A DNA stretch of 64,000 bases from Candidatus Zambryskibacteria bacterium RIFCSPLOWO2_01_FULL_39_39 (GTDB lineage Bacteria; Patescibacteriota; Minisyncoccia; Phycocordibacterales; WO2-35-19). Position numbers and translations under genes: made by a program. How positions within the stretch are numbered: the first letter of the stretch is position 1; each line of letters opens with the position of its first letter. Positions 1 to 64,000 of this stretch are shown piece by piece. The notes under the pieces are model-generated. The model worked only from the letters and a program-made list of their open reading frames with translations, was not told the origin of the DNA and ran no database searches. The DNA is taken from positions 9,338 to 73,337 of the forward strand of contig MHWB01000013.1 in the NCBI GenBank assembly GCA_001823925.1, read 5' to 3'.

Positions 1-1277
1 TCACCTTCTTTAAGGATGCTATGCATAGGAGAAAGTTTGCCGTTTATTTTTACTCCCGACATTTTGTTGCCTATATCTGAATGGATCAGATAAGCAAAAT
101 CAATAGCCGAAGATCCGACCGGCAAATCAACCACATCCCCTTTGGGTGTAAAAACGAATATTCTCTCGCTTAAAAAATCTTTCTTTATTTCTGTTACTGA
201 ATGTGGAAGCATAGATTCTATCCACGGCGTCAGATGCTTTCTGTCGCCTCCTTTATAAAGAGCGTGAGCGGCCACCCCATACTCTGATTCATGATGCATT
301 TCTTCTGTTCGTATTTGTATTTCTACTAAATCTCCGTTTCCGGTAAATACAGTGGTGTGCAAACTTTGGTAGCCATTTTGTTTTGGGCGGGCAATATAAT
401 CTTTGATCCTGCCAGGCAAAGGTTTCCAAGAAGAGTGAATGATGCCAAGTGCTCGGTAGCAATCCTCGGTTTTTTCAACAGTCAATCTAATTGCCAAAAT
501 ATCGTATATTTTTTCAATATCCTTTTTATTTTTTAAATATTTTTTGTACAGACTGTATAGACCTTTGACCCTGTAGTCAGAACGAAAATTGACGAAACTG
601 GCCTTGGCCAACTCCTTCATAACTGATTTCATAAATTTCTCTAGATTTTCAAGTCTCTCGCTATAATTTTCCTTGAAGACGGAAGATATTTCAGCATATC
701 CATCTTTGTAGACAAAGGGAAATGCCAAATCTTCAAGCTCGCGAGAAAGTTTGCGGATACCAAGGCGATAAGCAATAGGAGCATAAATCTCCAATGTTTC
801 TCTGGCGATTCTTTCTTGTTTTTCTAATGGTAAGAAAGAAAGAGTGCGCATATTGTGAAGACGGTCACAAAGTTTTACCATGAGGACTCGGATATCTTTT
901 GAAGTTGCCAAGAGTAATTTGCGCAATGATTCGTTGTGACGATCGGCTCCGTGGTATTTTAAAGCGCCAAGTTTAGAAACACCCAAGACTATAAACAAAA
1001 CTTCTTTACCAAATTCTTTCTCAATCATTTCAGGTGGGGTCTCTGTATCTTCTAAAATGTCGTGCAAAAATCCAGCCACGATAGTTGTAGTATCCATCCC
1101 CAACTCGGCAATATTTTTGGCTGTTTCAAAAAGGTGATTAAAATACGGCTCGCCACTCAGGCGTCTTTGTCCCTCATGCTTTACTCTGGCAAATTCATAT
1201 GCTTTTTTTATAAAATCCTTTTCCTCCTCGTCAGCTTTAATTAAGAGAGATATTAATTTTTCTAAGTCTTTTTCCAT
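1..1277 (-). CDS. relA: Bifunctional (p)ppGpp synthetase/hydrolase RelA/SpoT family, C-terminally truncated by window edge
   Basis: Minus-strand translation from ATG at 1277 (RBS GGAAGGAG) gives MEKDLEKLISLL...HD domain motif (HDILEDT), RelA/SpoT synthetase region (LHTTVF...EIQIRT) and TGS-like region. Runs off window start so absent from ORF track. Confidence 0.8.
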   Translation of the reverse strand, partial: MEKDLEKLISLLIKADEEEKDFIKKAYEFARVKHEGQRRLSGEPYFNHLFETAKNIAELGMDTTTIVAGFLHDILEDTETPPEMIEKEFGKEVLFIVLGVSKLGALKYHGADRHNESLRKLLLATSKDIRVLMVKLCDRLHNMRTLSFLPLEKQERIARETLEIYAPIAYRLGIRKLSRELEDLAFPFVYKDGYAEISSVFKENYSERLENLEKFMKSVMKELAKASFVNFRSDYRVKGLYSLYKKYLKNKKDIEKIYDILAIRLTVEKTEDCYRALGIIHSSWKPLPGRIKDYIARPKQNGYQSLHTTVFTGNGDLVEIQIRTEEMHHESEYGVAAHALYKGGDRKHLTPWIESMLPHSVTEIKKDFLSERIFVFTPKGDVVDLPVGSSAIDFAYLIHSDIGNKMSGVKINGKLSPMHSILKEG

Positions 1278-3580
1278 CTCCTTCCTATTTTTTTAGGCTC
1301 TTTTAATATTTCGAGAGCGCGTTCTAGAGTTATTTTATATACATCGTCTGTTTTGAGAGAACGAAAATCTTTTTGGTGGACGATATATGGTCCAAACCTG
1401 CCAATATTGGCAGAGATCATTTCTCCTGTTTCTGGCTGTGGCCCAAGCTCTCTTGGTAAACTCAAATATTTGAGTGCTTCATCCAAAGTAACACTATTTG
1501 GATCTTTATCTTTGGGGATACTTGATCTCCTTGGTTTTTCTTTCTTTTCTTTTTTAGTTTTTTCTTTTGGATTTGGTGCTTCGGATTTTGAATTTTGTCC
1601 CCCCAACTGTACATAAGGCCCAAACCTACCGTCCATTATAAAAACCGGAAGCCCTGTTGCACTGTCAACTCCAATAGGTTCTGCTTCCTTTATTTCAGAA
1701 CCGTCAATATTTCGCATACCCTTGCAATCTGGAAATTTTTCGCAACTCAAAAATTTGCCTCCCTTACCGAGCTTGATTATCATACCTGCGCCACAGATGG
1801 GGCATTTAAGTTTGGGATCGGCGTCTCCTAGGTTAGTGAGTTTGGCCGTCTTTTCCTTTTCTTTTACATCTTTCAAAAATGGTTTATAAAATTCTCGCAG
1901 AGTTGGTTCGTACTCTCTTTTACCTTCTGCAATTTGGTCAAGTTCATCTTCCATTTCGGCAGTGAAGGTGTCGCTTATATAATTTTCAAAATTATTTTCT
2001 AAAAATGTTGAGACGACATCGCCGGTGTCTGTCGGTTTAAGTGTCCGACCATCTTTATCTACATAACCTCTATCTATGATGGTACCGATGATAGAAGCAT
2101 AGGTGCTAGGTCTGCCAATACCCCTTTTTTCCAATTCTTTGATGAGCCCAGCTTCGCTATATCTGTTTGGTGGTTCGGTCTGTTTTTCTTCTTGTTTTAA
2201 ATCTAATAAGGAAAGATTATCTCCTTGTTTAACTTTTGGCAACAAGGTATCCTCACTCTTTGCTTCTGGGTCAGCCATGAGCCAGCCACTTTTTATAACT
2301 CGGGAGCCATTGGCTGCAAAATCTGGGACGGTGGCAATGTCAAAGACGGGCTTTTTGGAAATTTCTTCAAAGCCCGTCTTTGACATTGCGGACACCTGCG
2401 CCGTTATCTTGGTACGCATCATCAAGGCATCTTGCATTTGGGAGGCGACAGCTCTCTGCCATATCAGTTGGTACAACTTCTTTTGATCATCATTTGCGCC
2501 AGCATTCTCTTTTTCAAAATGAGTGGGCCTTATCGCTTCGTGAGCCTCCTGGGCATTTTTGGATTTAGTTTTATAAGTGCGAATTTGGTGAAGTTCTGCT
2601 CCAAATTTTTTTGTTACCACACTTTTTATTTGCCCCAATGCTACAGTCGCCATATTTAAACTATCAGTACGCATATAGGTGATGTGTCCAGCTTCATAAA
2701 GTTTTTGAGCCACCATCATCGTCCGCTTAGGACTAAACCCTAGTCTAGTACTTGCTACTTGTTGTAAAGTAGAGGTGGTAAAAGGGGCTTTGGGCGCTCT
2801 CTTTACTTCGGTCTCGGTCACATCTTTGACAGACCAAACTCCTTCTTTGGCTACATTATAAATTTTATCCGCCTCAATTTTTGTTTTTGGTTCTTCCTCG
2901 CAAAAAGCAGTGAAGGTAGCAATGTCAAGGGCGGGCTTTGAAGAAATTTCCAAAAAGCCCGCCCTTGACATTGCACCCACTTTCAAATTTGCAGAAATAA
3001 CGAAAAATGTCTCTGGTTTGAAAGCTCGTATCTCTCGCTCTTTTTCCATTAGTATTCGCAAAGCTGGGGATTGAACTCGGCCAGCCGAAAGACCGTATCT
3101 GACTTTTTTCCAAATAAGTCCCGATAAGTCATATCCCACCAGTCTATCAAGCACCCTTCTGGCTTCTTGGGCCTTTCTCAAATTTTGATCAATACTTCTG
3201 GGGTGTTTGAGAGCTTCCTCGATCGCTTCCTTGGTAATTTCGTGATAAGTAACTCTGCTAATCTTTTTCTTGCTTCCAAAATCATCTTTAATTATTTCAG
3301 CCAAGTGCCAAGCGATAGCCTCACCTTCTCGGTCGGGGTCGGTCGCGAGCAAAACTTCATCTGCCTTTTTTACAAGAGCTTTTATCTCTGCGACCACCTT
3401 TTCTTTACCCTTTGAAATTTCATAGTGGGGGATAAAGCCACCTTCTATGTCGATGGCTTTTTTATTACTTTTTGGCAGATCACGAATATGGCCGACGCTA
3501 GCTACAACCTCGTATTCACTTCCTATATATTTGCCAATAGTTTTTGCTTTGGCAGGGGATTCTACAATTAATAATTTCAT
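1262..3580 (-). CDS. topA: DNA topoisomerase I
   Basis: 772 aa; N-terminal TOPRIM MKLLIVESPAKAKTIGKYIG, C-terminal Zn-ribbon CPICGAGMII...CEKFPDC; carries two in-frame palindromic insertions (see repeats). Confidence 0.9.
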   Translation of the reverse strand: MKLLIVESPAKAKTIGKYIGSEYEVVASVGHIRDLPKSNKKAIDIEGGFIPHYEISKGKEKVVAEIKALVKKADEVLLATDPDREGEAIAWHLAEIIKDDFGSKKKISRVTYHEITKEAIEEALKHPRSIDQNLRKAQEARRVLDRLVGYDLSGLIWKKVRYGLSAGRVQSPALRILMEKEREIRAFKPETFFVISANLKVGAMSRAGFLEISSKPALDIATFTAFCEEEPKTKIEADKIYNVAKEGVWSVKDVTETEVKRAPKAPFTTSTLQQVASTRLGFSPKRTMMVAQKLYEAGHITYMRTDSLNMATVALGQIKSVVTKKFGAELHQIRTYKTKSKNAQEAHEAIRPTHFEKENAGANDDQKKLYQLIWQRAVASQMQDALMMRTKITAQVSAMSKTGFEEISKKPVFDIATVPDFAANGSRVIKSGWLMADPEAKSEDTLLPKVKQGDNLSLLDLKQEEKQTEPPNRYSEAGLIKELEKRGIGRPSTYASIIGTIIDRGYVDKDGRTLKPTDTGDVVSTFLENNFENYISDTFTAEMEDELDQIAEGKREYEPTLREFYKPFLKDVKEKEKTAKLTNLGDADPKLKCPICGAGMIIKLGKGGKFLSCEKFPDCKGMRNIDGSEIKEAEPIGVDSATGLPVFIMDGRFGPYVQLGGQNSKSEAPNPKEKTKKEKKEKPRRSSIPKDKDPNSVTLDEALKYLSLPRELGPQPETGEMISANIGRFGPYIVHQKDFRSLKTDDVYKITLERALEILKEPKKIGRRWKKT
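2335..2388. repeat. 54-bp palindromic element (TGTCAAAG stem) inserted in frame in topA, encodes MSKTGFEEISKKPVFDIAT
   Basis: tgtcaaagacgggcttt / aaagcccgtctttgaca perfect 17-bp stems around loop ttggaaatttcttcaa. Confidence 0.7.
2920..2973. repeat. Second copy of same palindromic element in topA, opposite orientation, encodes MSRAGFLEISSKPALDIAT
   Basis: tgtcaagggcgggcttt / aaagcccgcccttgaca stems; loop is reverse complement of loop of copy at 2335. Confidence 0.7.
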
Positions 3581-3688
3581 GACACGACACTAATTACGAA
3601 TAAGGAACGAATGACACAAATAAATTAAGAATAATAGGATAAGGATATGTTATAAAAATAAAAAAAGCAAAAATACCTCACCCCCCAA

Positions 3689-3714
3689 CCCCTCTCCTAG
3701 ATGTAGGAGAGGGG
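3689..3714. repeat. GC-rich hairpin cccctctcct-agatgt-aggagagggg (possible bidirectional terminator between topA and flp-like gene)
   Basis: perfect 10-bp inverted repeat in AT-rich intergenic DNA; member of CCCTC..GAGGG hairpin family. Confidence 0.5.
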
Positions 3715-3807
3715 AGGAAAATAATAAATTTGTAAATAAAAAACCACCCCATGGAGATCTGTGTGCCGTGTCGGCTCACAAATCTCCACGAGGTCGGCTG
3801 TTTTCCG

Positions 3808-4251
3808 TTACATCCCATCGTTTCTGTCGTTCTCAGCCCGCTCCTTCCGGCGCAGGACGATCAAACTAAGGAAAAGTGCTGCCAGAATGGCGGCTCCTAC
3901 TCTCACGATAAGCGTAGGTATGTCTCGCAGAGACAAAATTTTACCCACAATCGGGGTAACTGTTTCTGCCACTGAGCCGAAGGTTACCACGACGGCGACG
4001 GCGACAAAGCCGGCCATCAATGCGTATTCAACCAGATCCTGACCGCGAGTGTCCGCGGACATCGACCTGAAAAAGTCGTTGGTTGACCGGCAGATCACGC
4101 GTCGCCGGTAGTAAATCAAGAGTCCCGCCACAAAAATCAGCGGGAACACAACAACAAACAAAAGACCCATACCCATAACGTAACGCCTCCTATCCACAAG
4201 TATAGCATAGTTGGCACTTCCTGTCAAGATGTCAAGGTTCGACCTTGACAT
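3808..4251 (-). CDS. Flp/Fap-family type IVb pilin-like protein (true start probably internal GTG near 4130)
   Basis: Motif RGQDLVEYALMAGFVAVAVVV matches Flp prepilin G/xxxxEY cleavage motif plus hydrophobic helix; lies in a ~450-bp segment of markedly higher GC than flanks. Confidence 0.45.
   Translation of the reverse strand: MSRSNLDILTGSANYAILVDRRRYVMGMGLLFVVVFPLIFVAGLLIYYRRRVICRSTNDFFRSMSADTRGQDLVEYALMAGFVAVAVVVTFGSVAETVTPIVGKILSLRDIPTLIVRVGAAILAALFLSLIVLRRKERAENDRNDGM
4229..4251. repeat. Short palindrome atgtcaagg-ttcga-ccttgacat flanked by tgtcaag direct repeats
   Basis: perfect 9-bp stems; same TGTCAAGG family as 11970. Confidence 0.6.
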
Positions 4252-4255
4252 TGTG

Positions 4256-5146
4256 TCAAGAAAGCCTTATTTCACCGAGAGTTTCTTTGATGAGGCACTT
4301 GAGTTCCAAAAGAGAGAGTAGAGTTTGGGTTTCGCCGACTGATATCTGGTGTTCCAGATTTGCCTGTCTCAAAATCTCATCGCGTGGCAATGGTTCTATC
4401 AAAAGTTTTATAATGAGCATTTCTTTTTCCGAACAATCAAAATATTTTTCCTCGTCACTCTGAGACTTTGCGGAAGCAGACTCATCATTTTCCAAATGCA
4501 ACGCTTCCAATAAGTCGTCACTGTCCCTTATTGGTGTGGCTCCAAGACGAATGAGCATATGAGGACCTTGGCTTGTGGTATTAAAAATACTGCCAGGTAG
4601 AGCTAAGACATCTCTATTATATTCGGTCGCTAATCGCGCAGTGATTAAAGTACCTGACTTTTTTTCTGCTTCTATCACCAATGTGGCATGGCTCATACCA
4701 GCCATAATCCTATTTCTTTGAGGGAAGCTCCATTGGGTTGCTTTGAATTCTGAATCAAATTCGTTTAAGAGTGTGCCGCCTTTTTCTACGATTTCCTCTG
4801 CCAGACGAGTATGTGACTGAGGGTGTAAGACATCTAATGAAAGTCCCGAGCCGGGCACGGCGATGGTGGGCAAGTTGTTTTTGAGGGCGGCTCTATGAGC
4901 GATAGAGTCAATGCCTAAAGCCAGACCGGAAACGATAGTAATGGGATAATTTTTCAAACCTTCTATAAAAGTTTCGACCGCCTCCTTTCCATAACTTGTG
5001 TTTTTGCGAGCGCCGACTATGCACAAAAGCTTCCTCTCCCAGTCTGGTATTTTGCCCACATAAAGCAGTTTTTTTGGTAGTTGATTGATTTCTTCCAAGA
5101 GTGGCGGCCAATCTTTTCTCTCTAATTTTTTGATTTCATATTTCAT
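4256..5146 (-). CDS. dprA: DNA processing protein DprA (Smf)
   Basis: 296 aa; Rossmann-like DprA core LCIVGARKNTSYGKEAVE...SGLALGIDSIAHRAAL... Confidence 0.85.
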   Translation of the reverse strand: MKYEIKKLERKDWPPLLEEINQLPKKLLYVGKIPDWERKLLCIVGARKNTSYGKEAVETFIEGLKNYPITIVSGLALGIDSIAHRAALKNNLPTIAVPGSGLSLDVLHPQSHTRLAEEIVEKGGTLLNEFDSEFKATQWSFPQRNRIMAGMSHATLVIEAEKKSGTLITARLATEYNRDVLALPGSIFNTTSQGPHMLIRLGATPIRDSDDLLEALHLENDESASAKSQSDEEKYFDCSEKEMLIIKLLIEPLPRDEILRQANLEHQISVGETQTLLSLLELKCLIKETLGEIRLS

Positions 5147-5193
5147 CTTTTTTAAGCACTCGCATTTATTGTATCATTTGTTATTATTTAAAC

Positions 5194-6474
5194 ATGCTGG
5201 ATATTAAGTTTATAAGGGAAAACGCGGAGTTGGTGCAGGAAGGTGCTAAAAAGAAGCACATTCTTTTTGATGTTGCTAAACTCATAGAAGTTGACGATAA
5301 AAGAAAAATAATAAGTCAAAATTTGGAAGAAAAAAGGGCTAGACAAAACAAAGTAAGTATTGATGTATCTAAAGCGGGACAATCTGGAAATATTGAAGAA
5401 AAAGAAAAACTAATAAAAGAGATGCAACCATTGAAAGAGGAAATGCAAAAAATGGAAGAAGAATTGAAAGAGGTGATGATAGCGTGGCAAAAACTTATGG
5501 TTTCGGTACCAAATATTCCCGACATGTCGGTGCCAGAGGGTGACGACGATGGTACCAATATTGAAGTAAAGAAATGGGGGGAAATTCCAAAATTTAATTT
5601 TACATCAAAAGATCACATTGAACTCATGGAAAATCTTGACTTAGCTGATTTTGAGACTGGCGCTAAAGTTTCTGGCTTCCGAGGTTATTTCTTGAAAAAC
5701 GAGGGAGCGGAACTGGCTTTTGCTATTTGGCAACTGACCATGAATTTATTTAGAGAAAAACACAAAGATTATTCGGTAATGTTTGTGCCGTCACTGGTAA
5801 AAAGGGAGACTCTGCTTGGATCAGGGTATTTGCCACAAGGTGAAGATGATTTATATAAAACTCAAGATGGGGAATATCTTTCCGGTACAGCCGAAGTGGC
5901 TACCATGAGTTATTTTGCCGATAAAATTTTGGACAAGAAAAATTTACCAACGAAGGTCTTAGCTTTTTCCCCGGCCTTTAGAAAGGAAGCTGGGAGTTAT
6001 AGCAAAGACACCAAAGGTCTTTATCGAGTACATGAGTTTATGAAATTTGAGCAAGTGATTTTATGTGAAGCTAGTCACGAAGAAAGTGTAAAGCATCATG
6101 AAGAGTTGCTTTCAAACGCCGAAGAGATGTTACAAGCACTCGGTTTACCATATCATGTAGTTATAAATTGCGGAGGCGATCTGGGCTTAGGACAGGTCAA
6201 AAAATATGACATAGAGACATGGATGCCTTCAAAAGAAAAATACGGCGAGACTCATTCTTGTTCATACTTTCACGACTTCCAAACTCGTCGGCTCAATATA
6301 AAGTACAGAGATACAGATGGAAAATTAAAATTTGCTCATTCTTTAAACAATACAGCCATTGCTACTCCAAGAATACTTATTCAATTAGTTGAAAACAATC
6401 AGCAAGCCGACGGTTCTATCATTATTCCCGAAGTCCTGCGTCCTTATATGGGTGGCAAAAGCAAAATAGAATAA
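5194..6474 (+). CDS. serS: Seryl-tRNA synthetase
   Basis: 426 aa; N-terminal coiled coil then class II core (motifs FRKEAGS, GLYRVHEF, ...). Confidence 0.9.
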   Translation: MLDIKFIRENAELVQEGAKKKHILFDVAKLIEVDDKRKIISQNLEEKRARQNKVSIDVSKAGQSGNIEEKEKLIKEMQPLKEEMQKMEEELKEVMIAWQKLMVSVPNIPDMSVPEGDDDGTNIEVKKWGEIPKFNFTSKDHIELMENLDLADFETGAKVSGFRGYFLKNEGAELAFAIWQLTMNLFREKHKDYSVMFVPSLVKRETLLGSGYLPQGEDDLYKTQDGEYLSGTAEVATMSYFADKILDKKNLPTKVLAFSPAFRKEAGSYSKDTKGLYRVHEFMKFEQVILCEASHEESVKHHEELLSNAEEMLQALGLPYHVVINCGGDLGLGQVKKYDIETWMPSKEKYGETHSCSYFHDFQTRRLNIKYRDTDGKLKFAHSLNNTAIATPRILIQLVENNQQADGSIIIPEVLRPYMGGKSKIE

Positions 6475-6495
6475 CACCCTCGCGCTACGCGTCGA

Positions 6496-6516
6496 CCCCT
6501 CTTATATTAAGAGGGG
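6496..6516. repeat. GC hairpin cccctctta-tat-taagagggg after serS (possible left end of DUF559 element)
   Basis: perfect 9-bp inverted repeat; near-identical hairpin at 7252. Confidence 0.5.
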
Positions 6517-6539
6517 TAAAAACAAAAATAATAAAAAAT

Positions 6540-6866
6540 ATGAGACAGTCAAAAAATGTAAAAATAGTGGTATTTGTACCAGTATCCTATGCGGACGTAA
6601 TTAGAGAAGTAATTGGGAAAAGTGAAGCTGGAAAAATTGGCGACTGTACTCATTGCAGTTTTTCTTCACAGGGTATTGGAAGATTTATACCAAATAATGG
6701 TGCTCACCCAACAATTGGTCAGGTCGGAAAATTAGAATCTGTACAAGAAGAACGTATAGAGTTTATTTGTGGCCGTGATTTTGTAGAAAATGTTGTTGCA
6801 GAAATTAAAAAAGTTCATCCGTATGAGGAGGTTGCTTTCGATTTATATTCATTGGAGGAATTATAA
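6540..6866 (+). CDS. Small NIF3/YqfO-like (PII-fold) domain protein, uncertain
   Basis: 108 aa; pattern VVFVP...HCSF..QG.G.F.P..GA.P.IG...E...ER.E..C.R...E.V...IK.VHPYEEVAFD resembles C-terminal part of NIF3/YbgI family. Confidence 0.3.
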   Translation: MRQSKNVKIVVFVPVSYADVIREVIGKSEAGKIGDCTHCSFSSQGIGRFIPNNGAHPTIGQVGKLESVQEERIEFICGRDFVENVVAEIKKVHPYEEVAFDLYSLEEL

Positions 6867-6880
6867 AAAATGTAATATTA

Positions 6881-7267
6881 ATGAACTCTAAATTTCTTTA
6901 TAATAATAAAGTTTTGAGAGATCGCAGACAAGAGTTAAGAAATGGTGCGACTGAATCGGAAAAAATTCTTTGGAATAATTTGAAACACAGTAAACTCGGA
7001 GGTTTTAAATTTGTAAGACAGTATAGTGTTGGCCCTTATATTCTGGATTTTTATTGTCCAAAATTGCGATTGGCAATAGAATTAGATGGAAGCCAACATA
7101 GCGAGCGAGATGCAATTTTGTATGATAAAGATAGGAATGATTATTTGGACGCTGTGTATATAAAAGTTTTGAGATTTTGGAATATGGAGATAACAAAAAA
7201 TATAAAAGGGTCGATTGATAAAATTTTACAAGAAATACTTAAAGTAGCAGACCCCCTCTTAAAATAA
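6881..7267 (+). CDS. DUF559 (Vsr-like restriction-endonuclease fold) domain protein
   Basis: 128 aa; ILWNNL...FKFVRQYSVGPYILDFYCPKLRLAIELDGSQH...RNDYLD..YIKVLRFWN.EI matches DUF559 pattern; same domain is embedded inside tgt at 49915-50160. Confidence 0.75.
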   Translation: MNSKFLYNNKVLRDRRQELRNGATESEKILWNNLKHSKLGGFKFVRQYSVGPYILDFYCPKLRLAIELDGSQHSERDAILYDKDRNDYLDAVYIKVLRFWNMEITKNIKGSIDKILQEILKVADPLLK

Positions 7268-7274
7268 GAGGGGG
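7252..7274. repeat. GC hairpin ccccctctta-aaa-taagaggggg at 3' end of DUF559 gene
   Basis: perfect 10-bp inverted repeat followed by cagggggtg. Confidence 0.5.
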
Positions 7275-7295
7275 CAGGGGGTGATATGAAATAAT

Positions 7296-8102
7296 ATGCA
7301 TAATACCAGGTATAAAAAAGCCTCTTCTAGGATAAGCAGAAGAAGTGAAGTAAGAAGGTTTTTAAGTTTATTTTTTAAAATAGGGATACCCATCACTTTT
7401 TTGGTCTGTTTGATTTTTCTTTTGCGGGCGGATTTTTTGCAGGTAAAAACTTTTGAAATCTTGGGGGCAGAAGTTATCCAAGTGGCAGAAATCGAAAATA
7501 CTGCTTTGAACTTTACCCTGGGCAATCAGTTTTTTCTGATACCCAAATCAAATCTGTTTTTTTTGAATAAAGAAAAATTAGCATCTGTTTTATTATCAAA
7601 ATTTGGAAGATTAGAGGAAGTGTCCGTGAACAAACACTTTTTAAGTAAAAATATTGAATTAAAGATAGTAGAGAGAAAAGATGACTTTTTTTGGTGTTTG
7701 ATACAGACAGAGTGTTTTTTGATGAGCAAAGATGGGTTGGTCTTTGAATCCTATTCTGCAGAAGCTACGCGAGGCAAGGTAATTTTTGGCGGTATCTTGG
7801 ACGGAGATCCTTTAATGAAAAATTTTGCTACTCCAGAAAAAATGCAAAATTATTCAAATTTAATTAGAGTTTTCAAAGAAGCCGGTTTTGAAGTTTCCTC
7901 TATAAATATAGAATCTTCTGACAAGGCAGTGGCCAAAATTGAAATTGTAGACATAATATTTAATCCAGAGGAGGAGAATCTCTCTCTTACGGCTGAAAAT
8001 GTCGTACTTTTAATAAATGAATTAAAAAGTAAAAATTCCTCCACCACTTTCAATTATATAGATGCTCGTTTTAACAACAAAATTTTTTATAAACTCTACT
8101 GA
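7296..8102 (+). CDS. ftsQ: Cell division protein FtsQ/DivIB-like (POTRA domain)
   Basis: basic N-terminus, one TM helix, then POTRA-like pattern FEILGAEVI...LIPKSNLFFLNKEKLASVLLSKFGRLEEVSVNKHFLSKNIELKIVERK. Confidence 0.5.
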   Translation: MHNTRYKKASSRISRRSEVRRFLSLFFKIGIPITFLVCLIFLLRADFLQVKTFEILGAEVIQVAEIENTALNFTLGNQFFLIPKSNLFFLNKEKLASVLLSKFGRLEEVSVNKHFLSKNIELKIVERKDDFFWCLIQTECFLMSKDGLVFESYSAEATRGKVIFGGILDGDPLMKNFATPEKMQNYSNLIRVFKEAGFEVSSINIESSDKAVAKIEIVDIIFNPEEENLSLTAENVVLLINELKSKNSSTTFNYIDARFNNKIFYKLY

Positions 8103-8138
8103 TAATATTTTTTAGTAGAGTTTGCTATAATATAAGCT

Positions 8139-8540
8139 ATGTCTGAAGTTTACGAAAAGAGTCCATTTCTTTTGGCTTATATAAAGTGGCACTATGGCCG
8201 AGGGCTAAAAGAGCTTTTTGCAGTTTTTGGAAATTTTTTGTGGTTTGTGTCTAATTTTTTTTCATTCAAATTATTACTTAAGACTTTATTTTATCCATGG
8301 AAGAGATTGGGCGAAACTTATGAAGGAGGTCTCAATCTAAACGCTTTTGCCTCCACCCTGATAGTCAATGGACTCATGCGGGCGGTTGGTTTTTGTACCA
8401 AAACCTTAGTGATGCTAGTCGGCCTCGTCTCTTATGTTTTTTTACTTATTTTTTCTTTTTTTATTTTTGTTATCTGGGTTTTAGCACCCATTATACTTTT
8501 GGGTAGCGTCGCTCTGTCGGCAACCTTTTTTGTAATATGA
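8139..8540 (+). CDS. Hypothetical integral membrane protein
   Basis: 133 aa, several hydrophobic helices; stop overlaps next start (ATGA). Confidence 0.4.
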   Translation: MSEVYEKSPFLLAYIKWHYGRGLKELFAVFGNFLWFVSNFFSFKLLLKTLFYPWKRLGETYEGGLNLNAFASTLIVNGLMRAVGFCTKTLVMLVGLVSYVFLLIFSFFIFVIWVLAPIILLGSVALSATFFVI

Positions 8541-10954
8541 CATTTAAACAACTCAAAGAAATATCCGCGCCACATTTTTACTGCTTTTCTTTAGATAAGT
8601 TTTTTCCTAAAACTTTGCGTAATGTTTTAAGGAAGGCTGCGGCTTTGGCCGCTCTCGTCTCCTTTGCTTTTTCTTTTGATTCATTGCCACTTTACTTGGG
8701 ACTTGCTGATGGTTTGTTTTTCCTTTTTATTTTTATTTACCTCACACTTTCTTTTTTGGAATTTTTCTATAGATCAATGATAAATGAAGGCTTACAGACG
8801 AGGATCAACGAAAAACTTTTGGGTGGTGAAAAAAATATTGACTATGCCCTCTCCAGTATTTTATTTGCCACTTCCGAGATTGATGTCACGCTAGCTTTTT
8901 TTGAAACCAGAGTGGGTATAGAAACTTTGCTGAGGTCTGGTTTAGATTTGGCAGAATTAAAAAATTTTGTTTATTCCGAAAGAACTCCAATCGTAGCTTC
9001 TTCTCTAAACCTTCCGAATGATTTTGTCGATCTCCCAAGTTTCGCTAGTCTTGTTTATGAGGCCGACAAATCTTTGCGAGCCTTTCTCTCTAAAAATTCT
9101 ATAAATAAAGAAGAATTTATCGGAGCGGTAAATTGGGTGATGAATACGGAAAACCAAAAGATACATAAAGATAGATTTTGGAGCCGAGAAAATTTGGGAG
9201 CAATACCATCGATTGGCACTAGTTGGTCATATGGAGTCTCTGCCGATCTGGGTAAGTATGGGGTCTCTTTTGATCGCTTGAGTAATGTTTCCTCGCTTCT
9301 CATTGAAAATGGTTATCGCAATAGGGAAGTAACAGCTCTTGAAAATGTTTTACTTCGGAGAGAAGAGGCTAATGTCATCATTATCGATGATAGCGAAGAC
9401 GTGGTGAGGGACATTGTCGGTCGATTCTTAAAAAAAATTAGACTTGGTATCTCCCTCCCAGCTTTTGAGCATAAAAATATTATTGAACTAGATTGGACAT
9501 CTTTAACCACCTCTTATAAAAACAAAAGCGAACTTGAGGCCGAGATTTTAAAAATTTTAAATCAGTCTATTTCGGCCGGTAATATTATTTTATATATAAG
9601 AGATTTGTCTGGGTTTGTGTCGAGCGTCAAATCTTTGGGTGTAAATTTACCATCTCTTATCTCTCCTTATCTTTCTTCAAAAAATTTATCGGTGATTGCT
9701 TCAGCCACCAATGCTGATTTTCATTTTTTTATTGAAACCACACCCTCTCTTTTAGAAAAATTTGAGAGAATTGTGCCTGATGCTCTTGGAGCAGAAGCTT
9801 CGGTAGCTGTCTTATTGGAACAAATACCTTCTATTGAAAAACAGTATGGTTTAATTTTTTCTTTCCCAAGTATTTTGAGTTTAACCAAAACTGCTGATCG
9901 TTTTATAAGTTACGGTGAAATGCCCGGCAAAGCTCTTGATATGTTGATTGAGATAACTCCATGGGCTATTGAAAGAAATATAGAGGTCTTAAAAGAGAAT
10001 GATGTTTCGGTATTTGTCTCGGAAAAAACAGGCATTGTGACTGGAGACATTAAAGAAAAGGAGGCGGGCAAAATAGAGCATTTAGAAGAATTGTTGCATC
10101 AAAGAGTAGTCGGCCAAAATGAAGCCGTAGATAGTATTGCGGGCGCCGTGAGAAGAGCGCGTTCTGGCGTAGGCAACCCCAAACGGCCACTTTCTTCATT
10201 CCTCTTTATTGGACCGACAGGGGTTGGTAAGACAGAAGTCTCTAAAGCTTTGGCTGAGAGTTTTTTTGGTGATGAAAAAAAGATGATTCGTTTTGATATG
10301 TCTGAATATAATGGGCCCGAAGCAGCCAGCCAGCTTATTGGAGATTTTGCGATGAATAAAAGTGGTTTGCTTGCAAGTAAGGTCAGAGACAATCCATACA
10401 GCGTACTTTTGTTGGATGAATTTGAAAAGGCAGCAAGAGATGTCTTGGATTTGTTCCTTCAAATTTTAGATGAAGGTGTTTTCACTGATGCTTTGGGTAG
10501 ACAGGTTGGGTGTCGCAACCTTATCATCATCGCCACTTCAAATGCGGGGAGTTCTTTTATTTGGGAAAGTATAAAACAAGGAAAAAATTTAATACAAGAA
10601 AAAGATAAAATAATAAATAAAATTATAGAAGAAAAAATATTTAGACCAGAACTTATAAATCGTTTTGATGGAGTTATCCTTTTTCATCCTCTAGAAAAAA
10701 AGGAACTTGAAGATATTGCTCGCTTGGAACTTGAAAAATTAAGAAAGAGGCTCTCGGATCAGAATATTGAATTTGTAATAAATGAAGAAGTGATAAATTT
10801 TTTGGTTGAGAAGGGGAGTGACCCGGAGTTTGGTGGGCGTTCTGTGAATCGGGCGATTCAAGACAAGATAGAAAACCTTGTTGCCAGAAAGATCGTAAGC
10901 GGGGAGACTCTACCCGGAAGTAAAATTGAAATCAAAAAAGAGGAACTTCTATAA
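8537..10954 (+). CDS. Membrane-anchored Clp/Hsp100-family ATPase (ClpC/ClpB-like; degenerate NBD1, intact NBD2)
   Basis: 805 aa; N-terminal TM helices, Clp_N-like repeat, NBD1 lacking Walker A, NBD2 with FLFIGPTGVGKTE, LLLDEFEKA, sensor/arginine finger region and ClpB_D2-small. Confidence 0.7.
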   Translation: MTFKQLKEISAPHFYCFSLDKFFPKTLRNVLRKAAALAALVSFAFSFDSLPLYLGLADGLFFLFIFIYLTLSFLEFFYRSMINEGLQTRINEKLLGGEKNIDYALSSILFATSEIDVTLAFFETRVGIETLLRSGLDLAELKNFVYSERTPIVASSLNLPNDFVDLPSFASLVYEADKSLRAFLSKNSINKEEFIGAVNWVMNTENQKIHKDRFWSRENLGAIPSIGTSWSYGVSADLGKYGVSFDRLSNVSSLLIENGYRNREVTALENVLLRREEANVIIIDDSEDVVRDIVGRFLKKIRLGISLPAFEHKNIIELDWTSLTTSYKNKSELEAEILKILNQSISAGNIILYIRDLSGFVSSVKSLGVNLPSLISPYLSSKNLSVIASATNADFHFFIETTPSLLEKFERIVPDALGAEASVAVLLEQIPSIEKQYGLIFSFPSILSLTKTADRFISYGEMPGKALDMLIEITPWAIERNIEVLKENDVSVFVSEKTGIVTGDIKEKEAGKIEHLEELLHQRVVGQNEAVDSIAGAVRRARSGVGNPKRPLSSFLFIGPTGVGKTEVSKALAESFFGDEKKMIRFDMSEYNGPEAASQLIGDFAMNKSGLLASKVRDNPYSVLLLDEFEKAARDVLDLFLQILDEGVFTDALGRQVGCRNLIIIATSNAGSSFIWESIKQGKNLIQEKDKIINKIIEEKIFRPELINRFDGVILFHPLEKKELEDIARLELEKLRKRLSDQNIEFVINEEVINFLVEKGSDPEFGGRSVNRAIQDKIENLVARKIVSGETLPGSKIEIKKEELL

Positions 10955-10956
10955 AA

Positions 10957-10990
10957 TGGCTATTTTAAGCCATTTTGTGTCACGGCTACA
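10957..10990 (+). terminator. Intrinsic terminator after Clp-like gene
   Basis: aaaatggct-atttta-agccatttt hairpin followed by TTTT. Confidence 0.5.
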
Positions 10991-11018
10991 TACAAAATTA
11001 TTTTTCATGTCGAAATAC

Positions 11019-11046
11019 TTGACATATTTTGTGGTTGTGCTATATT
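11019..11046 (+). promoter_or_regulatory. Sigma70-like promoter TTGACA-16-TATATT
   Basis: consensus -35 at 11019-11024 and -10 at 11041-11046. Confidence 0.45.
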
Positions 11047-11052
11047 TGTATG

Positions 11053-11271
11053 CAGAAGGGTTGGGCTGAAACCTGACCCTCCGGGAGAAGAAAATGACCC
11101 ATTGTACCCATTCGGCTTCCACAGCCAAAAACTAATTGCACTCGCCGGCGCCGGCCGTCCCCAAATCTTCTAACGGAGACAAAGGACAACAAGCGTGAAA
11201 AGCCCCCATTTCTCAGTATCCTCTTAGATTCGTTCTTTGAGGCTCTACAGGAAGCGGGGGCTTTATTTTTT
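11053..11271 (+). ncRNA. Candidate small structured RNA (promoter + ~220-nt GC-rich transcript + intrinsic terminator); identity unknown
   Basis: GC-rich segment in AT-rich genome, terminal helix aaagccccc...gggggcttt closed by T-run at 11265-11271, immediately upstream of dusB start; no convincing ORF. Confidence 0.3.
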
Positions 11272-11287
11272 ATGTTAAGATAAAAAA

Positions 11288-12355
11288 ATGAATTTTTGGA
11301 ATGAAATGAAAAAGCCGATACTTTGTCTCGCGCCATTAGCAGATGTTACTGATGTGGCTTTTAGGCATATTATTGCTAAATATTCGAAAGAAATGTCAAA
11401 GGGCGCCTTCGAAATGCCCCGGTCCCAGAAGGCGCCCTTTGACATTTCTACCTACGTTACTTATACCGAATTTGTTTCGGCCGATGGACTTGTTTTGGCT
11501 CCGGAAACAGGTAGGAGAAGACTCTTAAAAGATTTGGAATATTCTGAAATAGAAAGGCCGATCGTGGCACAACTTTTTAGCAGTAATCCAGAGAATATGA
11601 AAAAAGTTGCTTCTCTTGTTATGGAATTAGGTTTTGATGGTGTAGATATAAATATGGGTTGTCCCGATAAAAGTGTAGAGAAGCAGGGAGCTGGTGCCGC
11701 CCTTATAAAGAACCCAAAGCTTGCAAGAGAAATAATAAGATATGCAAAGACAGGTATAAAAGAAGCAGCAGAGAGGCTGGGTAAAGAAGAAATACCGCTG
11801 TCAGTAAAAACCAGACTTGGTTATAACGATGATGAGTTAGAAAGTTGGTTGCCAGAATTATTGGCGGAAAATCCGGCAGCTATTATTATCCATGCTCGCA
11901 CAAGGAAAGAAATGTCTAAAGTCCCTGCTCGTTGGGAGCGTATCAGACGTGCCGTTGAGATAAGGGATGAAGTGTCAAGGTTCAACCTTGACACTCAAAA
12001 AACTTTAATAATTGGTAATGGAGATGTTTTAGATGTTGCAGATGCAATAAAAAAATGTGAAGAGAGTGGCGCAGACGGGGCCATGCTCGGGAGAGCAGTT
12101 TTTGGCAATCCTTGGCTCTTTTCTACCCACGTGCCGACCGCTTCCGAAAAATTAAAAGTCTTGCTGGAACATATTAAACTTTTTGAAGAAAAATTGGGTG
12201 GGGTAAAAAATTTTGCTGTTATGAAAAAACATTTCAAAGCTTACCTTTCTGGTTTTCCTGTTGGTAGTGATTTTAGACTAAAAGAATTAAGAGATAGGCT
12301 CATGCAAACAAAGGACGCTAAAGATGCGGAGATTTTGTTAAGCGAATACTTATAA
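11288..12355 (+). CDS. dusB: tRNA-dihydrouridine synthase (DusB-like) carrying two in-frame palindromic insertions
   Basis: 355 aa; LAPLADVTDVAFRHI...YTEFVSADGL...DINMGCPDK...IHARTR...GNGDV motifs of Dus family. Confidence 0.8.
   Translation: MNFWNEMKKPILCLAPLADVTDVAFRHIIAKYSKEMSKGAFEMPRSQKAPFDISTYVTYTEFVSADGLVLAPETGRRRLLKDLEYSEIERPIVAQLFSSNPENMKKVASLVMELGFDGVDINMGCPDKSVEKQGAGAALIKNPKLAREIIRYAKTGIKEAAERLGKEEIPLSVKTRLGYNDDELESWLPELLAENPAAIIIHARTRKEMSKVPARWERIRRAVEIRDEVSRFNLDTQKTLIIGNGDVLDVADAIKKCEESGADGAMLGRAVFGNPWLFSTHVPTASEKLKVLLEHIKLFEEKLGGVKNFAVMKKHFKAYLSGFPVGSDFRLKELRDRLMQTKDAKDAEILLSEYL
11391..11447. repeat. 57-bp palindromic element in dusB (20-bp perfect stems aaatgtcaaagggcgccttc, loop gaaatgccccggtccca), encodes MSKGAFEMPRSQKAPFDIS
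   Basis: insertion sits where Dus family has short KYG-to-TEMVSA linker; loop shared with elements at 21781 and 25994. Confidence 0.7.
11970..11994. repeat. Short palindrome agtgtcaagg-ttcaa-ccttgacact inside dusB (encodes VSRFNLDT)
   Basis: perfect 10-bp stems; family member of 4229 copy. Confidence 0.6.
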
Positions 12356-12866
12356 AAAGCCAAAAAAGTCCAACTGTATATCCAATCAAAACATCAGATA
12401 AATAGTGCACTCCCAAATACAGCCGACTTAAACCGATTAGTACAATCAAGACGGCAAGGAAAATAATAAATGGGTTTCGAAGATGGTGTTTGTCATGCTT
12501 CCAAATAACATAAAAAATAAATCCATATAAAGCCATCGCCACCGTCGCATGTCCACTTGGGAAAGAGAATGAATTTTCGATATAGATTGCCTCAACAGGC
12601 CTTGCCCTGTAAAAAATATTTTTAAGAATAAAAGTTGAAATGGTGCTACCAGCTACTGTCAAAAAAAGAGGCAAAATCCTGTATGTATGCTTGTGAATAT
12701 AGAAAGAGATTGCAGAAAGAAGGGAGAGACTGCCTGCGACCAAGTAGCTTCCGGCATAGGTGATAACAAGCATCAAAAAAGAGAGCCACTCTACTCTGTT
12801 GTTGGTGAAAAAATTTAAAACAGCTTGGTCAATCGCTTGCATGCAGATATTATACTTTATTTGCAT
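12318..12866 (-). CDS. PAP2-family phosphatase (undecaprenyl-diphosphatase / PgpB-like)
   Basis: 182 aa; KxxxxxxRP, PSGH (FPSGHATVA) and SRxxxxxHxxxD (SRLYLGVHYLSD) PAP2 motifs, 5 TM helices. Confidence 0.75.
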   Translation of the reverse strand: MQIKYNICMQAIDQAVLNFFTNNRVEWLSFLMLVITYAGSYLVAGSLSLLSAISFYIHKHTYRILPLFLTVAGSTISTFILKNIFYRARPVEAIYIENSFSFPSGHATVAMALYGFIFYVIWKHDKHHLRNPFIIFLAVLIVLIGLSRLYLGVHYLSDVLIGYTVGLFWLFISIRLTKSPHL

Positions 12867-12991
12867 AAATTTGTGTTTATGCTATTCTAAAAAAAGACAA
12901 GTACCACTGAAACTAAAAGAGAAAACTACAAAGTTTTTATATGCAGATTTCTCCTTTAGCTTCAAAAATAAAATAAGAAAGGATGCACTAA

Positions 12992-13387
12992 ATGATAAGA
13001 CGAGGATTAGTGGCTTTGACAATAATCGCCATCAGGACTTCTGATGCCTCCAAGCCCATGGCTTTGGGGGCGAAAGATATTCCTAGTTGTCAGATTTTGG
13101 GAGAGGCAGAGGTGACATATTATGGTGGAGATTTTCACGGCAGGCCAATGGCCAACGGGAAGGTTTTTGACAAAGAAGACCCAACCATTGTTGCTTCGCC
13201 GATTTTAGACATGGGCAGACGAGTGAGGATCACACACGTTGCAAACAGGAAGAGCATTGAAGTAGTGGTCCAAGACAGGATGCCCAAAGATGCTCCTCTC
13301 AACGCTTTGGATGTTTCTGAGGCAGCCGCTCGTAAGCTCGGGATTCAGACAGTTGGTCGAGCTAGGCTCTTTGTAGAAGCGTACTAA
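12992..13387 (+). CDS. RlpA-like double-psi beta-barrel (DPBB) domain protein
   Basis: 131 aa; TYYGGDFHGRPMANGKVFD...RVRITHVANRKSIEVVVQDRMPK...LDVSEAAARKLG matches RlpA/3D domain pattern; higher GC than neighbours. Confidence 0.65.
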   Translation: MIRRGLVALTIIAIRTSDASKPMALGAKDIPSCQILGEAEVTYYGGDFHGRPMANGKVFDKEDPTIVASPILDMGRRVRITHVANRKSIEVVVQDRMPKDAPLNALDVSEAAARKLGIQTVGRARLFVEAY

Positions 13388-13417
13388 GCTCGGAGAGTTT
13401 GTCTTCCTTTCAAATAC

Positions 13418-13476
13418 TGTGCTCCCAGATTTAGAGGCTCATCCTCTGATTTGGGAGTATTTTTTATATTTTGCTT
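13418..13476 (+). terminator. Long hairpin + T-run after rlpA-like gene
   Basis: ctcccagatttagagg-ctcat-cctctgatttgggag then tatttttt. Confidence 0.45.
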
Positions 13477-13547
13477 TCAGACTCTTTTTTGATACAATGG
13501 CGATGTTCTTTAAAAAAGTACGTTTGAAAATTAAATGATCATTTGGC

Positions 13548-13619
13548 TCCGGGATAGCTCAGCGGTAGAGCGATCGCCTGTTAAGCGATTGGTCGTAGGT
13601 TCGATCCCTACTCCCGGAG
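13548..13619 (+). tRNA. tRNA-Asn (anticodon GTT), no encoded CCA
   Basis: cloverleaf: acceptor TCCGGGA/TCCCGGA, D stem GCTC/GAGC, anticodon stem ATCGC/GCGAT with loop CTGTTAA, T arm GTAGG-TTCGATC-CCTAC, discriminator G. Confidence 0.9.
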
Positions 13620-13866
13620 CAAAGGTCGTGAATTGGACACAATGTGTTCGAGTCGTGGCTTAACTGAAGACTTTTTTGAGGTTCGAGAATCATCTCGGAG
13701 TTCCGAAGGTCTTAACGGATAATCAAGGTTCAATGAATGCAAATCACCGCTTGAAATAATCATTTCGGCGGTTTTTTGCACCGGTTCGAGAACTGCATTG
13801 ACCTTTGGCATCTGAGCTAATTGACGTCGAGTTGAGAATATACTAGTATCTTTACTGGAGGTTACC

Positions 13867-14145
13867 ATGCGAAAGTTGGAGATGCGTGAAGTAGAGACGG
13901 GATATTGCGACTTCTGTAAAGAAAAGGCGTCTCACCTGAAAAAATGTGCAATCTGTAAACGCGAAATGTGTGGAAGGGGTGGCTATAGCGAGCATTCTGC
14001 ATATGGCATGGAAGTCTACAGATACGGGGATGCAAACCGCCTGGTGAGTAGCCACATCTGCAAAGAGTGTGTCGACAAATCGCTTACCATCACGGTGGGT
14101 GAATTGTTTGAGGGAATATTGGGGCCTACCCCAATACAACTCTAG
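13867..14145 (+). CDS. Small zinc-ribbon (4x CxxC) protein
   Basis: 92 aa with CDFC...CAIC...C...CKEC; strong RBS GGAGGT 5 nt upstream. Confidence 0.5.
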   Translation: MRKLEMREVETGYCDFCKEKASHLKKCAICKREMCGRGGYSEHSAYGMEVYRYGDANRLVSSHICKECVDKSLTITVGELFEGILGPTPIQL

Positions 14146-14283
14146 TGGTGCTTGTCCGCCCGAGAGCCGCTCGCTTCTCGAGCGGTTTTCTTTATATAAT
14201 TTATTCAAACAATTCCTAAAAAATCATCTATTTACAAAAGAAAATAAAATACTCGATGCATTTGAGGTGCATCGAGCGTGTAT

Positions 14284-14733
14284 CTAAATAATAATGTTTT
14301 TTCGACGCAATCGTCGTAGCTGTTGAGAGATAGAATCAATTGACCTGCCAGGAAAGCGTTCATTCAAAAATAAGCTTCTGGCAGTGTAACCACATACACT
14401 GACCAAATGTATGAGATTTCTGACCTCTGCCGTTTTCCATTGATGGATGTGGCGCCTTTTCGGTTTCCATATCTCCGCTCGTATTGCCTTGTTTCTTATG
14501 GCAATTTTGGTTCTCCCGGGAATATCAATTTCCCAAGGTTTTTTACCTTCTGAAACTAATTTTTCAAGAATGGTCAACTCACTTCTCTTCCATCGTTTTA
14601 TATATAGACCAAGTTGGTACACCTGATAGCGAATTGATATGTGAGTACGATCTCCGATCTGAACTTCTTTGATCGGCACACCACTCCTCATTTGTTTTCG
14701 CAGTTTTCGTTTCTCTTGCGCGGTCCACAGCAT
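14284..14733 (-). CDS. Three-repeat Myb/SANT-like (W-x-E-x-L ... W) DNA-binding protein, hypothetical
   Basis: 149 aa; repeats WTAQEKRKLRK..., WKRSELTILEKLVSEGKKPWEI..GRT, WKTAEVRNLIHLV; RBS GGGAGGAAAG. Confidence 0.4.
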   Translation of the reverse strand: MLWTAQEKRKLRKQMRSGVPIKEVQIGDRTHISIRYQVYQLGLYIKRWKRSELTILEKLVSEGKKPWEIDIPGRTKIAIRNKAIRAEIWKPKRRHIHQWKTAEVRNLIHLVSVCGYTARSLFLNERFPGRSIDSISQQLRRLRRKNIII

Positions 14734-14916
14734 AAGTACTTTCCTCCCACACTTAAAGTATCATAAAGTAAATCAAGACTCAATCTGTTAAAACAAGGGC
14801 CAGTAAGCTCATTAAAGATATACCCAAGCCCTGTAGATATGGCAATAAATATGGTATACAATTATTGTTGTAACTGTTCTCTATATTATTTTATTATTTA
14901 AAAATTAAAAAATATT

Positions 14917-16458
14917 ATGAAAAAAATAATCACACTCTCTGTACTTGCATTTTTCTTAAGTTTCGTATCCTTGGTGTCTTTTGAAAGTGTAGAAGCACAG
15001 ACAGATAGTACCTGTCCTTCTATTGCGCCATATAGATGCAATAACGGATCTTGTACAAATGATGCCGCTCTTTGCGATCAGTCTTGGGGGGGTGGACTAA
15101 ATACAGACCCAGGAGGTACCACAACTGGTGGCACAACGACAGTTACTCCTCCTTCTACAAACAATAGTACTTTTGGTAGTCAGTGCACAGGAAATATAAG
15201 ATACGATGCCGCAACAGCAAAGGCTTGTGCAGACTTGGCAGAAGCTCAAGGTAAAGCTCTTGGCTATAATATAGATTGTTCAGTAGAAACTAGGTCAGAG
15301 CAATTGTCTTTAAATTCAAGTCCTACGGGAGAGACGGTCAATGCCTACTATGGCGCTTGTACAGTAAATGGTGTATCTGGATTTTATGATATAGACCTCG
15401 TAGGTTATACAGGTACAGGGGCTGCAGTTCAGAGATATCCAGGGAAAACTGGTTATGATGCCAATGATTATATTTTTGGAAGCAACTATCAAAGAAGTGC
15501 TGGTTGGAATATTTTGCCTTGTGATCTTGCGAACACTGCGTCTGGATCGGCTGGGGTAACGGCTGGTTCTGGTAATTGTGCTATTGGTGCAAGTAATTAT
15601 TTTGGCACTTCAAATCCTTCAGGCTGGAGTCCTAGGACCACAACTTCTATAAATAAACCGCTGGGTAGTATAACTTCTGGATCGGCCGGATCAGCTGGTG
15701 GTACAACAGTAGGAACCAACATCTACGGTAGCGCGGGTTCGGCTGGTGGCTATGTAAACCAACTTCTTGCTCTTCTAAATAAAATTATTGCCGACTTTAA
15801 ACAACTATCTTCTTCAATCACATTATCTACTCCAATTGTGGGTAGTAATAACACAACCAACACCACTAATACAACAATCCCGAACTCTTCTGACCCCAAT
15901 TACTATGCTCTGGGTGATCTTGTAACAGATAAAACAAGTTATTGCGTGGGAGACACACCAAGGTATACTCTCACAGGTGGTCCTGGTCTTGCGGGATATA
16001 AAATCCTTTGGACTTCTTACTTTAATAATGTAATTACAAAAGAAATAGACGCAGACTATGGGTTCAAACTTGCAAGTAATGGCACCGGTTCATCGTGGAC
16101 GGCTTATGGCTCTACTTGGGACTCTTCAAATATAGGTAATTGGGAAAAGGTAGCCAATGTTGGCGGCGGGTTAAAAAGAGCGAGCTTTACTGTAAAGAGT
16201 TGTAATGCTCCTACGGTCACCGTTACCACTTGTAGTCCTAAAATGCAAAGAAGAGGGACATTTTCTGTAGCCTCTTGGACAGGTAGCGGAGCAGGCCCTA
16301 CTTATGATTGGGTAGCACCAGGTAGTACTAAAGTATTTGGATCTGGCAGTAATTTTGGTACATCCTATGCAGTACTTGGCACTTACTATGTCACGGTGCT
16401 CAGTAATGGTAAAAGTGATACTTGTAGCATTGTTATTGATCAGCAAAATGCTCCCTAA
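14917..16458 (+). CDS. Secreted Cys-rich N-terminal, Gly/Ser/Thr-rich surface protein, hypothetical
   Basis: 513 aa; signal peptide MKKIITLSVLAFFLSFVSLVSFESVEA, SGSAG repeats, no recognisable catalytic motif. Confidence 0.55.
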   Translation: MKKIITLSVLAFFLSFVSLVSFESVEAQTDSTCPSIAPYRCNNGSCTNDAALCDQSWGGGLNTDPGGTTTGGTTTVTPPSTNNSTFGSQCTGNIRYDAATAKACADLAEAQGKALGYNIDCSVETRSEQLSLNSSPTGETVNAYYGACTVNGVSGFYDIDLVGYTGTGAAVQRYPGKTGYDANDYIFGSNYQRSAGWNILPCDLANTASGSAGVTAGSGNCAIGASNYFGTSNPSGWSPRTTTSINKPLGSITSGSAGSAGGTTVGTNIYGSAGSAGGYVNQLLALLNKIIADFKQLSSSITLSTPIVGSNNTTNTTNTTIPNSSDPNYYALGDLVTDKTSYCVGDTPRYTLTGGPGLAGYKILWTSYFNNVITKEIDADYGFKLASNGTGSSWTAYGSTWDSSNIGNWEKVANVGGGLKRASFTVKSCNAPTVTVTTCSPKMQRRGTFSVASWTGSGAGPTYDWVAPGSTKVFGSGSNFGTSYAVLGTYYVTVLSNGKSDTCSIVIDQQNAP

Positions 16459-16482
16459 CAAAATCTGCTATACTCTTTAAGT

Positions 16483-17349
16483 ATGAAAACAAAAGGTTCC
16501 GATAAGACCCTAGTTGTATTTGGGGTGATAATTGTATCTCTCTTAGGTTTTTTAATTTGGGGCTATAGTCAATATACCACTCTGGATAAATTACAAAAAG
16601 AATTAATCTTAGAAAAAAAGACAGTAGAAGAAGATTTAAAGGCTAAGACTGAAGAAAATGTATACATATTTTCTAAACTAACGGCAGAGCAACAAAAAAA
16701 TCTGAGCTTTGAGAATCAAATAAAAGATATAACAAGCCAAGTGGGAACACTGGACAAATTATCTAAAACTGACAAGGAACTTCTGCAAAAGTATTCTAAA
16801 GTATATTTCTTAAATGAAAATTATGTGCCAGAATCACTGGCTCCAGTTCCCAATGAGTTTATTTACGAAAAAGATAAACAAATACAAATTCATACCAAAG
16901 TTTTATCAAATCTTACAGATCTTCTCAGGTCGGCTCAAAATAATAGTATGGATCTAAAAATAATTTCTGGTTTTAGGTCGTTTGGAGAACAGAGTGTTTT
17001 AAAAGGTGCTTATACTGTAAGTTTTGGTAGTGATGCCAATAAATTTTCGGCTGATCAGGGATATTCAGAACATCAACTGGGCACAACTGTTGACTTTACT
17101 ACCGCTTCTGTCGGCGCCACTTTTTCTGGATTTTCTAAGACCAAAGAATATGAGTGGTTGCTTCAAAACGCTTACAAATACGGATTTATAATCTCATATC
17201 CAGAGGGAAATGCTTATTATCAATTTGAACCTTGGCACTTTCGTTTTGTTGGCAAGCAGTTGGCAGAAAGACTTTATGTAGAAAAGCAAAATTTTTATGA
17301 TTTAGATCAACGTAAGATAGACGCCTATCTTATAAATATTTTTGATTGA
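16483..17349 (+). CDS. D-alanyl-D-alanine carboxypeptidase, VanY / peptidase M15B family
   Basis: 288 aa; N-terminal TM, SGFRS...SEHQLGTTVDF...EPWHFRFVG zinc-ligand motifs. Confidence 0.8.
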   Translation: MKTKGSDKTLVVFGVIIVSLLGFLIWGYSQYTTLDKLQKELILEKKTVEEDLKAKTEENVYIFSKLTAEQQKNLSFENQIKDITSQVGTLDKLSKTDKELLQKYSKVYFLNENYVPESLAPVPNEFIYEKDKQIQIHTKVLSNLTDLLRSAQNNSMDLKIISGFRSFGEQSVLKGAYTVSFGSDANKFSADQGYSEHQLGTTVDFTTASVGATFSGFSKTKEYEWLLQNAYKYGFIISYPEGNAYYQFEPWHFRFVGKQLAERLYVEKQNFYDLDQRKIDAYLINIFD

Positions 17350-17418
17350 CTTTTTAGTATAAAAGATGGAATTCTGCTAGACTTAGCGTAGAGTTGTACT
17401 TTTGGAAAGGAGAAGCAA

Positions 17419-18243
17419 ATGCTCTTTGGTGTTTCTTTTGATCTATCTTCTTGGGTATCTTGGATCTCGGATTTGCCTGGGTGGTTTTGGTTTTGGTCGT
17501 ATGTCATTGTGACAGGACACATAACCACAGAGACGGTGACGATATATCTACATCGGTATCAAACTCACCGGTCGGTGTTGTATCTTGCTCCCCTAGTTGA
17601 ACATCTCTGCAGGTTTTGGGGATGGTTTTTTACGAGTATTAATACTCGGCAATGGGTCTCTGTCCATCGCAAACATCACCACTTAGTGGATAAAAAAGGA
17701 GATCCCCATTCTCCGTTTATGGAAGGGATATTCCCGATTCTTTTTGCTGGCGTCTGGTATTACCGACGTGAAGCTCACAATCCAGAGACAATAAAAAATT
17801 ACCAATTACCAACACTGCCAAATGACTGGATGGAAAAAAACATCTATGTTCCGTTTCAGTATGTTGGCGTTTTGGTACTTCTCGCAATCAATATCTCCTT
17901 CTGTGCTTGGAAATTTGATTGGTGGTGGGGGGTAGTGGCCTGGGCCCTCCAAATGATCTGGATTCCATTTTTTGCGGCAGGAGTGCTGAATGGTTTGGGG
18001 CATTACTTTGGTTATCGCAATTTTGAAACCAAAGACGCTTCCAGAAACATTCATATTTTTTCTTGGGTGTTTACTTTCTTGTTTATATTTACAGGAGGGG
18101 AGGAGCATCACAACAACCACCACGAGGAGACGAACTCGCCCAAATTTTCAGCCAAATGGTGGGAGTTTGATATAAGTTGGCTGTATTTGAAGTTGCTAGA
18201 AGCTTTTGGGCTAGCCAAACTTAGACCAGTGAGAATTATGTGA
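17419..18243 (+). CDS. Membrane fatty-acid desaturase (stearoyl-CoA delta-9 desaturase family)
   Basis: 274 aa; three histidine boxes HRYQTH, HRKHHH, HNNHH with SCD-like spacing; RBS AAGGAG. Confidence 0.75.
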   Translation: MLFGVSFDLSSWVSWISDLPGWFWFWSYVIVTGHITTETVTIYLHRYQTHRSVLYLAPLVEHLCRFWGWFFTSINTRQWVSVHRKHHHLVDKKGDPHSPFMEGIFPILFAGVWYYRREAHNPETIKNYQLPTLPNDWMEKNIYVPFQYVGVLVLLAINISFCAWKFDWWWGVVAWALQMIWIPFFAAGVLNGLGHYFGYRNFETKDASRNIHIFSWVFTFLFIFTGGEEHHNNHHEETNSPKFSAKWWEFDISWLYLKLLEAFGLAKLRPVRIM

Positions 18244-18273
18244 AGCGGGCGGAAGGTGGTTGTCGCAGATTGA

Positions 18274-18316
18274 CCCGGTTGCAAGAAAGGAGCTTGTCCT
18301 TGCAACCGGGTTTTTG
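18274..18316 (+). terminator. Intrinsic terminator after desaturase
   Basis: cccggttgcaag...cttgcaaccggg 12-bp stem followed by TTTTT. Confidence 0.7.
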
Positions 18317-18347
18317 CATAAAATTTTAGGAGAGTTATAATTAGGGT

Positions 18348-18713
18348 ATGAAGATAAACACAAAAGCTACTGGCATCTCGCTCACACCCGCGATATCTGA
18401 ATACATTGAAAAGAAAGTAAATATGCTCGATAAATTTTTTCGGGGAGAAGAAGCTTTAGTAAACATAGAAGTCGGTAGAACAACTAGGCACCATAAATCA
18501 GGAGATATTTTTAGAGCTGAAATCCGCGTCAATGTAAGCGGAGAAGAATATTATGCTGTAGCAGAGACTGAGGACTTATATGCCTCTATTGATAAAGTCA
18601 AAGATGAGATAATTCGTGAGCTCACTTCTCAAAGAAAAAGAGCTAAAAGACTTTTTCGCAAGGGTGCCGCTAAAATTAAAAACTTATTAAAAGGACTTAT
18701 AAGTAGAAAATAA
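18348..18713 (+). CDS. hpf: Ribosome hibernation promoting factor / RaiA (YfiA family)
   Basis: 121 aa; MKINTKATGISLTPAISEYIEKKV...VNIEVGRT...FRAEIRVNVSGEEYYAV. Confidence 0.8.
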   Translation: MKINTKATGISLTPAISEYIEKKVNMLDKFFRGEEALVNIEVGRTTRHHKSGDIFRAEIRVNVSGEEYYAVAETEDLYASIDKVKDEIIRELTSQRKRAKRLFRKGAAKIKNLLKGLISRK

Positions 18714-18716
18714 TTT

Positions 18717-19628
18717 TTATTTATTGCCCCGTAAAAAATCTTCGTAAAGCATTTCTTTTTTACCTTCTGGTATTATTTTTAATATTTTTAATTTATCATC
18801 TTCAATTGTGGCATCTGTTATTATAATGCGTTTTTCTTTATTAAAATAATAAGAAGTGGGCCACTCTTCAAAGGCTTTTATTTTAAGCAAATTTTTAAGT
18901 GGATTGTCACTTAAATCAAGAAAGCCATCTTCTTTTTTTATTTTTTGGCAATAAGTTGCTTTATCTTCATTTTGTATTATTGGATCTATTGCTCCCAAGA
19001 GCCATTCTGGTAAAATATGAGCAAATAGTCCTGCTCCCTCTATTGCTAAAATTTTTTCTAATTCTTTTCTGCCGACCTCACCCCATGCCCCTTTGGTGCC
19101 TTGCTCCTCCCCTTGACAAGGGGAGGGGTTGGGGAGAGGTTTTTGAATTACAATAGGTCCTGTATCCATTGCTTCTTCAATCTGCATAATACTTACCCCC
19201 ACTTCCGTATCGTTATTTAAAATCTGACTCTGGATAGGAGAAGCGCCACGATATTTTGGCAACAGAGAAGGGTGGATATTTAAAGTTTTGTGTTTTGGTA
19301 TTTCAAAAATTTCTTTAGGAATTATTTTGCCGTAAGAAGCGACTAAAAAGAGATCCCAATCTCCAAATTTTACTTCGGTATTACGAAGAAATTCTTCTGC
19401 ATTAGAGCCCCGCTCACTTCTTAAGGTTTCTGGATCAAAAACTTCTATATTATTTTTTTGACCCCATACCCTTACTTCATTTGGAGTAAGTATCATCTTT
19501 CTGCCTTTTGGTCTGTCAGGAATTGTTATCAAAAGGTTTGGCAACATACCATGTTGTTTCAATTCGTCCAAAACATAAACAGAAAATCTTGAACTGCCAA
19601 AGAATGCCCAATGTACTTTGTTTATCAT
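18717..19628 (-). CDS. fmt: Methionyl-tRNA formyltransferase with Pro/Gly-rich insertion
   Basis: 303 aa; formyl-transferase N and C domains; insertion PLPNPSPCQGEEQGTKGAWGEVG coded by GC hairpin at 19104-19139. Confidence 0.85.
   Translation of the reverse strand: MINKVHWAFFGSSRFSVYVLDELKQHGMLPNLLITIPDRPKGRKMILTPNEVRVWGQKNNIEVFDPETLRSERGSNAEEFLRNTEVKFGDWDLFLVASYGKIIPKEIFEIPKHKTLNIHPSLLPKYRGASPIQSQILNNDTEVGVSIMQIEEAMDTGPIVIQKPLPNPSPCQGEEQGTKGAWGEVGRKELEKILAIEGAGLFAHILPEWLLGAIDPIIQNEDKATYCQKIKKEDGFLDLSDNPLKNLLKIKAFEEWPTSYYFNKEKRIIITDATIEDDKLKILKIIPEGKKEMLYEDFLRGNK
19104..19139. repeat. GC hairpin ctcctcccctt-gaca-aggggagggg + ttggggagagg inside fmt
   Basis: inverted repeat of CCCTCCCC/GGGGAGGG family. 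Confidence 0.55.
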
Positions 19629-20197
19629 TTTAATTTTTCTTTTGTCGGAGGCACTTCTTTTAAATTACTTGCTTTGTCTGTAAAGAGTATACCGTTCAAA
19701 TGATCCGTCTCATGTTGAAATGCTTGGGATAAAAGTCCTGAACCACCTAAGGTAAACGACTTACCGTTTTCGTCGTAGGCTTTGATGAGTGTCTTTTTTG
19801 ATCTTTTAACTTTACCATAAAGCCAACGTACTGAGAGGCACCCCTCGTCAACAGTTATTTTTTCTTTTGAAATTTTTAATATTTCTGGATTTATAAAGAC
19901 CATATCTTTAAAATCTGTCTTTTTATTTTCAAATTTATCCAAGTTTTCTCTTTTAGATTTTTTACCTATTTTCTCATCTTCCATTATTTCAAATATTTTT
20001 TTAGAAACTATGAAAATACGCAAGTTTTCTCCGATCTGGGGTGCGGCGATAGCCACTCCGTCATCTTGACTGTTTAAAGCTTTGATCATTCTCCTTATTA
20101 TGGTTTCCACTTTACGGCTCCTAATGTTTTCAATTGGTACTTCTTTGGAAACTTTCCTCAAAATTTTATTTTCTTTTTGCACTATTTCACCACTCAT
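19625..20197 (-). CDS. def: Peptide deformylase
   Basis: 190 aa; GIAAPQIG, EGCLSV, QHETDHLNG motifs. Confidence 0.85.
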   Translation of the reverse strand: MSGEIVQKENKILRKVSKEVPIENIRSRKVETIIRRMIKALNSQDDGVAIAAPQIGENLRIFIVSKKIFEIMEDEKIGKKSKRENLDKFENKKTDFKDMVFINPEILKISKEKITVDEGCLSVRWLYGKVKRSKKTLIKAYDENGKSFTLGGSGLLSQAFQHETDHLNGILFTDKASNLKEVPPTKEKLK

Positions 20198-20229
20198 ATA
20201 TTTATTCTACAATAAAATTTCTTTTAAAT

Positions 20230-22224
20230 CTATAACAAATTATCTGGATCTGTCTTAATCTCAAAGTGGGGAGGTAAAGATTTTAAAATAGAAAAAAGAG
20301 CAGAATCTACCCATTTTTCTTTGGGTATTTTAATGACGGCATTTATGGCAGATTGCTCACCCCTTTTTTCATGAATGGATGGGAAAATGGTGGCGCTATA
20401 ATTTTTATTTTCGGAATTTTCAAACACATTCTTCAACACTTGAGTTTCTTTTCCGACAAAACTTTTAGTGCCTCTCACTGTTATTTTTATAAAAATACTA
20501 AAAGGTGGGTAACTTAAAACCGCGCGATCCTCTATTTCCTTTTTATAAAATTCTATTAAATTGCCACTTCTTGCAAATTCTACAGTTGAATCTTTTGGGT
20601 TTCTGGTCTGTATCAAAAGGTTTTCTTTGGCTATACTTTTGGTTTGTAAAATAAGACGGAAAATTTTTTCTCTGATACGAAAATCAGGAATAGAGAATAG
20701 GGAATCAAAAGAACAAATAGCACTACTTCCCACTTTTTTATAAATATAAGAGAGAGCCATCTCGGTACCCAAAAGTATTGAGCCTTTATTTTCATAAAAG
20801 TTTTTGATTACATTTAAGGCTTTGGCGTTTGTTTCAACAATATCTTTGTGTAATTCAAAAAGATTTATGTTTGGGACACTCTTTCTTAATTCTTCGGCTA
20901 CTCTGTCAATACCAGAACCAAATGCCGCAAGCTTCCAGCTGTGACAATTTTGACAAACTTCTGCCGCGTCTCGTGTTTCGCCACATTGATGACATTTAAA
21001 AACGGCGCCATTTTGGGTACTTTGGTCCGGAGATGTTTTAGTTTTATATAAGATCATAGGAGATGAGCAGTTGAAACATTTTACCTGTTCTCCGCAGTCA
21101 CGGCAGACAGTAACCGACGATAAGCCTTTTCTAGCCGCAAATATAAACATATTAGAACCTTTTTCTATGGTTTTTTTGATTAAATTTAGTAATTCTGGCG
21201 ATATGGTTTTGAATTCTTTTCCTTGCCCCAATTCTTTCAAGTCTATTATGGTCGTTTTGATTTCAAGAGGCATTCGCCATTTGACGTTTTCAAATTCAGA
21301 TACTTCCCCTTGTTTGTATCTGTATAAAGTTTCTATTCTCAAAAAAGAATCTCCAATCACGGTACGGATATTTTTTTTATTAGCCAAAATTTCAGCAAAA
21401 AATCGAAGGTCTATAAAAGGTCGCGATAAAGTTTTCCAACCAGTTTCATTTTCTTTATCTATAATAATGGTGCCGAAATCTAATCTTGGCAAAAATAACC
21501 ATTTGGCTGTGGCTATAATTAATACAGGATGCTTTGTTTCGCATGCCCTTTTCCATTCCTTGATTAAATCCTTTTTCTTCATTTCATTATGAAAAGTGCA
21601 GACAAAGGATTCTATACCACGTTCTAGTTTTTCCTGAGTTTTTCGCACGTTTTCATTTTGAGGTAAGCATAGAAAAACTGATTTTTTCTTAGCAAATTCT
21701 TCCCTGATAAGAGATTTATAAAGATCTAATCTTTCCTCGTTTGGAGCTTGTAAGATAGCAATTTCATTTTTAATACTGTCGTTGCCAAGGACAGTCCTTA
21801 AACTGCCCCGGTCCCAAAGGACTGTCCTTGGCAACTGAAGCAAGTTTGGGTTTTCTAAAATGAAAGAAGGAATAAGTTGGGGAATAATATTGCCTTCTGT
21901 GGCGACAAAATATTTGGCCGTCTCTCTCACCGCTTCCAAGAATTTTTTTTGTAAAAATGGTTTAGCAGTTACGGCTGAAATTTTTTTTAATTGAAAATTT
22001 GCGGATTTTATAGAAAGTTTTGCCTCTGTCACGTCCTTACTTTCTAAAACCAAAGCTGAAACACTTTTTCCTCTAATGTTTATTTTTAACAAAGAACCGG
22101 GCTCTAAATATTTAGGTCCAAAATATGACAGTGACTCTTTACTCAAACCTTTTGAAAGTGGTAGACATTCTATGATAAACATATGCTTTAAGTAAAAAGC
22201 AAAAAGCCTAAAGTAGCAAGTCAT
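20230..22224 (-). CDS. priA: Primosomal protein N' (PriA helicase) with in-frame palindromic insertion
   Basis: 664 aa; helicase core plus Cys4-Cys4 zinc module CRDCGEQVKCFNC...CHQCGE...CQNCHS. Confidence 0.85.
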   Translation of the reverse strand: MTCYFRLFAFYLKHMFIIECLPLSKGLSKESLSYFGPKYLEPGSLLKINIRGKSVSALVLESKDVTEAKLSIKSANFQLKKISAVTAKPFLQKKFLEAVRETAKYFVATEGNIIPQLIPSFILENPNLLQLPRTVLWDRGSLRTVLGNDSIKNEIAILQAPNEERLDLYKSLIREEFAKKKSVFLCLPQNENVRKTQEKLERGIESFVCTFHNEMKKKDLIKEWKRACETKHPVLIIATAKWLFLPRLDFGTIIIDKENETGWKTLSRPFIDLRFFAEILANKKNIRTVIGDSFLRIETLYRYKQGEVSEFENVKWRMPLEIKTTIIDLKELGQGKEFKTISPELLNLIKKTIEKGSNMFIFAARKGLSSVTVCRDCGEQVKCFNCSSPMILYKTKTSPDQSTQNGAVFKCHQCGETRDAAEVCQNCHSWKLAAFGSGIDRVAEELRKSVPNINLFELHKDIVETNAKALNVIKNFYENKGSILLGTEMALSYIYKKVGSSAICSFDSLFSIPDFRIREKIFRLILQTKSIAKENLLIQTRNPKDSTVEFARSGNLIEFYKKEIEDRAVLSYPPFSIFIKITVRGTKSFVGKETQVLKNVFENSENKNYSATIFPSIHEKRGEQSAINAVIKIPKEKWVDSALFSILKSLPPHFEIKTDPDNLL
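21781..21835. repeat. 55-bp palindromic element in priA (stems ttgccaaggacagtcctt, loop aaactgccccggtccca) encoding LPRTVLWDRGSLRTVLGN
   Basis: near-identical to intergenic copy 25994-26048. Confidence 0.75.
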
Positions 22225-22257
22225 CTAAATCACTAATTTTATGGTAAAATATCTATT

Positions 22258-23028
22258 ATGAATTTATCTTTTGATAAAAAACTAGCAGATAATTATACAA
22301 GTCAATCTCAAAAAATCAGAGTTTTAACTGAAGATTGGGTTGATAATCAAATTTTTTGCCCAAATTGTGGACATCTTAATATAGATAAATATGAAAATAA
22401 TAAACCAGTCGCCGATTTCTTCTGTTCAAATTGTAAGGAAGATTATGAATTAAAAAGTAAAAAAGAAACAATTGGCAATAAACTTGTTGATGGTGCATAC
22501 CACACGATGATTGAAAGATTGCAAAGTAGTAATAACCCTAATTTTTTTCTTCTTAATTATGATTTACAAAATTTTGAGGTTTTAAATTTTTTTGTCATTC
22601 CAAAACATTTCTTTATTCCAGATATTATAGAAGAACGCAAAGCATTATCCCAAACAGCAAGGCGTGCTGGTTGGATTGGTTGTAATATTTTACTACAGAG
22701 CATTCCGCAAAGCGGAAAAATATTTTTTGTAAAAAATCGTCAAATTGAGTCAAAAGAAAAAATTCTCGCAAAATGGCAAAAAACGCTATTTCTCCGAAAA
22801 GAAAAAGAAATTAGTGCAAAAGGTTGGCTTTTAGATATAATTAATTGTATTGAAAAATTAAAAAATAAAGAATTTACCATTGATGAAATTTATGTTTTTG
22901 AAAGTTTTTTATCCAAAAAACATCCTGAAAACAAATATATCAAAGACAAAATTCGTCAACAACTACAGATTTTGAGGGATAGGGGGTATTTATATTTTAT
23001 TAGCAGAGGAATTTATAAAATAAAATGA
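22258..23028 (+). CDS. DpnI-like Type IIM (methyl-directed, G-m6A-TC) restriction endonuclease / Dam-replacing protein family
   Basis: 256 aa; segments SQSQKIRVLTEDWV, CPNCGH, KPVADFFCSNC, ELKSKK, DGAYHTM, NNPNFFLL, RRAGWIGCNI, KIRQQLQILRDRGY match my recollection of DpnI/DRP family. Confidence 0.6.
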   Translation: MNLSFDKKLADNYTSQSQKIRVLTEDWVDNQIFCPNCGHLNIDKYENNKPVADFFCSNCKEDYELKSKKETIGNKLVDGAYHTMIERLQSSNNPNFFLLNYDLQNFEVLNFFVIPKHFFIPDIIEERKALSQTARRAGWIGCNILLQSIPQSGKIFFVKNRQIESKEKILAKWQKTLFLRKEKEISAKGWLLDIINCIEKLKNKEFTIDEIYVFESFLSKKHPENKYIKDKIRQQLQILRDRGYLYFISRGIYKIK

Positions 23029-23189
23029 CAATAAAAAAATTTATCAAAAAATTAGAAAGAATTGTAAAGGAACATGGACCATCTCTTGAGGTGAAAATGG
23101 CAGATGATATACCAGTAGTTAGTCCTGTTTGTACGAGAGATTTTATGGATAAAAAGGTGGTTGTCATAACAGATCAAGAAGGAGATGGA
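23025..23189 (+). CDS. Small hypothetical protein (54 aa) translationally coupled to DpnI-like gene (ATGA overlap)
   Basis: ORF MTIKKFIKKLERIVKEHGPSLEVKMADDIPVVSPVCTRDFMDKKVVVITDQEGDG read from sequence; below ORF-track length cutoff. Confidence 0.3.
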
Positions 23190-23226
23190 TAGGTTAGAGC
23201 TAAAATTTTAAAAAGTTACAGGTTCT

Positions 23227-23442
23227 GTGGATGAGAAACTGCAAACCTGTGATTTTAAGAAGAAACAATTTCGGAAACTTTTTGCAACTCTTAATATTGA
23301 AATTGAGTACATTTATATTCTAGGAGATTGGTTTAAATTACCAAAATATAAAGATGTTCTTGATTACGTCATCTCTGTTGGTTGTCAGTATTATTTTGGA
23401 TATTTACCTTTGCAAAAATTGGGGTTGCCTGTACCTAAATAA
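23227..23442 (+). CDS. Hypothetical protein
   Basis: 71 aa ORF in very AT-rich accessory segment. Confidence 0.25.
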   Translation: MDEKLQTCDFKKKQFRKLFATLNIEIEYIYILGDWFKLPKYKDVLDYVISVGCQYYFGYLPLQKLGLPVPK

Positions 23443-23445
23443 AAA

Positions 23446-24237
23446 ATGTCAGCGAAGAATTTAATAAAATGGTTGAAGAAATTAAAAATAAATAAAGAAA
23501 AATTACCAATTCTTCTTAGGATATTTGAGATAATTATTTTATTTTTAGTTCCTATTGTTTTCTATATAGCATGGTTTATATCTGAATATGAAGAGGTACA
23601 CATATTCAGCAATCTAGAAGTGATTGGAAATAAACTAACTTTTAATAACCGGCAAGAAATGATGGCTTTAAAAGATTCTATGTATGAAAATACAAAAAAT
23701 GATTTCCCAGTACAATTCTCAAAACAAAAAATTTCTGATTTTGATAACTTCAAATCACAAGTTTCTGAAAGGTTCATTGAGGAACTTAGTGTATTTTCAT
23801 CACTTCCTATTCATAGGGCATGTTTAATCAACAAAAACGAAATATTTATACTAGGCAATCTACAAGAAAATATTGGCCTTTCAACGGGGGGAGCTGCTAT
23901 AAACCAAAAAGATGGCTATAATTTCTATGCAGAGAGAAATGGTGAAGATTGCAAAAATATTTCCATAAGCAAATTTAGAGAAAGCCCATCTAGAGCAGAA
24001 TACGCATATCCTTTTACTACGATCATGAGCCAAGAAGAAGGTGTAAAATTCCAAAATGGAGAAAAATTTACGGCAGATATAGCAACTTCTTCTGTAATTG
24101 CTTCCGATACGATAATTAAAATCCGCCTAAATTATTGGACATTTGTTATTTTTTATTTTATCGTTCTTCCTGCATGGTCGGTTATCTTTTTTCAGTACAA
24201 GAAAATCTCTAGCTACTTAAAAAATCCCAGCAATTAA
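23446..24237 (+). CDS. Hypothetical membrane protein (N- and C-terminal TM helices)
   Basis: 263 aa; no recognised motif. Confidence 0.4.
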   Translation: MSAKNLIKWLKKLKINKEKLPILLRIFEIIILFLVPIVFYIAWFISEYEEVHIFSNLEVIGNKLTFNNRQEMMALKDSMYENTKNDFPVQFSKQKISDFDNFKSQVSERFIEELSVFSSLPIHRACLINKNEIFILGNLQENIGLSTGGAAINQKDGYNFYAERNGEDCKNISISKFRESPSRAEYAYPFTTIMSQEEGVKFQNGEKFTADIATSSVIASDTIIKIRLNYWTFVIFYFIVLPAWSVIFFQYKKISSYLKNPSN

Positions 24238-24345
24238 ACAAGTTTCAACTTCGTACTAGATGGCCAGCATTTATTTCATACAAAGATTGTGGCAGAGATT
24301 TGAAGTATTCTCAAGATTGCCGATTAGACGACTTCCTTGTAGTAT

Positions 24346-25365
24346 TTGGATATGTCATTTTTTTCTAAAAAATTGGGTATTGATTTGGGAACGGCCAACA
24401 CTCTGGTTTTTGTGCCGGGTAAGGGTGTAGTTTTAAACGAGCCTTCGGTGGTGGCTATTTCCCTTGAAGATAATAAAATTTTAGCAGTTGGTAATGAAGC
24501 AAAAATAATGATAGGCCGGACTCCTAAAGCTATTGTGGCTTATAGACCAATGAAAGATGGGGTAATCGCCGATTATAAAGTTACGGAAGCAATGCTTTCT
24601 TATTATATGAAAAAAGCTATGGGTGGCTGGGGTTTTATAAAACCAGAAGTGCTGATTAGTGTGCCAGCCGGAGTCACTTCTACCGAAAGAAGGGCGGTAA
24701 TAGAAGCGGCTATAAAAGCGGGGGCCAAGAATGCTTATGTCGTCAAAGAGCCCATTTTGGCGGCTATTGGAGCTGGTATCCCTATATATGAAGCCAGGGG
24801 ACATATGGTTGCTGATATTGGTGGGGGTACCACGGATGTGGCAGTGATCTCTTTGGGTGGTATTGTTTCAGCCACTTCGGTCAAATGTGCTGGTAACAAA
24901 ATTGACGAAAGTATAATTGATTACATCAAAAAAACTTTTAATTTGGCCATTGGAGATAAAACAGCGGAAGATATAAAAGTTAAAATAGGATCGGCATTAC
25001 CCATAGATGAAGAGCTTGTCATATCTATAAAAGGTAGAGATTTTATTTCAGGGCTCCCTAGATCAGTTGAAATCAAAACTAACGAAATAGTCAAAGCTAT
25101 TTCACGAGAACTTCGAGAGATAATAAAAGCGATCAAAGATGTCTTGCAAGAAACCCCACCCGAACTCGCTGCCGATATAATGGACCATGGTATTATCATG
25201 ACCGGAGGGACTTCCGCTCTCAGAAATCTTCCTGAACTGATCTTTAGAAGAGTTGGGGTAAAAGCAATCCTTGCAGAAAATCCTCTTTACTGCGTTGCAG
25301 AGGGTACTGGTATTGCTTTGGAACATTTGGGTGCCTACAAAAGAGTGGTGGCCTCTAAAAGATAA
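24346..25365 (+). CDS. mreB: Rod shape-determining protein MreB (paralog 1)
   Basis: 339 aa; actin-fold motifs GIDLGTANT, DIGGGTTDVAV, MTGGTS. Confidence 0.85.
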   Translation: MDMSFFSKKLGIDLGTANTLVFVPGKGVVLNEPSVVAISLEDNKILAVGNEAKIMIGRTPKAIVAYRPMKDGVIADYKVTEAMLSYYMKKAMGGWGFIKPEVLISVPAGVTSTERRAVIEAAIKAGAKNAYVVKEPILAAIGAGIPIYEARGHMVADIGGGTTDVAVISLGGIVSATSVKCAGNKIDESIIDYIKKTFNLAIGDKTAEDIKVKIGSALPIDEELVISIKGRDFISGLPRSVEIKTNEIVKAISRELREIIKAIKDVLQETPPELAADIMDHGIIMTGGTSALRNLPELIFRRVGVKAILAENPLYCVAEGTGIALEHLGAYKRVVASKR

Positions 25366-25373
25366 AATAAAAA

Positions 25374-25991
25374 ATGCATCACGCCAATATCATAATAAGC
25401 AGAGAAGATTGTCGGGATTATGTTTTTGATATTTTAGAAAAAGATTTAAATTTTAATATTAAAGCCAACCCCGATTTTTTGCTTGTAGAAACAGAATCTT
25501 TCAGTATAGATCATGCCAGGGATCTGATAAAATGGTCTATTGGCAAAGCCCTAGTGGGTGAAATAAAAGTTTCCTTGATTATCGTAAAATCTATAACCTT
25601 AGAAGCTCAAAATGCTCTGCTTAAAATTTTGGAAGAATCACCAGAAGGCACTTTTATTTTTATTAGTTTAGAAAATTTGGGGGGAATTTTGCCCACACTT
25701 GTTTCAAGAGTCAGGATTTTAAATTTACACAAGGAAGTTAACAATTTGGAAGATGATGCCCAAAAGTTTTTCTCTTCCAAGATTAAAGACAAACTTTCTG
25801 TCATACGCACTCTTTCAAAAAAAGAAGACAAGAGTGATATAAAAGAACTTATAAAAAATTTAGAGCAAATAGCTTATCAAAATAAGGCGTCGGCAAATCA
25901 TATAAAAAACGTATTAACCGCAAAGATTTTTGCTAGTACCAGGGGGTCTTCCCCCAAGATGCTTTTAGAATGGTTATCAGCCGTGTTATAA
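25374..25991 (+). CDS. holB: DNA polymerase III delta-prime-like subunit (short, no P-loop)
   Basis: 205 aa; QNALLKILEESPEGTFIFISLENLGGILPTLVSRVR resembles HolB sensor region. Confidence 0.55.
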   Translation: MHHANIIISREDCRDYVFDILEKDLNFNIKANPDFLLVETESFSIDHARDLIKWSIGKALVGEIKVSLIIVKSITLEAQNALLKILEESPEGTFIFISLENLGGILPTLVSRVRILNLHKEVNNLEDDAQKFFSSKIKDKLSVIRTLSKKEDKSDIKELIKNLEQIAYQNKASANHIKNVLTAKIFASTRGSSPKMLLEWLSAVL

Positions 25992-25993
25992 TA

Positions 25994-26048
25994 GTTGCCA
26001 AGGACAGTCCTTAAAATGCCCCGGTCCCAAAGGACTGTCCTTGGCAAC
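25994..26048. repeat. Intergenic copy of 55-bp palindromic element (holB-frr spacer)
   Basis: ttgccaaggacagtccttaaaatgccccggtcccaaaggactgtccttggcaa; 1 nt different from priA copy. Confidence 0.75.
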
Positions 26049-26052
26049 TTAA

Positions 26053-26601
26053 ATGTTTGATTTTTCGGAATTAAAAATAAAAAGCAAAGACATAGAAAAC
26101 TGGCTTAGCAAAGAGCTTTCGGTTATTCGTACTGGCAGAGCTACCCCGGTTATTCTTGATTTTGTACAAGTAGAAGCTTATGGCTCAAAGATGTCTATCA
26201 AAGAATTGGCCAATATTTTAGTGGAAGACGCTAAGACGGTGAGAATAGAGCCGTGGGATTTGAGCGTTGGCAGAAGTATTGAAAAGGCAATAGGTTCTTC
26301 CAACTTAGGACTTTCTGTTGCCCCATTTGAAAAAGGGTTAAGAATTATTTTTCCCGAGCTAACTGCCGAAAGAAGAGAGCAGTTTGTCAAAGTGGTTGGT
26401 AAACAACTTGAAGAGGCCAAAGTATCACTGCGAAATCTACGTGATAAAACTTGGAAGGCGATTGAAGAAAAAGAAAAATCTGGTGGTATGGGTGAAGACG
26501 ATAAGTTTAGAATGAAAGAAGAAATGCAGAAGATAATAGATGATACAAGTAGAAAGCTGGAAGAGTCGGCAGATAAAAAAGAGAAGGAGATAAAGATTTA
26601 A
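26053..26601 (+). CDS. frr: Ribosome recycling factor
   Basis: 182 aa; typical Frr sequence LSVIRTGRATPVILDFVQVEAYG. Confidence 0.9.
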   Translation: MFDFSELKIKSKDIENWLSKELSVIRTGRATPVILDFVQVEAYGSKMSIKELANILVEDAKTVRIEPWDLSVGRSIEKAIGSSNLGLSVAPFEKGLRIIFPELTAERREQFVKVVGKQLEEAKVSLRNLRDKTWKAIEEKEKSGGMGEDDKFRMKEEMQKIIDDTSRKLEESADKKEKEIKI

Positions 26602-26606
26602 AGCAA

Positions 26607-27794
26607 ATGACCTTTTTAATTTTTGTAATTATTTTAGGGATTTTAGTGTTTGTCCACGAGCTTGGACACTTTTTGGCTGCCAAAAAGGCCAATGTCCGTG
26701 TAGACGAATTTGGATTTGGTTATCCACCCAGAGCTTTAAAAATAGGTGAGAAGTGGGGGACGCTTTTTACTTTAAATTGGATTCCGTTTGGTGGTTTTGT
26801 TAAAATTTTTGGCGAGAATTATGAGAAAGATGAAATAAGCCCACAGGAAAGCTCTTCTTCAGAAAGTCCTCGGGTCTCCCCGCAGAGCGGGGCCAGACTT
26901 TCTTCAGAAGACTTTCCTGTGGGCAGGAATTTTACACAAGTTTCTAAGAAGTGGCAGGCTACTATATTGGTAGCTGGAGTTACTTTTAACATTATTTTTG
27001 CTTGGTTTCTTTTTTCTTTAGGATTCGTGATTGGTCTACCAACTTCGGTTGACAATGATTTTGGCGCTGTTGTCAAAAACCCAACTCTCACTGTCGTGGG
27101 GCTCATCCAAGATTTTCCAGCTCAAAAATCTGGTCTTAAAACTGGCGATAAAATAAAAGAAATTTCTCTTTCGAATGGCAAAATGTTGCAAAATTTAAAT
27201 CCAGAAGAAGTGTCTGATTTTATAAATAATTCTGAAGGTGAAATTGAAATACAGATTGATCGGGGAGGAGAAATTTTAAATTTTGGAATTACCCCAAAGA
27301 CAGAGATAGTAGAAAATCCCCCGAGCTCTTTAGGGCAGGAAAGGAAAATTATTGGTATCAATATGGATATGGTGGGCACTCTTTCTCTGCCAATTCATAA
27401 GGCTATTTATCAGGGTGGCAAAACCACTTTAAAACTTTCTTATCTCACAGTTTTTGGGATTGCAAATTTAATTCTTGACGCGGTGAAGGGTGAAGCCGAT
27501 ATTTCGGAAATAGCGGGTCCAGTGGGTATCGTCGGTTTGGTGGGGGATGCGACACGACTCGGTTTTTCATATCTCATCACTTTTACGGCTCTTATTTCTA
27601 TAAACTTGGCAATTATAAATTTAGTACCCTTTCCAGCACTCGACGGTGGTCGGATCCTTTTTGTGGCCATCGAAGGTATAACTAAAAGAAAAATTAACCC
27701 AAAAGTAGCCAACATTGCAAACACTGTCGGCTTTGCTCTCCTCATCACCCTAATGCTCATCGTCACCTACCGCGATATTTTGAAATTGTTTTGA
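26607..27794 (+). CDS. rseP: RIP metalloprotease RseP (site-2 protease, M50) with PDZ domain and in-frame palindromic insertion
   Basis: 395 aa; HELGHF, PDZ region, NLVPFPALDGGRIL. Confidence 0.85.
   Translation: MTFLIFVIILGILVFVHELGHFLAAKKANVRVDEFGFGYPPRALKIGEKWGTLFTLNWIPFGGFVKIFGENYEKDEISPQESSSSESPRVSPQSGARLSSEDFPVGRNFTQVSKKWQATILVAGVTFNIIFAWFLFSLGFVIGLPTSVDNDFGAVVKNPTLTVVGLIQDFPAQKSGLKTGDKIKEISLSNGKMLQNLNPEEVSDFINNSEGEIEIQIDRGGEILNFGITPKTEIVENPPSSLGQERKIIGINMDMVGTLSLPIHKAIYQGGKTTLKLSYLTVFGIANLILDAVKGEADISEIAGPVGIVGLVGDATRLGFSYLITFTALISINLAIINLVPFPALDGGRILFVAIEGITKRKINPKVANIANTVGFALLITLMLIVTYRDILKLF
26839..26925. repeat. ~87-bp imperfect palindrome inside rseP encoding Ser-rich peptide ISPQESSSSESPRVSPQSGARLSSEDFPVG
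   Basis: cccacaggaaag...tcttcttcagaaagtc...ctcccc / ggggcc...gactttcttcagaagactttcctgtggg arms. Confidence 0.6.
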
Positions 27795-27840
27795 TACAAA
27801 ACTTTTTGCTCAAAATGGTGATTTAGGATATTATTTAGAA

Positions 27841-29085
27841 ATGAGACAATCACAACTTTTTACAAAGACAAGAAGAGAAGCGCCAAGTGATGAGACAAGC
27901 AAGAATGCCCAGCTTTTGATACGGGCTGGTTTTATAAATAAAGAAATGGCCGGAGTTTATTCCCTTTTGCCTCTAGGTTTTAAAGTAGTAAATAATATAA
28001 AAAAAATAGTTTCTGAAGAAATGGAGAGGATTGGTTCTGAGGAGATAATAATGTCTACACTTCAAAATAAAGAAACGTGGAAAAAAACTGACAGGTGGAG
28101 TGATGAAAAAGTAGATGTTTGGTTTAAATCAGAATTGAAAAATGGAAATGATGTTGGTTTTGGCTGGTCTCATGAAGAGCCCATTACAGAGATGATGAAA
28201 TCTTTTATTGCTAGTTATAATGATTTGCCAAGATATGTTCATCAGTTTCAAAATAAATTAAGAAATGAAGTAAGGGCCAAAAGTGGCATTATAAGATGTA
28301 GAGAATTTTTGATGAAAGATATGTATGCTTTCTGTGCTACTGATGAAGATAATATGGATTTCTATAAAAAATCAACCAATGCCTACATGAATGTATTTAA
28401 ACGAATTGGACTTGGAGATATCACATTCATTACTTCAGCGTCGGGTGGTTTTTTCACAGATAAATTTAGTCATGAATTCCAAACTATTTGTGAGACGGGC
28501 GAAGATATTATTTATATAAATAAAGAAAAAAAAGTTGCTGTAAATAAAGAAATTTACAACAAGGAAACAGTAGAAAAAATGGGGATGGTTCTAGAAGATT
28601 TTGGAGAAAAGAAAGCAGCAGAAGTTGGAAATATATTTAATTTCGGGACAGGTAAATGTGAACAGATGGGACTTTATTTTAGTGATAAGGATGGAGTTAA
28701 AAAACCAGTACACCTGAGTTCTTATGGTATTGGTATAACAAGACTCTTGGGAGTGTTGGTTGAGGTATTTGCTGATGATAAGGGTATTGTTTGGCCAGAG
28801 TTTGTGGCACCATTCAAATTGCATTTGATTGAAATTCTTAGTGGCAAACCGGAAGTGAAAGAAAAAGCAGAAAAAATTTATAAAAAAATGGGTGAAGCAA
28901 ACGTTTTGTATGACGACAGGGACGCGCGAGCGGGGGAGAAATTTGCAGATGCAGATCTAATCGGTATTCCTTATCAAGTGATAGTGAGCGAGAAAAATTT
29001 GTTAGAGGGAAAACTAGAACTAAAAAATAGGAAAACTGGTGAAATTAAAATGATTAAAGAAGACGAACTCCAGGATTTGTGCTAG
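27841..29085 (+). CDS. proS: Prolyl-tRNA synthetase (short form)
   Basis: 414 aa; N-terminus MRQSQLFTKTRREAPSDE...LLIRAGFI..AGVYSLLPLG parallels ProRS; class II motifs; C-terminal anticodon-binding YGIGITRLLG. Confidence 0.75.
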   Translation: MRQSQLFTKTRREAPSDETSKNAQLLIRAGFINKEMAGVYSLLPLGFKVVNNIKKIVSEEMERIGSEEIIMSTLQNKETWKKTDRWSDEKVDVWFKSELKNGNDVGFGWSHEEPITEMMKSFIASYNDLPRYVHQFQNKLRNEVRAKSGIIRCREFLMKDMYAFCATDEDNMDFYKKSTNAYMNVFKRIGLGDITFITSASGGFFTDKFSHEFQTICETGEDIIYINKEKKVAVNKEIYNKETVEKMGMVLEDFGEKKAAEVGNIFNFGTGKCEQMGLYFSDKDGVKKPVHLSSYGIGITRLLGVLVEVFADDKGIVWPEFVAPFKLHLIEILSGKPEVKEKAEKIYKKMGEANVLYDDRDARAGEKFADADLIGIPYQVIVSEKNLLEGKLELKNRKTGEIKMIKEDELQDLC

Positions 29086-29094
29086 ATTATCTCT

Positions 29095-30162
29095 ATGTTC
29101 AAAGAGAAATTGGAAGAGTGGAAACGTGTTTTGCGCAATGATATAGGTATTGATTTAGGGACGGCCAACATGCTTGTTTATGTTCGTGATAAAGGTATTA
29201 TTTTAAACGAACCTTCAGTGGTGGCGGTCAATCAAAAAACAGGACAAGTAGTCGCTGTTGGGACGGAAGCTAAAAATATGCTTGGTCGAACACCGCCACA
29301 TATTGTTGCAGTGCGACCCATTGTTGATGGGGTTATATCTGATTTCGAAGTGACAGAAGAAATGCTTCACTATCTTTTAAACAAAGCCCAATCAGTGTCA
29401 AAAAAAATATTGGGACCTAGGGTAGTGGTAGGAGTGCCTTCCGGTATAACCAATGTAGAAACTAGAGCAGTCCGTGACGCTACCAAAAATGCAGGAGCAA
29501 GTGAAGTGCATATAGTAGAAGAGCCAATGGCAGCTGCTATAGGGATGCATTTACCGATAAATGAACCAACAGGTAATATGGTAATCGATATGGGCGGAGG
29601 CACGGCAGACATTGCAGTTATTTCTTTAAGTGGAGTTATTAGTTCTAAAAATGTCCGCATAGCGGGTGATAAATTAAGTAATGACATTGCCGCCTACATA
29701 AGAAGTGAATTCAAAATAGTAATCGGAGAAAAGACTGCTGAAAATATAAAAATAGCAATATGTTCACTCTTACCAGAAGAGGATCCATTAGAGACAGAAG
29801 CTAGGGGGCGAGATCTAATAACCGGATTGCCACGAGAGGTTGTGGTCACTGACTCTGATATGAGAGATGCGGTGTCACATTCGATCGAGAGGTTGGTAGA
29901 AGCTACCAAAGAAGTGTTGGAAATCACTCCACCAGAAATACTTTCTGATATTATGCATCGTGGTATTCATTTGGCTGGCGGAGGGGCTCTTATAAAGGGG
30001 TTTGCTAAAGTTTTGGAAAGAGAAATAAAAATACCAGTTTATATTGCCGATGACCCTTTGACCTGTGTTGTTCGTGGTACTGGTATAATTTTGGAAAAAC
30101 TTGAACAATTTAGAGAGGTTTTAATAGCTGATGAAAATGACATTTCAAATAAAACACACTAA
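29095..30162 (+). CDS. mreB: Rod shape-determining protein MreB (paralog 2)
   Basis: 355 aa; GIDLGTANMLVYV, DMGGGTADIAV, LAGGGA. Confidence 0.9.
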   Translation: MFKEKLEEWKRVLRNDIGIDLGTANMLVYVRDKGIILNEPSVVAVNQKTGQVVAVGTEAKNMLGRTPPHIVAVRPIVDGVISDFEVTEEMLHYLLNKAQSVSKKILGPRVVVGVPSGITNVETRAVRDATKNAGASEVHIVEEPMAAAIGMHLPINEPTGNMVIDMGGGTADIAVISLSGVISSKNVRIAGDKLSNDIAAYIRSEFKIVIGEKTAENIKIAICSLLPEEDPLETEARGRDLITGLPREVVVTDSDMRDAVSHSIERLVEATKEVLEITPPEILSDIMHRGIHLAGGGALIKGFAKVLEREIKIPVYIADDPLTCVVRGTGIILEKLEQFREVLIADENDISNKTH

Positions 30163-30943
30163 ACACAGCTCATTTGGTAGAAATTTTTTAAAAATACTTA
30201 CAATATTTTTATTAATTTTGATATTTGTTTTAGTATTTAACTTTTCTATTTCAGCGCGTTCTTTAGCTCTTGATTTTTTTACTGTTTTTTTAAAAGGTGG
30301 GGATTATTTTTATAAAAATATTGGTCAAGTATCAAAGGTTTTTTCTAGTAAAGATAAATTGATAGAAGAGAACAAAGACCTTAGAGATAAAGTAGAAAAA
30401 GACTATCTTGATTTGATTGACTATGAATCAATAAAATACGAAAATCAAAAGTTACGCGAGACTCTAAAAATAAAGCCAGCAGAAAATTTTATTGTTGCGA
30501 GTATCATAGCCAGATCTCCTCAAATACCGATGGACTCTTTATTTTTAGATAAAGGTATTAGTGATGGTGTAAAAGAGGGGGATCTGGTACTTATTGGTGA
30601 AAGGGTGCTCATTGGTAAAATTGTTGAAACATCCAAAAATAAATCAATCGCCTCTCTCACCTCTTTTGCTGACCTTGTTTCTTATGGATTTGTAGATAGG
30701 ACAGAAGAATCTCTGGAAATCAAAGGAACGGGTGGTGGCAGTATGGGCATGAAGGTGCCCATTGATTTTGATATTATCGTTGGAGACAAAATAATGCTTT
30801 CCGGCGTCTTCACTTATTTGGCGGCTGTTGTTGGGATAGTCGAAGAAGACCAATCGTCCGGTTTTAAAAATATTTTGATGTCTTTGCCAGTGAGTATCTC
30901 TAAAATAAATATGGTTTTTATAGAACCCCGCATCAATGAATAG
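30131..30943 (+). CDS. mreC: Rod shape-determining protein MreC-like
   Basis: 270 aa; N-terminal TM, coiled coil, C-terminal beta domain; follows mreB. Confidence 0.55.
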   Translation: MKMTFQIKHTKHSSFGRNFLKILTIFLLILIFVLVFNFSISARSLALDFFTVFLKGGDYFYKNIGQVSKVFSSKDKLIEENKDLRDKVEKDYLDLIDYESIKYENQKLRETLKIKPAENFIVASIIARSPQIPMDSLFLDKGISDGVKEGDLVLIGERVLIGKIVETSKNKSIASLTSFADLVSYGFVDRTEESLEIKGTGGGSMGMKVPIDFDIIVGDKIMLSGVFTYLAAVVGIVEEDQSSGFKNILMSLPVSISKINMVFIEPRINE

Positions 30944-31196
30944 AGTTTTGTATTTTTTAACAATTATTTTTGTTCCAGTTATTTTTAGTTGGTGGCTTTT
31001 TATACCAATGGCGCTACTTTCGGTTTATCTTATTAAATTGCCATTTGAAATTGTAGTAGTTGGTTTTTTGCTTGATTTTCTTTATTATTTTGGAGATGGT
31101 TTTTTTGCCAAACATTTACTCACTCTATTTTCTCTAATTTTAATTATTTTGGCCTTATTTTTAAATAAGAAAGTCCATTGGCAAAAAACTATATAA
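30936..31196 (+). CDS. mreD: MreD-like small membrane protein
   Basis: 86 aa polytopic membrane protein between mreC and PBP2. Confidence 0.4.
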   Translation: MNRVLYFLTIIFVPVIFSWWLFIPMALLSVYLIKLPFEIVVVGFLLDFLYYFGDGFFAKHLLTLFSLILIILALFLNKKVHWQKTI

Positions 31197-31203
31197 AATT
31201 AAT

Positions 31204-32916
31204 ATGCTTGGAATTTTAAAAAGAACACTAAATAAGTGGAAAAGAAGGGGCTATGAGGATATTGCTCCGGATGAAATTTTTCTTGATTCAAAAAACTTAC
31301 CAGAATTTGATATTTATCAATTTGAAGGTAGATTAGAAAAACCTATTTCTAGTAAAGCCTTTTCGATTTTTAATTTAATTTGTATTTCGGTGGTTGTTAT
31401 CTTTTTGATAAAATTGGGCTCTTTACAAATCGTCCACGGATCTTTTTATAAAAATAAGAGCGAAAACAACAAGTTAAAGCAAATTTTAATAGTGGCTCCC
31501 CGAGGTGCCATTTATAGTCGAGAGGGAGAACCTTTGGCTTGGAATCAAAAATCAGAAGTAGAAAATGATTATCCTTTGCGTAAATATATAAAAAATGTTG
31601 GCTTCTCCAATCTCTTGGGATTTATAAAATATCCAGCCAAAGATAGGGCGGGGTTTTATTATGAAGAAGAATTTTTGCCCAAAGATGGAGCAGAACTTTA
31701 TTTAAATGAAATTCTTTTTGGTAAAAATGGTTTAAAACTTATAGAAACTTCAGTAGATGGAGAAGTCATTTCTGGCAGCGTTATTGAATCACCCAAAAGT
31801 GGAGAAAGTGCGGTCCTCTCGATTGATAGTAGGGTACAGAGTAAATTTTTTAGCATAATTCAAAATTTGTCTGGCTCGGTAGGATTTCAAGGTGGGGCGG
31901 GGATAATTATGGATGTTAATTCTGGAGAAGTGCTTTCTATGGTGAGTTTCCCCGAGTATAGTTCGGAAGTGATGACCGAAGGAGTAGATGTCCAAAAAAT
32001 AGAGGATTATTATAAAGATCCAGATAACCCATTTTTAAATAGAAGTCTTTCCGGACTTTATACGCCGGGTTCGATCATTAAACCATTTTTGGCCTTTGCT
32101 GCTTTAGAAGAAAAAATTATTTCTCCAGAGAAAGAAATAATAAGTACCGGCAAAATCGAAATACCTAATCCTTATAATCCAGACAAACCTTCCATTTTTA
32201 AAGACTGGAAAGCTCATGGGGCGGTAGATATGAGAAGGGCAATTGCTGTTTCTTCGGATGTTTATTTTTATGAAATAGGTGGTGGCTTTGGAAGTCAAAA
32301 AGGTTTGGGTATTTTAAATATCAAGAAATATTTGGAGATGTTTGGTTTTACCAAAAAGACAGGCTTTGATACTCAAAAAGAAGCGATTGGTGTCATCCCA
32401 GATCCGGATTGGAAAGCAGAAACTTTTGATGGGGAGATATGGCGATTGGGAGACACTTATAATACCGCCATTGGTCAATATGGAATGCAAATCAGCCCAA
32501 TACAAGTGGTGGTCGCTACTGCCGCCTTGGCAAATGGAGGCAACTTAATTACACCTTCAATACTTTTTACTTCCACTAGTACGACAGTGGCGGGTACAAA
32601 AATAAAAGGTTCACTAGAAAGTTTTCAAATACCCAGAGAGGGGATGCGGCGATCTGTCCTAGAAGGTACCGCTGCAGGATTAAACATAGGTGTTGTGCAA
32701 ATAGCTGGTAAAACCGGTACTGCCGAACTTGGCGCAAGGAAGCAATTTGTCAATTCTTGGGTGATTGGTTTTTTCCCTTATGAAAAACCAAAATATGCTT
32801 TTGTAGTGGTGATGGAGAGAGGTCCCGTCAAAAATCTTACTGGCGCCACTTATGTTATGAGACAGTTATTAGATTGGATGGCCATAAATACTCCTGAATA
32901 TTTAAAAAATGAATAA
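31204..32916 (+). CDS. mrdA: Penicillin-binding protein 2 (elongasome transpeptidase)
   Basis: 570 aa; N-terminal TM, SxxK (GSIIKP), KTG (KTGTAE) motifs. Confidence 0.8.
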   Translation: MLGILKRTLNKWKRRGYEDIAPDEIFLDSKNLPEFDIYQFEGRLEKPISSKAFSIFNLICISVVVIFLIKLGSLQIVHGSFYKNKSENNKLKQILIVAPRGAIYSREGEPLAWNQKSEVENDYPLRKYIKNVGFSNLLGFIKYPAKDRAGFYYEEEFLPKDGAELYLNEILFGKNGLKLIETSVDGEVISGSVIESPKSGESAVLSIDSRVQSKFFSIIQNLSGSVGFQGGAGIIMDVNSGEVLSMVSFPEYSSEVMTEGVDVQKIEDYYKDPDNPFLNRSLSGLYTPGSIIKPFLAFAALEEKIISPEKEIISTGKIEIPNPYNPDKPSIFKDWKAHGAVDMRRAIAVSSDVYFYEIGGGFGSQKGLGILNIKKYLEMFGFTKKTGFDTQKEAIGVIPDPDWKAETFDGEIWRLGDTYNTAIGQYGMQISPIQVVVATAALANGGNLITPSILFTSTSTTVAGTKIKGSLESFQIPREGMRRSVLEGTAAGLNIGVVQIAGKTGTAELGARKQFVNSWVIGFFPYEKPKYAFVVVMERGPVKNLTGATYVMRQLLDWMAINTPEYLKNE

Positions 32917-32932
32917 AGTATAATTATAAATT

Positions 32933-33703
32933 ATGAAAATTTTGATAAATAATTTGGTTACAGAATATGAAGATGTTTACCCGAATGGTGAAGCTGGGCG
33001 GGAAGGTAAGACTATTTTGATGTTGCATGGGTGGTGGAGAGATATGTCTGACTTTGATAAAATAACAGAAATTTTAAAAAATAATTATAGGGTAGTAAGG
33101 CTAGACTTACCGGGATTTGGAGGAACAGAAATGCCCCTAAAGACTTGGAAACTTAATGATTATGTAGATTTTGTAAAAGATTTTATTTTAAAATTAGAAA
33201 TAAAACCAGAGGTACTTTTAGGACATTCATTTGGTGGCAGGATTATTATAAAAGGAGTTGGGGAAAATAAATTAGAAGCGGGGAAATTGGTTTTGGTGGC
33301 AGCTGCCGGAGTAAAGGTAGATGTATTTAGGAAGAAAATATTTCAACTTCTCGCCAAGATTGGAGACGTAGTCTCTTTTATTCCACCACTTATATTTGTG
33401 CGTAGAAAATTAAAAAATAAATTTTATAAAATTATCGGTAGCGACTACCTTGAATCTGGTAATTTGAAAGAGATTTTTAAGGCGGTGGTGGAAGAAGATT
33501 TGGCCACTTTTGCAAAAAAAATAAAAAAAGAGACGCTATTTATTTGGGGAGAAAAAGATATGGCGACTCCACTCAAAGATGGGAAACTCTTACACTCTCT
33601 CATCGCTAATTCCAAACTAGAAGTTATAAAAGACTCTGGACATTTTATTCATATAGAAAAATCAGAAGAAGTAGCAGAAAAAATTTCCAAATTTGTGGGA
33701 TAA
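32933..33703 (+). CDS. Alpha/beta-fold hydrolase
   Basis: 256 aa; nucleophile elbow GHSFGG, catalytic His near C-terminus. Confidence 0.65.
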   Translation: MKILINNLVTEYEDVYPNGEAGREGKTILMLHGWWRDMSDFDKITEILKNNYRVVRLDLPGFGGTEMPLKTWKLNDYVDFVKDFILKLEIKPEVLLGHSFGGRIIIKGVGENKLEAGKLVLVAAAGVKVDVFRKKIFQLLAKIGDVVSFIPPLIFVRRKLKNKFYKIIGSDYLESGNLKEIFKAVVEEDLATFAKKIKKETLFIWGEKDMATPLKDGKLLHSLIANSKLEVIKDSGHFIHIEKSEEVAEKISKFVG

Positions 33704-35189
33704 TATTGAAATGAAAAAGTTTTTATCAAAATATAGCCTTAAATATCCAAGGAGTTTGGTCTATATGCTTCAGGCGAGTGAATATAACATTGTCGAATTT
33801 TTAGACTGGTTTAGGCGAGTAAAAGATTTTGCTAAAGTAGAAGAGAGGAAAACGCTTGTAAAAACAATCAAAGCGAGTCTTTTGTATGCTATTGCTTGGA
33901 ATCTTTTTATACTTTCTTTTGCTATTGCGATTGCTTCTTTGTGGTTTTTTGAAGGAGTGAGGAGTCTTCTTGTTTTCCTTGTTATCTTTTTATTTGCCCC
34001 GTATCTTACTTTGTATTTGCTCTCGCTCTGCACTTTTCTCTTGAATTCCGTCCAGAGACCAATTGAAAGGATAATTATAAATAAAGCAAAAGAAAAACTT
34101 CAAAATCACAAAGCGTTGAAAATTGGCATAGCGGGATCTTTTGGAAAGACTACCATGAAAGAAATCATTAAGACTGTTTTGGAAGGAAGTAAAAACGTAG
34201 CAGCCACTCCAGATAATAAAAACACACCACTGGGTATAGCCAGATTTGTCGAAAGTTTAGATGGGGATGAAGAGATTTTAATTTTTGAGATGGGTGAATA
34301 TTATGAGGGAGATATTAAAAAACTTTGCGAGATAATAAGTCCAGATATAGGGGTTATCACTGGAGTAAACGAAGCCCATCTGGATAAATTTAAAAATATA
34401 GAAAGAACGGCTAAGACTATTTTTGAACTAGCAGATTTTCTTTCAAAAAAAGAGGGTACGAAAGTGTATGTCAACAAAGAAAGTAGGAGTGCATCTGAGT
34501 CGGCGGCTCATATTAAAAATGAAAATAAACCGTTTCCCAAAGTTATCTATTATGGACATGGTGGCATAGAGGAGGGTGGTGGTAATTGGAAAGTAGAGGG
34601 GGCAGAAACAAATCTCTCTGGTACGAGCTTTATATTAAAAAATAACAAAGAAGAAGGAGTAGTAGTAAGGTCTAAACTTTTGGGATTGCATCAGATAGGG
34701 CCTCTTGCCGTTGCTTCTCATATTGCGCAAAGTTTGGGTATCAAATTGGAAAAGATAGAATTAGGTTTGAAAAATACCAAACCTTTTAAACATAGGATGG
34801 AGCCCAGAGAAGATGCCGGAGGAGTGCTTGTGATAGACGATAGTTACAACGGCAATCCCGATGGGGTAAAAGTTGCTATAGAATTTCTAAAAGAAATTAA
34901 AGATAAAAGAAGGTTTTTTATAACTCCAGGTCTTGTTGAGATGGGTAGAAAGACAGAAGAAGTACACAGAGAAATAGGAAAAGAACTTGCAAATACTGGA
35001 ATAGAGAAGGTTGTACTAATCAGGAATTCTGTAACTCCGTTTATAGAAGCCGGACTCAAAGAAAATAATTTTAAAGGTGAAGTAATTTGGTTTGAGTCTA
35101 GCTTAGAGTGTTTCTCTTCTCTCCCCAAGCGCACCATAAACAACGATCTGCTCTTATACCAAAACGACTGGCCAGATAATTACTCATAA
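33693..35189 (+). CDS. murF: Mur ligase family protein, probable UDP-MurNAc-pentapeptide synthetase MurF with ~130-aa membrane N-terminal extension
   Basis: 498 aa; P-loop IGIAGSFGKTT, Mur ligase middle/C domains. Confidence 0.65.
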   Translation: MWDNIEMKKFLSKYSLKYPRSLVYMLQASEYNIVEFLDWFRRVKDFAKVEERKTLVKTIKASLLYAIAWNLFILSFAIAIASLWFFEGVRSLLVFLVIFLFAPYLTLYLLSLCTFLLNSVQRPIERIIINKAKEKLQNHKALKIGIAGSFGKTTMKEIIKTVLEGSKNVAATPDNKNTPLGIARFVESLDGDEEILIFEMGEYYEGDIKKLCEIISPDIGVITGVNEAHLDKFKNIERTAKTIFELADFLSKKEGTKVYVNKESRSASESAAHIKNENKPFPKVIYYGHGGIEEGGGNWKVEGAETNLSGTSFILKNNKEEGVVVRSKLLGLHQIGPLAVASHIAQSLGIKLEKIELGLKNTKPFKHRMEPREDAGGVLVIDDSYNGNPDGVKVAIEFLKEIKDKRRFFITPGLVEMGRKTEEVHREIGKELANTGIEKVVLIRNSVTPFIEAGLKENNFKGEVIWFESSLECFSSLPKRTINNDLLLYQNDWPDNYS

Positions 35190-35201
35190 AGTTGTGGTAA
35201 T

Positions 35202-36380
35202 ATGTGGGGTATGAAAAAGACTATTGGGGTGGTATTTGGGGGGAGGAGTGTGGAGCATGAGGTCTCCATTATTACTGCTCACAATCCAATAATTGACTCA
35301 CTACTTGCTACGGGCAAGTATAATGTCGTACCGATTTATATTGGCAAAGATGGAAGCTGGTATTCCGACCCAGCTATGAACGATATAAACTTTTTCCGAA
35401 ATGATCTGGAAGAAAAATTAAAGAAATTAAAAAAGCTTCAGTTGGATCTAAATAATGGCCTGCAAATAATGATTCCTGGATCTTTGGGTAGTAAGAAGAT
35501 TAATATAGATATTGTTTTCCCTGCAATGCACGGTACATACGGAGAAGACGGTTCTCTTATGGGTTTACTCCGAATGGCAAATGTTCCCTTTGTTGGTTGT
35601 GATCTTTTTGCCTCTGCTGTTGCAATGGACAAGGTGCTTACAAAGCAGATTCTGAAAGCGGAGGGTGTGCCGGTAGTAAGTGATGTCTGGTTTACAAAAG
35701 AAGATTGGGAGTCAAAAAGAGAAGGATATTTACACAAAATAAAAAATCTCAGGTATCCTCTGTTTATAAAACCAGTACACTTGGGTTCTAGTATAGGAAT
35801 TACAAAAATAAATCCGTTAGCTGATCAAGAAAAAAATTTAATCAACGCAATAGAAGTTGCTCTACACTATGATGAGAAGGTGCTTGTAGAAGAAGGAGTA
35901 GAGAATCTAGTAGAAGTTACTTTACCTATAATGGGCAATGACGAACCAATATTAGCCAGTATTGAAAGACCACTGAACAAGACAGAGTTTTTTGATTTTC
36001 AGGACAAGTATCTTTCTGGTAGTAAAAAAGTTGGAGGAGTAAATAATAATTATAGTGAGATACCAGCAAACATTGAGCCATCTCTTGCAGAAAAAGTAAA
36101 AGAATTGGGAGAAAAAACATATAAAATTTTGGGCTGTTCCGGTATTGCACGAGTAGACTTTCTTATTGATAGTGTCTTGAATCAGGTTTTTGTAAATGAG
36201 GTAAATACTTTGCCCGGAAGCATATATCAGCACAACTGGAAGAAGAGCGGGGTCTCAAATATTGATTTGGTGGAAAGACTTATAAAATTTGCAGAAGGAA
36301 GATTTGAAAACCAAAAAAATACTACCTATTCTTTCAACTCTGAAATATTAAATCAATATAAATCATCTAAAAATCAATAG
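35202..36380 (+). CDS. ddl: D-alanine--D-alanine ligase
   Basis: 392 aa; IGVVFGGRSVEHEVSI, ATP-grasp motifs, with lineage-specific insertions. Confidence 0.85.
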   Translation: MWGMKKTIGVVFGGRSVEHEVSIITAHNPIIDSLLATGKYNVVPIYIGKDGSWYSDPAMNDINFFRNDLEEKLKKLKKLQLDLNNGLQIMIPGSLGSKKINIDIVFPAMHGTYGEDGSLMGLLRMANVPFVGCDLFASAVAMDKVLTKQILKAEGVPVVSDVWFTKEDWESKREGYLHKIKNLRYPLFIKPVHLGSSIGITKINPLADQEKNLINAIEVALHYDEKVLVEEGVENLVEVTLPIMGNDEPILASIERPLNKTEFFDFQDKYLSGSKKVGGVNNNYSEIPANIEPSLAEKVKELGEKTYKILGCSGIARVDFLIDSVLNQVFVNEVNTLPGSIYQHNWKKSGVSNIDLVERLIKFAEGRFENQKNTTYSFNSEILNQYKSSKNQ

Positions 36381-36445
36381 AGTTAAAAGATTGACTTTTG
36401 GCTCAAATAGTCTACAATAGAGCATACTATTTTAATTTTTAAAAC

Positions 36446-36910
36446 ATGGAAGAAAAAGAATATTTAACAAAAGAAAAATTTAAGGCGCTTGGAGATGAAC
36501 TTGAATATCTCAAAAAAGTTAAGCGTAAAGAAGTTGCCGAACAACTGGAATATACCAAGTCTTTGGGTGATTTGTCAGAAAATGCCGAATATCACGAGGT
36601 GCGTGATATGCAGGGGGTGGTAGAAGATAGAATTCAAAAAGTAGAATCCATTCTTAAAAATGCTACCATTGTTTCTTCACATGGAAACGAAGCTGTTGTT
36701 GTTGGCTCGGTGGTGACTGTAGCTAAAAATGGAGACAAAGATCATAAAATTTATACTATTGTTGGTGGCGAAGAGTCGGATCTTTCCTCTAATAAAATCT
36801 CGGTGCACTCTCCTTTTGGTGAGGCGGTGATGAGTAAGAAAAAAGGTGACTCTTTTACCTACAATGCACCCTCTGGCCCTATCACTTATAAAATAATTGA
36901 GATAAAATAA
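36446..36910 (+). CDS. greA: Transcription elongation factor GreA
   Basis: 154 aa; coiled-coil N domain with DLSENAEY, FKBP-like C domain. Confidence 0.9.
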   Translation: MEEKEYLTKEKFKALGDELEYLKKVKRKEVAEQLEYTKSLGDLSENAEYHEVRDMQGVVEDRIQKVESILKNATIVSSHGNEAVVVGSVVTVAKNGDKDHKIYTIVGGEESDLSSNKISVHSPFGEAVMSKKKGDSFTYNAPSGPITYKIIEIK

Positions 36911-36914
36911 TCGA

Positions 36915-38507
36915 GTGAGACTAGATATAGAAAAAGAAAGTAAACCAGGAGAACATTGGAGTGAAACGGTGGCGCAACAAGTAAAAAAAATATTTCCCAA
37001 CTCTCCGACTTATACCACTGCTGCCGGCATTAGTCCTTCCGGAGTGGTTCATTTTGGCAACTTTAGAGATGTGATAACCTCTTACGCCGTTTATCTACAA
37101 CTAAAATCTCAAGGACTCAACGCTAAATTTATTTTTTCTTGGGACAATTTTGATCGTCTTCGTAAGGTGCCGGCAGGTGTTCCAGAAAATTTTAGCCAAT
37201 ATATTGGTATGCCTCTCTCGGCGATCCCAAGTCCCAAGGAGGGATACAGTTCTTATGCAGAATATTTTCAAAAACCCTTTGAAGAAGCTATGAAAGAATT
37301 AAGTATTGATCTTGAATACAGATATCAAACTGATGAATATAAAAGTGGCCGATATGACGAATTTATTTTTTTGGCCTTAAAAAAAAGAAAAGAAATTGCC
37401 AAAATTTTACTATCTTTAATGACTGAAAAAGGCAAACAAGAAGGAGGAATAGTGGAAGCTGAATATATAGAAAATTATTATCCGATTTCAGTTTATTCCC
37501 ATTTTACCGGTAAAGACTCAACTAAAGTACTTTCTTTTGATGGGAAAAGTTCTATCACTTATCATTGTATAGAAAGTAATAAAACTGAAACTATAGATTT
37601 ATCAAGAGATAGAATTGTCAAACTGGCATGGAAAGTTGACTGGCCGATGAGATGGGGGGTTGAAAACATTGTTTTTGAACCTGGTGGCCATGATCATGCT
37701 TCACCGGGTGGCAGTTTCGATGTTTCTAGTGTTATTGCTAAAGAGATTTTTGGTATTAAGGAGCCAATTTTTGCTGAATATAAATTTGTCGGCATTCAAG
37801 GTGGCGGAGTAAAGATGTCTGGTTCTAAAGGTAATGCCATTTCTCCGACTGAACTTTTGGAAATATATGAGCCGACACTTTTAAAATGGCTTTATATGCG
37901 GAAAAATCCGAGTCAAGCTTTTAGTTTGGCTTTTGATACCGAAATTTATCGACAGTATGATGAGTTTGATAAAGGGGTAAGTTTACCAGAGGAAAGTATG
38001 GCTCTCAAATTGAGTAAAAATCCAAAATATAATAATCCCATTCCTTTTAAGCAGGCAGTGGCTTTAGGCCAGATCACTCAATGGAATGAAGAAAAAATAA
38101 AACATTTAATTTCTGATTTAGGCGTCAATTATGATGAAAAATCGATTCAAGTTAGATTACCTCGTGCTAAAAATTGGCTAGAAAAATATAATCCAGAGGA
38201 AGTCATAAAATTGTTGGATGTTATTAATGTATCTTATATTGTCACTTTGGATGAAAAAACTAAAGAGCAAATAAAAAAATTAAAAAAAGAATTAACCAAA
38301 GAATATTCCTCTATTAAGGAGCTAGAGCTTTTGGTTTATTCTATTCCTAAAGATCCGACTAAAACTGATAAAGAAAATGCGCCGGCTCAAAAAGAATTTT
38401 TCAAACACATCTACAACCTCCTTATCGGTCGTGATGCTGGTCCTAGACTTTCTACTTTCCTCTGGGCGGTTGATCGCGAAAAAGTTTTGAAGTTATTAAA
38501 TATTTAA
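36915..38507 (+). CDS. lysK: Class I lysyl-tRNA synthetase (LysK-type)
   Basis: 530 aa; HFGN (HIGH-like), SWDNFDRLRKVP, KMSGSKGN (KMSKS). Confidence 0.7.
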   Translation: MRLDIEKESKPGEHWSETVAQQVKKIFPNSPTYTTAAGISPSGVVHFGNFRDVITSYAVYLQLKSQGLNAKFIFSWDNFDRLRKVPAGVPENFSQYIGMPLSAIPSPKEGYSSYAEYFQKPFEEAMKELSIDLEYRYQTDEYKSGRYDEFIFLALKKRKEIAKILLSLMTEKGKQEGGIVEAEYIENYYPISVYSHFTGKDSTKVLSFDGKSSITYHCIESNKTETIDLSRDRIVKLAWKVDWPMRWGVENIVFEPGGHDHASPGGSFDVSSVIAKEIFGIKEPIFAEYKFVGIQGGGVKMSGSKGNAISPTELLEIYEPTLLKWLYMRKNPSQAFSLAFDTEIYRQYDEFDKGVSLPEESMALKLSKNPKYNNPIPFKQAVALGQITQWNEEKIKHLISDLGVNYDEKSIQVRLPRAKNWLEKYNPEEVIKLLDVINVSYIVTLDEKTKEQIKKLKKELTKEYSSIKELELLVYSIPKDPTKTDKENAPAQKEFFKHIYNLLIGRDAGPRLSTFLWAVDREKVLKLLNI

Positions 38508-38515
38508 TATAAAAT

Positions 38516-38535
38516 GTAGCGATTAATCGCTACAA
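38516..38535. promoter_or_regulatory. Perfect 20-bp palindrome TGTAGCGATTAATCGCTACA (copy 1), candidate operator
   Basis: exact self-complementary 20-mer; identical copy at 42459-42478. Confidence 0.45.
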
Positions 38536-38569
38536 AAGGAAGAAAAATAGCCTAAATCCGGGCTGTTTT

Positions 38570-38670
38570 TAGTTATCCACTTATCCACAGGTCAAAGTGG
38601 TAGACGAACATAATGAGGTGGTATAAGATGGAACCAAGTGGGAAAAAGTGGATAAGTATTTTAGGTGGTA
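38570..38670 (+). promoter_or_regulatory. mraZ promoter/operator region with phased GTGG(G/T) repeats and GTGGATAAGT repeats
   Basis: GTGG at 38597, 38618, 38638, 38648, 38666 (10-21 bp spacing) as expected for MraZ autoregulatory boxes. Confidence 0.45.
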
Positions 38671-39120
38671 AAAATCAATCAGATGCTCATAGGAGAATAT
38701 ACACACACTATAGATGACAAGAACAGAGTTTCTCTGCCATCTAAGTTTAGATCTCTTATGGGCAAAAAGATTGTGATTACTCCGGGGTTGGATCAGTGTT
38801 TGTTTGCCTTCACCGTCAAAGAATGGGAAAAGATTGCAGGCAAACTATCGGAGAATTCATCAATACTTTCTTCTGATATGCGTAGTTTTGGAAGATATAT
38901 GTTTGGTGGAGCAAGTGAGGTTGAGGTAGATAATATCGGACGAATTTTGGTTCCGGATTTCCTAAGGGAGCGCGCTAATCTCAAAACTAAAGTAGTTTTG
39001 ATAGGGGTGCAAAATCGATTGGAAATATGGAACGAGAAATCGTGGACCGATTATAAGAGACAAGTAGAAAAAAGTGCCGATGGTCTGGCAGAAAAATTAT
39101 CAGGTCTAGGCATAATGTGA
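38665..39120 (+). CDS. mraZ: Transcriptional regulator MraZ (true start likely MLIGEY at ~38683)
   Basis: two MraZ repeats with DxxxR motifs (DDKNRVSLP, DNIGRILVP). Confidence 0.85.
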   Translation: MVKINQMLIGEYTHTIDDKNRVSLPSKFRSLMGKKIVITPGLDQCLFAFTVKEWEKIAGKLSENSSILSSDMRSFGRYMFGGASEVEVDNIGRILVPDFLRERANLKTKVVLIGVQNRLEIWNEKSWTDYKRQVEKSADGLAEKLSGLGIM

Positions 39121-39129
39121 TCCACCACG

Positions 39130-40029
39130 ATGGCTCATGTAAGTGTTCTTTTAAAAGAAGCTATAGACGGACTCTCTCTGGAAGACGGTGATATCTATTT
39201 GGATGCGACCGTCGGGAGTGGTGGCCACATGGAAGAGGTCTGGCAAAGGATGCAAGGAAGAGTAACTCTTACCGGCATTGATGCCGATCTCATGTCTATA
39301 ACAATAACTGAAGAGAAGTTAGCTCTTTCCGGAGCCAAGCCGAAACTTAGGGTGCTCAATTTTAGAAATATTGATAAAGCTCCTGAAATTTTGGACATCA
39401 AAAATCCAACAAAAATCTTATTTGATCTTGGTTGGAGCACTGACCAGTTTGACGAAGGGGGTAGAGGCTTTAGTTTCCAAAAAGATGAACCTCTCATTAT
39501 GACTTTCGCTAGCAAAGCTACTCTAGACGAAACTACTGCTTATGATGTGGTAAATGTCTGGGGTGAAGAAAATCTGGCCGACGTTATTTACGGATACGGT
39601 GAAGAAAGGTACGCCAGAAGAATTGCTAAAGCTATAGTAGAGGCAAGAGGAGAGAAACCGATTGAAACCTCAAAGGAGTTGGCAGAGGTGGTAAAAGCTT
39701 CGGTACCGATATTTTATCGCTTTGGGAGGATTCACCCAGCCACCAGGACTTTCCAAGCCATAAGAATAGCCGTCAATGACGAACTTCAGGCTCTCAGGGG
39801 AGGTTTGGAAAAGGGGTTTGAGATTTTGAAAGAAGGGGGCAAGATGGCCGTGATCTCATTTCATAGCTTGGAAGACAGAATAGTTAAAAACTTCTTCAAA
39901 CAGCAAGTGGCCATGAATAGAGGAAAACTTCTAAACAAAAAGCCAATTGTACCAAGTGAGGAAGAGATAGGTAACAACCCAAGATCTAGAAGTGCCAAAC
40001 TAAGAATACTTCAAAAAATCTCAGCATAA
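39130..40029 (+). CDS. rsmH: 16S rRNA (cytosine1402-N4)-methyltransferase RsmH
   Basis: 299 aa; HVSVLLKEAI, DATVGSGGH SAM motif. Confidence 0.9.
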   Translation: MAHVSVLLKEAIDGLSLEDGDIYLDATVGSGGHMEEVWQRMQGRVTLTGIDADLMSITITEEKLALSGAKPKLRVLNFRNIDKAPEILDIKNPTKILFDLGWSTDQFDEGGRGFSFQKDEPLIMTFASKATLDETTAYDVVNVWGEENLADVIYGYGEERYARRIAKAIVEARGEKPIETSKELAEVVKASVPIFYRFGRIHPATRTFQAIRIAVNDELQALRGGLEKGFEILKEGGKMAVISFHSLEDRIVKNFFKQQVAMNRGKLLNKKPIVPSEEEIGNNPRSRSAKLRILQKISA

Positions 40030-40059
40030 ATACTTCAAAAAATTTCAATATAAATAAAA

Positions 40060-40386
40060 ATGGCCGATATTATAAAACAAAAAACCAAGTCTCTAGTGAT
40101 GCACAAGATCACCAATTATGCGCTAGCTTTTTTTATCTTTGCTCTCGCTTTTTCTTATATATATTTTGCCAATCTGGCTGTCCGCAACCTAACTATCTTA
40201 GAGAAAACAAAAGACAAGAAGCAGTCTTTAAGTGTGACAGTAAGCGAAATGGAATCAAAACGTCTTTCAATAGAAAACACCATGAATATGGAAAAGACGC
40301 TAAGTTTGGGTTTTGTGGAAGTAGAAAATCCTATTTTTATAATGAAGTCTGCTAAAAAGACTACTCTTTCTCTTAAAATAGATTAA
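40060..40386 (+). CDS. ftsL: FtsL-like small bitopic division protein
   Basis: 108 aa, single TM, position between rsmH and ftsI. Confidence 0.4.
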   Translation: MADIIKQKTKSLVMHKITNYALAFFIFALAFSYIYFANLAVRNLTILEKTKDKKQSLSVTVSEMESKRLSIENTMNMEKTLSLGFVEVENPIFIMKSAKKTTLSLKID

Positions 40387-40395
40387 AATAAATAA

Positions 40396-42117
40396 ATGAC
40401 CGGCAGGATTCGTTTTTTATCCATTATTATAATCATGGTGGCGCTCATCATGTCTATTCGTTTGTATTTTGTGCAAATAGTACATGGTAAGTCCTTCACA
40501 ACTCTCGCCGAGAGACAAAATATAAACGAAAATACTATTTCTTATGATAGGGGAGATATTTATTTTGAAAGCAAAGATGGAGAAGTGATACCAGCGGCAG
40601 TTTCTAGGTCTGGTTTTACTGTTGCCATAAATCCTAAAATAATAAAAGATCCAGAAGAGATTTATAAAAATTTGAGTAAGGTTTTGGTCTTGGACAAAGA
40701 AGAGTTTATCACCAAAACTTCAAAGAAGACCGACTCTTATGAAGAAATTGCAAAACATTTAAATACAGAAACAGCTGACAAAATAAAAGCTTTAAATATT
40801 TATGGTGTTACCATTGCAACCGATAAATGGCGTTTCTATCCTGGGGGCAAATTGGCCTCTAGCATTATCGGTTTTGTGGCCTACAACGAAGACGAATTGG
40901 CTGGTCGGTATGGGTTGGAAAGATACTATGAAGATATTTTAAAAAAAGATCCTTCCAAAGCTTATAACAATTTTTTTGCTGAATTTTTTTCTAATGTTAA
41001 AGAATCCCTGTCGCAGTATCCACAAGAGGAAGGTAATATCATCACTTCTATTGAACCGGCAGTGGAGCTTTTCCTTGAAGATGAACTGAAAAATGTCAGG
41101 GAAAAGTGGGGAAGCAATGGGGCGGGTGGCATAATCATAAATCCAATGAATGGAGAGATTGTGGCGATGGCTTGGAACCCGTCTTTTGATTTAAACAATT
41201 TTAAAGAAAGTGATGTCAGTCTTTTCAATAATCCCTTAGTGGAAAATAGATACGAAATGGGTTCTATCATAAAACCTCTCACTATGGCGTCTGGTATTGA
41301 CTTGGGTACAGTTTCGGCAACTAGCACTTATTACGATGCCGGCTTTTTATTTTTAAACAACAAGCGTATTTCAAACTATGACAATAAAGGTAGGGGCACG
41401 GTTAGTATGCAAGAAGTCTTAAATCAATCTTTAAACACAGGCGCTGCCTTTGTGGCGATGAAAATGGGCAATGAAAAATTTAGAGATTATATGAAAAATT
41501 TTAGCGTTGGCACAGAAACTGGTATTGATCTGCCAAATGAAGGTATTGGTCTCACCAACAACCTAGATAGCAAAAGAGATATTGAAATTGTCACCGCCTC
41601 TTATGGTCAAGGAGTGGCTTTTACCCCTATCGCTACCGTCAGGGCTCTCTCGAGTTTGGCCAATGGTGGAGTACTCATCACTCCCCACTTAGTTAAAAAA
41701 ATAGAATACGAAACAGGTCTTTCAAAAAAAGTCTCTTTTGCTCCGGGTAAACAGGTGATCAAAAAAGAGACTTCAGAAGAGATTACTCGAATGTTGGTGG
41801 GGGTCGTCGACAAAGCTTTGCGGGGCGGTACCGCCAAAATACCGGGCTACTCGGTGGCGGCCAAAACTGGTACTGCCCAGATGACAGATGAAGGCAGGGC
41901 GGGCTATGTAGAAGGCAAGTATTTGCATTCTTTCTTTGGATATTTCCCAGCTTATAAGCCTAAGTTTTTAGTTTTTCTTTTTCATATTTATCCCAAAGAT
42001 GTTCGCTATGCTTCTGAGACTCTAACCGACCCATTTTTAAACATTACCAAATTTCTTATAAATTATTACCAAATCCCTCCTGATCGGCCGGAAGATCTCA
42101 GTACTAAACCACAATAA
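40396..42117 (+). CDS. ftsI: Penicillin-binding protein FtsI-like (class B transpeptidase)
   Basis: 573 aa; N-terminal TM, SxxK (GSIIKP), SxN, KTG (KTGTAQ). Confidence 0.85.
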   Translation: MTGRIRFLSIIIIMVALIMSIRLYFVQIVHGKSFTTLAERQNINENTISYDRGDIYFESKDGEVIPAAVSRSGFTVAINPKIIKDPEEIYKNLSKVLVLDKEEFITKTSKKTDSYEEIAKHLNTETADKIKALNIYGVTIATDKWRFYPGGKLASSIIGFVAYNEDELAGRYGLERYYEDILKKDPSKAYNNFFAEFFSNVKESLSQYPQEEGNIITSIEPAVELFLEDELKNVREKWGSNGAGGIIINPMNGEIVAMAWNPSFDLNNFKESDVSLFNNPLVENRYEMGSIIKPLTMASGIDLGTVSATSTYYDAGFLFLNNKRISNYDNKGRGTVSMQEVLNQSLNTGAAFVAMKMGNEKFRDYMKNFSVGTETGIDLPNEGIGLTNNLDSKRDIEIVTASYGQGVAFTPIATVRALSSLANGGVLITPHLVKKIEYETGLSKKVSFAPGKQVIKKETSEEITRMLVGVVDKALRGGTAKIPGYSVAAKTGTAQMTDEGRAGYVEGKYLHSFFGYFPAYKPKFLVFLFHIYPKDVRYASETLTDPFLNITKFLINYYQIPPDRPEDLSTKPQ

Positions 42118-42124
42118 AAAAAGG

Positions 42125-42334
42125 CTTCCAGGGTGCTCTGCTACGTGCACCCCGGGTAGCCTTAGTGACTGACTCAACGAAAGGGCACCACTCCTTTCGT
42201 GCTGAGGATAGTGGGATCGGTACCTCAACATCCAGCGATTATGACCCGTAGTATCCTGCAAAACAGGACCCTTCGTTGGCTGATTATTATTATGCACGAT
42301 ATTTAAATAATTGCAAATGTGTGCCTAAAACACT
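42125..42334. ncRNA. GC-rich structured segment of unknown identity next to tRNA-Glu (candidate small RNA)
   Basis: ~50% GC with multiple hairpins (e.g. acgaaagg-gcaccact-cctttcgt); on minus strand ends in hairpin + T8; no ORF; could not match to SRP, RNase P, tmRNA or 5S consensus. Confidence 0.2.
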
Positions 42335-42336
42335 TG

Positions 42337-42408
42337 TGACGCTACGGGGGATCGGACCCCGATTCCAGCCTTGAGAAGGCTGTGTCCTAACCATTAGACG
42401 ATAGCGCC
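42337..42408 (-). tRNA. tRNA-Glu (anticodon CTC), no encoded CCA
   Basis: minus-strand GGCGCTATCGTCTAATGGTTAGGACACAGCCTTCTCAAGGCTGGAATCGGGGTCCGATCCCCCGTAGCGTCA; D arm GTCTA..GGTTAGGACA is Glu-like; anticodon loop TTCTCAA. Confidence 0.85.
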
Positions 42409-42458
42409 TCAAGTAAAAATAATAACACTAAAATCCATTTATACAAATTTTTTAAACT

Positions 42459-42478
42459 TGTAGCGATTAATCGCTACA
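42459..42478. promoter_or_regulatory. Perfect 20-bp palindrome TGTAGCGATTAATCGCTACA (copy 2)
   Basis: identical to 38516-38535 including 3' AAA flank. Confidence 0.45.
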
Positions 42479-42617
42479 AATAGATAGTATTGCTTTCTGT
42501 TAGTTTTTTTAATTATTATTATACACACCCTCTATTTTATTTCAAAAAATTACGTTGTATAATTTTGGTGTGAATAAATGGTCGAGTAAACTTAATAAAT
42601 ATTAAAAATTAAATCAA

Positions 42618-42806
42618 ATGGGTAAATTAGCACACTGGCTCCTCATTATTGGAGGCCTCAATTGGCTCCTAGTTGGTCTATTGGGTTGGGATATAGGTAA
42701 TTTGTTTGGTGGACAAGAAGCCGTTGTTTCAAGAATTATCTACATTCTAGTTGGTCTCTCGGCTCTCCTCGCTTTGAAACCAAAATCTTCTGCTCCTCAG
42801 ATGTAA
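42618..42806 (+). CDS. DUF378-like small membrane protein
   Basis: 62 aa; LLIIGGLNWLLVGL..D motif and two TM helices. Confidence 0.5.
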   Translation: MGKLAHWLLIIGGLNWLLVGLLGWDIGNLFGGQEAVVSRIIYILVGLSALLALKPKSSAPQM

Positions 42807-42831
42807 ATAAAAATAAATCGGGACTAATTAT

Positions 42832-42892
42832 TTTGCCCCTTACCTTAGACAAGGTGAGGGGCAGTTCCGCTTTAGCGGAACGGGGTGGGGTC
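42832..42892. repeat. Structured GC-rich element: ccccttacctt-agac-aaggtgagggg + cag + gttccgc-ttta-gcggaac + ggggtggggtc
   Basis: same two-hairpin architecture and conserved single-stranded tracts as element at 55089-55140, with compensatory changes in second stem. Confidence 0.5.
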
Positions 42893-42923
42893 TGAAAAGA
42901 TGGGATAAAACTTTGAAGGTGAC

Positions 42924-42977
42924 CTTTTGGAGCAGGGGACAGTTTAAAGGTCACCTTCTCAAAAAAATTTGCTATAA
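42924..42977 (+). promoter_or_regulatory. 13-bp inverted repeat gaaggtgaccttt/aaaggtcaccttc followed by TATAAT (-10), upstream of T4CP-like gene
   Basis: perfect IR with 18-nt loop at 42924-42967, -10 hexamer at 42972-42977, ATG at 42987. Confidence 0.35.
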
Positions 42978-42986
42978 TAAACGGGT

Positions 42987-45743
42987 ATGGAATATAAATT
43001 CCCATTGCCAAAAGAACCTTTTAAAAATAGAGAAGATGAGATCTCTCATTTACGCAAATTGATTGCCGAAAAAGAAAAGAATTTAGAAAACATTGGTTTA
43101 AAAAAAGATTTTTTAACACCAGCCAAAGAGGCTATCACAGAATACAAGACGGCTCCCACCACTTCAGCGCTCCATCCTGAATATGAAATAAAAAAAGAAG
43201 AAATAGACAAAATCGTACTCAAACTTTCTCCCGAAGAGCACGACAAACAAATAAATGAACTGGTAAATTTGGCCAAAGAAAAGGGCATCAAAAACGCTCT
43301 CTCGGTAGTAGAAAAAATGGGTAATTTCCATATTACCGATGATTTCCATCGTTTTATTGCTGAGTATTTGAAAGAAGGTGCTACTCTCCCCGGTATAAAT
43401 ATTAAAGAGAAAATTTCCAAAGGTTTAAATATGTCTCTTTATGAAATTTTAATACCGGAAGAAAATGATAAGAGCGGTGTTAAAAATACTTTAGAAGAAG
43501 TGATCTCCGGAATGGAGCAATTTTATGCTGGCATGCTCTCTATCTCGGACAGCAGTAAGCAAGAGGAAAATTGGATATCTTTAGAGATAGCTAACGCCAA
43601 TTTTTCTCAAGAAATAATTTTTTATGTGGCGGTACCGTCTTTGCGCAAAAGTCTTTTTGAAAAACAAATTCTCTCTATTTTTCACAATGCTAAAATCACC
43701 GAAAAACCAGATGACTACAATATTTTCAATGAAAAAGGTGTGACTTCTGGCGCTTTTGCCTCTTTTTCCAAAAACCCAATTTACCCTATCAAAACTTATG
43801 AAAGCTTTATCCACGATCCGCTCAATGTGATACTTTCTGGTTTTTCAAAAGTAAACAGAGATGGGGAAGGGGCGGCTATCCAACTCATTTGGTCACCCTC
43901 GGGAGACAAATATGTCAAAAAATATAAAAGCGCTTTAGGTAAACACCAAAAGGGCACACCACTCAAAGAGGCCATCGATATCCCCGATGGTGTTTCGGAA
44001 GAAATTTTACACACCTTTAAAGATGTATTCTTCTCGTCTTCAAAGTCTGGAAAGAAAGATGATTTAGATAAAAAAAGAGAAGGCATCGATGAAGGTGCTG
44101 TAGCCGAAATAAACAAAAAAATAACAGCGCCAATCGTTAGGTGCAACTTGCGCCTTCTTACATCTTCAAATACTAAAGAGGAAGCCGAAGAAATCTTAAA
44201 CAGCTTAAAATCGAGTTTCAATCAGTTTGATAATACTTTGGGCAATGCTTTTGAATGGAAAAAGGCAGAAAAGGGTGATTTGCGAAACTTAGTCAAAAAT
44301 TTTAGTTTTCGTATTTTTGATGACTCTTCTGCTTTGCCGATGAACTTGCGAGAAGTGACTTCAATCATGCATTTCCACACCAAAGCTTTGAGCGCTTCCG
44401 AGGGCCTGCGCCAATCTAGATCGGCTACTGCTCCGGCGCCACTCGATATTGGCAAGGAGGGGATACTGCTTGGTGTAAACAACCACCGTAATGAGAAGAC
44501 AGAGATAAAAATAACTGCTGATGATAGGCTGAGGCACTTCTATTGTATCGGACAGACTGGTACTGGTAAGACGACTCTGCTTAAAGAGATGATTATTCAA
44601 GATATGCAAATGGGTCACGGTGTTTGTATGATCGACCCTCACGGCTCTGACCTGCAATCTGTTTTGGCCAATGTGCCACCCGAGCGTTTCGAAGATGTCA
44701 TCTATTTTGATCCGGCATATACCGCGAGGCCCTCGGCTTTAAATATGCTTGAATATGATGAAAATTTCCCAGAGCAAAAAACTTTTGTGGTCAATGAGCT
44801 TTTTAGTATTTTTAGAAAATTATATGGCAATGTCCCAGAATCAATGGGTCCAGCTTTTGAACAATATTTTAGAAACTCGGCGCTTTTGGTGATGGACGAT
44901 CCAAGTTCAGGTAATACTCTAGTTGATATGTCGCGGGTGCTGTCAAACAAAGCTTACAGAGACCTCAAAATATCTAAATGTAAAAATCCTCTGGTGAAGC
45001 AGTTTTGGGTCAATGCCGAAAAGACGACCGGCGAGCAAGGTTTGTCCAACTATGTACAGTATGTTACCAACAAATTTGATGTCTTTTTGGCAAACGATAT
45101 TATGCGACCAGTTATTGCTCAAGAAAAATCTTCTTTTAATTTCCGCGATATTATGGACAATAAAAAAATACTTCTGGTCAATCTTTCTAAAGGCAGGCTG
45201 GGGGATATCAATGCAAATTTAATAGGACTTATTTTGGTGGGTAAGATACTCATTGCCGCCCTTTCTAGGGTGGATAGTTTTGGCAAAGATTTTCCGCCTT
45301 TCTATCTATATATAGATGAGTTTCAAAATATTACTACCGACTCCATCTCCACCATTTTATCTGAAGCCAGAAAATATAAACTTTCTTTAAACATTGCTCA
45401 CCAATTTATTGCTCAATTGGAAAAGGGTATTAGCGATGCCGTCTTTGGCAACGTCGGCTCCATATGCGCCTTCAGAGTAGGAGCCGAAGATTCTGAGACT
45501 TTGGAGAGTCAATTTGTACCCACTTTCTCTAGTAACGACCTAATGAATATAGACAATTATAATGCTTACTTGAGACTTCTGGTAAATGGCAAACCGGCCA
45601 AACCCTTCAATATAGAAGTGCCACCACCACCCTCGGGGGACATAAATCAGGTAGAAAAACTTAAAGAAATGTCATATCTCAAATACGGCAAACCTCGCGA
45701 AGAGATAGAGAAGCTCGTAATGGAAAAATATAAAATAGCCTAA
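42987..45743 (+). CDS. Soluble TraD/VirD4/TrwB-like P-loop NTPase with ~500-aa non-ATPase N-terminal region
   Basis: 918 aa; Walker A IGQTGTGKTT followed by MIDPHGSDL, Walker B YLYIDEFQN, C-terminal KYKLSLNIAHQF...FRVGAEDSETL like coupling-protein all-alpha/TraM-recognition region; no TM helices. Confidence 0.5.
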   Translation: MEYKFPLPKEPFKNREDEISHLRKLIAEKEKNLENIGLKKDFLTPAKEAITEYKTAPTTSALHPEYEIKKEEIDKIVLKLSPEEHDKQINELVNLAKEKGIKNALSVVEKMGNFHITDDFHRFIAEYLKEGATLPGINIKEKISKGLNMSLYEILIPEENDKSGVKNTLEEVISGMEQFYAGMLSISDSSKQEENWISLEIANANFSQEIIFYVAVPSLRKSLFEKQILSIFHNAKITEKPDDYNIFNEKGVTSGAFASFSKNPIYPIKTYESFIHDPLNVILSGFSKVNRDGEGAAIQLIWSPSGDKYVKKYKSALGKHQKGTPLKEAIDIPDGVSEEILHTFKDVFFSSSKSGKKDDLDKKREGIDEGAVAEINKKITAPIVRCNLRLLTSSNTKEEAEEILNSLKSSFNQFDNTLGNAFEWKKAEKGDLRNLVKNFSFRIFDDSSALPMNLREVTSIMHFHTKALSASEGLRQSRSATAPAPLDIGKEGILLGVNNHRNEKTEIKITADDRLRHFYCIGQTGTGKTTLLKEMIIQDMQMGHGVCMIDPHGSDLQSVLANVPPERFEDVIYFDPAYTARPSALNMLEYDENFPEQKTFVVNELFSIFRKLYGNVPESMGPAFEQYFRNSALLVMDDPSSGNTLVDMSRVLSNKAYRDLKISKCKNPLVKQFWVNAEKTTGEQGLSNYVQYVTNKFDVFLANDIMRPVIAQEKSSFNFRDIMDNKKILLVNLSKGRLGDINANLIGLILVGKILIAALSRVDSFGKDFPPFYLYIDEFQNITTDSISTILSEARKYKLSLNIAHQFIAQLEKGISDAVFGNVGSICAFRVGAEDSETLESQFVPTFSSNDLMNIDNYNAYLRLLVNGKPAKPFNIEVPPPPSGDINQVEKLKEMSYLKYGKPREEIEKLVMEKYKIA

Positions 45744-45777
45744 TAAAAAAGCGTCCACCAAACTTTCTGGTGGGACG

Positions 45778-46149
45778 CTAGCCGGGGTAAGGATGAGTGT
45801 CGATGAGTTTCATCTGCTCTTCCATACTCACGGCTCGGTGTTTTGAGGTTCGCTCTATGGCGCTTTGTCGCACCATTTTGTTTCGGCGCCTGATCCCCGA
45901 TCTGATACCGAGTCTTTCCCCGATAAGCTTTTTGGCTTCATCGATCTCAAATTCACAAAAGTAATCCCCGGTTACTTCCGTGAATGCCTCATGAAATCCC
46001 ATCCTCTGTCGCATCAAATCTGCGATCCCACTTACGTGAGATGTAAGGATCTTCATCTTCACCTCCATTTCTACTACCATTATACCATGCCTACATTTCT
46101 TGTCAACCAGCAGTTGTGGATATCTCACTCCCTCATTATAAACAAACAA
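45778..46149 (-). CDS. Hypothetical protein in higher-GC islet
   Basis: 123 aa ORF, no motif recognised. Confidence 0.3.
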   Translation of the reverse strand: MFVYNEGVRYPQLLVDKKCRHGIMVVEMEVKMKILTSHVSGIADLMRQRMGFHEAFTEVTGDYFCEFEIDEAKKLIGERLGIRSGIRRRNKMVRQSAIERTSKHRAVSMEEQMKLIDTHPYPG

Positions 46150-46215
46150 GCCTTGCTCTTTAACTATTTATTGTTATAAAATCATTATAATGGTTTATTA
46201 ACTAATTTAAATATT

Positions 46216-46467
46216 ATGGATTGGCAAAATTTTTATGCAGGTCCTGTCTCCTCTGGTTTTATGGGGGTAGCGGGGTTACTCCTAGTCTTGGTTGTCCTCT
46301 GGACACTTGTCTGGAAAGGGATGGCACTTTGGAAAGCAGCTAAAGAGGGGAGTAAGGGTTGGTTTGTTGTTTTGCTTTTAGTAAATACTCTTGGAATCTT
46401 GGAGATTTTGTATCTGTATGTCTTCAGCAAAAAATCTGGGCAATCAGTAGAAGCACCAAGGCTTTAA
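46216..46467 (+). CDS. Small two-TM membrane protein
   Basis: 83 aa, two hydrophobic helices. Confidence 0.35.
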   Translation: MDWQNFYAGPVSSGFMGVAGLLLVLVVLWTLVWKGMALWKAAKEGSKGWFVVLLLVNTLGILEILYLYVFSKKSGQSVEAPRL

Positions 46468-46516
46468 TAAGTGCAAATAATTTCACAATAAAAAGACCCA
46501 CTCTGTAGGTGGGTTC

Positions 46517-46792
46517 TCAGCGATGGGCCGATGCTTGTTGTTGCACTCGGTACACGGTTTTAACCAGCTTTGCTCCGCGATTGGGTGTCGGGTCGATAAG
46601 GATGACAATTCGTATCCCTTCCCGTTCTCGCCAGATGACATCTTGGCCGTCTGGGATGTCTGAGCCTGTCGGGCTGAGTAAAACCTTTTGAAACAATGAT
46701 TCAGAGATGTCTCCTTTTTGCATTTGCTCTTGAGCGTGGCGACTCACAGCCACATTGCCCAATCCCGGCACATCCCTATAAAAGTGCTCCAT
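46517..46792 (-). CDS. DUF4258-like small protein (toxin-like fold)
   Basis: 91 aa; VSRHAQEQMQKGDISE...IVILID....LVKTVYRV fits DUF4258 pattern (HA.EQM..R.I...IVTVY). Confidence 0.45.
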   Translation of the reverse strand: MEHFYRDVPGLGNVAVSRHAQEQMQKGDISESLFQKVLLSPTGSDIPDGQDVIWREREGIRIVILIDPTPNRGAKLVKTVYRVQQQASAHR

Positions 46793-46897
46793 ATCGATAT
46801 CGCCTCCATTTCTAATTTAATTAATGTCTATAATACAGAATACACTTAATGTCTCAATCTGTCAAATTTATATTAAATTTGACTTTGTACATAAGAC

Positions 46898-47191
46898 ATG
46901 ATAATATTCTTAGCAGAAGGAGTTTCAACAACAGTGTCTAAAAAAATTAGAATAAGTAAAACAAGGATTCAGTTAGAAGTCGGGCCAGAACGTATCAAAG
47001 AGCTCGAGACTCTCATGTCACAGACAGGTCTTCGAACGAAGGCTGATTTACTAGAGAGTGCTCTCGCATTATTTGAGTGGGCAATTCACGAGAGAAGTTC
47101 GGGTAATGTTATTGCCTCCTTGGATGAAGCATCACACGAATTTAAACAGGTTTGTGTACCCAGCATTGAGCGTGTCGCACCAAAGAAATGA
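46898..47191 (+). CDS. Ribbon-helix-helix (CopG/Arc-like) DNA-binding protein; start probably GTG ~46937 after AGGAG
   Basis: KTRIQLEVGPERIKELETLMSQTGLRTKADLLESALALF = beta-strand + two helices typical of RHH. Confidence 0.4.
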   Translation: MIIFLAEGVSTTVSKKIRISKTRIQLEVGPERIKELETLMSQTGLRTKADLLESALALFEWAIHERSSGNVIASLDEASHEFKQVCVPSIERVAPKK

Positions 47192-47383
47192 CAATGGGGA
47201 GTGCGCACTTATCTGGATCAACCTGCCGCCGTATCAACAGGGATTCCTGCTTGCTTCGGTTGGCGGGTTTTTAATTTTTATATAATTTCAATTCCATCTT
47301 ATGATACTAAATTACCAACAAATCATAAATCAGATTGTATTTTGGTGTGGTTATTGTAAGATGGTGGTGGAGAGGAGACTTTA

Positions 47384-47773
47384 ATGCACCAATCTTGGCA
47401 GACACCAAAAGAGTGGCAGGTAACGGTTGGGCGGTCATTGGGGAAAGTCTTGGAAAATGTTTTAGTCCATGCTGGTGTGTCTCAATACTTTGAACTTGTC
47501 TCTTTCCCCGATGAAGAGACATATCAGATCAAGATTTTCAGACTTGACCCAATGGGAATAAGTTTTTATGAGGGAACAAAAAGTAGAGGGTTTGAATTTT
47601 TGAGAGTTGGCATAAAACACCCAGATATTATCACCATCACTATTTTTGACCATTTGGGGGAAAGGAAAGCTGAATTAAGATTTTATAAGAGCCCCAAAAA
47701 ACTCACAAAAAAAGTAAAAAAAGTATTGGAAGAGAGTCTTTGTGTTTTTTGGATGGAACACATACGAAGCTGA
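47384..47773 (+). CDS. Hypothetical protein
   Basis: 129 aa ORF in higher-GC islet. Confidence 0.3.
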   Translation: MHQSWQTPKEWQVTVGRSLGKVLENVLVHAGVSQYFELVSFPDEETYQIKIFRLDPMGISFYEGTKSRGFEFLRVGIKHPDIITITIFDHLGERKAELRFYKSPKKLTKKVKKVLEESLCVFWMEHIRS

Positions 47774-47807
47774 AAGTGACCTTTCGGCTTTTTATTTTAA
47801 AATTTAC

Positions 47808-48608
47808 TTACCAACTAATCTTTTTAAAAAGACCACTTAAAGGTCCGTGATCATTTTGAGAAGAATCACTTGTTTTTACCTTTTCTAAATTTTCATCATA
47901 TTTAAGACCCATGCGTATCGGCGCTCGTTTTATGATTTCCAAAATTTCGTCTTCATTGTCGGTTATGGTGTATAAAGAAAGATCATTTTCTTCAATTGAC
48001 ATATTTTGTAGAAGCACTTCTCTAAAAAAAAGTTCTAAATGATTCCAAAAAGAGGTACCAATTAAAATAATTGGAGCTTTAGGAATTTTATTAGTTTGAA
48101 CTAGGGTCAAGATTTCCAAAAATTCATCTAAGGTGCCAAAACCGCCTGGGAAGAAAATATAAGCTTCGGCACTAAACGCCAGACAGACCTTCCGGCTAAA
48201 AAAATAATGAAAGTCTTCTTTATCGGTTAAGTATTGGTTGGTAAGTTGTTCGTGGGGCAAGTCAATCGTCAGTCCTAAGGAATTGCCACCAGCTTCAAAA
48301 GCACCACGGTTGGCGGCCTCCATTATGCCCGGTCCGCCACCGGTGGTAACAGAATAATGAAGCTCTTTTACAATTCTGCTCGCAAGTCCTTCAGCTTTTT
48401 TGTAATACAGGTCGTCTTCTTTAATTCTGGCTGAACCAAAAAAAGTGACAGAGCGAGGATAATTTTTTATAAACTCAAAACCATTTTCAAATTCTTTGGA
48501 TATAAAAGTAACTCGCCTCCTAGCGGCCTCGCTTATTTCAAGTAGAGTTAAGGGTTTAATATTGTTGTCCATATATCTACATTTTAATGGTTTTAAATAA
48601 TAAGGCAA
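47808..48608 (-). CDS. LOG-family (TIGR00730) cytokinin riboside 5'-monophosphate phosphoribohydrolase-like protein
   Basis: 266 aa; GGGPGIMEA and PGGFGTLDE motifs. Confidence 0.85.
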   Translation of the reverse strand: MPYYLKPLKCRYMDNNIKPLTLLEISEAARRRVTFISKEFENGFEFIKNYPRSVTFFGSARIKEDDLYYKKAEGLASRIVKELHYSVTTGGGPGIMEAANRGAFEAGGNSLGLTIDLPHEQLTNQYLTDKEDFHYFFSRKVCLAFSAEAYIFFPGGFGTLDEFLEILTLVQTNKIPKAPIILIGTSFWNHLELFFREVLLQNMSIEENDLSLYTITDNEDEILEIIKRAPIRMGLKYDENLEKVKTSDSSQNDHGPLSGLFKKISW

Positions 48609-48609
48609 T

Positions 48610-49149
48610 ATGCTATATTGTGAGGGTTATAAACTAAGAGTAAATCAGATGAAAAATTTATCTAAAAAAGAATGGGTTGCAGTAAGTGTTGGAGTCATTT
48701 TTGTTGGTTATACTTTGTTTGGCGCTGATATTATGAGTTTATTTCAAAAAAATACAATGAGTGACGATTCTTTGGCGGCGACCGTAGCTTCTAATTTTTC
48801 TAATAACGGGGTGATTATAAATGATATCGTGGTTGGGCAAGGCGCTTTGGTTAGACAAGGACAACTTATTTCGGTCCATTATATACTTTCTCTTTCTGAC
48901 GGTACGGTTATTCAAAATTCAAAAGATTTCGGTGTTCCTTTTCAATTTACTTTGGGGGCTGGTGAGGTTATTCCCGGCTGGGAACAGGGCTTTACTAGTA
49001 TGAAAGTTGGTGGGGTGCGCACTATTGTAATACCCCCAGAACTTGCTTATGGGTCACAACAAGCGGGACCAATACCCCCAAATTCTACTTTGGTATTTAC
49101 CATTGAGCTTTTGGATGCGACTGATGTGACTCCTCAGTTGATCCAGTAA
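48610..49149 (+). CDS. FKBP-type peptidyl-prolyl cis-trans isomerase with signal/TM anchor (start likely MKNLSKKEW)
   Basis: VHYILSLSDGTVIQNS...FQFTLGAGEVIPGWEQG...GGVRTIVIPPELAYG. Confidence 0.85.
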   Translation: MLYCEGYKLRVNQMKNLSKKEWVAVSVGVIFVGYTLFGADIMSLFQKNTMSDDSLAATVASNFSNNGVIINDIVVGQGALVRQGQLISVHYILSLSDGTVIQNSKDFGVPFQFTLGAGEVIPGWEQGFTSMKVGGVRTIVIPPELAYGSQQAGPIPPNSTLVFTIELLDATDVTPQLIQ

Positions 49150-49155
49150 TTTATA

Positions 49156-50778
49156 ATGTTTAAAATAGAGCAAAAAATCTCGAAGTCACTGGGTCGAGCT
49201 GGTGTTTTAATTACTCCACATGGGGAGGTACAAACACCTAGCTTTGTAGCTGTCGGTACTAAAGCAACGGTCAAATCTCTCTCACCCGAACAGGTCAAAG
49301 AGGCTGGGTCGCAAATAGTTTTGGCCAATACCTATCATCTTTATTTAGAACCCGGAGAAAAAATTGTGAAAGAAGCGGGGGGCTTGGGTAAGTTTATGAA
49401 TTGGCAAGGTCCAACTATGACAGACTCGGGCGGTTTTCAAGCTTTTTCTTTGGGGGTGGCTTATGGAAGTAAGCTTAGTAAATTTATTGGCAATGAGTCT
49501 CCAAAACAAGAAGAGATAGACGAAGCTTATAGAGAAGAGCGAGATAAGAAAGCAAAGATTACCGAAGATGGGGTGGAATTTAAATCTATTATAGATGGTA
49601 GCAAACATTTTTTTACTCCAGAAAAATCAATGCAAATTCAAAGTGACCTAGGAGCTGATATTATTTTTGCTTTTGATGAGTGTACTTCACCACATGCACC
49701 CAAGGAGTATTTGAAGGAAGCTTTGGCGCGGACTCATCGTTGGGCAGAAAGGTGTTTGATTGAATACAGAAAAAATCACCCCACCCCGACCCTCCCCGAA
49801 GGGGAGGGTGCCCAAAGGGGAACTTTCGGTTATCACACAACAGATTCGGTTACTTGGAAAAATCTTCAACAAAGAGTTTTAGAAATGAGAGAAAAACCTA
49901 CTCCCGCTGAAAATATGCTATGGCAACATTTAAGAAAAAATTCAACAAAATATCATTTTAGAAGACAACATATAGTGGGAAATTTTATTGTTGATTTTGT
50001 TTGCCTAGAAAAATCATTAGTAATTGAAGTTGATGGAGATATCCATGATTACCAAAAGGAAGAAGATAAATCCAGAACAGAGTTTTTAAATAAATTAGGT
50101 TTTTATATTTTAAGATTTAAGAACGAAGAGGTAGTAGAGAATATTTTAAAAGTATTAGAGGGTATAAAGGTTGGTCTTAAAGCCCTCCCCTTTGGGGAGG
50201 GTTTGGGTGGGGTTTCTTCCCAAGCTCTCTTTGGCATAGTCCAAGGTGGCAGGTATGAAGATTTGAGGAAAGAAAGCGCTAAGGTGATAGGAGAGATGGA
50301 TTTTGATGGTTTTGGCATTGGAGGCTCCTTTGTTAAAGAAGATATGGCGACAGCGGTCAAATGGGTGAGTGGAATTTTGCCAACTGATAAACCTAGGCAT
50401 CTTTTGGGGGTGGGAGAGCCTGTTGACATTATTTTTGGTGTTGAAAACGGATGCGACACATTTGACTGTGTCGCCGCGACACGTATGGCGCGCAATGGCA
50501 CACTCTATACCAAACGAGGTAAAATAAATATCAACAACGCCAAGTATAAAAATATTTTTGAGCCGATTGAAGAGGGGTGCAAGTGTTATACTTGTAAAAA
50601 TTATACCTGTTGCTACCTTTCCCACCTTTTTCGCTCCAAAGAAATGTTGGCCGCTACTTTAGCATCTATTCATAATCTTTATTTTATAAATTCTCTGGTT
50701 GCAGAGATGAGAGAATCAATTTTAAACGAAAATTTTTTTGATTTTAAAGAAAATTTTTTAAGAGATTATAAAGTTTAG
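49156..50778 (+). CDS. tgt: Queuine tRNA-ribosyltransferase carrying an in-frame ~145-aa insertion that contains a DUF559 endonuclease domain
   Basis: 540 aa; TGT N-terminal (LITPHGEVQTPSFVAVGT, LANTYHL, TDSGGFQ), then insertion between ERCLIEYRKN and QALFGIVQGG, then zinc site CKCYTCKNYTCCYLSH. Confidence 0.8.
   Translation: MFKIEQKISKSLGRAGVLITPHGEVQTPSFVAVGTKATVKSLSPEQVKEAGSQIVLANTYHLYLEPGEKIVKEAGGLGKFMNWQGPTMTDSGGFQAFSLGVAYGSKLSKFIGNESPKQEEIDEAYREERDKKAKITEDGVEFKSIIDGSKHFFTPEKSMQIQSDLGADIIFAFDECTSPHAPKEYLKEALARTHRWAERCLIEYRKNHPTPTLPEGEGAQRGTFGYHTTDSVTWKNLQQRVLEMREKPTPAENMLWQHLRKNSTKYHFRRQHIVGNFIVDFVCLEKSLVIEVDGDIHDYQKEEDKSRTEFLNKLGFYILRFKNEEVVENILKVLEGIKVGLKALPFGEGLGGVSSQALFGIVQGGRYEDLRKESAKVIGEMDFDGFGIGGSFVKEDMATAVKWVSGILPTDKPRHLLGVGEPVDIIFGVENGCDTFDCVAATRMARNGTLYTKRGKININNAKYKNIFEPIEEGCKCYTCKNYTCCYLSHLFRSKEMLAATLASIHNLYFINSLVAEMRESILNENFFDFKENFLRDYKV
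49777..50212 (+). mobile_element. DUF559-encoding insertion element with ~35-bp GC-rich hairpin terminal inverted repeats, integrated in frame within tgt
   Basis: left end accccaccccgaccctccccgaaggggaggg is approx reverse complement of right end ccctcccctttggggagggtttgggtggggt; internal 49915-50160 encodes MLWQHLRKNSTKYHFRRQHIVGNFIVDFVCLEKSLVIEVDGDIH...LRFKNEEV (DUF559). Confidence 0.55.
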
Positions 50779-50783
50779 ATAAT

Positions 50784-51635
50784 ATGATTTACAATCTTTA
50801 TAAACAGCGGGGGGAGACACCACTAGAATGTATCCAAAGATTTGCCAGAAAAACTCCAGAATTAAAGGGAGAGAAGATGACCTATTTGGGGAGGTTGGAC
50901 CCTTTGGCCGAAGGGGTTTTGCTTATGGCTAGTGGCATTGACGTAAAGAGGAAAGAGGAGTTTTTGGGGTTGGATAAGGAATATGATTTTATTTCTATTT
51001 TTGGCTTTGCTACCGACACCTATGATGTGCTTGGTAAAATTGTAAGAGTAGAAAAAGTGCCCATTCGACAAGCTCAGGGTGAAAATGCTAATACCATTTT
51101 CGAAAATGAAATTAGGAAAGTGGCGTTAATTTATGAAGGAGAAAGAGAACAGAAATACCCAACGTATTCTTCTAAAATTATAGCCAATAAAAAAACCTCA
51201 CCCCTCGCTTCGCGTAGCCCTCTCCTTGTTCAGGAGAGGGAAGGCGTGGAGTCAGGGTCTTTGGGTTTTCCCTCCCCTGAGCAAGGGGAGGGTGGGGTGG
51301 GGTTTTCTAAAAAAATTACTATACATAAAATTCAATTTCATAAATTAGAAACTCTAAACAATAAAGAACTTTTTGGTAGGCTTCTTTCAGATATTTCAAA
51401 AGTAAATGGTGATTTCAGACAGCATGAAATTTTGATTTTATGGAAAGAAATTTTACTTAATTCGGGTGCGCCCCGGAGTTATTTTTTGGGTAGGTTTAGC
51501 GCTCATGTCTCAAGTGGCACTTATATCCGCGGTTTGGTAAACGATATAGGCAATACTTTGGGTTGTGGGGCCACCACTCTTTCTATCAAAAGGACAAGGG
51601 TTGGGGATTACAAAATTGAAGACAGTATAAAATAA
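50784..51635 (+). CDS. truB: tRNA pseudouridine(55) synthase TruB-like with Pro/Gly-rich hairpin-encoded insertion
   Basis: 283 aa; LGRLDPLAEGVLLMA catalytic Asp motif, C-terminal SSGTYIRGLVNDIGNTLGCGATTLSIKRTRVG. Confidence 0.7.
   Translation: MIYNLYKQRGETPLECIQRFARKTPELKGEKMTYLGRLDPLAEGVLLMASGIDVKRKEEFLGLDKEYDFISIFGFATDTYDVLGKIVRVEKVPIRQAQGENANTIFENEIRKVALIYEGEREQKYPTYSSKIIANKKTSPLASRSPLLVQEREGVESGSLGFPSPEQGEGGVGFSKKITIHKIQFHKLETLNNKELFGRLLSDISKVNGDFRQHEILILWKEILLNSGAPRSYFLGRFSAHVSSGTYIRGLVNDIGNTLGCGATTLSIKRTRVGDYKIEDSIK
51199..51306. repeat. Tandem GC hairpins (ccctctcc-ttgttca-ggagaggg and ccctcccc-tgagcaa-ggggaggg) + ggtggggtggggtttt inside truB
   Basis: encodes SPLASRSPLLVQEREGVESGSLGFPSPEQGEGGVGF; same family as tgt TIRs. 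Confidence 0.6.
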
Positions 51636-52085
51636 TTAATTTAAAACTTCTTCAACTATCTTTTTGACCAAAGTGCCATCAGCTTCTCCCTTACATTCTT
51701 TCATAACAGCACCCATAAATTGGCCCATTTTACTTTTGTCTACCTCTCCCATTTCTGATTTTTTCTTAATTACAATTTCTCTTATTTTGTCTTCTGACAT
51801 TTGAGCTGGCAAAAATTCTTCTAGTATTTTGAGTTCGGATTTTTCGTTATCTGCTAGATCTTTACGGTCGCCTTTCAAAAATTGCTCAATGGAATCTTTC
51901 CTTTGTTTAACTAATCTGCGGATTACTACAGTAGCCTCTTCGTCTGAGAGTCTGTCTTGAGGTTTTCGTTTTAGAGCCACTGCTTCATTTGTAAAAGAAG
52001 CCAAAACACCACGCAAGGTAGTAAGTTTTACCTCGTCCTTAGCCCGCATCGCGTCTTTAATTTGATCTTGAATTTGATTGTGCAT
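51636..52085 (-). CDS. yqeY: GatB/YqeY domain protein
   Basis: 149 aa; characteristic YqeY sequence MKAKDEVKLTTLRGVLASF... Confidence 0.85.
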   Translation of the reverse strand: MHNQIQDQIKDAMRAKDEVKLTTLRGVLASFTNEAVALKRKPQDRLSDEEATVVIRRLVKQRKDSIEQFLKGDRKDLADNEKSELKILEEFLPAQMSEDKIREIVIKKKSEMGEVDKSKMGQFMGAVMKECKGEADGTLVKKIVEEVLN

Positions 52086-52121
52086 AAAGAAAGTCTACCA
52101 AATTTCTGATATAATTTCCAT

Positions 52122-53168
52122 ATGCAAAATGTAGCCTTAATAATATTAGCGGTTGGGCTTTTGGTGGCCGTTTTTGCTTTGCTTAAGAGAAAAACAGAGT
52201 CAAAAACAGACGATGGTGCTATGAAGCTTCTTTTGGAGCAGATGAACGAACTCTCTCGAGTCGTGGATAGAAAAATAGGAGAAACAACCAAACAAGTAAA
52301 TGAATCAATGAAAGATCAATTCAGAGAATCAAGCAAGCTTATTCGTGATGTGACTCAAGGCTTGACCAAGCTTGATGAGACCAATAAACAAGTGATCTCT
52401 TTTGCTGATCAGCTTCAAAATTTGCAAGATATTTTAAAAAATCCAAAACAGCGAGGGATTTTGGGTGAATATTATTTGGAAACACTTTTAAAAAATGTTT
52501 TGGCGCCGGCTCAATATCAAATGCAGTATGTATTTGGAAATGGCGAAATCGTAGATGCGGTAGTATTTGTCAAAGACAAAATAATTCCGATCGATTCCAA
52601 ATTTTCTCTTGAAAATTATAATCGTCTGATAGAAGCCAAAGACCCGATAGAAAAAGAGAGACTGGAGAAGATCTTTATAAATGATCTTAAACTACGCATT
52701 ACCGAAACATCAAAATATATCAAACCCTCAGAAGGCACTATGGATTTTGCCTTTATGTTTATCCCGCACGAGGCTATTTATTATGATTTGCTTATAAACA
52801 AAATAGGAGCAGTGGTTGAAGATACCGAAAATCTGATCCAAAGAGCGGCTGGCAAATATAAAGTGATTATTGTCTCGCCCACCTCTTTCTTGGCCTATCT
52901 TCAGACTGTCTTACAGGGTCTCAAAGCTATGCAAATAGAAGAAACGGCCAAAGATATTGTGAAGCGTGTCGGTGAGCTGTCCGAACACCTCAAAAAATAC
53001 GAAACATATCATAATAAACTCGGAAATTCACTAGAGACGGTGGTCAACCATTTCAATGCTTCCAGTAAAGAATTTAAAAAAGTAGACAAAGATGTGGTGC
53101 GCATCACTGGCGTCTCTCAGTCCTTTGATGTGCCTGTTTTGGATAAACCTGACAACGATTCTATATAG
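52122..53168 (+). CDS. rmuC: DNA recombination protein RmuC
   Basis: 348 aa; N-terminal TM, coiled coil, RmuC nuclease-like C-terminal (RGILGEYYLE, VDAVVF, IDSKF, FMFIPHEA). Confidence 0.75.
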   Translation: MQNVALIILAVGLLVAVFALLKRKTESKTDDGAMKLLLEQMNELSRVVDRKIGETTKQVNESMKDQFRESSKLIRDVTQGLTKLDETNKQVISFADQLQNLQDILKNPKQRGILGEYYLETLLKNVLAPAQYQMQYVFGNGEIVDAVVFVKDKIIPIDSKFSLENYNRLIEAKDPIEKERLEKIFINDLKLRITETSKYIKPSEGTMDFAFMFIPHEAIYYDLLINKIGAVVEDTENLIQRAAGKYKVIIVSPTSFLAYLQTVLQGLKAMQIEETAKDIVKRVGELSEHLKKYETYHNKLGNSLETVVNHFNASSKEFKKVDKDVVRITGVSQSFDVPVLDKPDNDSI

Positions 53169-53189
53169 AAAAATGATAGAAAAACTTTC

Positions 53190-53690
53190 TTGATGTTTTT
53201 CTTGCAATATTTTGATAAATCCTGTAGAGTAGTCTCTGTTATGCCAGAAACAAAAGAGACCAAAAAAGAATCAAAAAAGAGCCTCCCAAAGGCCAAGAGT
53301 ATCCCAAGTAAAGTCCCGACGCCCAAGGTCGGAGCGAAACCTAGCGATGGATCTTTCGCTATTATTGAGACAGGGGGCAAGCAATACAGGGTGGCCATAG
53401 GAGATACTATAAAAATAGAAAAGTTAAAAGCCGACTCCGCCAAAGGCTCCGCCCTGCCAAAGGAAGGGGATGTAATAGTTTTTGATAAGGTCCTTTTGAT
53501 TGATAATGGTACCGACTCTACTGATATTGGTACCCCGTATATTGAGGGAGCCAAAGTTTCTGCTACTCTAGTTGAGATTGCTCGCAATGCTAAAATTATT
53601 GTTATCAAATACAAACAAAAAAGCCGTTACTTCAAAAAAAATGGCCACCGTCAGCCATACTTCAAAGTTCAAATAAACAAAATTTCATAA
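53190..53690 (+). CDS. rplU: 50S ribosomal protein L21 with Lys-rich N-terminal extension
   Basis: FAIIETGGKQYRVAIGDTIKIEKL ... NGHRQPYFKVQINKI. Confidence 0.85.
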   Translation: MMFFLQYFDKSCRVVSVMPETKETKKESKKSLPKAKSIPSKVPTPKVGAKPSDGSFAIIETGGKQYRVAIGDTIKIEKLKADSAKGSALPKEGDVIVFDKVLLIDNGTDSTDIGTPYIEGAKVSATLVEIARNAKIIVIKYKQKSRYFKKNGHRQPYFKVQINKIS

Positions 53691-53724
53691 TAAAAAATAA
53701 AACCGGATCATTTCCGATTTTATT

Positions 53725-54318
53725 TTAACTAAAGAAGAAATCGCGGAATTGGAAGAGGATGAGGAAGATTATTATGAGATACCAAGTGGAGAGGATTTGA
53801 AAATGATTTTTCGATATAAAATGACCTAAAGTGTCAATTATTTTTTGTTGTTTTACTTTTAAAGATTGTAGGACAAAATGGTTTTCTCTAAAATTCCAAA
53901 TGGTGGTGTAGAGGAAGAGTGGCCAAGTGACTGTCCAGACGATCATACAATAAATACAGAGTGAACCAATATTGTAAACGCTTTGATAGAAAAACCACAT
54001 TATAAAAATCATAGAAGCCAAAGTGCCCAAATTAACCAATAGCCAAAGAGGTTTGCGAGAGCGACCACCAGAATAAAGCATTATACCGATAGAGAGGAGC
54101 ATACTGAAAGCAACAATCCCTAAAAGAGAATTGGGAAATCCAAACACTTCTCCCTGCCAAGCTGTTGCGACACTTGTACAACTTACGAATGGGTTTATGT
54201 TGCAGGGTAGACTTACATTAGGATTTTTTATAAGTTTTATAGTGTCTAGTGTGAGTAAAAAGGAAGCCAAAAGACCGATAATACTACCGACTATTAAAAT
54301 GTATGGATAAGATTTCAT
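53725..54318 (-). CDS. Vitamin K epoxide reductase (VKOR)-like membrane oxidoreductase
   Basis: 197 aa; loop cysteines LPCNINPFVSCTSV, TM CxxC (CIYC). Confidence 0.6.
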   Translation of the reverse strand: MKSYPYILIVGSIIGLLASFLLTLDTIKLIKNPNVSLPCNINPFVSCTSVATAWQGEVFGFPNSLLGIVAFSMLLSIGIMLYSGGRSRKPLWLLVNLGTLASMIFIMWFFYQSVYNIGSLCIYCMIVWTVTWPLFLYTTIWNFRENHFVLQSLKVKQQKIIDTLGHFISKNHFQILSTWYLIIIFLILFQFRDFFFS

Positions 54319-54442
54319 AATTTCTAATTGTTCTAATTATACTAATTATTCTAAATAAGTACCAATCTACAATTCCTAAATTTTAAAATTGGGATTTGTT
54401 TAGGTTAATTAGAGTAATTAGGAATTAGGTTAATTCAAGCTT

Positions 54443-55081
54443 TTAGCTTCTATTTTGCAGGGCGTTCCTCAATGTATCCTGATCTGCGTATTCAAGCTCT
54501 GTACCCATGGAAAGTCCCTTACCTAAATGAGTTATTTTTGTCTTATTTTTTTCTACTAGTGGTATCAAAAGTTTTTCTACATAATCTGCCGTATTTTCCC
54601 CATCTGGATTCCAGTTAACGCCCAAAATTATTTCTCTTAGTCGTGCCGAAGCATTCTGCGAAGGCGGGTTTATCCTCCTCTCAATAAAAATTTTAAGTTC
54701 TTTTACTCTTATCCTTTTTTCTGGTTCTTTTTCTAAGATGGGGACTGAGCCTCCAAGCACAAAATAGATGCCTCTGTAGCCTCCATTTTTCTCTACCGAT
54801 TCCAAATCCACATCTCTTTGTACCAACATAAGCACGGAGCTATCCCTAGTCTGGTCGGAACAAATTTTACATAAACTTGTTTTATTATTATTTTTTTGAA
54901 AAAATCTCCTGCAATCGGCACACATCACTACATCGTTTTTTAATTCCAAAATATTTTGAGAGAGATCTTCTAAGGTGCCATTGGCGCGAGTAAGTAGATA
55001 GTAGACAAAGCGTCTAGCCTGCCGAGGCCCTATCCCCGGAAACTCTGAAAATATTTTTATTAATTTTTCTATAGAATTCAT
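54443..55081 (-). CDS. recR: Recombination protein RecR
   Basis: 212 aa; HhH FPGIGPRQARR, C4 zinc finger, Toprim. Confidence 0.9.
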   Translation of the reverse strand: MNSIEKLIKIFSEFPGIGPRQARRFVYYLLTRANGTLEDLSQNILELKNDVVMCADCRRFFQKNNNKTSLCKICSDQTRDSSVLMLVQRDVDLESVEKNGGYRGIYFVLGGSVPILEKEPEKRIRVKELKIFIERRINPPSQNASARLREIILGVNWNPDGENTADYVEKLLIPLVEKNKTKITHLGKGLSMGTELEYADQDTLRNALQNRS

Positions 55082-55088
55082 TTTTTTC

Positions 55089-55140
55089 TTTTTCCCTTCA
55101 CCTTCGCAAGGTGAGGGGCAGTTTTCCGTAAGGAAAACGA
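55089..55140. repeat. Second copy of structured GC-rich element: cccttcacctt-cgc-aaggtgagggg + cag + ttttccg-taa-ggaaaac + gaggtggggtc
   Basis: architecture and single-stranded tracts identical to 42832 element; second stem differs by compensatory substitutions. Confidence 0.5.
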
Positions 55141-55150
55141 GGTGGGGTCG

Positions 55151-56539
55151 TTAAAACTCCCTAAACTCACTCTCAGCGCCACTAAATTGCGCTTTTTCTA
55201 GAGGCAGGAATGTGGCCTTCTTTTCATCAAAGAAGAGCTCCACTTTGCCAGTCGCGCCGTTTCGGTGCTTCTCAATCAATATTTCGGCGATGTTGGTCTT
55301 CTCTGATGCTTCTGTGTTTTTAGCTTTATCCTCTCGGTGGATAAACATAACCACATCAGCATCTTGCTCAATCGACCCAGAGTCCCGCAGGTCAGAGAGT
55401 TTAGGCTTACCACCTCGCTGTTCAATGGCGCGAGAAAGTTGGGAAAGGGCAAGGACGGGTACTTCTAGTTCGCGCGCCAAATTTTTAAGTGACCTTGAAA
55501 TTTCGGTCACTTGGTTGACCATTGAATCATAATTTTTGGTGGTGATCATGAGCTGTAAATAGTCTACTACAATTAGACCAAGACCTTTTTCATTTTTAAG
55601 TCTTCTGGCGACCGAACGCATTTTTAAAATATTATTACCAGGTTGGTCGTCTATAAAAATAGGCGCTTTAGATAAAACGTCCAAAGATTGGCGAATGGCC
55701 GCAAAGTCATCCTCCCTATTTAATTTGCCGGTACGCAGTTTCCAAGCATCTACATTTGACTGGCTTGCGAGCATACGATCCACAAGTTGTTGGGAACTCA
55801 TCTCAAGTGAAAATATGCCGACTGGCACATTGTGATAGACGGCCGCTTGGCGAGCGATGTCTAGAGCTAGTGCAGTTTTACCGACGGAGGGCCTAGCGGC
55901 CAAAATTATAAGATCTGATTTTTGAAGACCGGAGAGCTTTTCATCCAGCTCTTTAAAGCCAGTTGGTACGCCCCGCAGACCGTCTCCGGAATTATGAAGT
56001 CTGTCCAATCTCTCCCATGCTTCCGAGAGCTCTTCTTTAAGTTCTACAAATTTGTGGATACTGGATACATTGGTCACGTCATATATTTTCTTTTGAGCTT
56101 GATCCAAAAGTTCTTCTAACTCTGCGACTTCGTCATAACCCAAAGAGGAAATAAAATCAGCCGCTCCTATCAAATTGCGGGCGATGTGTTTCTTTTGGAT
56201 TATTTGTGCGTAATAAGAAGCGTTGGCCGCCGAAGGTACTGAATTTATTATTTCCCCTAGATAAGTATTGCCACCAGTTTCTTCCAAAAGATTCTTTTCT
56301 TTAAGTCTAGCCGAAACGGTGAGCAGATCCGTAGGGTTTCTCTTGCTGAAAAGCTCAAGCATCGTCTCAAATATCAGACGGTGTCTTTCAGAATAAAATG
56401 AGCTGGAGTGAGTGAGGTCGGTGATTTCAAACATTACCTCTGGCCGGAGCATTATAGAGCCGAGCAAAGCTCTTTCGGCCTCGGTGTTGTTGGGTGGGAT
56501 CCTTAAATGAGTTTTTTTCTGTTCCATGCTGATCATCAT
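55151..56539 (-). CDS. dnaB: Replicative DNA helicase DnaB
   Basis: 462 aa; N-terminal domain, Walker A ARPSVGKTALALD, RecA-like core. Confidence 0.9.
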   Translation of the reverse strand: MMISMEQKKTHLRIPPNNTEAERALLGSIMLRPEVMFEITDLTHSSSFYSERHRLIFETMLELFSKRNPTDLLTVSARLKEKNLLEETGGNTYLGEIINSVPSAANASYYAQIIQKKHIARNLIGAADFISSLGYDEVAELEELLDQAQKKIYDVTNVSSIHKFVELKEELSEAWERLDRLHNSGDGLRGVPTGFKELDEKLSGLQKSDLIILAARPSVGKTALALDIARQAAVYHNVPVGIFSLEMSSQQLVDRMLASQSNVDAWKLRTGKLNREDDFAAIRQSLDVLSKAPIFIDDQPGNNILKMRSVARRLKNEKGLGLIVVDYLQLMITTKNYDSMVNQVTEISRSLKNLARELEVPVLALSQLSRAIEQRGGKPKLSDLRDSGSIEQDADVVMFIHREDKAKNTEASEKTNIAEILIEKHRNGATGKVELFFDEKKATFLPLEKAQFSGAESEFREF

Positions 56540-56620
56540 ATCTTATACAAACAAGACTTCAAAATAAAACTATTAAAAAACTGTTTAGAAAAAGGGGATA
56601 ACTTATGCTAAAATATAAAT

Positions 56621-57508
56621 ATGGCCACTGCCTATACTCACCAAAGTTCAAACGTCTTCAAAACCTATATTTTGATGGGTTTATTTTTGGTCTGTCTGGC
56701 TGGTCTAGGGTATTTTGTTTCTGTTTATTATGATAATCCGGCCCTGTTTTATATCGCGATTATTTTTAGTTTAGTCATGAATTTTGCCAGTTTTTGGTTT
56801 TCTGACAAAATAGTGCTCTCTATATCCAAAGCTCGCGAGGCAAAGCGACAAGAATTTTTTGACCTTTATACAGTGACCGAAAATCTTTCTATCACAGCTG
56901 GACTACCAATGCCCAAAATTTATATTATTGATGACAGAGCTCCCAACGCTTTTGCGACCGGCAGAGATAAGGAGCATGCTGTTGTTGCTGTCACGACTGG
57001 CCTCCTTCAAAAATTAGAAAAGTCCGAGCTCGAAGGAGTGATCGCTCACGAACTTTCTCATATTGGTAATCGGGATATTTTGCTTATGAGCGCCGTGGTG
57101 GTGCTGGTCGGATTTGTTTCTATTATTTCTGATATGTTTTTGAGGGGTTTTATGTTTAGAGGTGGCAGTAGAGACAATAAAAGCGGGGGAGCCTTGGCTA
57201 TTGTTGGCATTGTTCTCATAATCCTATCGCCGATTATTGCTACTTTGATAAAACTTGCAATTTCTCGTCGGCGCGAATATCTAGCTGACGCCTCTGGAGC
57301 ACTGCTTACGAGATACCCGGAAGGTTTGGCTAAAGCACTAGAAAAAATTGCAAGTTTCAATATACCCATGAAAACGGCAAGTACTGCTACTGCCCATCTT
57401 TTTATTTCCAATCCGTTTGGCAGTAAAGGCACATCAATCTCAAATCTTTTCCAGACTCACCCACCCATAACAGAGAGGATAAAAATTTTACGCGGGCTGG
57501 ACAATTAA
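56621..57508 (+). CDS. htpX: Protease HtpX (M48 zinc metalloprotease)
   Basis: 295 aa; HELSHIGNRD HExxH, TM helices, last gene before GC shift. Confidence 0.85.
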   Translation: MATAYTHQSSNVFKTYILMGLFLVCLAGLGYFVSVYYDNPALFYIAIIFSLVMNFASFWFSDKIVLSISKAREAKRQEFFDLYTVTENLSITAGLPMPKIYIIDDRAPNAFATGRDKEHAVVAVTTGLLQKLEKSELEGVIAHELSHIGNRDILLMSAVVVLVGFVSIISDMFLRGFMFRGGSRDNKSGGALAIVGIVLIILSPIIATLIKLAISRRREYLADASGALLTRYPEGLAKALEKIASFNIPMKTASTATAHLFISNPFGSKGTSISNLFQTHPPITERIKILRGLDN

Positions 57509-57510
57509 AA

Positions 57511-57759
57511 ATGATGTATACTTTATTGCAGAGGTGGTCCGTGAATAACCAACTTCGTTTTCCACCCGATTGTCATGTGGTCGGGGAGGTTTCTGTCTCC
57601 AGACAAGGAGAATTAGAAACCAGTAACGTGTACGTTGAAGGTATTCACCCAGAGTTACACCTTTATGGTCCAGTCTCGTACCAACAAAAAGGGGATGGTA
57701 GTTTGGAAACGATAGTGAGAGTTGTTACGGGGTTGCCGCCGGAGGTATTTTTGGGATGA
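57511..57759 (+). CDS. Hypothetical protein at edge of high-GC island
   Basis: 82 aa ORF starting 3 nt after htpX stop. Confidence 0.25.
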   Translation: MMYTLLQRWSVNNQLRFPPDCHVVGEVSVSRQGELETSNVYVEGIHPELHLYGPVSYQQKGDGSLETIVRVVTGLPPEVFLG

Positions 57760-57876
57760 AGAATATGAGTATGGGATGGCACAATCCTCGTTGTCGTCCC
57801 TTTTTATATATAAATTATTTTGGAAATGAAAATGGCTCTATCCAATTGGATAAAGCCATGGTACTACGTATATTGC

Positions 57877-59289
57877 CTACAGATTGGCAAGACGATCAAG
57901 GTAAGGTTTGGCCTCAGGGCCAAAAGCTTTCCTTATCCTCACCGCGAACATTCTTCGGAAACCACCACTGGTACGCGAGAGCACTGCTCTCAGGGAACTA
58001 CCAAGAGCGGGCTTGTAGTAACCGAAATCTTTCTTCAGCAACTTCTCCCAAGTCCCGTTTTTCCACTTACCGCCCTGGGACTTCTTTAACTCAAGAGTCT
58101 TGAGTGCCCATGTGACTTGCTCGCGCGCATCAAGATCTTCCCACTTTCTCCGTTTCAGTGGCTTTCCGAGTGCCGGTTCCGCTGTTTTTGTCGGTTCTGT
58201 CTCTGCGATCGATGACTCCTGGGTGGGGGCGGGAGTTTCCTTTTCAACAACCTCATCAACATTTACCTCACCAACCACTCCCTTCAGGGATTCGATGATG
58301 GTGTCGAGCCTCTGGCTCTTTAGCAAAAGATCGTTATACTCTATCAATACATCTCCTCCGACCATGCTCGCGAGCGTAGCGAGTTTTGATGTCTGTGGTG
58401 TCATAGCCACTTCTCCTTTCACAACTTTTTCGGTTTTCTGAACAATTGGTGTTGCATCAATGGCAGATTTGACTTCAATAAAGTCATCTCCATTGGCAAA
58501 AAATAGTGGACTCTTTGTCCAGACTCTTGCGAAAGCTAGTTCTTCTCCTTTGCGACCCCCTGGTTTGAATTCGAAGCGGAAAAAATACGTCCGCATCCTA
58601 AATGGCCGCTCTTTATAGCGACTCACGTACACGTATCTCTCCACGATTACTGGTATCCAAGGGAAACCTCGGATCTTCAATAATTCTGTAAGTTCTACGA
58701 GTAAGCCGAATTCACGCTTTGCTCCTTTCTCAGGATCGAAAGGCTTGATAAAAGCTCGGGTATTCTTTCTGGTTGGAATAAGTCGCTGTTGGTAGAGGAT
58801 ATCTTCAAAGATATTTTCTGTTTGACTCCCAAAAATTTTTTTAGCGCGTCTTTGGAAATCTGGCCACTTCTCAAGCGCCGGGTTTCTGCGAGCGTCGGCA
58901 ATTGTAATCGCTAAGCATCGCCCTTTACTTTTGAGGACAAGGGGTAGCGCTGGAGCAAAGTTTGCAATTGTTGAATTAGAGAAAGTGCCGCACAAGTCCA
59001 GATGAAATCCATCCACAAATGCGTGGTCTTCTCCATGACCCGCCAAGATCTGATCGAAGGTGCCTAGTTGGTTCTGAGTTCTGTACCGATGACCTCCGAT
59101 CAACTTAGCGCTAAGTTTGCGATTGCGCTCGATGAGCCAACCATTTCCGTCGGGGATACCGAGCTCTGACCAAATCTTGGCTTCGAGTCCGTGCCCTCCA
59201 AGAGTTGCAAGTTGTGCCTCCTTCAGAGGAAGATACCGTGAGACTAATTCTAAAAATGACCTGACAACTTGCCCCTTAAGACTTTCCAT
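57877..59289 (-). CDS. Hypothetical 470-aa protein; N-terminal ~170 aa possibly Rossmann/ParB-like (GGHG..., LIGGHRYRT), basic C-terminus
   Basis: long ORF with coding-like composition in ~50% GC island; no confident family assignment. Confidence 0.45.
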   Translation of the reverse strand: MESLKGQVVRSFLELVSRYLPLKEAQLATLGGHGLEAKIWSELGIPDGNGWLIERNRKLSAKLIGGHRYRTQNQLGTFDQILAGHGEDHAFVDGFHLDLCGTFSNSTIANFAPALPLVLKSKGRCLAITIADARRNPALEKWPDFQRRAKKIFGSQTENIFEDILYQQRLIPTRKNTRAFIKPFDPEKGAKREFGLLVELTELLKIRGFPWIPVIVERYVYVSRYKERPFRMRTYFFRFEFKPGGRKGEELAFARVWTKSPLFFANGDDFIEVKSAIDATPIVQKTEKVVKGEVAMTPQTSKLATLASMVGGDVLIEYNDLLLKSQRLDTIIESLKGVVGEVNVDEVVEKETPAPTQESSIAETEPTKTAEPALGKPLKRRKWEDLDAREQVTWALKTLELKKSQGGKWKNGTWEKLLKKDFGYYKPALGSSLRAVLSRTSGGFRRMFAVRIRKAFGPEAKPYLDRLANL

Positions 59290-59370
59290 AAGATTTCCCC
59301 CTTTCCTCCATAGTATGTCAAAAATCTACTTGAGATTTCTGAGGGGTATTATAACTAAGTGGATTATTTT

Positions 59371-59408
59371 TGTCAATACATTGACATTGTAATAAAAAAA
59401 TATATAAT
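59371..59408 (+). promoter_or_regulatory. Consensus sigma70 promoter TTGACA-16-TATAAT overlapped by palindrome TGTCAATACATTGACA (candidate operator)
   Basis: -35 59381-59386, -10 59403-59408, RBS AAGGGAG before ATG 59436. Confidence 0.55.
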
Positions 59409-59435
59409 ACAGATAGAAAAAAGGGAGAACATTTC

Positions 59436-60170
59436 ATGATACCAAAGAAAAAAAATACTTCATCGTCGGGTGAATCTCTGCCCAAAGTTACAGAATTGCG
59501 CAACGAAAAAGAAATTGTCCGCGCTGTTTCGTACACTGAAGAAGAGCTGGCTACACACCTAGATCCAGAAACTTCAGATACGGCAGATTCAGAATCAAAG
59601 AGTTTAATTTTGCGTGGTTTACTTGGGGTGGTGAAAAATATCGGTCTCGGGCAAACCAATTATGAGCTCTCTTTAAGCATTGACGGATTAATCCACATCA
59701 TAACTGAACTTGATAGAGCTGCTCTCGATTTGGTAGCTGGCGCAGAGGCGCAGGTGGCAGAATTTGCAACAGAGCTCGAAAAATCTCAGGAGAAGAAGTT
59801 GACTCTGCCGACGCTGTCTCTCGCCGAGATTACCGTCGAACTCAAGCGCCGCGACGAGATACGAGAAAGAGTCTCTTCTATCCAAGAGGGGCTCGAGAAC
59901 GAGTGTGATTCGATAATTGAGGAGATCAGAACATTTGATCAGCTCCTGCAGCATAATGTGTCAAGCGATCCTAAAATCACGAAGATGAGAAGGGATCAAT
60001 TGGGGCAAAAGCTACAGAGTTTGAGCAAGACTGTTGATGGTATCGTCGGAGCCATATCCGATAACGATCGTAAAGTCGAAGCTCTGCTTGCTTACGAAAA
60101 CGCTGTAAAGCTCGTGAGTGAAGGGCTACCGGAAGGCATTATCGGCGAAGAGATCAGTCTCGGAAAGTAA
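59436..60170 (+). CDS. Hypothetical coiled-coil protein
   Basis: 244 aa, acidic, helical heptads; strong promoter and RBS. Confidence 0.5.
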   Translation: MIPKKKNTSSSGESLPKVTELRNEKEIVRAVSYTEEELATHLDPETSDTADSESKSLILRGLLGVVKNIGLGQTNYELSLSIDGLIHIITELDRAALDLVAGAEAQVAEFATELEKSQEKKLTLPTLSLAEITVELKRRDEIRERVSSIQEGLENECDSIIEEIRTFDQLLQHNVSSDPKITKMRRDQLGQKLQSLSKTVDGIVGAISDNDRKVEALLAYENAVKLVSEGLPEGIIGEEISLGK

Positions 60171-60230
60171 CCGAGTAGAAAACAACCCCAAGACCATATG
60201 GCCCTGGGGTTTTTGTATCCATCTAGGAAA

Positions 60231-61742
60231 TTACTTGAGGAACTCGCTCCGAATCTTGTTTGCAAACAGAGTCGCTTCGTTCGGATCGCGAGGGAACTTG
60301 CTTTTGCCGATCGCAGCCAGCACCTGCATGAGGCAGTGTTCGCGTCGGGCCTGCTTGGTTTCTGGCAACGCCTTGTACCCACCCCGCACGTTGGTGAAGA
60401 TCACCTTCGGATTGTTGGGGTTGACTTGGGCAAAAACGAACGGATGGAGAGTTTGTCCACGATAGAGATTATAAATCTCATCATGAACTCTGATCGAGAT
60501 ATACCGACGATACTTATCACCTGCCGGCGTGGGTTCTCCACCACCACTGGGCTTCGGACCATCGGTCGGCTCCTTGGGTTTTGGATCCCGCGGTTTCCTG
60601 GTGCCCCCCTCAGAGATATTCTCTCCGTCGGGTTCACCGAATCGATCATTGAACATCTCCGCGAGTTCGTCGAGCGTCTCCGCGGCATTACCACGGATAG
60701 CATCGCGCTCGATAAGCTGCTTCGAGACTGGAGCGACTTGGCTGATCAAAAACATCAAGAGCTTTGACCACTCCTTATTGCCCTTGCGAGTGAACTCCTT
60801 CGCCAAAGTGCTTCGCGCCGTATTCTGGTAGCGAAGCAATCCTGGAGCAAAGATGTCACCTACAAGATCGGGGTACCATAGCGGGTCGGGCAAAAGTCGC
60901 CCGAGCTTTTGGCAGCTTGCAACACGAAACCCAGTCTCGTCATCGCAAAGCCACACGCCATCGCTCTCGGTATTACCTACTCCAAGTCGGGCGCGATAAC
61001 GTCCGTCCTGGGAGGTAATGTTGATGTCCATCTCAAGTGGCGGAGGCCCATAAGTTTTACCACCGATGAGAAGATCGAACATCTTATCCTGTTCGCGAGG
61101 CAAGAGCCATTTCACAGCATCGTAAATTTCGCCGTGGCTCTGGAAGATCGGGGTCGGAATGATAATCGAAGTAAACGAGCCCGGAATATTCTTCAGCGAA
61201 CCCATTTCCGTCGAAGTCGGGGAAATGAAACGCTCGGTCTCAAATCCCTGCTCCGTCTCCGCTCTCTCCGGGATAACCGGTACAAACCTGACTTCACCGG
61301 ACTTGGAAGTTCGGGAAAGTAGATAGTAACCATGTTTGATCCGGGTCATGATGTCGTCATGCAAGCAGTTCTCATTCAGGGCAAGAGCGGCAAGCCGTCC
61401 GATACCTTTTTGAGAAGCTCCATTGTAGGAGCCATTTTGATGCTGCCTGAGTTGGGCAAGTGGCGTACCAAGCCAATTAAAATATCGCTCGAGTGCCGGA
61501 TCGGTGAGACCGCATCCGTGATCGAGGATAACGAGTGCTACACCCTTGCTCGGGGACAGTGGATGATTCGGAACGAGCGAAACTTCAATCTTCGCCCGCT
61601 TCGGCTCCCACTTGTTGGTTGGCATGCTGGCCACCAGCGAGTTGCGGATGAGTTCCATCACTCGCTGGCCTTCGCTCTCATAGAGACCGGTAGCCAGGTT
61701 GTCCACCATGTGGAAAGCCGTCACTTTCATTTGAAGCTTCAT
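60231..61742 (-). CDS. GHKL-superfamily (HATPase_c-like) ATPase with ~250-aa unknown C-terminal domain
   Basis: 503 aa; N-box ELIRNSLVA, G1 box VILDHGCGLT, G2 box SQKGIGRLAALAL; 3rd gene of operon (ATGA overlap with upstream ORF). Confidence 0.5.
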   Translation of the reverse strand: MKLQMKVTAFHMVDNLATGLYESEGQRVMELIRNSLVASMPTNKWEPKRAKIEVSLVPNHPLSPSKGVALVILDHGCGLTDPALERYFNWLGTPLAQLRQHQNGSYNGASQKGIGRLAALALNENCLHDDIMTRIKHGYYLLSRTSKSGEVRFVPVIPERAETEQGFETERFISPTSTEMGSLKNIPGSFTSIIIPTPIFQSHGEIYDAVKWLLPREQDKMFDLLIGGKTYGPPPLEMDINITSQDGRYRARLGVGNTESDGVWLCDDETGFRVASCQKLGRLLPDPLWYPDLVGDIFAPGLLRYQNTARSTLAKEFTRKGNKEWSKLLMFLISQVAPVSKQLIERDAIRGNAAETLDELAEMFNDRFGEPDGENISEGGTRKPRDPKPKEPTDGPKPSGGGEPTPAGDKYRRYISIRVHDEIYNLYRGQTLHPFVFAQVNPNNPKVIFTNVRGGYKALPETKQARREHCLMQVLAAIGKSKFPRDPNEATLFANKIRSEFLK

Positions 61743-62398
61743 AAACTTTTTCTCCTTTTCAATGTTTTAAATCCGAGATCTCGCAAATCTTCGCGAGTCA
61801 CCGGCTGGCTACGAGTCATATCTGGCTCAGGAAAAACTGCTTTGATACCGAACGCCTTGCAAGTGCGCGTGAGCGCATCACAAATTTGCATCCGGTCGCC
61901 GTCGTAAACATCGGAAGGCCTGACGCCCGTCTCGATGATGAGACCTACAAGTGAATTGAACAATGTGATGGTGTGGTCGATTAGTTTTCGAGCCGCACCA
62001 GAAGTGCTTGGCTCACTCATTTGCCTCTCCCGATAAATCTCTTCCGGAATTTTTTCGATCGGTTTTTCAATTTCTACTTTCAGAGTGCCGTTTGCGATTT
62101 GACTCAATGTCCTGAGGACTAGTCGGATGTCGTCTGCTCTCATTGGCTCGCCGTTAAGCCAGCCTCTTACTTTTTGAAATCCTTCGCCTTGTATTTTCAA
62201 ACAATGGCGAGTGAATTTTCTCACAGCATTACGACTGTTGACCGCATTGTGCGGGGAGATCACTTGGATTGCCCGCCTCAACTGCTCCATCATTTTAGAG
62301 AAATCCCAATCGAACATATTTTCACTGATCTCGTGCGCAACAGATTCTTTGGCGTCTTCAAACACTTCTGTTTGGCTTCTAGTTTGTTCGTTTTCCAC
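61739..62398 (-). CDS. Hypothetical protein (operon partner 2)
   Basis: 219 aa; stop overlaps start of GHKL ATPase gene. Confidence 0.45.
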   Translation of the reverse strand: MENEQTRSQTEVFEDAKESVAHEISENMFDWDFSKMMEQLRRAIQVISPHNAVNSRNAVRKFTRHCLKIQGEGFQKVRGWLNGEPMRADDIRLVLRTLSQIANGTLKVEIEKPIEKIPEEIYRERQMSEPSTSGAARKLIDHTITLFNSLVGLIIETGVRPSDVYDGDRMQICDALTRTCKAFGIKAVFPEPDMTRSQPVTREDLRDLGFKTLKRRKSL

Positions 62399-62558
62399 GT
62401 TTACCTCCTAGCATTGTGGATTGTAAAATAACATTCTCAAGTCCAGCTTGAGTTATTGCACGATATACTATTTCACACACAATGTCAACTCTCAAAATTT
62501 ATATAAAAATAAGCCGTGGATTCTGTGATCCACGGCCGTCTTGCACTCCTTACTCAAC

Positions 62559-63356
62559 TTATTTGGTCTGGGCGCCTCTAATTAAGGTACCCAAATTATT
62601 AATGGTGCTGGTGAGACGTTCAACTTCTCCATTCAGTCTCACGTTCTCCTCTGTCAGGGCCTTGTTTTCTCTGGCGATCAAATGTGCTTTCCGAAGCAAC
62701 TCTTCGGTTTCCGCAAGTTTTTCACCCTTTACCCTGAGCTCTTCGCGTAGCCTGTCGCATTCGATAGTTGTCGCCCTGACTTCGTCGGCAATGACGAGGA
62801 CAGCCAGTTGAGCTCCCTCCACAACACTGTTGAAGTTATTAAGTGCATCAAGTGCCGCCGCAACATTTTCGGGATTTTGAGGAGCTGGAGTGGGTGTATC
62901 GTCTGAACTTGAAGCTGGACTCTCCGAGACCTCAAATCTTTCAACTGGTGGGGGAGGGGTTGCTTCAAAAACTACCTCAGCGGGGGTGGAAGAACTTTTC
63001 CCATTATTTCCATTATTCTTTTCTCTCACCTGAGCAAGCAGGTTGAGGACCGCCTTGGCCTCACCAACAGCAAGGGCTTGTTGTATGCAGAGCACCCTTG
63101 AATTTTCTGCTGATTGGCGGACATTTGCCAAAGTTCCCGGAACAAGCCCCGCCATAGTTAGAACAATGGTGGCTTTGCTTGGGACGCTGGTTACGTGTGC
63201 ACGCCACTCAGCTCTGATCCAGTCGCCCTCTCGATTCAGTTCTTTTACTAGGCTTTTCAGTTGACCTATCCCTCTTTCATCATCTTTACCAACTAAGAAG
63301 ACGATGTCGTCTTTTGATAGGGAAGTTGGTAGTTGGTCTAAGATTCCTGGTCTCAT
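62559..63356 (-). CDS. Hypothetical protein: ~110-aa N-domain, Pro-rich linker, C-terminal coiled coil (operon partner 1)
   Basis: 265 aa; RBS GAGAGGAG before ATG. Confidence 0.45.
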   Translation of the reverse strand: MRPGILDQLPTSLSKDDIVFLVGKDDERGIGQLKSLVKELNREGDWIRAEWRAHVTSVPSKATIVLTMAGLVPGTLANVRQSAENSRVLCIQQALAVGEAKAVLNLLAQVREKNNGNNGKSSSTPAEVVFEATPPPPVERFEVSESPASSSDDTPTPAPQNPENVAAALDALNNFNSVVEGAQLAVLVIADEVRATTIECDRLREELRVKGEKLAETEELLRKAHLIARENKALTEENVRLNGEVERLTSTINNLGTLIRGAQTK

Positions 63357-63478
63357 TTATTTCTCCTCTCTGATTCCAGAGCCAATATAACTTACGTATC
63401 TTTATTTGTCAACAATGTGAATCATTTGATATTATGGTATAAAATCATTGGAAGCTCAGGAGTTATAAGGAGAAATCT

Positions 63479-63706
63479 ATGTCTCATTTTGTTTCCGGAT
63501 CATGCGAAGGAGAAAAGTGTCGAATGTGCAAAGATCCTACTCCCGCGACCCACAAAGTGGGGGAGGAAATCTTGTCAGACGATCCGAATCCAATTCGCCA
63601 CAATCTTACGGCATATGTCTGCTGTTTGCACTTTGGCCAGATCTTCGGGCCGGTTGCTCAGCAAGCTTGTTTAGAAAACAAAATATTGTGGGATTTCAAA
63701 GGATAG
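63479..63706 (+). CDS. Small Cys/His-rich (putative zinc-binding) protein
   Basis: 75 aa; CEGEKCRMC...H...H...CC.H; extended -10 TGGTATAAAAT and RBS AGGAG upstream; divergent from operon. Confidence 0.4.
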   Translation: MSHFVSGSCEGEKCRMCKDPTPATHKVGEEILSDDPNPIRHNLTAYVCCLHFGQIFGPVAQQACLENKILWDFKG

Positions 63707-63787
63707 AATTACAAAAAGGCGTTGCCAACAGAAGGCGACGCCGGATTTTTTATAGATATTCCTTAACTTACACAGAATACCTATATT

Positions 63788-64000
63788 TTACCTTCCCCAA
63801 AATCCATAGTCTTTGTGAAGTCTCTGTAGAGCATCGTGCATCACGCAAAATCCCTCATTACTCAAACCTGCTCGACGAAGCGCTTCCAGTTTTGCAAAAC
63901 TATGTCTATTCATTCCCGCTCGTAATTCACTGGATTTCCAATAAATACTTGAGTAGATGTAGTAGGGTAGGAAAATCGTCGACTTGATCAGATTACACAT
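63788..64000 (-). CDS. Hypothetical small protein
   Basis: 70 aa ORF starting at the last base of the window. Confidence 0.2.
   Translation of the reverse strand: MCNLIKSTIFLPYYIYSSIYWKSSELRAGMNRHSFAKLEALRRAGLSNEGFCVMHDALQRLHKDYGFWGR

Follow-up and report, generated by a model that had tools for sequence, protein, structure and literature searches.

Rickettsia palindromic elements (RPEs; Ogata et al.) are short palindromic repeats of approximately 100-150 bp, confined to Rickettsia (Alphaproteobacteria), which form several families in a small reduced genome. They lie in frame within unrelated housekeeping genes, do not have a transposase of their own, and are translated as extra surface peptides compatible with the function of the host protein, with one preferred frame and one conserved peptide per family. 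REP/BIME sequences are small dispersed hairpin repeats of 20-40 bp, which are essentially extragenic, bear a tetranucleotide tag, GTAG or CGTC, on one of their ends, and have RAYT transposases (PMC3733652); their stems vary around this short conserved part, and single-stranded hairpins are believed to be the form in which they are mobilised in trans. The MITEs of bacteria, which include Correia/CREE, ERIC and Nezha, are non-autonomous hairpin-forming elements of <300 bp that combine conserved terminal inverted repeats with target-site duplications and a cognate IS; some occur inside genes and give in-frame fusions (PMC10969869). Long near-perfect inverted repeats within coding genes, of which both arms are translated, are found in mitochondria, as the coding palindromes of Nematomorpha (up to 284 bp; PMC6649704) and the GC-cluster/'byp' elements; these are organellar and eukaryotic, and apparently made locally within genes. 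Full-text literature searches covering RPEs, REPs, MITEs and the mitochondrial analogues returned nothing on in-frame palindromes in CPR/Patescibacteria, in which the phenomenon is apparently undescribed.

The window analysed here, a stretch of 64 kb of DNA, contains an in-frame palindrome within rseP, and the host organism is a member of the CPR/Patescibacteria related to Candidatus Zambryskibacteria. The product of the host gene matches the Pfam families Peptidase_M50 (2.6e-52, residues 6-382) and PDZ (6.7e-06), has Aquifex aq_1964 and E. coli RseP as its relatives in the PDB (1e-34 to 1e-37), and has homologs that are assigned to Candidatus Zambryskibacteria or Paceibacterota and carry the name RIP metalloprotease RseP, Candidatus Zambryskibacteria. 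Across 30 aligned orthologs, residues H17, E18 and H21 of the HELGH motif are invariant, as are L345, D346 and G347 of the second catalytic motif (LDG, in a C-terminal TM helix), which reads PFPALDGG. With the HExxH and LDG motifs, the M50 fold and a PDZ domain, the protein is a site-2 protease of the RseP/Peptidase M50 type. As the first-pass annotation had proposed, the palindrome is in frame, being read through as part of the 395-aa ORF, and it lengthens by approximately 30 aa the stretch that joins the HExxH/TM1 region to the following transmembrane helix; at the corresponding position, Aquifex RseP (PDB 9j82) has 10 residues and this protein 40. AlphaFold2 models residues 74-103 as coil with pLDDT < 50, and the remainder of RseP well; the insert, a Ser/Pro-rich peptide of about 29 aa, is thus predicted to be disordered.

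Table 1. Positions within the window of the host gene, its variable loop and the parts of the hairpin element
Feature	Position	Strand	Basis
rseP, site-2/RIP zinc metalloprotease, 395 aa, host gene	26607-27794	+	ORF, Pfam, PDB relatives, homologs
HELGH zinc-binding motif H17-H21, in TM1, upstream of insert	26655-26669	+	30-ortholog alignment
Whole variable loop E73-N108, between conserved GENY and FTQVSKKWQ blocks	26823-26930	+	120-ortholog alignment
Encoded peptide S78-G106, SPQESSSSESPRVSPQSGARLSSEDFPVG	26838-26924	+	translation
Complete hairpin element	26839-26924	+	inverted repeats and fold
Outer stem 5' arm, GCCCACAGGAAAG	26839-26851	+	pairs 13/13 with 26912-26924
One bulged base (C), 5' arm	26852-26852	+	MFE structure
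Inner 5' arm	26853-26862	+	MFE structure; asymmetries kept across copies
Apex module AAAGTCCTCGGGTC-N16-CCAGACTTT, 39 nt	26863-26901	+	conserved; exact-pattern metagenome scan
Inner 3' arm	26902-26911	+	MFE structure
Outer stem 3' arm, CTTTCCTGTGGGC	26912-26924	+	pairs 13/13 with 26839-26851

The palindrome is near-perfect, and was originally annotated as 87 bp at 26839-26925; its place stands, and its length is corrected to 86 nt, base 26925 lying outside it. Its termini read GCCC.../...GGGC. The inner arms, of 16 nt each, are 88% complementary: TCTTCT of the 5' arm pairs with AGAAGA at 26906-26911, TC on either side forms a 2x2 internal loop, and AG at 26861-26862 opens the helix that closes the apex by pairing with CT at 26902-26903. 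The apex module has a tip stem of its own, CCCCGC/GCGGGG, and the one-base bulge (C or A) recurs at the same spot in most coding-type copies elsewhere. The length of 86 nt is not a multiple of three, and the reading frame is preserved by the total length of the insertion, not by the palindrome as such. Folded as single-stranded RNA, the element reaches -55.8 kcal/mol, whereas 200 dinucleotide shuffles give -29.3 +/- 3.6 (z = -7.44; none equals the real fold), which ties it for second-strongest fold in a scan of the 64 kb by 90-nt windows; the local GC content is 0.56, compared to 0.387 across the window. The insert is not an artefact of assembly, because the same RseP protein, insert included, is encoded on at least 20 contigs and represented by four GenBank MAG proteins of Candidatus Zambryskibacteria, and a 93% identical copy occupies the same rseP site in an independent NCBI MAG (L081). 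All members of the 90% cluster of this RseP bear an identical insert, with no with/without polymorphism among them.

The hairpin is not peculiar to rseP, but belongs to a family of which copies are dispersed among many unrelated genes. Metagenome contigs were scanned for exact matches to the 23 specified bases of the apex (AAAGTCCTCGGGTC-N16-CCAGACTTT), a search for further copies that the first-pass annotation had suggested, and 84 were found on 81 stretches. Only two of these (L140 and L148) are in rseP, both in the opposite orientation to the copy in the window. Fifty-nine of the 84 lie inside ORFs of at least 120 aa, which represent approximately 17 different gene families, mostly unrelated housekeeping genes; the hosts include PolA, DnaE, UvrA, UvrB, RecG, RecJ, RecN, RNase R, Tgt, MnmA, Dus, KsgA, a Mur ligase, transketolase, a TraG-like protein and a peptidoglycan-binding protein. 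The resemblance between copies can extend beyond the apex. In a hand alignment, the copy in the RNase R gene of another metagenome (L109) is ~85% identical to the window element over its full length, its outer stem GCCCAGCAGGAAAG also matching GCCCACAGGAAAG, and the L106 and L099 copies are likewise close to the whole 86 nt, including the outer stem. Within the 64-kb window itself, no second copy of the family was found using the outer arm, a whole-element blastn-short search, or the apex with up to three mismatches. A one-mismatch match at 38455-38467, with similarity to the 3' arm adjacent to it, was considered as a remnant copy and rejected as chance, because it falls in a C-terminal motif, AGPRLSTFLWA[VI]DR, that is conserved in two orthologs of the product of ORF 36906-38507. 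This single copy in 64 kb of the genome counts against reading the family as one that proliferates. The window also contains other palindromes inserted in frame, in topA (two), priA, truB, tgt (two), fmt and dus, such that the rseP hairpin belongs to one of several such families, in agreement with the first-pass annotation.

Intra-strand template switching can create palindromes, and the rseP hairpin could have been born in place, through template switching or fold-back synthesis that generated an inverted duplication of local rseP sequence, without ever being the copy of a repeat. This would suit two observations: the outermost stems differ between copies yet are perfectly paired, and the rseP site exhibits a graded series of hairpins of 20, 38 and 86 nt with one outer stem in common. 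However, the entire 86 nt, including the outer stem, is matched in unrelated genes of other organisms (L109, L106 and L099), outer stems are common to different host sites, as in L103 and L143, and the 38-nt member of the series, L172, looks like a deletion derivative. As L172 retains the full right arm, the series would represent decay, rather than growth. The host ORFs of the dispersed full-length copies show these are not fragments of rseP, and such copies largely refute an origin in place, which is regarded as extremely improbable. The narrower proposal that the outer stems alone are derived from the host, as inverted duplications of the target, was also rejected, because similar stems occur at different host sites (L103 compared with L143; L109, L106 and L099 compared with the window).

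The conserved entity is the DNA, and not the peptide that it encodes. Different RseP orthologs translate one and the same core, at this site, in any of three frames and from either strand: as ESPRV in the window, L081 and L084; as KVLGS in L005, P0041, P0119 and others; as KSSGS in P0039; and, from the reverse strand, as KVWPS..TRGLF in P0094 and P0064. This bears on the possibility that RseP in this lineage uses the Ser/Pro-rich peptide adaptively, as a linker or for regulation, and that the palindromic DNA would be incidental. In favour of this, the insert is always in frame, its loop adjoins the active-site region, and related peptides (ESPRV..RLSSEDFPxG) recur in several orthologs. Yet the three frames and two strands of the same DNA yield unrelated peptides at this one site, the same DNA occurs within ~20 unrelated proteins, the segment is modelled as disordered, and loop lengths span 7-70 aa, next to nothing being inserted at some sites. 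Selection for the peptide is therefore a very unlikely explanation of the insert. The first-pass annotation had regarded conservation of the segment in RseP of unrelated bacteria as incompatible with its reading, and no such conservation was found.

The variability of the loop was assessed across 120 close orthologs, which are 58-74% identical. Measured from Y72 to N108, the loop has a median length of 34 aa. The earlier statement that orthologs have a short loop applies to distant orthologs and to a minority of close ones, the shortest of which have 7-13 aa, but not to the 79 of 120 close orthologs in which a loop of at least 25 aa holds some insert. At least six unrelated recurring insert families, together with empty sites, are found at the loop in these 120 proteins, and they are scattered among one another on a neighbour-joining tree from which the loop was excluded, although this tree is poorly resolved at 60-75% identity, such that some apparent re-insertions may instead represent vertical inheritance combined with rapid divergence. 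When read as DNA, all ten of ten distinct long loop inserts fold as hairpins, with energies between -28 and -56 kcal/mol, whereas three short-loop orthologs (L001-L003) have no hairpin at the loop. The window's own family accounts for around 23 of the 120, and L088 has a different family at the loop, copies of which are also present in other genes and genomes. Hairpin families have thus repeatedly landed, or been retained, in the loop of RseP. The flanks of the RseP orthologs are too diverged to place the boundaries of the insertions.

The arms of the hairpin have remained complementary while their sequences have changed. Compensatory double changes were counted in 446 cells, compared to 194 +/- 12.5 in shuffles, of which none of 500 reached 446, and slid-register controls gave at most 277. 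The tip stem covaries among copies (CCCCGC/GCGGGG, CCTGCC/GGCAGG, CCGTCC/GGACGG), and position 5 of the outer stem is A-T in the window, T-A in L081, and G-C in L084, L171 and L172. The centre of the element is the most conserved part and the outermost parts of the stem are the most variable between copies, with the invariance of the 23 apex bases being imposed by the search pattern. A purely neutral relic would not be expected to keep perfect complementarity by way of compensatory changes, and an extra process is needed to explain it.

The invariant internal loop, covarying flanking helices and retained bulge look like a functional protein-binding RNA or DNA motif. It could therefore be proposed that the hairpin is a functional structured nucleic-acid module recruited at many loci, with the peptide as the price paid; it might be bound by a protein, either as single-stranded DNA or as RNA, or it might act within the mRNA to adjust translation, mRNA stability or the insertion of the nascent protein into the membrane. 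Several observations fit such a role. Both helices beside the internal loop CTCGGGTC / CCA covary, with the bulge kept; stem complementarity is maintained by the compensatory changes; copies within ORFs are biased towards the sense orientation (43:16); and the position of the rseP hairpin, between the first TM/beta region and TM2, is one at which a translational pause could matter. Additionally, at eight loci the members of one subfamily keep a constant position 34-43 nt ahead (upstream) of tmRNA, a hint that some copies, at least, may have a function. Conversely, copies at orthologous sites of rseP, Mur ligase and MnmA have the asymmetric apex pointing either way, meaning no strand-specific RNA role can be general. 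Sense-strand stem mismatches comprise 36 A.C and 10 G.U, the reverse of the pattern expected from an mRNA hairpin under selection, although this is a weak indication that comes partly from one recurrent inner-arm position. Many close RseP orthologs either have no hairpin at all or have unrelated ones, and decayed and deleted copies are tolerated. Searching the element against Rfam 15 at a permissive E-value identified no family, only sub-threshold miRNA-precursor noise at no more than 19 bits, relative to thresholds of 72-97, and in the window as a whole only two tRNAs were detected. The hairpin has neither a terminator-like tail nor a notable promoter, and roles as an intrinsic terminator or promoter were rejected on those grounds. 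What we take to be a passing resemblance of GAAAGTCC.CGGG to the CR-I sequence of RNase P was set aside, as no Rfam match backs it. Overall, recruitment as a functional module is judged unlikely.

Copies decay through both point mutation and internal deletion. An AT-rich decayed copy (L082/L083) folds at -20.7 kcal/mol, while L172 and L171 retain the same outer stem with interiors of 22 nt and 4 nt, rather than 70 nt; these three interiors are all congruent modulo 3. Copies are also open in three to four of the six frames, compared to none or one in their shuffled versions. Programmed bypassing, as in phage T4 gene 60 and the mitochondrial 'byp' elements of Magnusiomyces, acts on strong GC-rich hairpins inserted in coding sequence, and the rseP element, being such a hairpin, could similarly be skipped by the ribosome, or removed from the mRNA, rather than translated. 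Yet a skipped element would face no pressure to remain open and a multiple of three, and therefore the 59 of 84 copies in uninterrupted long ORFs, the strong depletion of stop codons within copies, and the congruent interiors at rseP all argue against bypass, to which we give hardly any credence.

The manner in which the element spreads was approached through its boundaries and possible partners. In the 12-nt flanks of the 66 distinct copies inspected there was no direct repeat, no target-site duplication of the type seen with MITEs was evident, and the ends of the element cannot be fixed exactly because there are no empty orthologous sites close enough; among the loci compared, none provided an empty comparator for the Mur-ligase host site. 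Pfam searches of ten window ORFs, mostly from the GC-rich end (58-64 kb), identified no transposase, RAYT or otherwise, and we know of no cognate or partner IS element for this hairpin family. A phage or viral origin was rejected, the apex pattern having zero matches in IMG/VR contigs. As neither a transposase nor a target-site duplication nor any with/without polymorphism came to light, mobility is inferred from the distribution alone.

The closest analogues of the element are consequently identified by its form and distribution. Firstly, it shares with RPEs the hairpin-folding palindromic repeat with dispersed in-frame copies in unrelated protein-coding genes, as well as the existence of several families, a small reduced host genome, the extra peptides compatible with protein function, and the absence of its own transposase. 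It is nevertheless shorter, found in CPR/Patescibacteria metagenomes rather than Rickettsia, and read in three frames and from the reverse strand, at the rseP site and elsewhere, rather than in one preferred frame with a conserved peptide. Beyond the RPE features described in the review consulted, it also exhibits an apex module common to copies with widely different covarying stems, one protein loop that different families have occupied repeatedly, and a nested series of deletion derivatives. On account of its CPR host, it is placed as an element that works like an RPE, and not as a member of an RPE family. Secondly, like REPs, it is a small dispersed hairpin with variable stems and a short conserved part, but it is 86 nt long, starts with GCCC..., and belongs to a family that is mostly intragenic (59 of 84 copies in ORFs). 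Thirdly, it resembles MITEs in being short, non-autonomous and hairpin-forming with inverted-repeat ends, but its termini are the most variable part and its centre the most conserved. Fourthly, it poses the same puzzle as the Nematomorpha palindromes, of palindromy kept against coding constraint, although unlike them it comes from a dispersed family with a shared apex.

The rseP palindrome is therefore probably a selfish repeat like the RPEs, dispersed in CPR/Patescibacteria and tolerated in a permissive cytoplasmic loop of RseP. Under this explanation, a family of hairpin repeats would proliferate in these genomes, being mobile or copied in trans by some enzyme, or spreading via gene conversion between copies. 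Copies would persist where function survives, either between genes or, if in frame and free of stops, in permissive surface loops of housekeeping proteins, such as that of RseP, which leads from the conserved PFGGFVKI strand region, downstream of the HExxH helix, to the transmembrane helix that comes next. The peptide would be a by-product of the DNA sequence and not an adapted protein segment, with the insert neutral or nearly neutral for RseP function. The loop may be a hot spot because it is permissive, and hairpin remnants might possibly attract, or recombine with, new copies. A bolder extension can only be offered tentatively: that these hairpins are an undescribed class in CPR/Patescibacteria, in which recognition or function resides in the short conserved apex, made up of two helices with an asymmetric internal loop between them, hairpin-templated copying or conversion keeps the arms perfectly complementary, and elements preferentially enter or replace existing hairpins, resulting in long-lived 'hairpin nests' in the loops of RseP, Tgt, Mur ligase and MnmA, and in the region upstream of tmRNA. 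If true, this would imply new mobilisation chemistry, such as an enzyme specific for single strands, of HUH type or otherwise, that acts in trans, or else a new DNA or RNA signal acting in cis, and a general source of variation in protein length in ultra-small genomes.

In-frame 'selfish' palindromes in essential genes have hitherto been largely tied to Rickettsia, and several families are now evident in the Candidate Phyla Radiation, whose members, with their tiny and gene-dense genomes, constitute a vast uncultured share of bacterial diversity. They raise the questions of how the arms stay complementary despite drift, why the same loops are repeatedly occupied, and what recognises the conserved apex. 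Such inserts confound alignment, orthology calls and structure prediction, and as GC-rich hairpins they may break assemblies. They also inflate and diversify CPR proteins, the loop of RseP alone ranging over 7-70 aa, and suggest that the phenomenon is a general outcome of the proliferation of repeats where intergenic space is scarce.

The element in rseP is a near-perfect palindrome of 86 nt, its outer arms (GCCCACAGGAAAG and CTTTCCTGTGGGC) complementary at 13 of 13 positions and its 16-nt inner arms 88% complementary. The first-pass annotation recognised this palindrome, and placed its end, at 26925, one base too far. Folded as a single strand it reaches -55.8 kcal/mol, versus -29.3 +/- 3.6 in 200 dinucleotide shuffles (z = -7.44), making it the joint second-strongest fold within 64 kb in a 90-nt window scan, and its GC content is 0.56, versus 0.387 for the window. 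The ORF containing it (26607-27794, plus strand, 395 aa) encodes an RseP-type site-2 protease, as its Peptidase_M50 and PDZ domains and its HELGH and PFPALDGG motifs show; in this frame the element translates as S78-G106, SPQESSSSESPRVSPQSGARLSSEDFPVG. As RseP with an identical insert is recorded on at least 20 contigs and in four GenBank MAG proteins labelled Candidatus Zambryskibacteria, and an independent NCBI MAG (locus L081) carries an insert 93% identical to it, an assembly artefact is excluded.

The proposal that the palindrome was inserted in frame is borne out: the stretch between the GE(E/N) and TM2 blocks spans 10 residues in Aquifex RseP (PDB 9j82) and 40 in the window, and a compact loop, GENPDEESISGPDSxRSF, is found in more distant Parcubacteria. 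Across 120 close orthologs (58-74% identity) the length of this loop varies between 7 and 70 aa (median 34), with at least 25 aa in 79, and its inserts are recurring peptide families without mutual relationship: SPQESSSSESPRV..RLSSEDFPVG, to which the window copy belongs, SLRSQDATHISLQEHS, EQKHTVPALGHKDKALGTVVFVP, QKSTDISLLKNSSCS..SQGI with or without FQSFDSENLELSIS, ESLELKAESK..SSKLQALS, and PSPLQGEGVG. In some orthologs the site is practically empty. All ten distinct long inserts retrieved as DNA fold into hairpins, and three short-loop orthologs (L001-L003) gave no hairpin fold. On a neighbour-joining RseP tree, for which the loop was deleted beforehand, the families are thoroughly intermixed, which we read as many gains, losses or replacements, claiming no exact count because the tree is poorly resolved. 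The loop is moreover used by more than one dispersed family, as that of locus L088 holds a different hairpin, which also has copies in L001, L027, L038 and L054 and in the fmt gene of the L088 contig. Just upstream of rseP in this related genome, between holB and frr, sits a cassette resembling a diversity-generating retroelement (bAvd accessory protein and RVT_1 reverse transcriptase). Separately, an insertion of >100 aa with internal repeats (GGTRVVMLENSTGGEEADGRRSEA twice) occupies the same loop in a Kaiserbacteria RseP.

Positions, outer stems and predicted folds of the hairpins and associated features
Feature	Locus	Position	Strand	Outer stem	Fold (kcal/mol)
rseP insert	window	26839-26924	+	GCCCACAGG/CCTGTGGGC	-55.8
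rseP insert	L081			GCCCTCAGG/CCTGAGGGC	-49.2
rseP insert	L084			GCCCGCAGA/TCTGCGGGC	-49.3
rseP insert	L005				-31.9
rseP insert	L086				-39.3
rseP insert	L087				-37.2
rseP insert	L088				-52.2
rseP insert, two hairpins	L089				-48.4
rseP insert	L004				-27.7
rseP insert, decayed	L082/L083				-20.7
Retroelement-like cassette	L088	7736-9429
Kaiserbacteria RseP	L080	10127 onward
tmRNA-upstream apex	L094	685-725
tmRNA-upstream apex	L104	2557-2597
tmRNA-upstream apex	L117	366-406
tmRNA-upstream apex	L122	4533-4573
tmRNA-upstream apex	L150	144-184
tmRNA-upstream apex	L156	916-956
tmRNA-upstream apex	L158	1086-1124
tmRNA-upstream apex	L159	1066-1106
TGCCCCGGTCCCA family	window	11389-11449
TGCCCCGGTCCCA family	window	21781-21835
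TGCCCCGGTCCCA family	window	25993-26049
TGCCCCGGTCCCA family	L148	about 8020-8095
topA palindrome, 56 nt	window	2334-2389	-
topA palindrome, 56 nt	window	2919-2974	-
tgt hairpin	window	near 49787-49820
tgt hairpin	window	near 50180-50215
truB hairpin	window	51211-51300			-61.6
fmt hairpin	window	19061-19150
GC-rich hairpin	window	42831-42920
GC-rich hairpin	window	55081-55170

Conservation at the rseP site is at the level of DNA, not peptide. The core GAA AGT CCT CGG GTC is read as ESPRV in the window, L081 and L084, as KVLGS, shifted by one position, in L005 and several further orthologs, and as KSSGS, in the third frame, in the ortholog P0039; in P0094, P0064, L140 and L148 the element lies on the opposite strand, giving KVWPS..TRGLF. 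Counting any frame or orientation, the window's family is present in about 23 of the 120 orthologs, and the outer stems of the window, L081 and L084 copies differ by compensatory substitutions. Set beside these readings, the alternative that the insert is an adaptive RseP peptide is contradicted. In an AlphaFold2 model from 30 orthologs (mean pLDDT 76), residues 74-103 are coil with pLDDT <50, and the adjoining strands and TM2 helix are well modelled. Given this coil, and the loop's position after the membrane-reentrant beta-hairpin, which we take from RseP topology to face the cytoplasm, the insert would most simply be a tolerated disordered loop. The L082/L083 copy (P0035) is AT-rich and decayed, with its frame kept. 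Those of L172 (P0010) and L171 (P0013) share one outer stem (GCCCGCAG/CTGCGGGC) around interiors of 22 and 4 nt, versus 70, all congruent modulo 3; as L172 retains right-arm-like sequence, we infer hairpin-stimulated internal deletions rather than growth.

Further copies of the palindrome, for which the first-pass annotation suggested a search, were sought using the apex common to RseP copies (AAAGTCCTCGGGTC-N14-20-CCAGACTTT), whose 23 specified bases are invariant by search design. This pattern had 84 matches on 81 metagenome stretches, and none in the viral contigs of IMG/VR. Every match lies at the tip of a long hairpin, with folds between about -18 and -78 kcal/mol; a contig end truncates the weakest. 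Fifty-nine are inside ORFs of at least 120 aa (43 sense, 16 antisense), and rseP hosts only two of the 84; hosts named by Pfam are RecG, MnmA, Tgt, PolA, UvrA, DnaE, RNase R (two sites), Mur ligase, Dus, transketolase, RecJ, KsgA, UvrB, RecN, a TraG-like protein and a peptidoglycan-binding protein. In several contigs there are two copies, which in L143 share one mnmA gene. The copy in the L109 RNase R gene matches the window element over its full length (outer stem GCCCAGCAGGAAAG versus GCCCACAGGAAAG), hence the repeat unit is the entire 86 nt, not the apex alone. That the palindrome formed in place is contradicted, as is translational bypass of the element; family copies are open in 3-4 of six reading frames, versus 0-1 in shuffled versions.

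Alignment of 73 distinct copies contained 446 compensatory cells, versus 194 +/- 12.5 in shuffles (0 of 500 as high) and at most 277 in slid-register controls. Two asymmetries recur in arm-against-arm alignments, a one-base bulge that follows AAAG in the 5' arm and an internal loop of 2-3 nt beside the apex, beyond which the outer stems are variable in sequence and nearly perfect in pairing. The serious alternative is that the hairpin is a functional motif in RNA or DNA, as supported by an internal loop recurring between covarying helices, a sense-strand bias of in-ORF copies, and an AT-rich-stem subfamily of the apex (TCAAAATnAAAATTTTGC...) at a fixed 34-43 nt upstream of the tmRNA gene 5' end in eight metagenome loci (four in the same orientation as tmRNA, four opposite). 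This upstream hairpin may serve as a leader, be associated with a promoter or terminator, or represent an old insertion at orthologous sites. Yet several observations oppose a general role at the mRNA level. Firstly, orthologous sites show both orientations. Secondly, sense-strand stem mismatches comprise 36 A.C versus 10 G.U. Thirdly, sites are empty, decayed or differently filled in many orthologs. Fourthly, the element matched no Rfam family, the whole window giving two tRNAs only, and the hairpin has no terminator tail.

The remark that this was a third palindromic family was apt, as further strong in-frame palindromes occur in topA (two), priA, truB, tgt (two), fmt and dus of the same 64 kb. 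The truB hairpin, the strongest fold of the window, is of the GC-rich CCCTCCCC..GGGGAGGG type, as are those in fmt and tgt, and similar CCCTTCACC..GGTGAGGGG-type hairpins lie outside long ORFs; the peptides of the window's GC-rich hairpins (PSPEQGEGG) resemble rseP-loop inserts of P0016, P0018 and P0078. In the product of the Tgt (queuine tRNA-ribosyltransferase) ORF (49150-50778), the TGT fold contains a domain (aa 238-341) resembling DUF559/Vsr endonucleases, with one such hairpin on each side, and in L093 the same conserved LFGIVQGG motif of Tgt has a hairpin of the element's own family upstream of it. A second family of like architecture, with a conserved 13-nt loop core (TGCCCCGGTCCCA) and differing but compensated stems, has copies in dus, in priA, in the spacer that separates ORF 25374-25991 from frr (26053-26601), and in another genome. 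The topA palindromes look like a flipped-loop pair, their central 20 nt being mutually reverse-complementary and their stem changes compensated (AAAGACGGGC versus AAGGGCGGGC). The block at 58000-64000 is GC-rich (0.44-0.52 versus 0.387), its ORFs have no Pfam match besides a weak HATPase_c_3, and it possibly represents a foreign island or a locus for defence. The segment at 38436-38467 (CCTAGACTTTCT..ACTTTCCTCTGGGC) resembles the element's 3' arm by chance, as it encodes a C-terminal motif of the ORF 36906-38507 product, AGPRLSTFLWA(V/I)DR, conserved in two orthologs, one distant.

The element works like the Rickettsia palindromic elements (RPEs) as far as these are outlined in PMC10969869 (citing Ogata et al. 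2000), and on that outline is not one of them, as the taxon differs and no single peptide is conserved. It is not a REP (PMC3733652), being intragenic, 86 nt long and without a GTAG or CGTC tag, nor demonstrably a MITE; a parallel in concept is offered by the coding palindromes of nematomorph mitochondria (PMC6649704). In a full-text literature search, no account of elements of this sort emerged for CPR/Patescibacteria, an absence that is no proof of novelty. We infer the element's mobility, the enzyme responsible, and the cause of its lasting arm complementarity; no transposase was found by Pfam in ten window ORFs, mostly of the GC-rich end, no target-site duplication in the 12-nt flanks of 66 distinct copies, and no with/without polymorphism of the insert in the 90% cluster of the window RseP. 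We hypothesise that flipped apices and swapped stems arise by gene conversion between copies, which could run in either orientation because the arms are inverted repeats, and would thereby account for both changes at one host site. An example is the pair of closely related Mur ligases in L114 and L123, whose copies point in opposite directions and differ in their outer stems. The best-supported explanation of the element is an RPE-like selfish hairpin repeat, kept in a permissive loop.

Follow-up and report, generated by a model that had tools for sequence, protein, structure and literature searches.

We show that a perfect 20-bp palindrome, TGTAGCGATTAATCGCTACA, which has two exact copies in the 64,000-nucleotide stretch of DNA analysed here (the window), recurs in Patescibacteria together with a gene for a Trp_repressor-family protein, and we propose with good confidence that the two window copies are predicted to be bound by a member of a new TrpR-like subfamily from Patescibacteria. 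The original prediction had placed identical perfect palindromes with an AAA 3' flank in the lysK-mraZ spacer and in the gap between tRNA-Glu and the DUF378 gene. Both copies and the AAA directly 3' of each were confirmed, as was the position of copy 2; copy 1, previously given as 38516-38535, was off by one base. The copies read as follows:

38515-38534, no strand: palindrome copy 1, TGTAGCGATTAATCGCTACA, a putative TrpR-like regulator site
42459-42478, no strand: palindrome copy 2, 20-bp core, an exact match to TGTAGCGATTAATCGCTACA
42458-42479, divergent region between tRNA-Glu and DUF378: copy 2 extended, a perfect 22-bp palindrome, TTGTAGCGATTAATCGCTACAA, reading TTGTAGCG..CGCTACAA

No further copy was found anywhere in the window at up to three, or at up to five, mismatches, and none of 100 dinucleotide-preserving shuffles contained a match. 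When the 100-nt flanks of the two copies were aligned in both orientations, homology ended 1-2 A/T bases past the palindrome. The flanks are thus unalike, and a longer duplicated segment confined to these two places, the alternative raised at the outset, is ruled out.

Beyond the window, the exact 20-mer was found in 53 stretches of public Patescibacteria DNA (15 from 8 Patescibacteria MAGs and 38 from metagenomes), whereas about 0.5 chance matches would be expected in the 596-Gb genome set. The site is conserved and mostly intergenic: coding sequence takes up about 87% of the DNA, yet about 55 of the 59 unique sites lie between genes. Information extends symmetrically into the flanks: positions +1 to +3 are about 90% A/T, and position +5 is a purine in 86%. 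The position of the site relative to neighbouring genes varies, and -10-like hexamers occur at every offset from the sites, the flanks being AT-rich. A fixed -10 spacing at all sites was accordingly rejected, the 5-6 nt spacing being found mainly at the regulator's own promoter and at a few solo sites (L013/L022).

The sole recurring neighbour of the palindrome is a Trp_repressor-family (PF01371) gene encoding 131-155 aa, and no other neighbour family recurs comparably near the sites. A profile search of six-frame translations identified this gene in 12 motif-selected loci (10 unique genes), 11 of which carry the exact palindrome within about 45 bp of it. In 15-16 of 17 loci the gene stands between two palindromes; when near-matches are counted, each TrpR-like gene with both sides visible has a flanking pair of sites, and no locus with a visible upstream side lacks the upstream one. 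At most exact-palindrome loci the upstream copy ends 5-6 bp before a -10 hexamer (TATAAT, TACAAT or similar), which places its centre near -28, where a bound protein would block RNA polymerase and bring about autorepression. The downstream copy lies 7-40 bp past the stop codon, often with longer arms of 28-40 bp. A 105-aa open reading frame with a site on each side (L006) does not belong to the TrpR-like family.

Loci chosen by protein rather than by motif have the same two-sided layout with cognate palindrome variants (TGTAGCGATGCATCGCTACA, TACCGCGGTTAACCGTGGTA, TATAGCGATATATCGCTATA, TCTTACGATATATCGTAAGA, TTCAATGATTTAAATCATTGAA and GTTCAATAGTTCAAACTATTGAAC), which within those loci are confined to the two gene-flanking positions. 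The recognition helices (STSTIGR, SDSTVRD, SVSTIRR, SPSTVAR, SRPTIKN and SRATIMN) vary together with the palindromes, and the variants keep dyad symmetry both at the centre (TTAA to TGCA or TATA) and at the outer bases (ACTA..TAGT, TATC..GATA, CGTA..TACG). This joint variation of site and recognition helix makes the family a natural data set for the rules of protein-DNA recognition.

The associated protein, of about 135 aa, consists of a TrpR-like core and a basic C-terminal tail, and its family comprises 1,857 clusters (50% identity, E<=1e-10). Most members pass the PF01371 cut-off of 27 bits (L015, 37.7; P0023, 36.5; P0048, 41.9; P0078, 52.3; P0068, 50.1; P0089, 50.7), and the Zambryskibacteria-type clade with the exact palindrome (P0001/L002) is borderline at 25.9 bits, just under it. 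The family profile matches the TrpR-like structures 3frw, 3g1c and 3kor (E=2.4e-6), and TrpR and TrpR-like proteins rank first in a Foldseek search with an AF2 model of low to moderate confidence (pLDDT 64), at E-values that are not significant. The protein is neither TrpR proper, scoring 17-28 bits against the TIGR01321 equivalog (cut-off 67.25 bits), nor HisR/YerC-YecD (TIGR02531, cut-off 42.2 bits), for which only P0078 passes (44.4 bits) and the clades using TGTAGCGATTAATCGCTACA score 0-16 bits. In keeping with both exclusions, no trp or aro gene adjoins any of the 59 sites, and no his gene adjoins the sites either. What the pair does share with the TrpR family is the PF01371 domain of the associated protein, a roughly 20-bp palindrome bounded by TGTA...TACA, and a site that co-occurs and co-varies with the regulator gene. 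The literature searched contains no link between the Trp repressor and Patescibacteria, and the protein is most likely a previously undescribed TrpR-like protein with the palindrome as its DNA site.

We therefore favour a reading in which each copy would serve as an operator for a dimeric helix-turn-helix protein of a Patescibacteria-specific TrpR-family branch, with further copies placed in intergenic DNA beside housekeeping genes. Exact conservation, intergenic location, two-sided flanking of the regulator gene and co-variation support the earlier suggestion of a dimeric transcription-factor operator, possibly a global one; the regulators then proposed (MraZ, LexA-like, Xre) found no support, the associated protein being of the Trp_repressor family. 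In related Zambryskibacteria genomes the regulator gene lies between thrS and gyrB. Neither the 64-kb window nor about 17 kb of sequence past its ends contains a TrpR-like gene, so its presence in this genome is assumed. The window, which comes from a Candidatus Zambryskibacteria genome, would hold two solo sites, one at the head of the mraZ cell-division cluster after lysK and one before tRNA-Glu and DUF378, where a bound protein would most likely repress or block transcription. That the protein binds here, the direction of its effect, its effector and the genes it controls in the window are all inferred, the candidate targets being the mraZ operon, tRNA-Glu and DUF378. The features around copy 1 are:

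36915-38507, + strand: class I lysyl-tRNA synthetase gene (lysK), whose stop lies 7 nt before copy 1
38487-38515, + strand: promoter-like TTGAAG-17-TAAAAT, 9 of 12 matches; by chance the region should hold about 0.9 sites of this kind
38566-38660: GTGG repeats of the mraZ leader, a block distinct from the palindrome
38683-39120, + strand: mraZ, which opens the mraZ-rsmH-ftsL-PBP cluster past copy 1

Copy 1 ends 148 nt before the mraZ ATG at 38683, a start codon that was placed from the window sequence and the homologue in L036. The last base of the -10 of the promoter-like site coincides with the first base of copy 1. On this weak inference, the palindrome would span about +1 to +13 of a transcript toward mraZ. 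The close relative L036 retains the mraZ leader, including the GTGG block, but there the palindrome lies about 870 bp away, beyond another gene, which makes the tie between copy 1 and mraZ weak. As the GTGG block is separate from the palindrome and persists in L036, copy 1 does not qualify as a MraZ operator, which consists of direct GTGG-type repeats. Around copy 2 the features are:

42336-42408, - strand: tRNA-Glu(ctc), the nearest gene with copy 2 on its 5' side
42438-42445, - strand: alternative extended -10, TGTATAAA, 15 nt from copy 2 toward tRNA-Glu
42485-42490: TAGTAT hexamer, 6 nt past copy 2, the same spacing as at TrpR-like promoters
42518-42545, - strand: strong promoter-like TTGAAA-16-TATAAT, 11 of 12 matches, pointing to copy 2 and tRNA-Glu
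42556-42563: extended -10 of DUF378, TGTATAAT, 77 nt from the palindrome
42618-42806, + strand: DUF378 gene, flanking copy 2 opposite tRNA-Glu

Copy 2 sits 50 nt upstream of the tRNA-Glu(ctc) 5' end and 139 nt upstream of the DUF378 gene. A transcript from the promoter at 42518-42545 would carry the palindrome at about +33 to +52, within the pre-tRNA leader, where a bound protein would be placed as a roadblock; with the extended -10 at 42438-42445 the palindrome centre would instead be near -37, the 15-nt offset being of the same class as at the rnhA promoters (L020 and L031). Among all sites only this copy adjoins a tRNA, and a tRNA-linked element was rejected.

The large share of solo sites between convergent genes makes a different role for the same protein possible, and there is perhaps one chance in a handful that the protein-palindrome pair does its main work at gene ends, as a protein-dependent roadblock to transcription, an insulator or a chromosome-organising site, and not as a promoter operator. 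Flanking and convergent solo sites would then stop read-through where intergenic spacers are short. Of 27 classifiable solo sites, 8 (about 30%) are convergent and about one is divergent, against a background of 18% and 17%; this distribution, with no enrichment in divergent promoter regions, is unlike that of a classical promoter operator, although the numbers are small and the gene calls heuristic. Such sites often lie past the genes' own terminators, several of them just past the terminator hairpins of their neighbours (L005, L008, L023, L028), and the site past the regulator's stop codon is retained even when the next gene is convergent. In the window, copy 1 follows lysK closely, and copy 2 lies downstream of the 11-of-12 promoter match, within the tRNA-Glu leader. 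Against a roadblock stands the classical operator geometry at the regulator's own promoter, at rnhA and at Saccharibacteria small-ORF promoters. Along the same lines, and about as improbable, the TrpR-like protein and its palindromes might form a self-flanking module that sets protein-dependent transcription boundaries, as roadblock terminators or insulators, at gene ends throughout streamlined Patescibacteria genomes, rather than serving mainly in metabolic repression; its pair of sites would shield the regulator gene on either side, and the gene would now and then be lost from, or gained in, the space between the two.

The palindromes could also be footprints or attachment sites of a small mobile palindrome-gene-palindrome cassette that travels from one palindrome to another, the solo copies being empty and non-regulatory, which we regard as quite unlikely. 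Three occupied/empty pairs with conserved flanks (L020 and L031, L035 and L010, L015 and L021), the varying genomic context of the regulator gene, a 42-bp flank duplication in L035 and a layout formally analogous to REP/RAYT fit such a cassette. However, 10 of 11 regulator loci lack flanking direct repeats, or any direct or inverted repeats beyond the palindromes, which leaves the L035 duplication a one-off, and the gene encodes an HTH protein only, with no nuclease or recombinase domain. Moreover, the gene order dnaE-thrS-...-regulator-gyrB is stable in the Zambryskibacteria-like clade, the palindrome kept in empty sites is the one before the next gene's promoter, and decayed copies are nearly absent (52 exact copies and one asymmetric variant in about 600 kb). 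Viral contigs (IMG/VR) contain neither the palindrome nor its TGCA variant, on which grounds a phage or viral origin was rejected. A transposon-like cassette and a REP/RAYT or MITE-type repeat are dismissed on the same gene content and repeat structure and, for the latter, on two copies in 80 kb; likewise, the earlier idea of a very small mobile repeat is left without support, given the low copy number and the lack of target-site duplications, viral matches and decayed copies.

Slightly less probable still is that the palindrome acts as RNA, folding into a hairpin with a UUAA loop and an 8-11 bp stem that would be an intrinsic terminator or a signal for processing or stability. The predicted hairpins are stable (-10.7 to -13.3 kcal/mol, z-scores -4 to -6), the downstream copies at regulator genes often have the long arms described above, and a simple scan flags copy 1 as terminator-like. 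Yet that flag falls on the minus strand, opposite lysK; in the direction of lysK transcription copy 1 runs into AAAAGG, not a U tract, and copy 2 is unflagged, so neither copy qualifies as an intrinsic terminator. The palindrome is not transcribed from the regulator promoters, whose -10 lies downstream of it. The loop stays self-complementary through its changes (TTAA, TGCA, TATA), the sequence is invariant across classes beyond what pairing alone would demand, and the flanks are symmetric; separate canonical terminators of neighbouring genes stand beside the palindrome, and no Rfam match was found at or near the sites (window and 12 loci). Motifs of the parS, LexA, CIRCE, NrdR, Fur and LacI types were dismissed on sequence.

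Patescibacteria (CPR) are ultrasmall bacteria that make up a large share of bacterial diversity, and to our knowledge almost nothing is known of their gene regulation. The predicted TrpR-like operator gives a large and uniform family of proteins a DNA site that can be predicted precisely, and marks a conserved arrangement in which operators bracket the gene, a rare handle on regulation in this group. It also yields a first list of candidate targets (thrS, tsaE, rnhA, scpA, smpB, tRNA-Glu and the mraZ cluster), and Saccharibacteria, a few of which can be cultivated, share the palindrome and so lend themselves to direct tests of the system.

TrpR-family operators are 20-bp palindromes, TGTAcTnGTnnACnAgTACA for TrpR and TGTAnTArnnnnyTnTTACA for proteobacterial HisR (PMC9413887), and TGTAGCGATTAATCGCTACA has their TGTA-N12-TACA layout. 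With E. coli TrpR (trp, aroH and trpR operators) the system described here shares PF01371, this palindrome layout, a TTAA-like centre and an operator at the regulator's own promoter; it differs in the basic C-terminal extension of the roughly 135-aa protein, in the inner half-site (GCGAT here, CTAG there), in having no trp or aro neighbours and in the second operator past the gene's stop. HisR/YerC-YecD, the TrpR-like histidine repressor of Firmicutes, provides the best solved-structure matches and a similar recognition helix (STATISR, compared with STSTIGR here), and its operators are likewise 20-bp palindromes with frequent autoregulation. In contrast, its consensus, cacTTTAnnnnnnTAAAgtg, differs from our palindrome, its proteins are shorter than 100 aa, and its regulon covers his biosynthesis and transport, genes that do not adjoin the sites here. 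REP/RAYT systems resemble ours in a gene between short palindromes and in further copies scattered intergenically, often at gene 3' ends, but there the flanked gene encodes a Y1/HUH transposase rather than an HTH protein, and REP sequences are species-specific, whereas our palindrome is low in copy number (2 per 80 kb) and conserved across classes. Finally, the two operators at the regulator gene are 430-530 bp apart, with no evident helical phasing, and recall the auxiliary operators of DNA-looping systems (lac O2, gal OI, deo), in which a second operator likewise lies a few hundred bp downstream in the same transcription unit; unlike these, the second site described here lies past the stop codon and is conserved through the whole protein family.

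A sequence search confirmed that the exact 20-bp palindrome TGTAGCGATTAATCGCTACA is present twice in the window, although the original prediction had placed the first copy one base off. No third copy was found in the window when up to three, and then up to five, mismatches were allowed, and none of 100 dinucleotide-preserving shuffles matched the sequence. TGTAGCGATTAATCGCTACA is the longest perfect palindrome within the window, with copy 2 extending to 22 bp. Sequences flanking the two copies show no alignment in either orientation, which rules out a longer duplicated segment, the outcome named beforehand as refuting the original prediction. The two copies are placed as follows:

38515-38534, copy 1: begins 7 nt past the stop codon of the class I lysyl-tRNA synthetase gene (lysK) and leaves 148 nt to the ATG start codon of mraZ, the first gene of an mraZ-rsmH-ftsL-PBP cluster
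42459-42478, copy 2: placed between two genes and upstream of both, 50 nt from the minus-strand tRNA-Glu(ctc) and 139 nt from the DUF378 gene

Directly after the DUF378 gene, the window encodes a 918-aa protein with TraG/VirD4/HerA-like ATPase motifs (42987-45743).

In a 596-Gb collection, where ~0.5 matches are expected by chance, the exact 20-mer occurs in 15 stretches from eight Patescibacteria MAGs, labelled Saccharibacteria, Zambryskibacteria, Kaiserbacteria or "Patescibacteria group". A further 38 stretches with the 20-mer came from metagenomes, and no viral contig matched. A search of the fetched loci with the invariant core GCGATTAATCGC left 59 unique sites after deduplication, 52 of which are the exact 20-mer; the other seven vary in the outer four bases only, mostly symmetrically (ACTA..TAGT, TATC..GATA, CGTA..TACG). 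By a heuristic ORF call, which rates the DNA as ~87% coding, about 55 of these 59 fall between genes. Beyond the 20-mer, the flanks are symmetrically informative, with ~90% A/T at +1 to +3 and 86% purine at +5. One exact palindrome (L009, 128-147) is intragenic: it sits in an RNase HII gene and specifies the residues RVAINRY, in place of which the L056 orthologue has unrelated sequence.

Pfam annotation of the ORFs flanking the palindromes revealed one recurring neighbour, a Trp_repressor-family (PF01371) protein of 131-155 aa, and all-against-all clustering of these ORFs found no second family that recurred comparably. Profile searches of six-frame translations located this regulator gene in 12 motif-selected loci, representing 10 unique genes. 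Eleven of the 12 loci have an exact palindrome no more than ~45 bp from the gene and, when near-matches are counted, both sides are occupied at every regulator gene with both sides visible. At most regulator loci, the upstream site ends 5-6 nt ahead of a TATAAT, TACAAT or similar hexamer, a spacing that puts the site centre near -28, so that a dimer bound there would keep RNA polymerase off the promoter. Beyond the gene, the second site follows the regulator stop codon by 7-40 nt. In a locus from a GC-rich genome (L047, 420-573), two exact palindromes 134 bp apart lie downstream of the regulator gene, each within a longer repeated unit (cttcctgcacc..aaacccacc-PAL-ggt).

As an independent test, we fetched contigs for homologues found by protein sequence search rather than by motif. 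Two homologues with the recognition helix STSTIGR (P0014 and P0007) have TGTAGCGATGCATCGCTACA on both sides, a symmetric change of the centre from TTAA to TGCA, and the exact 20-mer flanks the gene of a third (P0016) on either side. More distant members carry palindromes of their own.

Palindromes found on both sides of more distant regulator genes
P0034: TACCGCGGTTAACCGTGGTA
P0048 (Kaiserbacteria): TATAGCGATATATCGCTATA, the downstream copy being a 40-bp perfect palindrome
P0055: TCTTACGATATATCGTAAGA, in three copies
P0078: TTCAATGATTTAAATCATTGAA
P0089: GTTCAATAGTTCAAACTATTGAAC

At P0068, a palindrome was seen upstream only. Within the 5-18 kb protein-selected loci, the cognate palindrome is confined to gene-flanking positions. 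Across these homologues, the palindrome thus varies in step with the recognition helix, whereas its two-sided arrangement persists, a pattern characteristic of a DNA-binding protein and its putative site. Collectively, these observations support the existence of a TrpR-like subfamily specific to Patescibacteria, with a putative operator of its own on either side of the gene. The dimeric transcription-factor operator of the original prediction is thus supported, as the palindrome flanks and co-varies with a TrpR-like gene, but the candidate regulator differs from those proposed (MraZ, LexA-like or Xre).

In the window itself, a consensus scan predicted a weak plus-strand promoter at copy 1 whose -10 ends on the first base of the palindrome, so that the palindrome would cover the transcription start. 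At copy 2, the scan predicted a strong minus-strand promoter (11 of 12 matches) that would put the palindrome in the tRNA-Glu leader; alternatively, transcription might depend on an extended -10 lying 15 nt off copy 2, which would place the palindrome centre near -37. The close relative L036 has a conserved mraZ leader, with the palindrome ~870 bp upstream behind another gene of the same greA...mraZ interval, which makes it uncertain what copy 1 regulates. The window and L036 are 76-78% identical and keep one palindrome each in this interval, which contains a class I LysRS in the window (36915-38507) versus a class II LysRS and a cyclophilin in L036 (2164-4379), a swap that looks like non-orthologous displacement. 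Upstream of mraZ, a block of GTGG / TTATCCAC repeats (window 38566-38660) is present almost base for base in L036 (5325-5420). The block contains a perfect DnaA-box 9-mer, TTATCCACA, and probably represents MraZ boxes, not an origin.

The role of solo sites is the weak part of the operator reading. Their neighbours are heterogeneous housekeeping genes, including thrS (recurrent), tsaE and rnhA (twice each), scpA, smpB, rpoB/rplL, convergent SMC and RNase R genes (twice), gyrB, RNase Y, peptidoglycan enzymes and aminoacyl-tRNA synthetases. Operator-like geometry is seen in front of rnhA (L020, L031), with 13 nt between the end of the palindrome and the -10 of a leaderless promoter, and in Saccharibacteria, with 22 nt between the palindrome and the -35 of a conserved promoter downstream of it. 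The latter promoter and its ribosome-binding site (TTGCAA-17-TTAATG, GGAGG; L015 6430-6503, L021 1596-1665, L044, L051, L039) drive short ORFs (72-92 aa) that are syntenic yet unrelated, meaning that a conserved control region governs a hypervariable small gene. The gene most often found beside a regulator gene or solo palindrome is thrS (L004, L018, L028, L035, L054-L056, L070), and its recurrence, together with that of tsaE, a threonine-dependent tRNA modification gene seen twice, is a possible hint at the effector, with threonine as a lead.

Of the 27 solo sites that could be classified, about eight are flanked by convergent genes, several being located past those genes' own terminators, and divergent regions are not enriched in this set. 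A live alternative to simple promoter repression is that the same protein-site pair has a boundary role, as a roadblock or insulator. It is also conceivable, albeit very unlikely, that the palindrome-regulator-palindrome unit is a mobile cassette, as suggested by three pairs of occupied and empty loci: L035 versus L010 (4553), L020 versus L031 (4524) and L015 versus L021 (1576). The empty loci have one palindrome and lack the regulator gene, which was therefore gained or lost at syntenic sites. However, the retained palindrome is that of the next gene's promoter, target duplications are absent in 10 of 11 regulator loci, the regulator protein has no catalytic domain, and the position of its gene is stable in the Zambryskibacteria-like clade. 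The exception is L035, where the 3' end of gyrB is directly duplicated over 42 bp with one mismatch, the two copies (4240-4285 and 4875-4916) surrounding the unit. Also very unlikely is an RNA hairpin or terminator: although the hairpin would be stable, the palindrome is not transcribed at regulator promoters, an A tract follows it on the lysK strand, loop positions change only in ways that preserve dyad symmetry, and the flanks are symmetric.

Several comparisons place the candidate regulator among TrpR-like proteins. Most members exceed the Trp_repressor Pfam cut-off, with the Zambryskibacteria-type clade borderline (25.9 versus 27 bits), and the family profile matches the TrpR-like structures 3frw, 3g1c and 3kor (E=2.4e-6), STSTIGR being aligned with STATISR. 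An AlphaFold model is all-helical at moderate confidence (pLDDT 64), and TrpR and TrpR-like chains rank first in Foldseek, with E-values that are not significant. Assignment to TrpR proper or to YerC/YecD was rejected, as the proteins do not reach the respective NCBIfam cut-offs, with P0078 as the sole exception for YerC/YecD. With 1,857 clusters at 50% identity (E<=1e-10), the family is large, and its members are of uniform length; no paper found in our literature search links Trp repressor or YerC to Patescibacteria. A comparative study of HisR states that TrpR-family operators share a 20-bp palindromic structure, exemplified by the TrpR operator TGTAcTnGTnnACnAgTACA and the proteobacterial HisR operator TGTAnTArnnnnyTnTTACA (PMC9413887). 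The palindrome TGTAGCGATTAATCGCTACA has the same TGTA-N12-TACA layout as these operators. 20-bp palindromic operators are known for the TrpR family (PMC9413887); the Patescibacteria TrpR-like subfamily and its two-sided putative operators appear to be new.

What the first reader, a model, noticed from the sequence alone, without database searches (positions are those of the whole stretch)
49777..50212. DUF559 endonuclease element with GC-hairpin terminal inverted repeats inserted in frame inside tgt
The tgt reading frame is continuous, but about 145 aa sit between the conserved TGT blocks ...ERCLIEYRKN and QALFGIVQGG. The inserted DNA is bounded by ~35-bp GC-rich ends that are approximate reverse complements of each other. 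The left end reads accccaccccg-accctcccc-gaa-ggggaggg; the reverse complement of the right end reads accccaccc-aa-accctcccc-aaa-ggggaggg. The interior (49915-50160) encodes a complete DUF559 / Vsr-like endonuclease domain, the same domain found as a free-standing gene at 6881-7267. Both ends are translated as Pro/Gly-rich linkers (LPEGEG and LPFGEGLGG). This looks like a compact endonuclease-carrying mobile element that tolerates, or requires, in-frame residence inside a host protein. It is distinct from inteins (no Cys/Ser/Thr splice junctions or HN block) and from introns. I am not aware of a described DUF559 transposon or homing unit with hairpin TIRs.
Basis: partly seen in the sequence, partly recalled or inferred. 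Interest (0 to 1): 0.85.

Follow-up and report, generated by a model that had tools for sequence, protein, structure and literature searches.

The report
Triplex-ended nuclease element inside tgt
A small, selfish-looking DNA element sits in frame inside the tRNA-modification gene tgt and is read through as an extra protein domain: it is a Vsr-like (DUF559) nuclease gene bracketed by inverted copies of the BoxC/PIT triplex-forming repeat, and the same kind of element is embedded in dozens of other housekeeping proteins across bacterial phyla, which makes the nuclease a testable candidate for the unknown mobility factor of those repeats.

Summary
The tgt ORF (49156-50778, Candidatus Zambryskibacteria) carries about 145 extra residues between conserved TGT blocks. 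They hold a complete DUF559 domain (E=5e-32) bounded by 31-nt inverted repeats (90% complementary).

The mobile-element reading is supported by comparison. Fourteen Tgt orthologs carry a DUF559 at this loop. Closer orthologs are empty or carry short hairpin inserts. Two hosts 96% identical carry inserts only 52% identical. Related DUF559 units lie in frame in LeuRS, IleRS, MetH, RecJ, PriA, UvrB, XseA, TsaE, glycosyltransferases and others, and also free-standing.

Each end has three blocks: Y1, 3 nt, Y2, loop, R. R is the reverse complement of Y2 and Y1 is its mirror image. This is the known BoxC/PIT/TMECO intrastrand-triplex repeat of E. coli and cyanobacteria, for which no mobility gene was ever found. 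E. coli's DUF559 gene, ycjD, lies 168 nt from a BoxC copy.

The end-encoded peptides are predicted to be disordered linkers, and catalytic-type residues are intact in 69 of 69 embedded copies. No intein or intron signature was found.

Best reading: a nuclease-driven selfish element tolerated as a translated domain insert. Mobility and mechanism are inferred, not shown. I found no prior description of the DUF559-BoxC link.

The parts
49156..50778 (+). Host gene tgt (queuine tRNA-ribosyltransferase), a single 540-aa ORF interrupted in frame by the element
   Evidence: ORF list. Pfam TGT E=2.8e-137 in two stretches. 100% identical to a Candidatus Zambryskibacteria protein. Host catalytic and Zn-site columns are invariant across 29 orthologs.
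49779..49808 (+). Left end module: Y1 CCCCACCC (49779-86), spacer CGA (49787-89), Y2 CCCTCCCC (49790-97), loop GAA (49798-800), R GGGGAGGG (49801-08). The T-motif (Y1) points outward. Translated as PTPTLPEGEG.
   Evidence: Inverted-repeat arm 49778-49808. Hairpin of -10 kcal/mol as ssDNA. Mirror relation of Y1 to Y2 is shown for the right arm (7/8 positions) and read directly from the left arm, whose hairpin the scan did not pick up. Matches the TMECO/BoxC block design (PMC4666352).
49861..50172 (+). DUF559 / Vsr-like PD-(D/E)XK nuclease domain (aa 236-339 of the fusion protein)
   Evidence: Pfam PF04480 E=4.9e-32. PDB 3HRL E=1e-20; with profile A2, 3HRL E=1e-33 and 3R3P (I-Bth0305I) E=2e-4. 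NCBIfam PRK09767, the YcjD family. pLDDT about 80-90 in the model. Conserved D(DF), ExD, H, RRQ and PTxAE..LW.
50183..50212 (+). Right end module: Y CCCTCCCC (50183-90), loop TTT (50191-93), R GGGGAGGG (50194-201), spacer TTT (50202-04), R1 GGGTGGGG (50205-12). This is the purine-motif triplex design on the top strand. Translated as LPFGEGLGG.
   Evidence: Inverted-repeat arm 50183-50213. Hairpin of -9.3 kcal/mol. R1 is the mirror of R with A replaced by T. Same block order as TMECO, CCCTCNCCC-N3-6-GGGNGAGGG-N3-GGGNGAGGG.
51196..51302 (+). Related non-autonomous element (MITE-like pair of modules with no nuclease), in frame in truB
   Evidence: Sequence. A 33-aa insert relative to the empty TruB ortholog L003. 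Folds as one long hairpin, -33.9 kcal/mol, z=-6.2. The same family occupies the tgt loop in L005/P0022. It also lies in frame in a class II aaRS, an MBL-fold protein and a glycosyltransferase, and in intergenic DNA, in other CPR contigs.
6881..7267 (+). Second, free-standing DUF559 gene of a different lineage (about 35% identical)
   Evidence: Pfam E=3e-32. tblastn 34.9% identity to the tgt copy.
7252..7285 (+). Right end module of the free-standing DUF559: CCCCCTCTT-AAAAT-AAGAGGGGG-CA-GGGGGTGAT. The stop codon lies in the hairpin loop.
   Evidence: Sequence. Hairpin of -10.3 kcal/mol, z=-4.0. Mirror match 7/9 as scored; both remaining positions are T-to-A changes.
6473..6516 (+). Possible cognate left module, with the same unusual stem (CCCCTCTT/AAGAGGGG) and a 16-nt mini-hairpin inserted between Y1 and Y2. 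It is separated from the DUF559 gene by ORF 6540-6866.
   Evidence: Sequence. Fold of -13.5 kcal/mol, z=-5.2. The pairing with 7252-7285 is inferred from the shared stem and loop only.

Best explanation
The 436-438-bp segment is a copy of a widespread selfish genetic unit. It consists of one gene for a Vsr-like PD-(D/E)XK nuclease (DUF559) flanked by two inverted BoxC/PIT-type modules, each able to fold into a hairpin or an intrastrand purine-motif triplex.

**Shown**
- The unit is gained, lost and replaced at the same loop of Tgt.
- Related units sit in many other host genes and in intergenic DNA.
- Nuclease-less derivatives with the same ends exist.

**Inferred**
- The nuclease makes a break, either at a target or at the structured ends, and host recombination or repair copies the unit in, as in homing. 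A hydrolytic nuclease cannot carry out strand transfer by itself.
- The shared end modules give related elements a landing pad. This would explain repeated occupation and turnover at the same sites.
- Only harmless insertions survive in a compact, gene-dense CPR (Candidate Phyla Radiation) genome. These are copies in the sense orientation, in frame, in permissive surface loops.
- The ends suit this role. Their pyrimidine and purine runs hold no stop codon in any frame, and they encode Pro/Gly/Ser/Glu-rich flexible linkers.
- The nuclease therefore folds as a separate domain hanging from an alpha-to-beta loop on the face of the TIM barrel opposite the Tgt active site. It is expressed as part of the host protein.
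For: **Discrete unit**
- ORF, Pfam domain and inverted repeat.

**Patchy occupancy of the tgt loop**
- P0001-P0014 carry DUF559. P0015, P0016, P0047 and P0067 are empty. Others carry short inserts.
- Filled Tgts are not a clade. P0001's host part is 83% identical to empty P0015 but only 67-81% identical to other filled ones.
- P0007 and P0011 have host parts 96% identical and inserts 52% identical. At DNA level the flanks are 89-95% identical and the insert 68%.
- The hairpin MITE of truB occupies the tgt site in L005.

**Other hosts, in frame**
- LeuRS, MetH (two sites), RecJ, acetyl-CoA synthetase, adenine deaminase, PriA, IleRS, an IcmF-like mutase, MurF-Alr and a type ISP restriction-modification (RM) enzyme.
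- TsaE.
- UvrB, XseA, GT2 glycosyltransferases, a 2-epimerase, SpoIIE phosphatases and an alpha/beta hydrolase.

**Relatedness of copies**
- DUF559 domains cluster by phylum with hosts intermixed. The closest pairs in different contexts are 76% and 71% identical.

**Flanking repeats across phyla**
- 47 of the 84 DUF559 copies with enough flank to test have a flanking inverted repeat far above shuffles.
- All-pyrimidine-stem hairpins occur in 109/393 windows near DUF559, against 17/1213 windows at least 600 nt away.

**Structure-level selection on the ends**
- Many different perfectly complementary stems are seen.
- The mirror relation scores 496/680 against 388±8.5 in permutations. A or T lies opposite a stem T in 114/153 cases, against 48±5.
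- The T-motif points outward in 86 of 107 modules that have one.

**Nuclease kept functional**
- D(DF), ExD, H, RRQ, PTxAE..LW and RF are about 100% conserved in 69 embedded copies and in all 14 Tgt inserts.

**Linkers and domain**
- Residues 209-226 and 345-354 have pLDDT<50. The domain and the barrel are modelled confidently.

**Homing precedent in the fold family**
- The profile hits I-Bth0305I (3R3P) at E=2e-4.

**Identity of the ends**
- They match BoxC/PIT/TMECO repeats, for which no mobility gene was found (PMC4666352).
- TMECO #9 lies 168 nt downstream of E. coli ycjD (DUF559), on the same strand with the T-motif outward.
Against: - **No direct sign of recent movement.** No near-identical copies were found at different sites; the best pair is 76% identical. 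No target-site duplication and no shared target motif were found.
- **Enzymology.** A PD-(D/E)XK nuclease alone cannot catalyse transposition, so host functions must be invoked.
- **Incomplete association.** About 44% of tested DUF559 copies lack a detectable flanking inverted repeat. 20 of 107 modules have the opposite orientation.
- **E. coli counts.** BoxC is present in all 5426 complete genomes (median 19 places), but ycjD in only 62%, with at most 2 places per genome. There the repeats persist without this nuclease.
- **Sampling bias.** The 80 loci were the hits most similar to an embedded copy and were selected through the pattern L[VI][IV]EVDGx[IQV]H. The fraction embedded and the conservation of ExDG..H are therefore biased.
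- **Possible native fusions.** Some long hosts (AAA_11/12 helicases, RM enzymes) may be native fusions rather than insertions.
- **Untested.** Expression of the fusion protein and nuclease activity have not been tested.
Confidence: 0.68

Rival explanations
1. The two components are independent. BoxC/PIT modules spread by some other means, such as an unknown trans-acting factor or replication/repair errors at non-B DNA. The DUF559 gene is then either a homing-endonuclease gene that targets the centre of pre-existing module pairs, or a gene around which modules accumulate. On this reading the nuclease is a passenger or parasite of the repeat, not its mobiliser.
For: - Nuclease-less module pairs and solo modules occupy the same kinds of sites, including the same tgt and truB loops.
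- E. coli keeps about 19 BoxC places per genome whether or not ycjD is present.
- Module arrays and tandem duplications occur at element ends: the L002 right end, and P0125 and P0137.
- 20 modules have the inward orientation, as expected if a gene landed between two tail-to-tail modules like the five E. coli inverted pairs.
Against: - The truB/tgt MITE centre shows no similarity to the sub-terminal DNA of DUF559 elements on direct reading.
- The two modules flanking a given DUF559 share the same idiosyncratic stem, for example CCCCTCTT in the window and CCCCCTCC, CCCTTTCC and CCCCTCTCC elsewhere. This fits co-inheritance as one unit.
- The outward orientation dominates, 86 to 20.
- Holder et al. 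found no other mobility function next to BoxC.
Confidence: 0.2
2. The DUF559 domain is a domesticated, functional part of Tgt and of the other hosts, for example a nucleic-acid-binding or repair module. It would be vertically inherited as an ordinary domain fusion.
For: - The domain is intact and conserved in 14 Tgt lineages down to 63% overall identity.
- Many hosts act on nucleic acids: Tgt, aminoacyl-tRNA synthetases, RecJ, PriA, UvrB, XseA and RM enzymes.
Against: - Distribution is patchy and non-monophyletic, with replacement at one site.
- Hosts also include MetH, adenine deaminase, acetyl-CoA synthetase, glycosyltransferases, an epimerase and an alpha/beta hydrolase, with the insert splitting their catalytic domains.
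- The linkers are disordered, and their sequence is conserved at DNA level as structure-forming inverted repeats rather than at peptide level. Reading frames through the modules differ between copies.
- Free-standing copies carry the same ends.
Confidence: 0.06
3. The insert is removed before the mature protein is made. Candidate routes are protein splicing (intein-like), RNA splicing (group I/II intron), processing guided by pairing of the two inverted ends, or ribosomal bypassing of GC-rich hairpins.
For: - The two ends are complementary and could pair in the mRNA to bring the junctions together.
- Vsr-like nucleases are known inside introns and inteins, as with I-Bth0305I and the EDxHD family (PMC3239194 and PMC2677866, listed).
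Against: - No Hint or intein family was hit at E<=0.01.
- Junction residues vary and hold no conserved Cys/Ser/Thr or His-Asn.
- No Rfam family reached gathering score, and only noise (E about 0.7) appeared in a permissive scan of 49600-50400.
- Every embedded copy seen keeps the host frame open, with no stop, through 400-700 nt. That is needed only if the insert is translated.
Confidence: 0.03
4. The inverted repeats mark a programmed DNA inversion switch acting on the DUF559 segment.
For: 'DUF559 domain-containing protein' is enriched (odds ratio 14) among predicted programmed-inversion targets in Milman et al. 2023 (PMC9881135).
Against: - Inversion inside tgt, leuS or metH would destroy an essential or housekeeping ORF.
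- No recombinase gene is adjacent in the window or listed in the related loci.
- The enrichment follows simply from inverted repeats overlapping these genes.
Confidence: 0.02

Closest known systems
BoxC / PIT (potential intrastrand triplex) / TMECO repeats of E. coli, other Enterobacteria and Cyanobacteria (Bergler 1992; Hoyne & Maher 2000, 2002; Holder et al. 2015, PMC4666352)
   Same: - The same three-block design: pyrimidine block, loop, purine block, 3-nt loop, mirrored purine block.
- The same kind of sequence (CCCTCNCCC…GGGNGAGGG-N3-GGGNGAGGG).
- Occurrence as solo copies and as inverted pairs.
- The A/T ambiguity opposite A-T pairs fits the class II purine-motif triplex that Holder et al. 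demonstrated in vitro.
   Different: - Here the modules bracket a protein-coding gene and lie inside ORFs, translated. E. coli copies were reported as 'always intergenic' with no associated mobility gene.
- Stems differ between lineages.
- The host is an AT-rich CPR bacterium.
REP / RAYT systems (REPtrons, REPINs)
   Same: A single nuclease-type gene flanked by two inverted copies of a short structured repeat, which also exists as far more numerous solo copies and doublets without the gene.
   Different: - RAYT is an HUH/Y1 transposase that forms covalent intermediates. DUF559 is a hydrolytic PD-(D/E)XK nuclease.
- REPs are tagged hairpins, not triplex motifs.
- RAYTs are not embedded in host proteins.
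Rickettsia palindromic elements (RPEs; Ogata et al. 2000, recalled from memory; mentioned in PMC1779305, listed)
   Same: Palindromic repeats inserted in frame in housekeeping genes and translated as extra peptide segments at permissive sites.
   Different: RPEs carry no gene and have no known autonomous partner. Their sequence family is unrelated, and they are restricted to Rickettsia.
Homing endonuclease genes of the Vsr-like EDxHD family (I-Bth0305I, PDB 3R3P) and inteins
   Same: - The nuclease fold is related (profile E=2e-4).
- Residence in conserved housekeeping genes.
- Presence/absence at fixed sites and recurrence of the same site across phyla.
- Like inteins, in-frame insertion.
   Different: - No intron ribozyme and no Hint splicing domain, so the insert stays in the protein.
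- Structured terminal inverted repeats, which homing endonuclease genes lack.
- Insertion in variable loops rather than in active-site motifs.
E. coli YcjD and N. gonorrhoeae endonuclease-like protein (PDB 3HRL); Vsr
   Same: The same Pfam family and NCBIfam model (PRK09767). 3HRL is the closest solved structure (E=1e-20). The catalytic-type residues are Vsr-like.
   Different: Those are free-standing small proteins of unknown function. Vsr has a defined T:G mismatch repair role tied to Dcm. No such link is evident here.

Membership tests
DUF559 (PF04480) / Vsr-like PD-(D/E)XK nucleases | Sequence match to the family model above the curated cut-off | tested here: met
   110.5 bits against a cut-off of 20.6, E=4.9e-32. 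3HRL E=1e-20.
DUF559 (PF04480) / Vsr-like PD-(D/E)XK nucleases | Conserved acidic/His catalytic-type residues (D in xDF, ExD, H) | tested here: met
   Invariant in alignment A2, in all 14 Tgt inserts and in 69/69 embedded copies. ExDG..H is partly biased by the scan pattern.
DUF559 (PF04480) / Vsr-like PD-(D/E)XK nucleases | Endonuclease activity | not testable with these tools
   Needs biochemistry.
BoxC / PIT / TMECO intrastrand triplex motif | Three consecutive blocks: Y, a 3-6 nt loop, R (reverse complement of Y), an approximately 3-nt loop, then R1 (mirror of R) | tested here: met
   The window right end is CCCTCCCC-TTT-GGGGAGGG-TTT-GGGTGGGG. Across 81 modules the mirror relation is 496/680 against 388±8.5, with the best-fitting spacer being 3 nt in most modules listed. 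Consensus from PMC4666352.
BoxC / PIT / TMECO intrastrand triplex motif | Triads compatible with the purine motif (G·GC, A·AT or T·AT) | tested here: met
   With the best-fitting spacer, the base opposite a stem T is T (90) or A (50), and C or G in only 13 cases. With the spacer fixed at 3 nt, A or T in 114/153.
BoxC / PIT / TMECO intrastrand triplex motif | Triplex formation by the isolated strand | not testable with these tools
   ViennaRNA predicts only the hairpin. CD and NMR were done for the E. coli sequence by Holder et al., not for this one.
BoxC / PIT / TMECO intrastrand triplex motif | Intergenic location, as reported for E. coli | tested here: not met
   Here the modules lie inside tgt and truB and are translated.
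Intein | Hint domain blocks, an N-terminal Cys/Ser, and a C-terminal His-Asn followed by Cys/Ser/Thr | tested here: not met
   No Hint or intein Pfam hit. Junction residues are variable across 14 orthologs.
Group I / group II intron | Ribozyme core detectable by covariance model | tested here: not met
   Rfam at gathering threshold finds only 2 tRNAs in the window. The permissive scan gives only E about 0.7 noise.
Classical TIR transposon / MITE | Terminal inverted repeats | tested here: met
Classical TIR transposon / MITE | Target-site duplication | tested here: inconclusive
   No direct repeat was seen at the junctions of 41 elements. Exact ends cannot be fixed without clean empty sites.
Classical TIR transposon / MITE | A transposase (DDE, HUH, Ser or Tyr), encoded or known in trans | tested here: not met
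   The only ORF is DUF559.
REP/RAYT | HUH Y1 transposase gene flanked by inverted REPs | tested here: not met
   The architecture is analogous, but the gene is a PD-(D/E)XK nuclease.
Homing endonuclease gene | Presence/absence polymorphism at a fixed site in a conserved gene, recurring across lineages | tested here: met
   The Tgt loop ([L025, Saccharibacteria]). The LeuRS loop in Bacteroidota and Patescibacteria.
Homing endonuclease gene | The encoded enzyme cleaves the empty allele | not testable with these tools
   Needs biochemistry.
Rickettsia palindromic element-like in-frame repeat | Palindromic repeat inserted in frame and translated within housekeeping proteins | tested here: met
   The truB MITE, with further in-frame copies in an aaRS, an MBL-fold protein and a glycosyltransferase. 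Sequence membership in the RPE families was not tested.

The most novel reading that the evidence does not exclude
DUF559/YcjD-type nucleases are the missing partner of the BoxC/PIT intrastrand-triplex repeats. Together they would form a previously unrecognised class of bacterial mobile element, with three defining traits:
- a structure-specific hydrolytic nuclease that acts on triplex- or hairpin-forming ends;
- spread by break-induced copying;
- the ability to live either free-standing or as an unspliced, translated domain insert in essential proteins.

That last trait would be a third solution, beside introns and inteins, to the problem of invading coding sequence harmlessly.
Probability: 0.35. 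Interest if true: 0.92.

Novelty: new variant of a known kind. Interest (0 to 1): 0.85.

Why it matters
- **An old open question becomes testable.** BoxC/PIT triplex repeats have been known since 1992. [quoted passage not shown] DUF559 is a very large orphan family, with 21,810 representative clusters at E<=1e-3 and a solved structure but no known function. Finding the two physically coupled across at least six phyla gives each a candidate role. It also gives a direct test in E. coli, using YcjD and the adjacent TMECO #9.
- **A possible third way to invade coding sequence.** The in-frame copies suggest that selfish DNA can colonise essential genes in gene-dense genomes by being translated through, with built-in stop-free linker-coding ends.
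- **Practical consequences.**
  - Annotation: LeuRS, MetH, Tgt and others with 'extra domains', and DUF559 fragments mis-named after their hosts.
  - Protein engineering: natural permissive insertion sites and linkers.
  - Interpretation of the unusually long proteins of CPR bacteria.

Tried and rejected
1. **Intein or intron.** No Hint domain and no ribozyme were found, and junction residues are variable.
2. **Target-site duplication or common target motif.** Flanks of 41 elements were inspected and nothing convincing emerged. Element length from Y1 to R1 is 2 mod 3 in 24 of 41 cases, so the true ends probably extend 1-2 nt further, but they cannot be fixed without clean empty sites.
3. **Derivation of the truB/tgt MITE from a DUF559 element by internal deletion.** The MITE centre shows no similarity to sub-terminal DUF559-element DNA, and its left module differs.
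4. **A clean filled/empty pair in E. coli.** Strains without ycjD, such as O157:H7, carry a different island between sapF and fabI, so the boundaries are uninformative.
5. **G-quadruplex as the selected structure.** The window's right end is a canonical G4 motif, but T-rich variants such as GGAAAGGG…GGGGATAGGA are not. Position-specific mirror covariation is not needed for a G4, so the triplex or mirror design fits better.
6. **Pyrimidine-motif (C-rich strand) triplex.** The frequent A opposite A-T pairs fits the purine motif only.
7. **Site-specialised homing lineages crossing phyla.** The tree groups copies by phylum with hosts intermixed.
8. **Literature.** Nine full-text searches and several paper reads found no description of DUF559 with BoxC or triplex ends, or of DUF559 as an in-frame mobile insert. 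Hoyne & Maher 2000 could not be read.
9. **The possible 6473-6516 / 7252-7285 pair enclosing an extra ORF** was not resolved.


Full report
**1. The observation**

The window comes from a Candidatus Zambryskibacteria (CPR/Patescibacteria) genome; its Tgt is 100% identical to a protein of that organism. One ORF, 49156-50778 (+), encodes 540 aa. Pfam finds the TGT family in two stretches, split at profile position about 167/168, and a full DUF559 domain (PF04480, E=4.9e-32) at residues 236-339.

The repeat finder reports inverted arms 49778-49808 and 50183-50213, each 31 nt and 90% complementary. Each arm holds its own hairpin, CCCTCCCC-N3-GGGGAGGG. These are the only two matches in 64 kb, against none in 100 shuffles. 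The free-standing gene at 6881-7267 is also DUF559, but it is only about 35% identical to the tgt copy.

**2. It is an insertion, and the site turns over**

Among Tgt relatives, fourteen (63-100% identical overall) carry a DUF559 domain at this loop. Many closer ones do not. In alignment A1, P0015, P0016, P0047 and P0067 go from …RWAERC..E.KK to Q.LFGIVQGG with only 2-6 residues between. Others carry unrelated 25-55-residue inserts at the same place.

Host-only identities show that the filled proteins are not a clade. The window's Tgt is 83% identical to empty P0015 and 67-81% identical to other filled proteins.

The strongest pair is P0007 and P0011. Their host parts are 96% identical and their inserts 52%. 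At DNA level the flanking tgt sequence is 89-95% identical and the insert 68%, and the end hairpins differ (CCCTCCCC against CCCTCTCC). This indicates independent acquisition or replacement, not vertical descent. A Saccharibacteria Tgt (L025) has a DUF559 at the same profile position.

**3. The same unit lives in many other proteins, and also on its own**

A scan of one genome per species with a DUF559 profile returned 80 loci from Bacteroidota, Patescibacteria, Chloroflexota, Cyanobacteria, Proteobacteria, Acidobacteriota and Bdellovibrionota. In about 50 of them the DUF559 reading frame stays open for 450-1370 residues.

Pfam identifies the following hosts:
- LeuRS (many loci) and IleRS
- MetH, at two sites
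- RecJ, with the insert inside the DHH domain
- acetyl-CoA synthetase and adenine deaminase
- PriA
- an IcmF-like mutase and a MurF-Alr fusion
- type ISP restriction enzymes and an AddB-like nuclease

A TsaE with an internal DUF559 came from the protein search.

An exhaustive HMMER search of 1.84 billion representatives gave 21,810 hits at E<=1e-3. About half of the best 150 are long proteins with an internal match. Thirty of these added UvrB, XseA, GT2 glycosyltransferases, UDP-GlcNAc 2-epimerase, an alpha/beta hydrolase, SpoIIE-type phosphatases and a second LeuRS site. Several have the host catalytic domain split in two by the insert.

All LeuRS inserts in the genome-scan loci lie in one loop, after NWIGxSxGAxVxF and before (I/V)xVFTTRPDT, in both Bacteroidota and Patescibacteria. 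The MetH sites are likewise short variable loops between ultra-conserved blocks.

Free-standing copies with the same ends exist. P0123 lies between murG and gltX. P0121 is wedged between an arsC-like gene and leuS, with an ATGA start/stop overlap. That leuS itself carries a second, 56%-identical copy in frame.

In a neighbour-joining tree the nuclease domains group mainly by phylum, with host genes intermixed. The most similar pairs in different contexts are 76% identical (two different MetH sites) and 71% identical (LeuRS against Tgt). That is as close as copies sharing the Tgt site, which are 48-70% identical between distinct proteins. Movement between genes has therefore occurred repeatedly, though I saw no very recent event.

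**4. Anatomy of the ends**

In 47 of the 84 DUF559 copies with enough flank to test, the left flank aligns with the reverse complement of the right flank far above shuffled controls. All-pyrimidine-stem hairpins occur in 109 of 393 200-nt windows next to DUF559, against 17 of 1213 windows at least 600 nt away.

The stems differ between lineages (CCCTCCCC, CCCCTCTCC, CCCTTCCC, CCCTTTCC, CCCCCTCC, CCTTCTCCT and others) but stay perfectly complementary. That amounts to many compensatory changes.

The 8-10 nt outside each hairpin are the mirror image (the reverse, not the complement) of the pyrimidine arm. The best-fitting spacer is 3 nt in most modules. With the spacer fixed at 3 nt, 496 of 680 positions are identical, against 388±8.5 in 2000 permutations (maximum 416). 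The base opposite a stem T is A or T in 114 of 153 cases, against 48±5.

Read on the G-rich strand, each end is Y-loop-R-loop-R1, with G opposite G-C pairs and A or T opposite A-T pairs. That is the design of an intramolecular purine-motif triplex. In the window the two ends read:
- Left: CCCCACCC-CGA-CCCTCCCC-GAA-GGGGAGGG (49779-49808).
- Right: CCCTCCCC-TTT-GGGGAGGG-TTT-GGGTGGGG (50183-50212).

The mirrored block points away from the nuclease gene in 86 modules and toward it in 20.

**5. The ends are a known repeat of unknown origin**

The E. coli DUF559 gene is ycjD; NCBIfam PRK09767 matches both window copies. Its downstream region contains CCCTCGCCCCTCTGGGGAGAGGGTTAGGGTGAGGGG. This is TMECO #9 of Holder et al. 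2015 (PMC4666352, Table 1). It lies 168 nt after ycjD, on the same strand, with the mirrored block outward.

Holder et al. define TMECO (formerly BoxC, or PIT elements) as CCCTCNCCC-N3-6-GGGNGAGGG-N3-GGGNGAGGG. They report the following:
- a stable class II purine-motif triplex in vitro, by CD and NMR;
- 23 copies in MG1655, five of them inverted pairs, and occurrence in more than 260 genomes;
- higher variability at TMECO loci;
- no associated mobility functions;
- in MG1655, the motif is 'always located intergenically'.

Their reference for the first BoxC description is Bergler 1992, the envM (=fabI) paper. By my own knowledge envM is fabI, the gene next to ycjD.

In 5426 complete E. coli genomes, the BoxC query matches all of them (median 19 places). 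ycjD is present in 62%. No paper I could search links BoxC to DUF559 or ycjD. Milman et al. 2023 list 'DUF559 domain-containing protein' as enriched among predicted inversion targets. That is an independent sign that inverted repeats overlap these genes.

**6. Non-autonomous relatives**

In the window, truB (50784-51635) carries a 107-nt pair of such modules (about 51196-51302), in frame. It adds 33 residues relative to the empty ortholog and folds as one long hairpin (-33.9 kcal/mol, z=-6.2). The same family fills the tgt loop in L005/P0022.

An exact-pattern scan of metagenomes found its left module in ten contigs. Copies lie in frame in a class II aaRS, an MBL-fold protein, a glycosyltransferase and the truB ortholog. 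Others form intergenic MITEs with GACCTCACCCC…GGGGTGAGGTC termini.

**7. Consequences for the host protein**

In an AlphaFold model of the fusion (mean pLDDT 78.8), the TIM barrel and the DUF559 domain (231-343) are confident. Exactly the end-encoded segments (209-226 and 345-354) fall below pLDDT 50.

The insertion lies between helix 183-207 and strand 357-362, an alpha-to-beta loop. By general TIM-barrel geometry this is on the face opposite the catalytic ends of the strands; that placement is an inference.

Pyrimidine and purine runs cannot contain stop codons in any frame, and they encode Pro/Ser/Leu/Thr and Gly/Glu/Arg/Lys. The frames used differ between copies: LPEGEG, SPKERG and, at the right end, LPLWGRVG. 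Conservation is therefore at the nucleic-acid level. Host catalytic columns are invariant.

The nuclease residues D(DF), ExD, H, RRQ, PTxAE..LW and RF are conserved in all 14 Tgt inserts and in 69 of 69 embedded copies. The ExDG..H part is partly biased by the scan pattern.

**8. What it is not**

- No Hint or intein family is hit, and no conserved junction nucleophiles exist.
- No Rfam family matches the region.
- Inversion would destroy the host gene, and no recombinase gene is nearby.
- It is not an assembly artefact. The architecture recurs in independent assemblies from NCBI, JGI, ENA and Logan.

**9. Mechanism**

Shown: a discrete nuclease-plus-inverted-module unit, gained, lost and replaced at fixed permissive loops. 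It is present in many hosts and phyla, with nuclease-less derivatives, structure-level selection on the ends and purifying selection on the nuclease.

Inferred: the nuclease initiates spread by making a break, and host recombination copies the unit. This resembles homing, and a related fold does this in I-Bth0305I (profile hit to 3R3P, E=2e-4). The shared structured ends would act as the nuclease's substrate, as portable homology, or both. Selection then leaves only sense-oriented, in-frame copies in tolerant loops.

Several points weigh against a simple version of this:
- no target-site duplication or common target motif was found;
- no near-identical copies were found;
- about 44% of copies have no detectable flanking repeat;
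- some modules are inverted;
- E. coli keeps BoxC without ycjD.

The main rival is that modules and nuclease are separate parasites, with the nuclease gene homing into module pairs.

**10. Novelty and verdict**

Each component is known separately:
- DUF559, an orphan nuclease family.
- BoxC/PIT triplex repeats, whose origin is unexplained.
- In-frame palindromic repeats, as in Rickettsia.
- REP-RAYT architecture.
- Vsr-like homing endonucleases.

Their combination was not found in the literature available to me. That combination is a nuclease gene bracketed by triplex-motif inverted repeats, widespread across phyla, and living as an unspliced, translated domain insert in housekeeping proteins. 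I rate it a new variant of known kinds of selfish element. There is a substantial chance that it defines a new class and explains the spread of BoxC/PIT repeats. Interest 0.85.

Noticed in passing
window 51196-51302 (truB, 50784-51635): A 107-nt pair of BoxC-type modules without a nuclease is inserted in frame in truB, adding 33 aa relative to an empty ortholog. The same MITE family fills the tgt loop in another genome. It also lies in frame in a class II aaRS, an MBL-fold protein and a glycosyltransferase in other CPR contigs.
   Followed up: yes
window 6473-6516 and 7252-7285, enclosing ORF 6540-6866 and DUF559 6881-7267: Two modules with the same unusual stem (CCCCTCTT/AAGAGGGG) lie in inverted orientation about 800 bp apart. 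They bracket the free-standing DUF559 gene and also a 108-aa ORF with no Pfam or NCBIfam hit. The left module has a 16-nt mini-hairpin between Y1 and Y2. It is unresolved whether this is a composite unit with a passenger gene or a chance neighbour.
   Followed up: partly
Tgt orthologs P0021, P0025, P0028, P0044 and P0069 (alignment A1, columns about 280-440): The same Tgt loop holds a different, recurrent insert family (…EQPEYFSAEKSPHSPASRGPRVAL…), as well as other short inserts. The loop is therefore a general hot spot for in-frame insertions in Parcubacteria.
   Followed up: no
window about 51060-51090 (TruB residues about 92-104): TruB carries a second, separate 10-residue insert relative to the L003 ortholog, within VPIRQAQGENANT. 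It is unrelated to the module pair.
   Followed up: no
window 50194-50212 (and the bottom strand of 49779-49797): The G-rich strand of each tgt-element end (GGGGAGGGTTTGGGTGGGG) is also a canonical four-tract G-quadruplex motif with loops of 1, 3 and 1 nt. T-rich variants of the module elsewhere are not.
   Followed up: partly
L100 1199-1639 and 1700-5011: One CPR contig holds two DUF559 units 60 bp apart. One is free-standing, and its ATG overlaps the stop of the upstream gene (ATGA). The other lies in frame in leuS. They are 56% identical.
   Followed up: yes
P0246 and P0253 (LeuRS relatives): Besides DUF559, these LeuRS proteins carry a NUDIX domain inserted after the editing domain. This is another unexpected domain insert in CPR-type LeuRS.
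   Followed up: no
P0248 (1214 aa, Eco57I/N6_Mtase): A restriction-modification enzyme carries two DUF559 domains, at about 545-653 and 1072-1177.
   Followed up: no
L096 (E. coli MG1655 1351040-1351830): Between ycjD and TMECO #9 lie a degenerate hairpin at the ycjD stop and a duplicated fragment of the ycjD 3' end, suggesting nested or rearranged units. ycjD is absent from 38% of complete E. coli genomes. In strain ETEC6 it is split by IS1.
   Followed up: partly
L003 3625-3640, and orthologs P0047 and P0016: 'Empty' tgt loops often retain a 12-nt C-rich stretch that looks like a lone outer block: AGCCCCTCCCAG encoding SPSQ in L003/P0016, and LTPN in P0047. These may be footprints of lost elements, or else part of the target.
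   Followed up: partly
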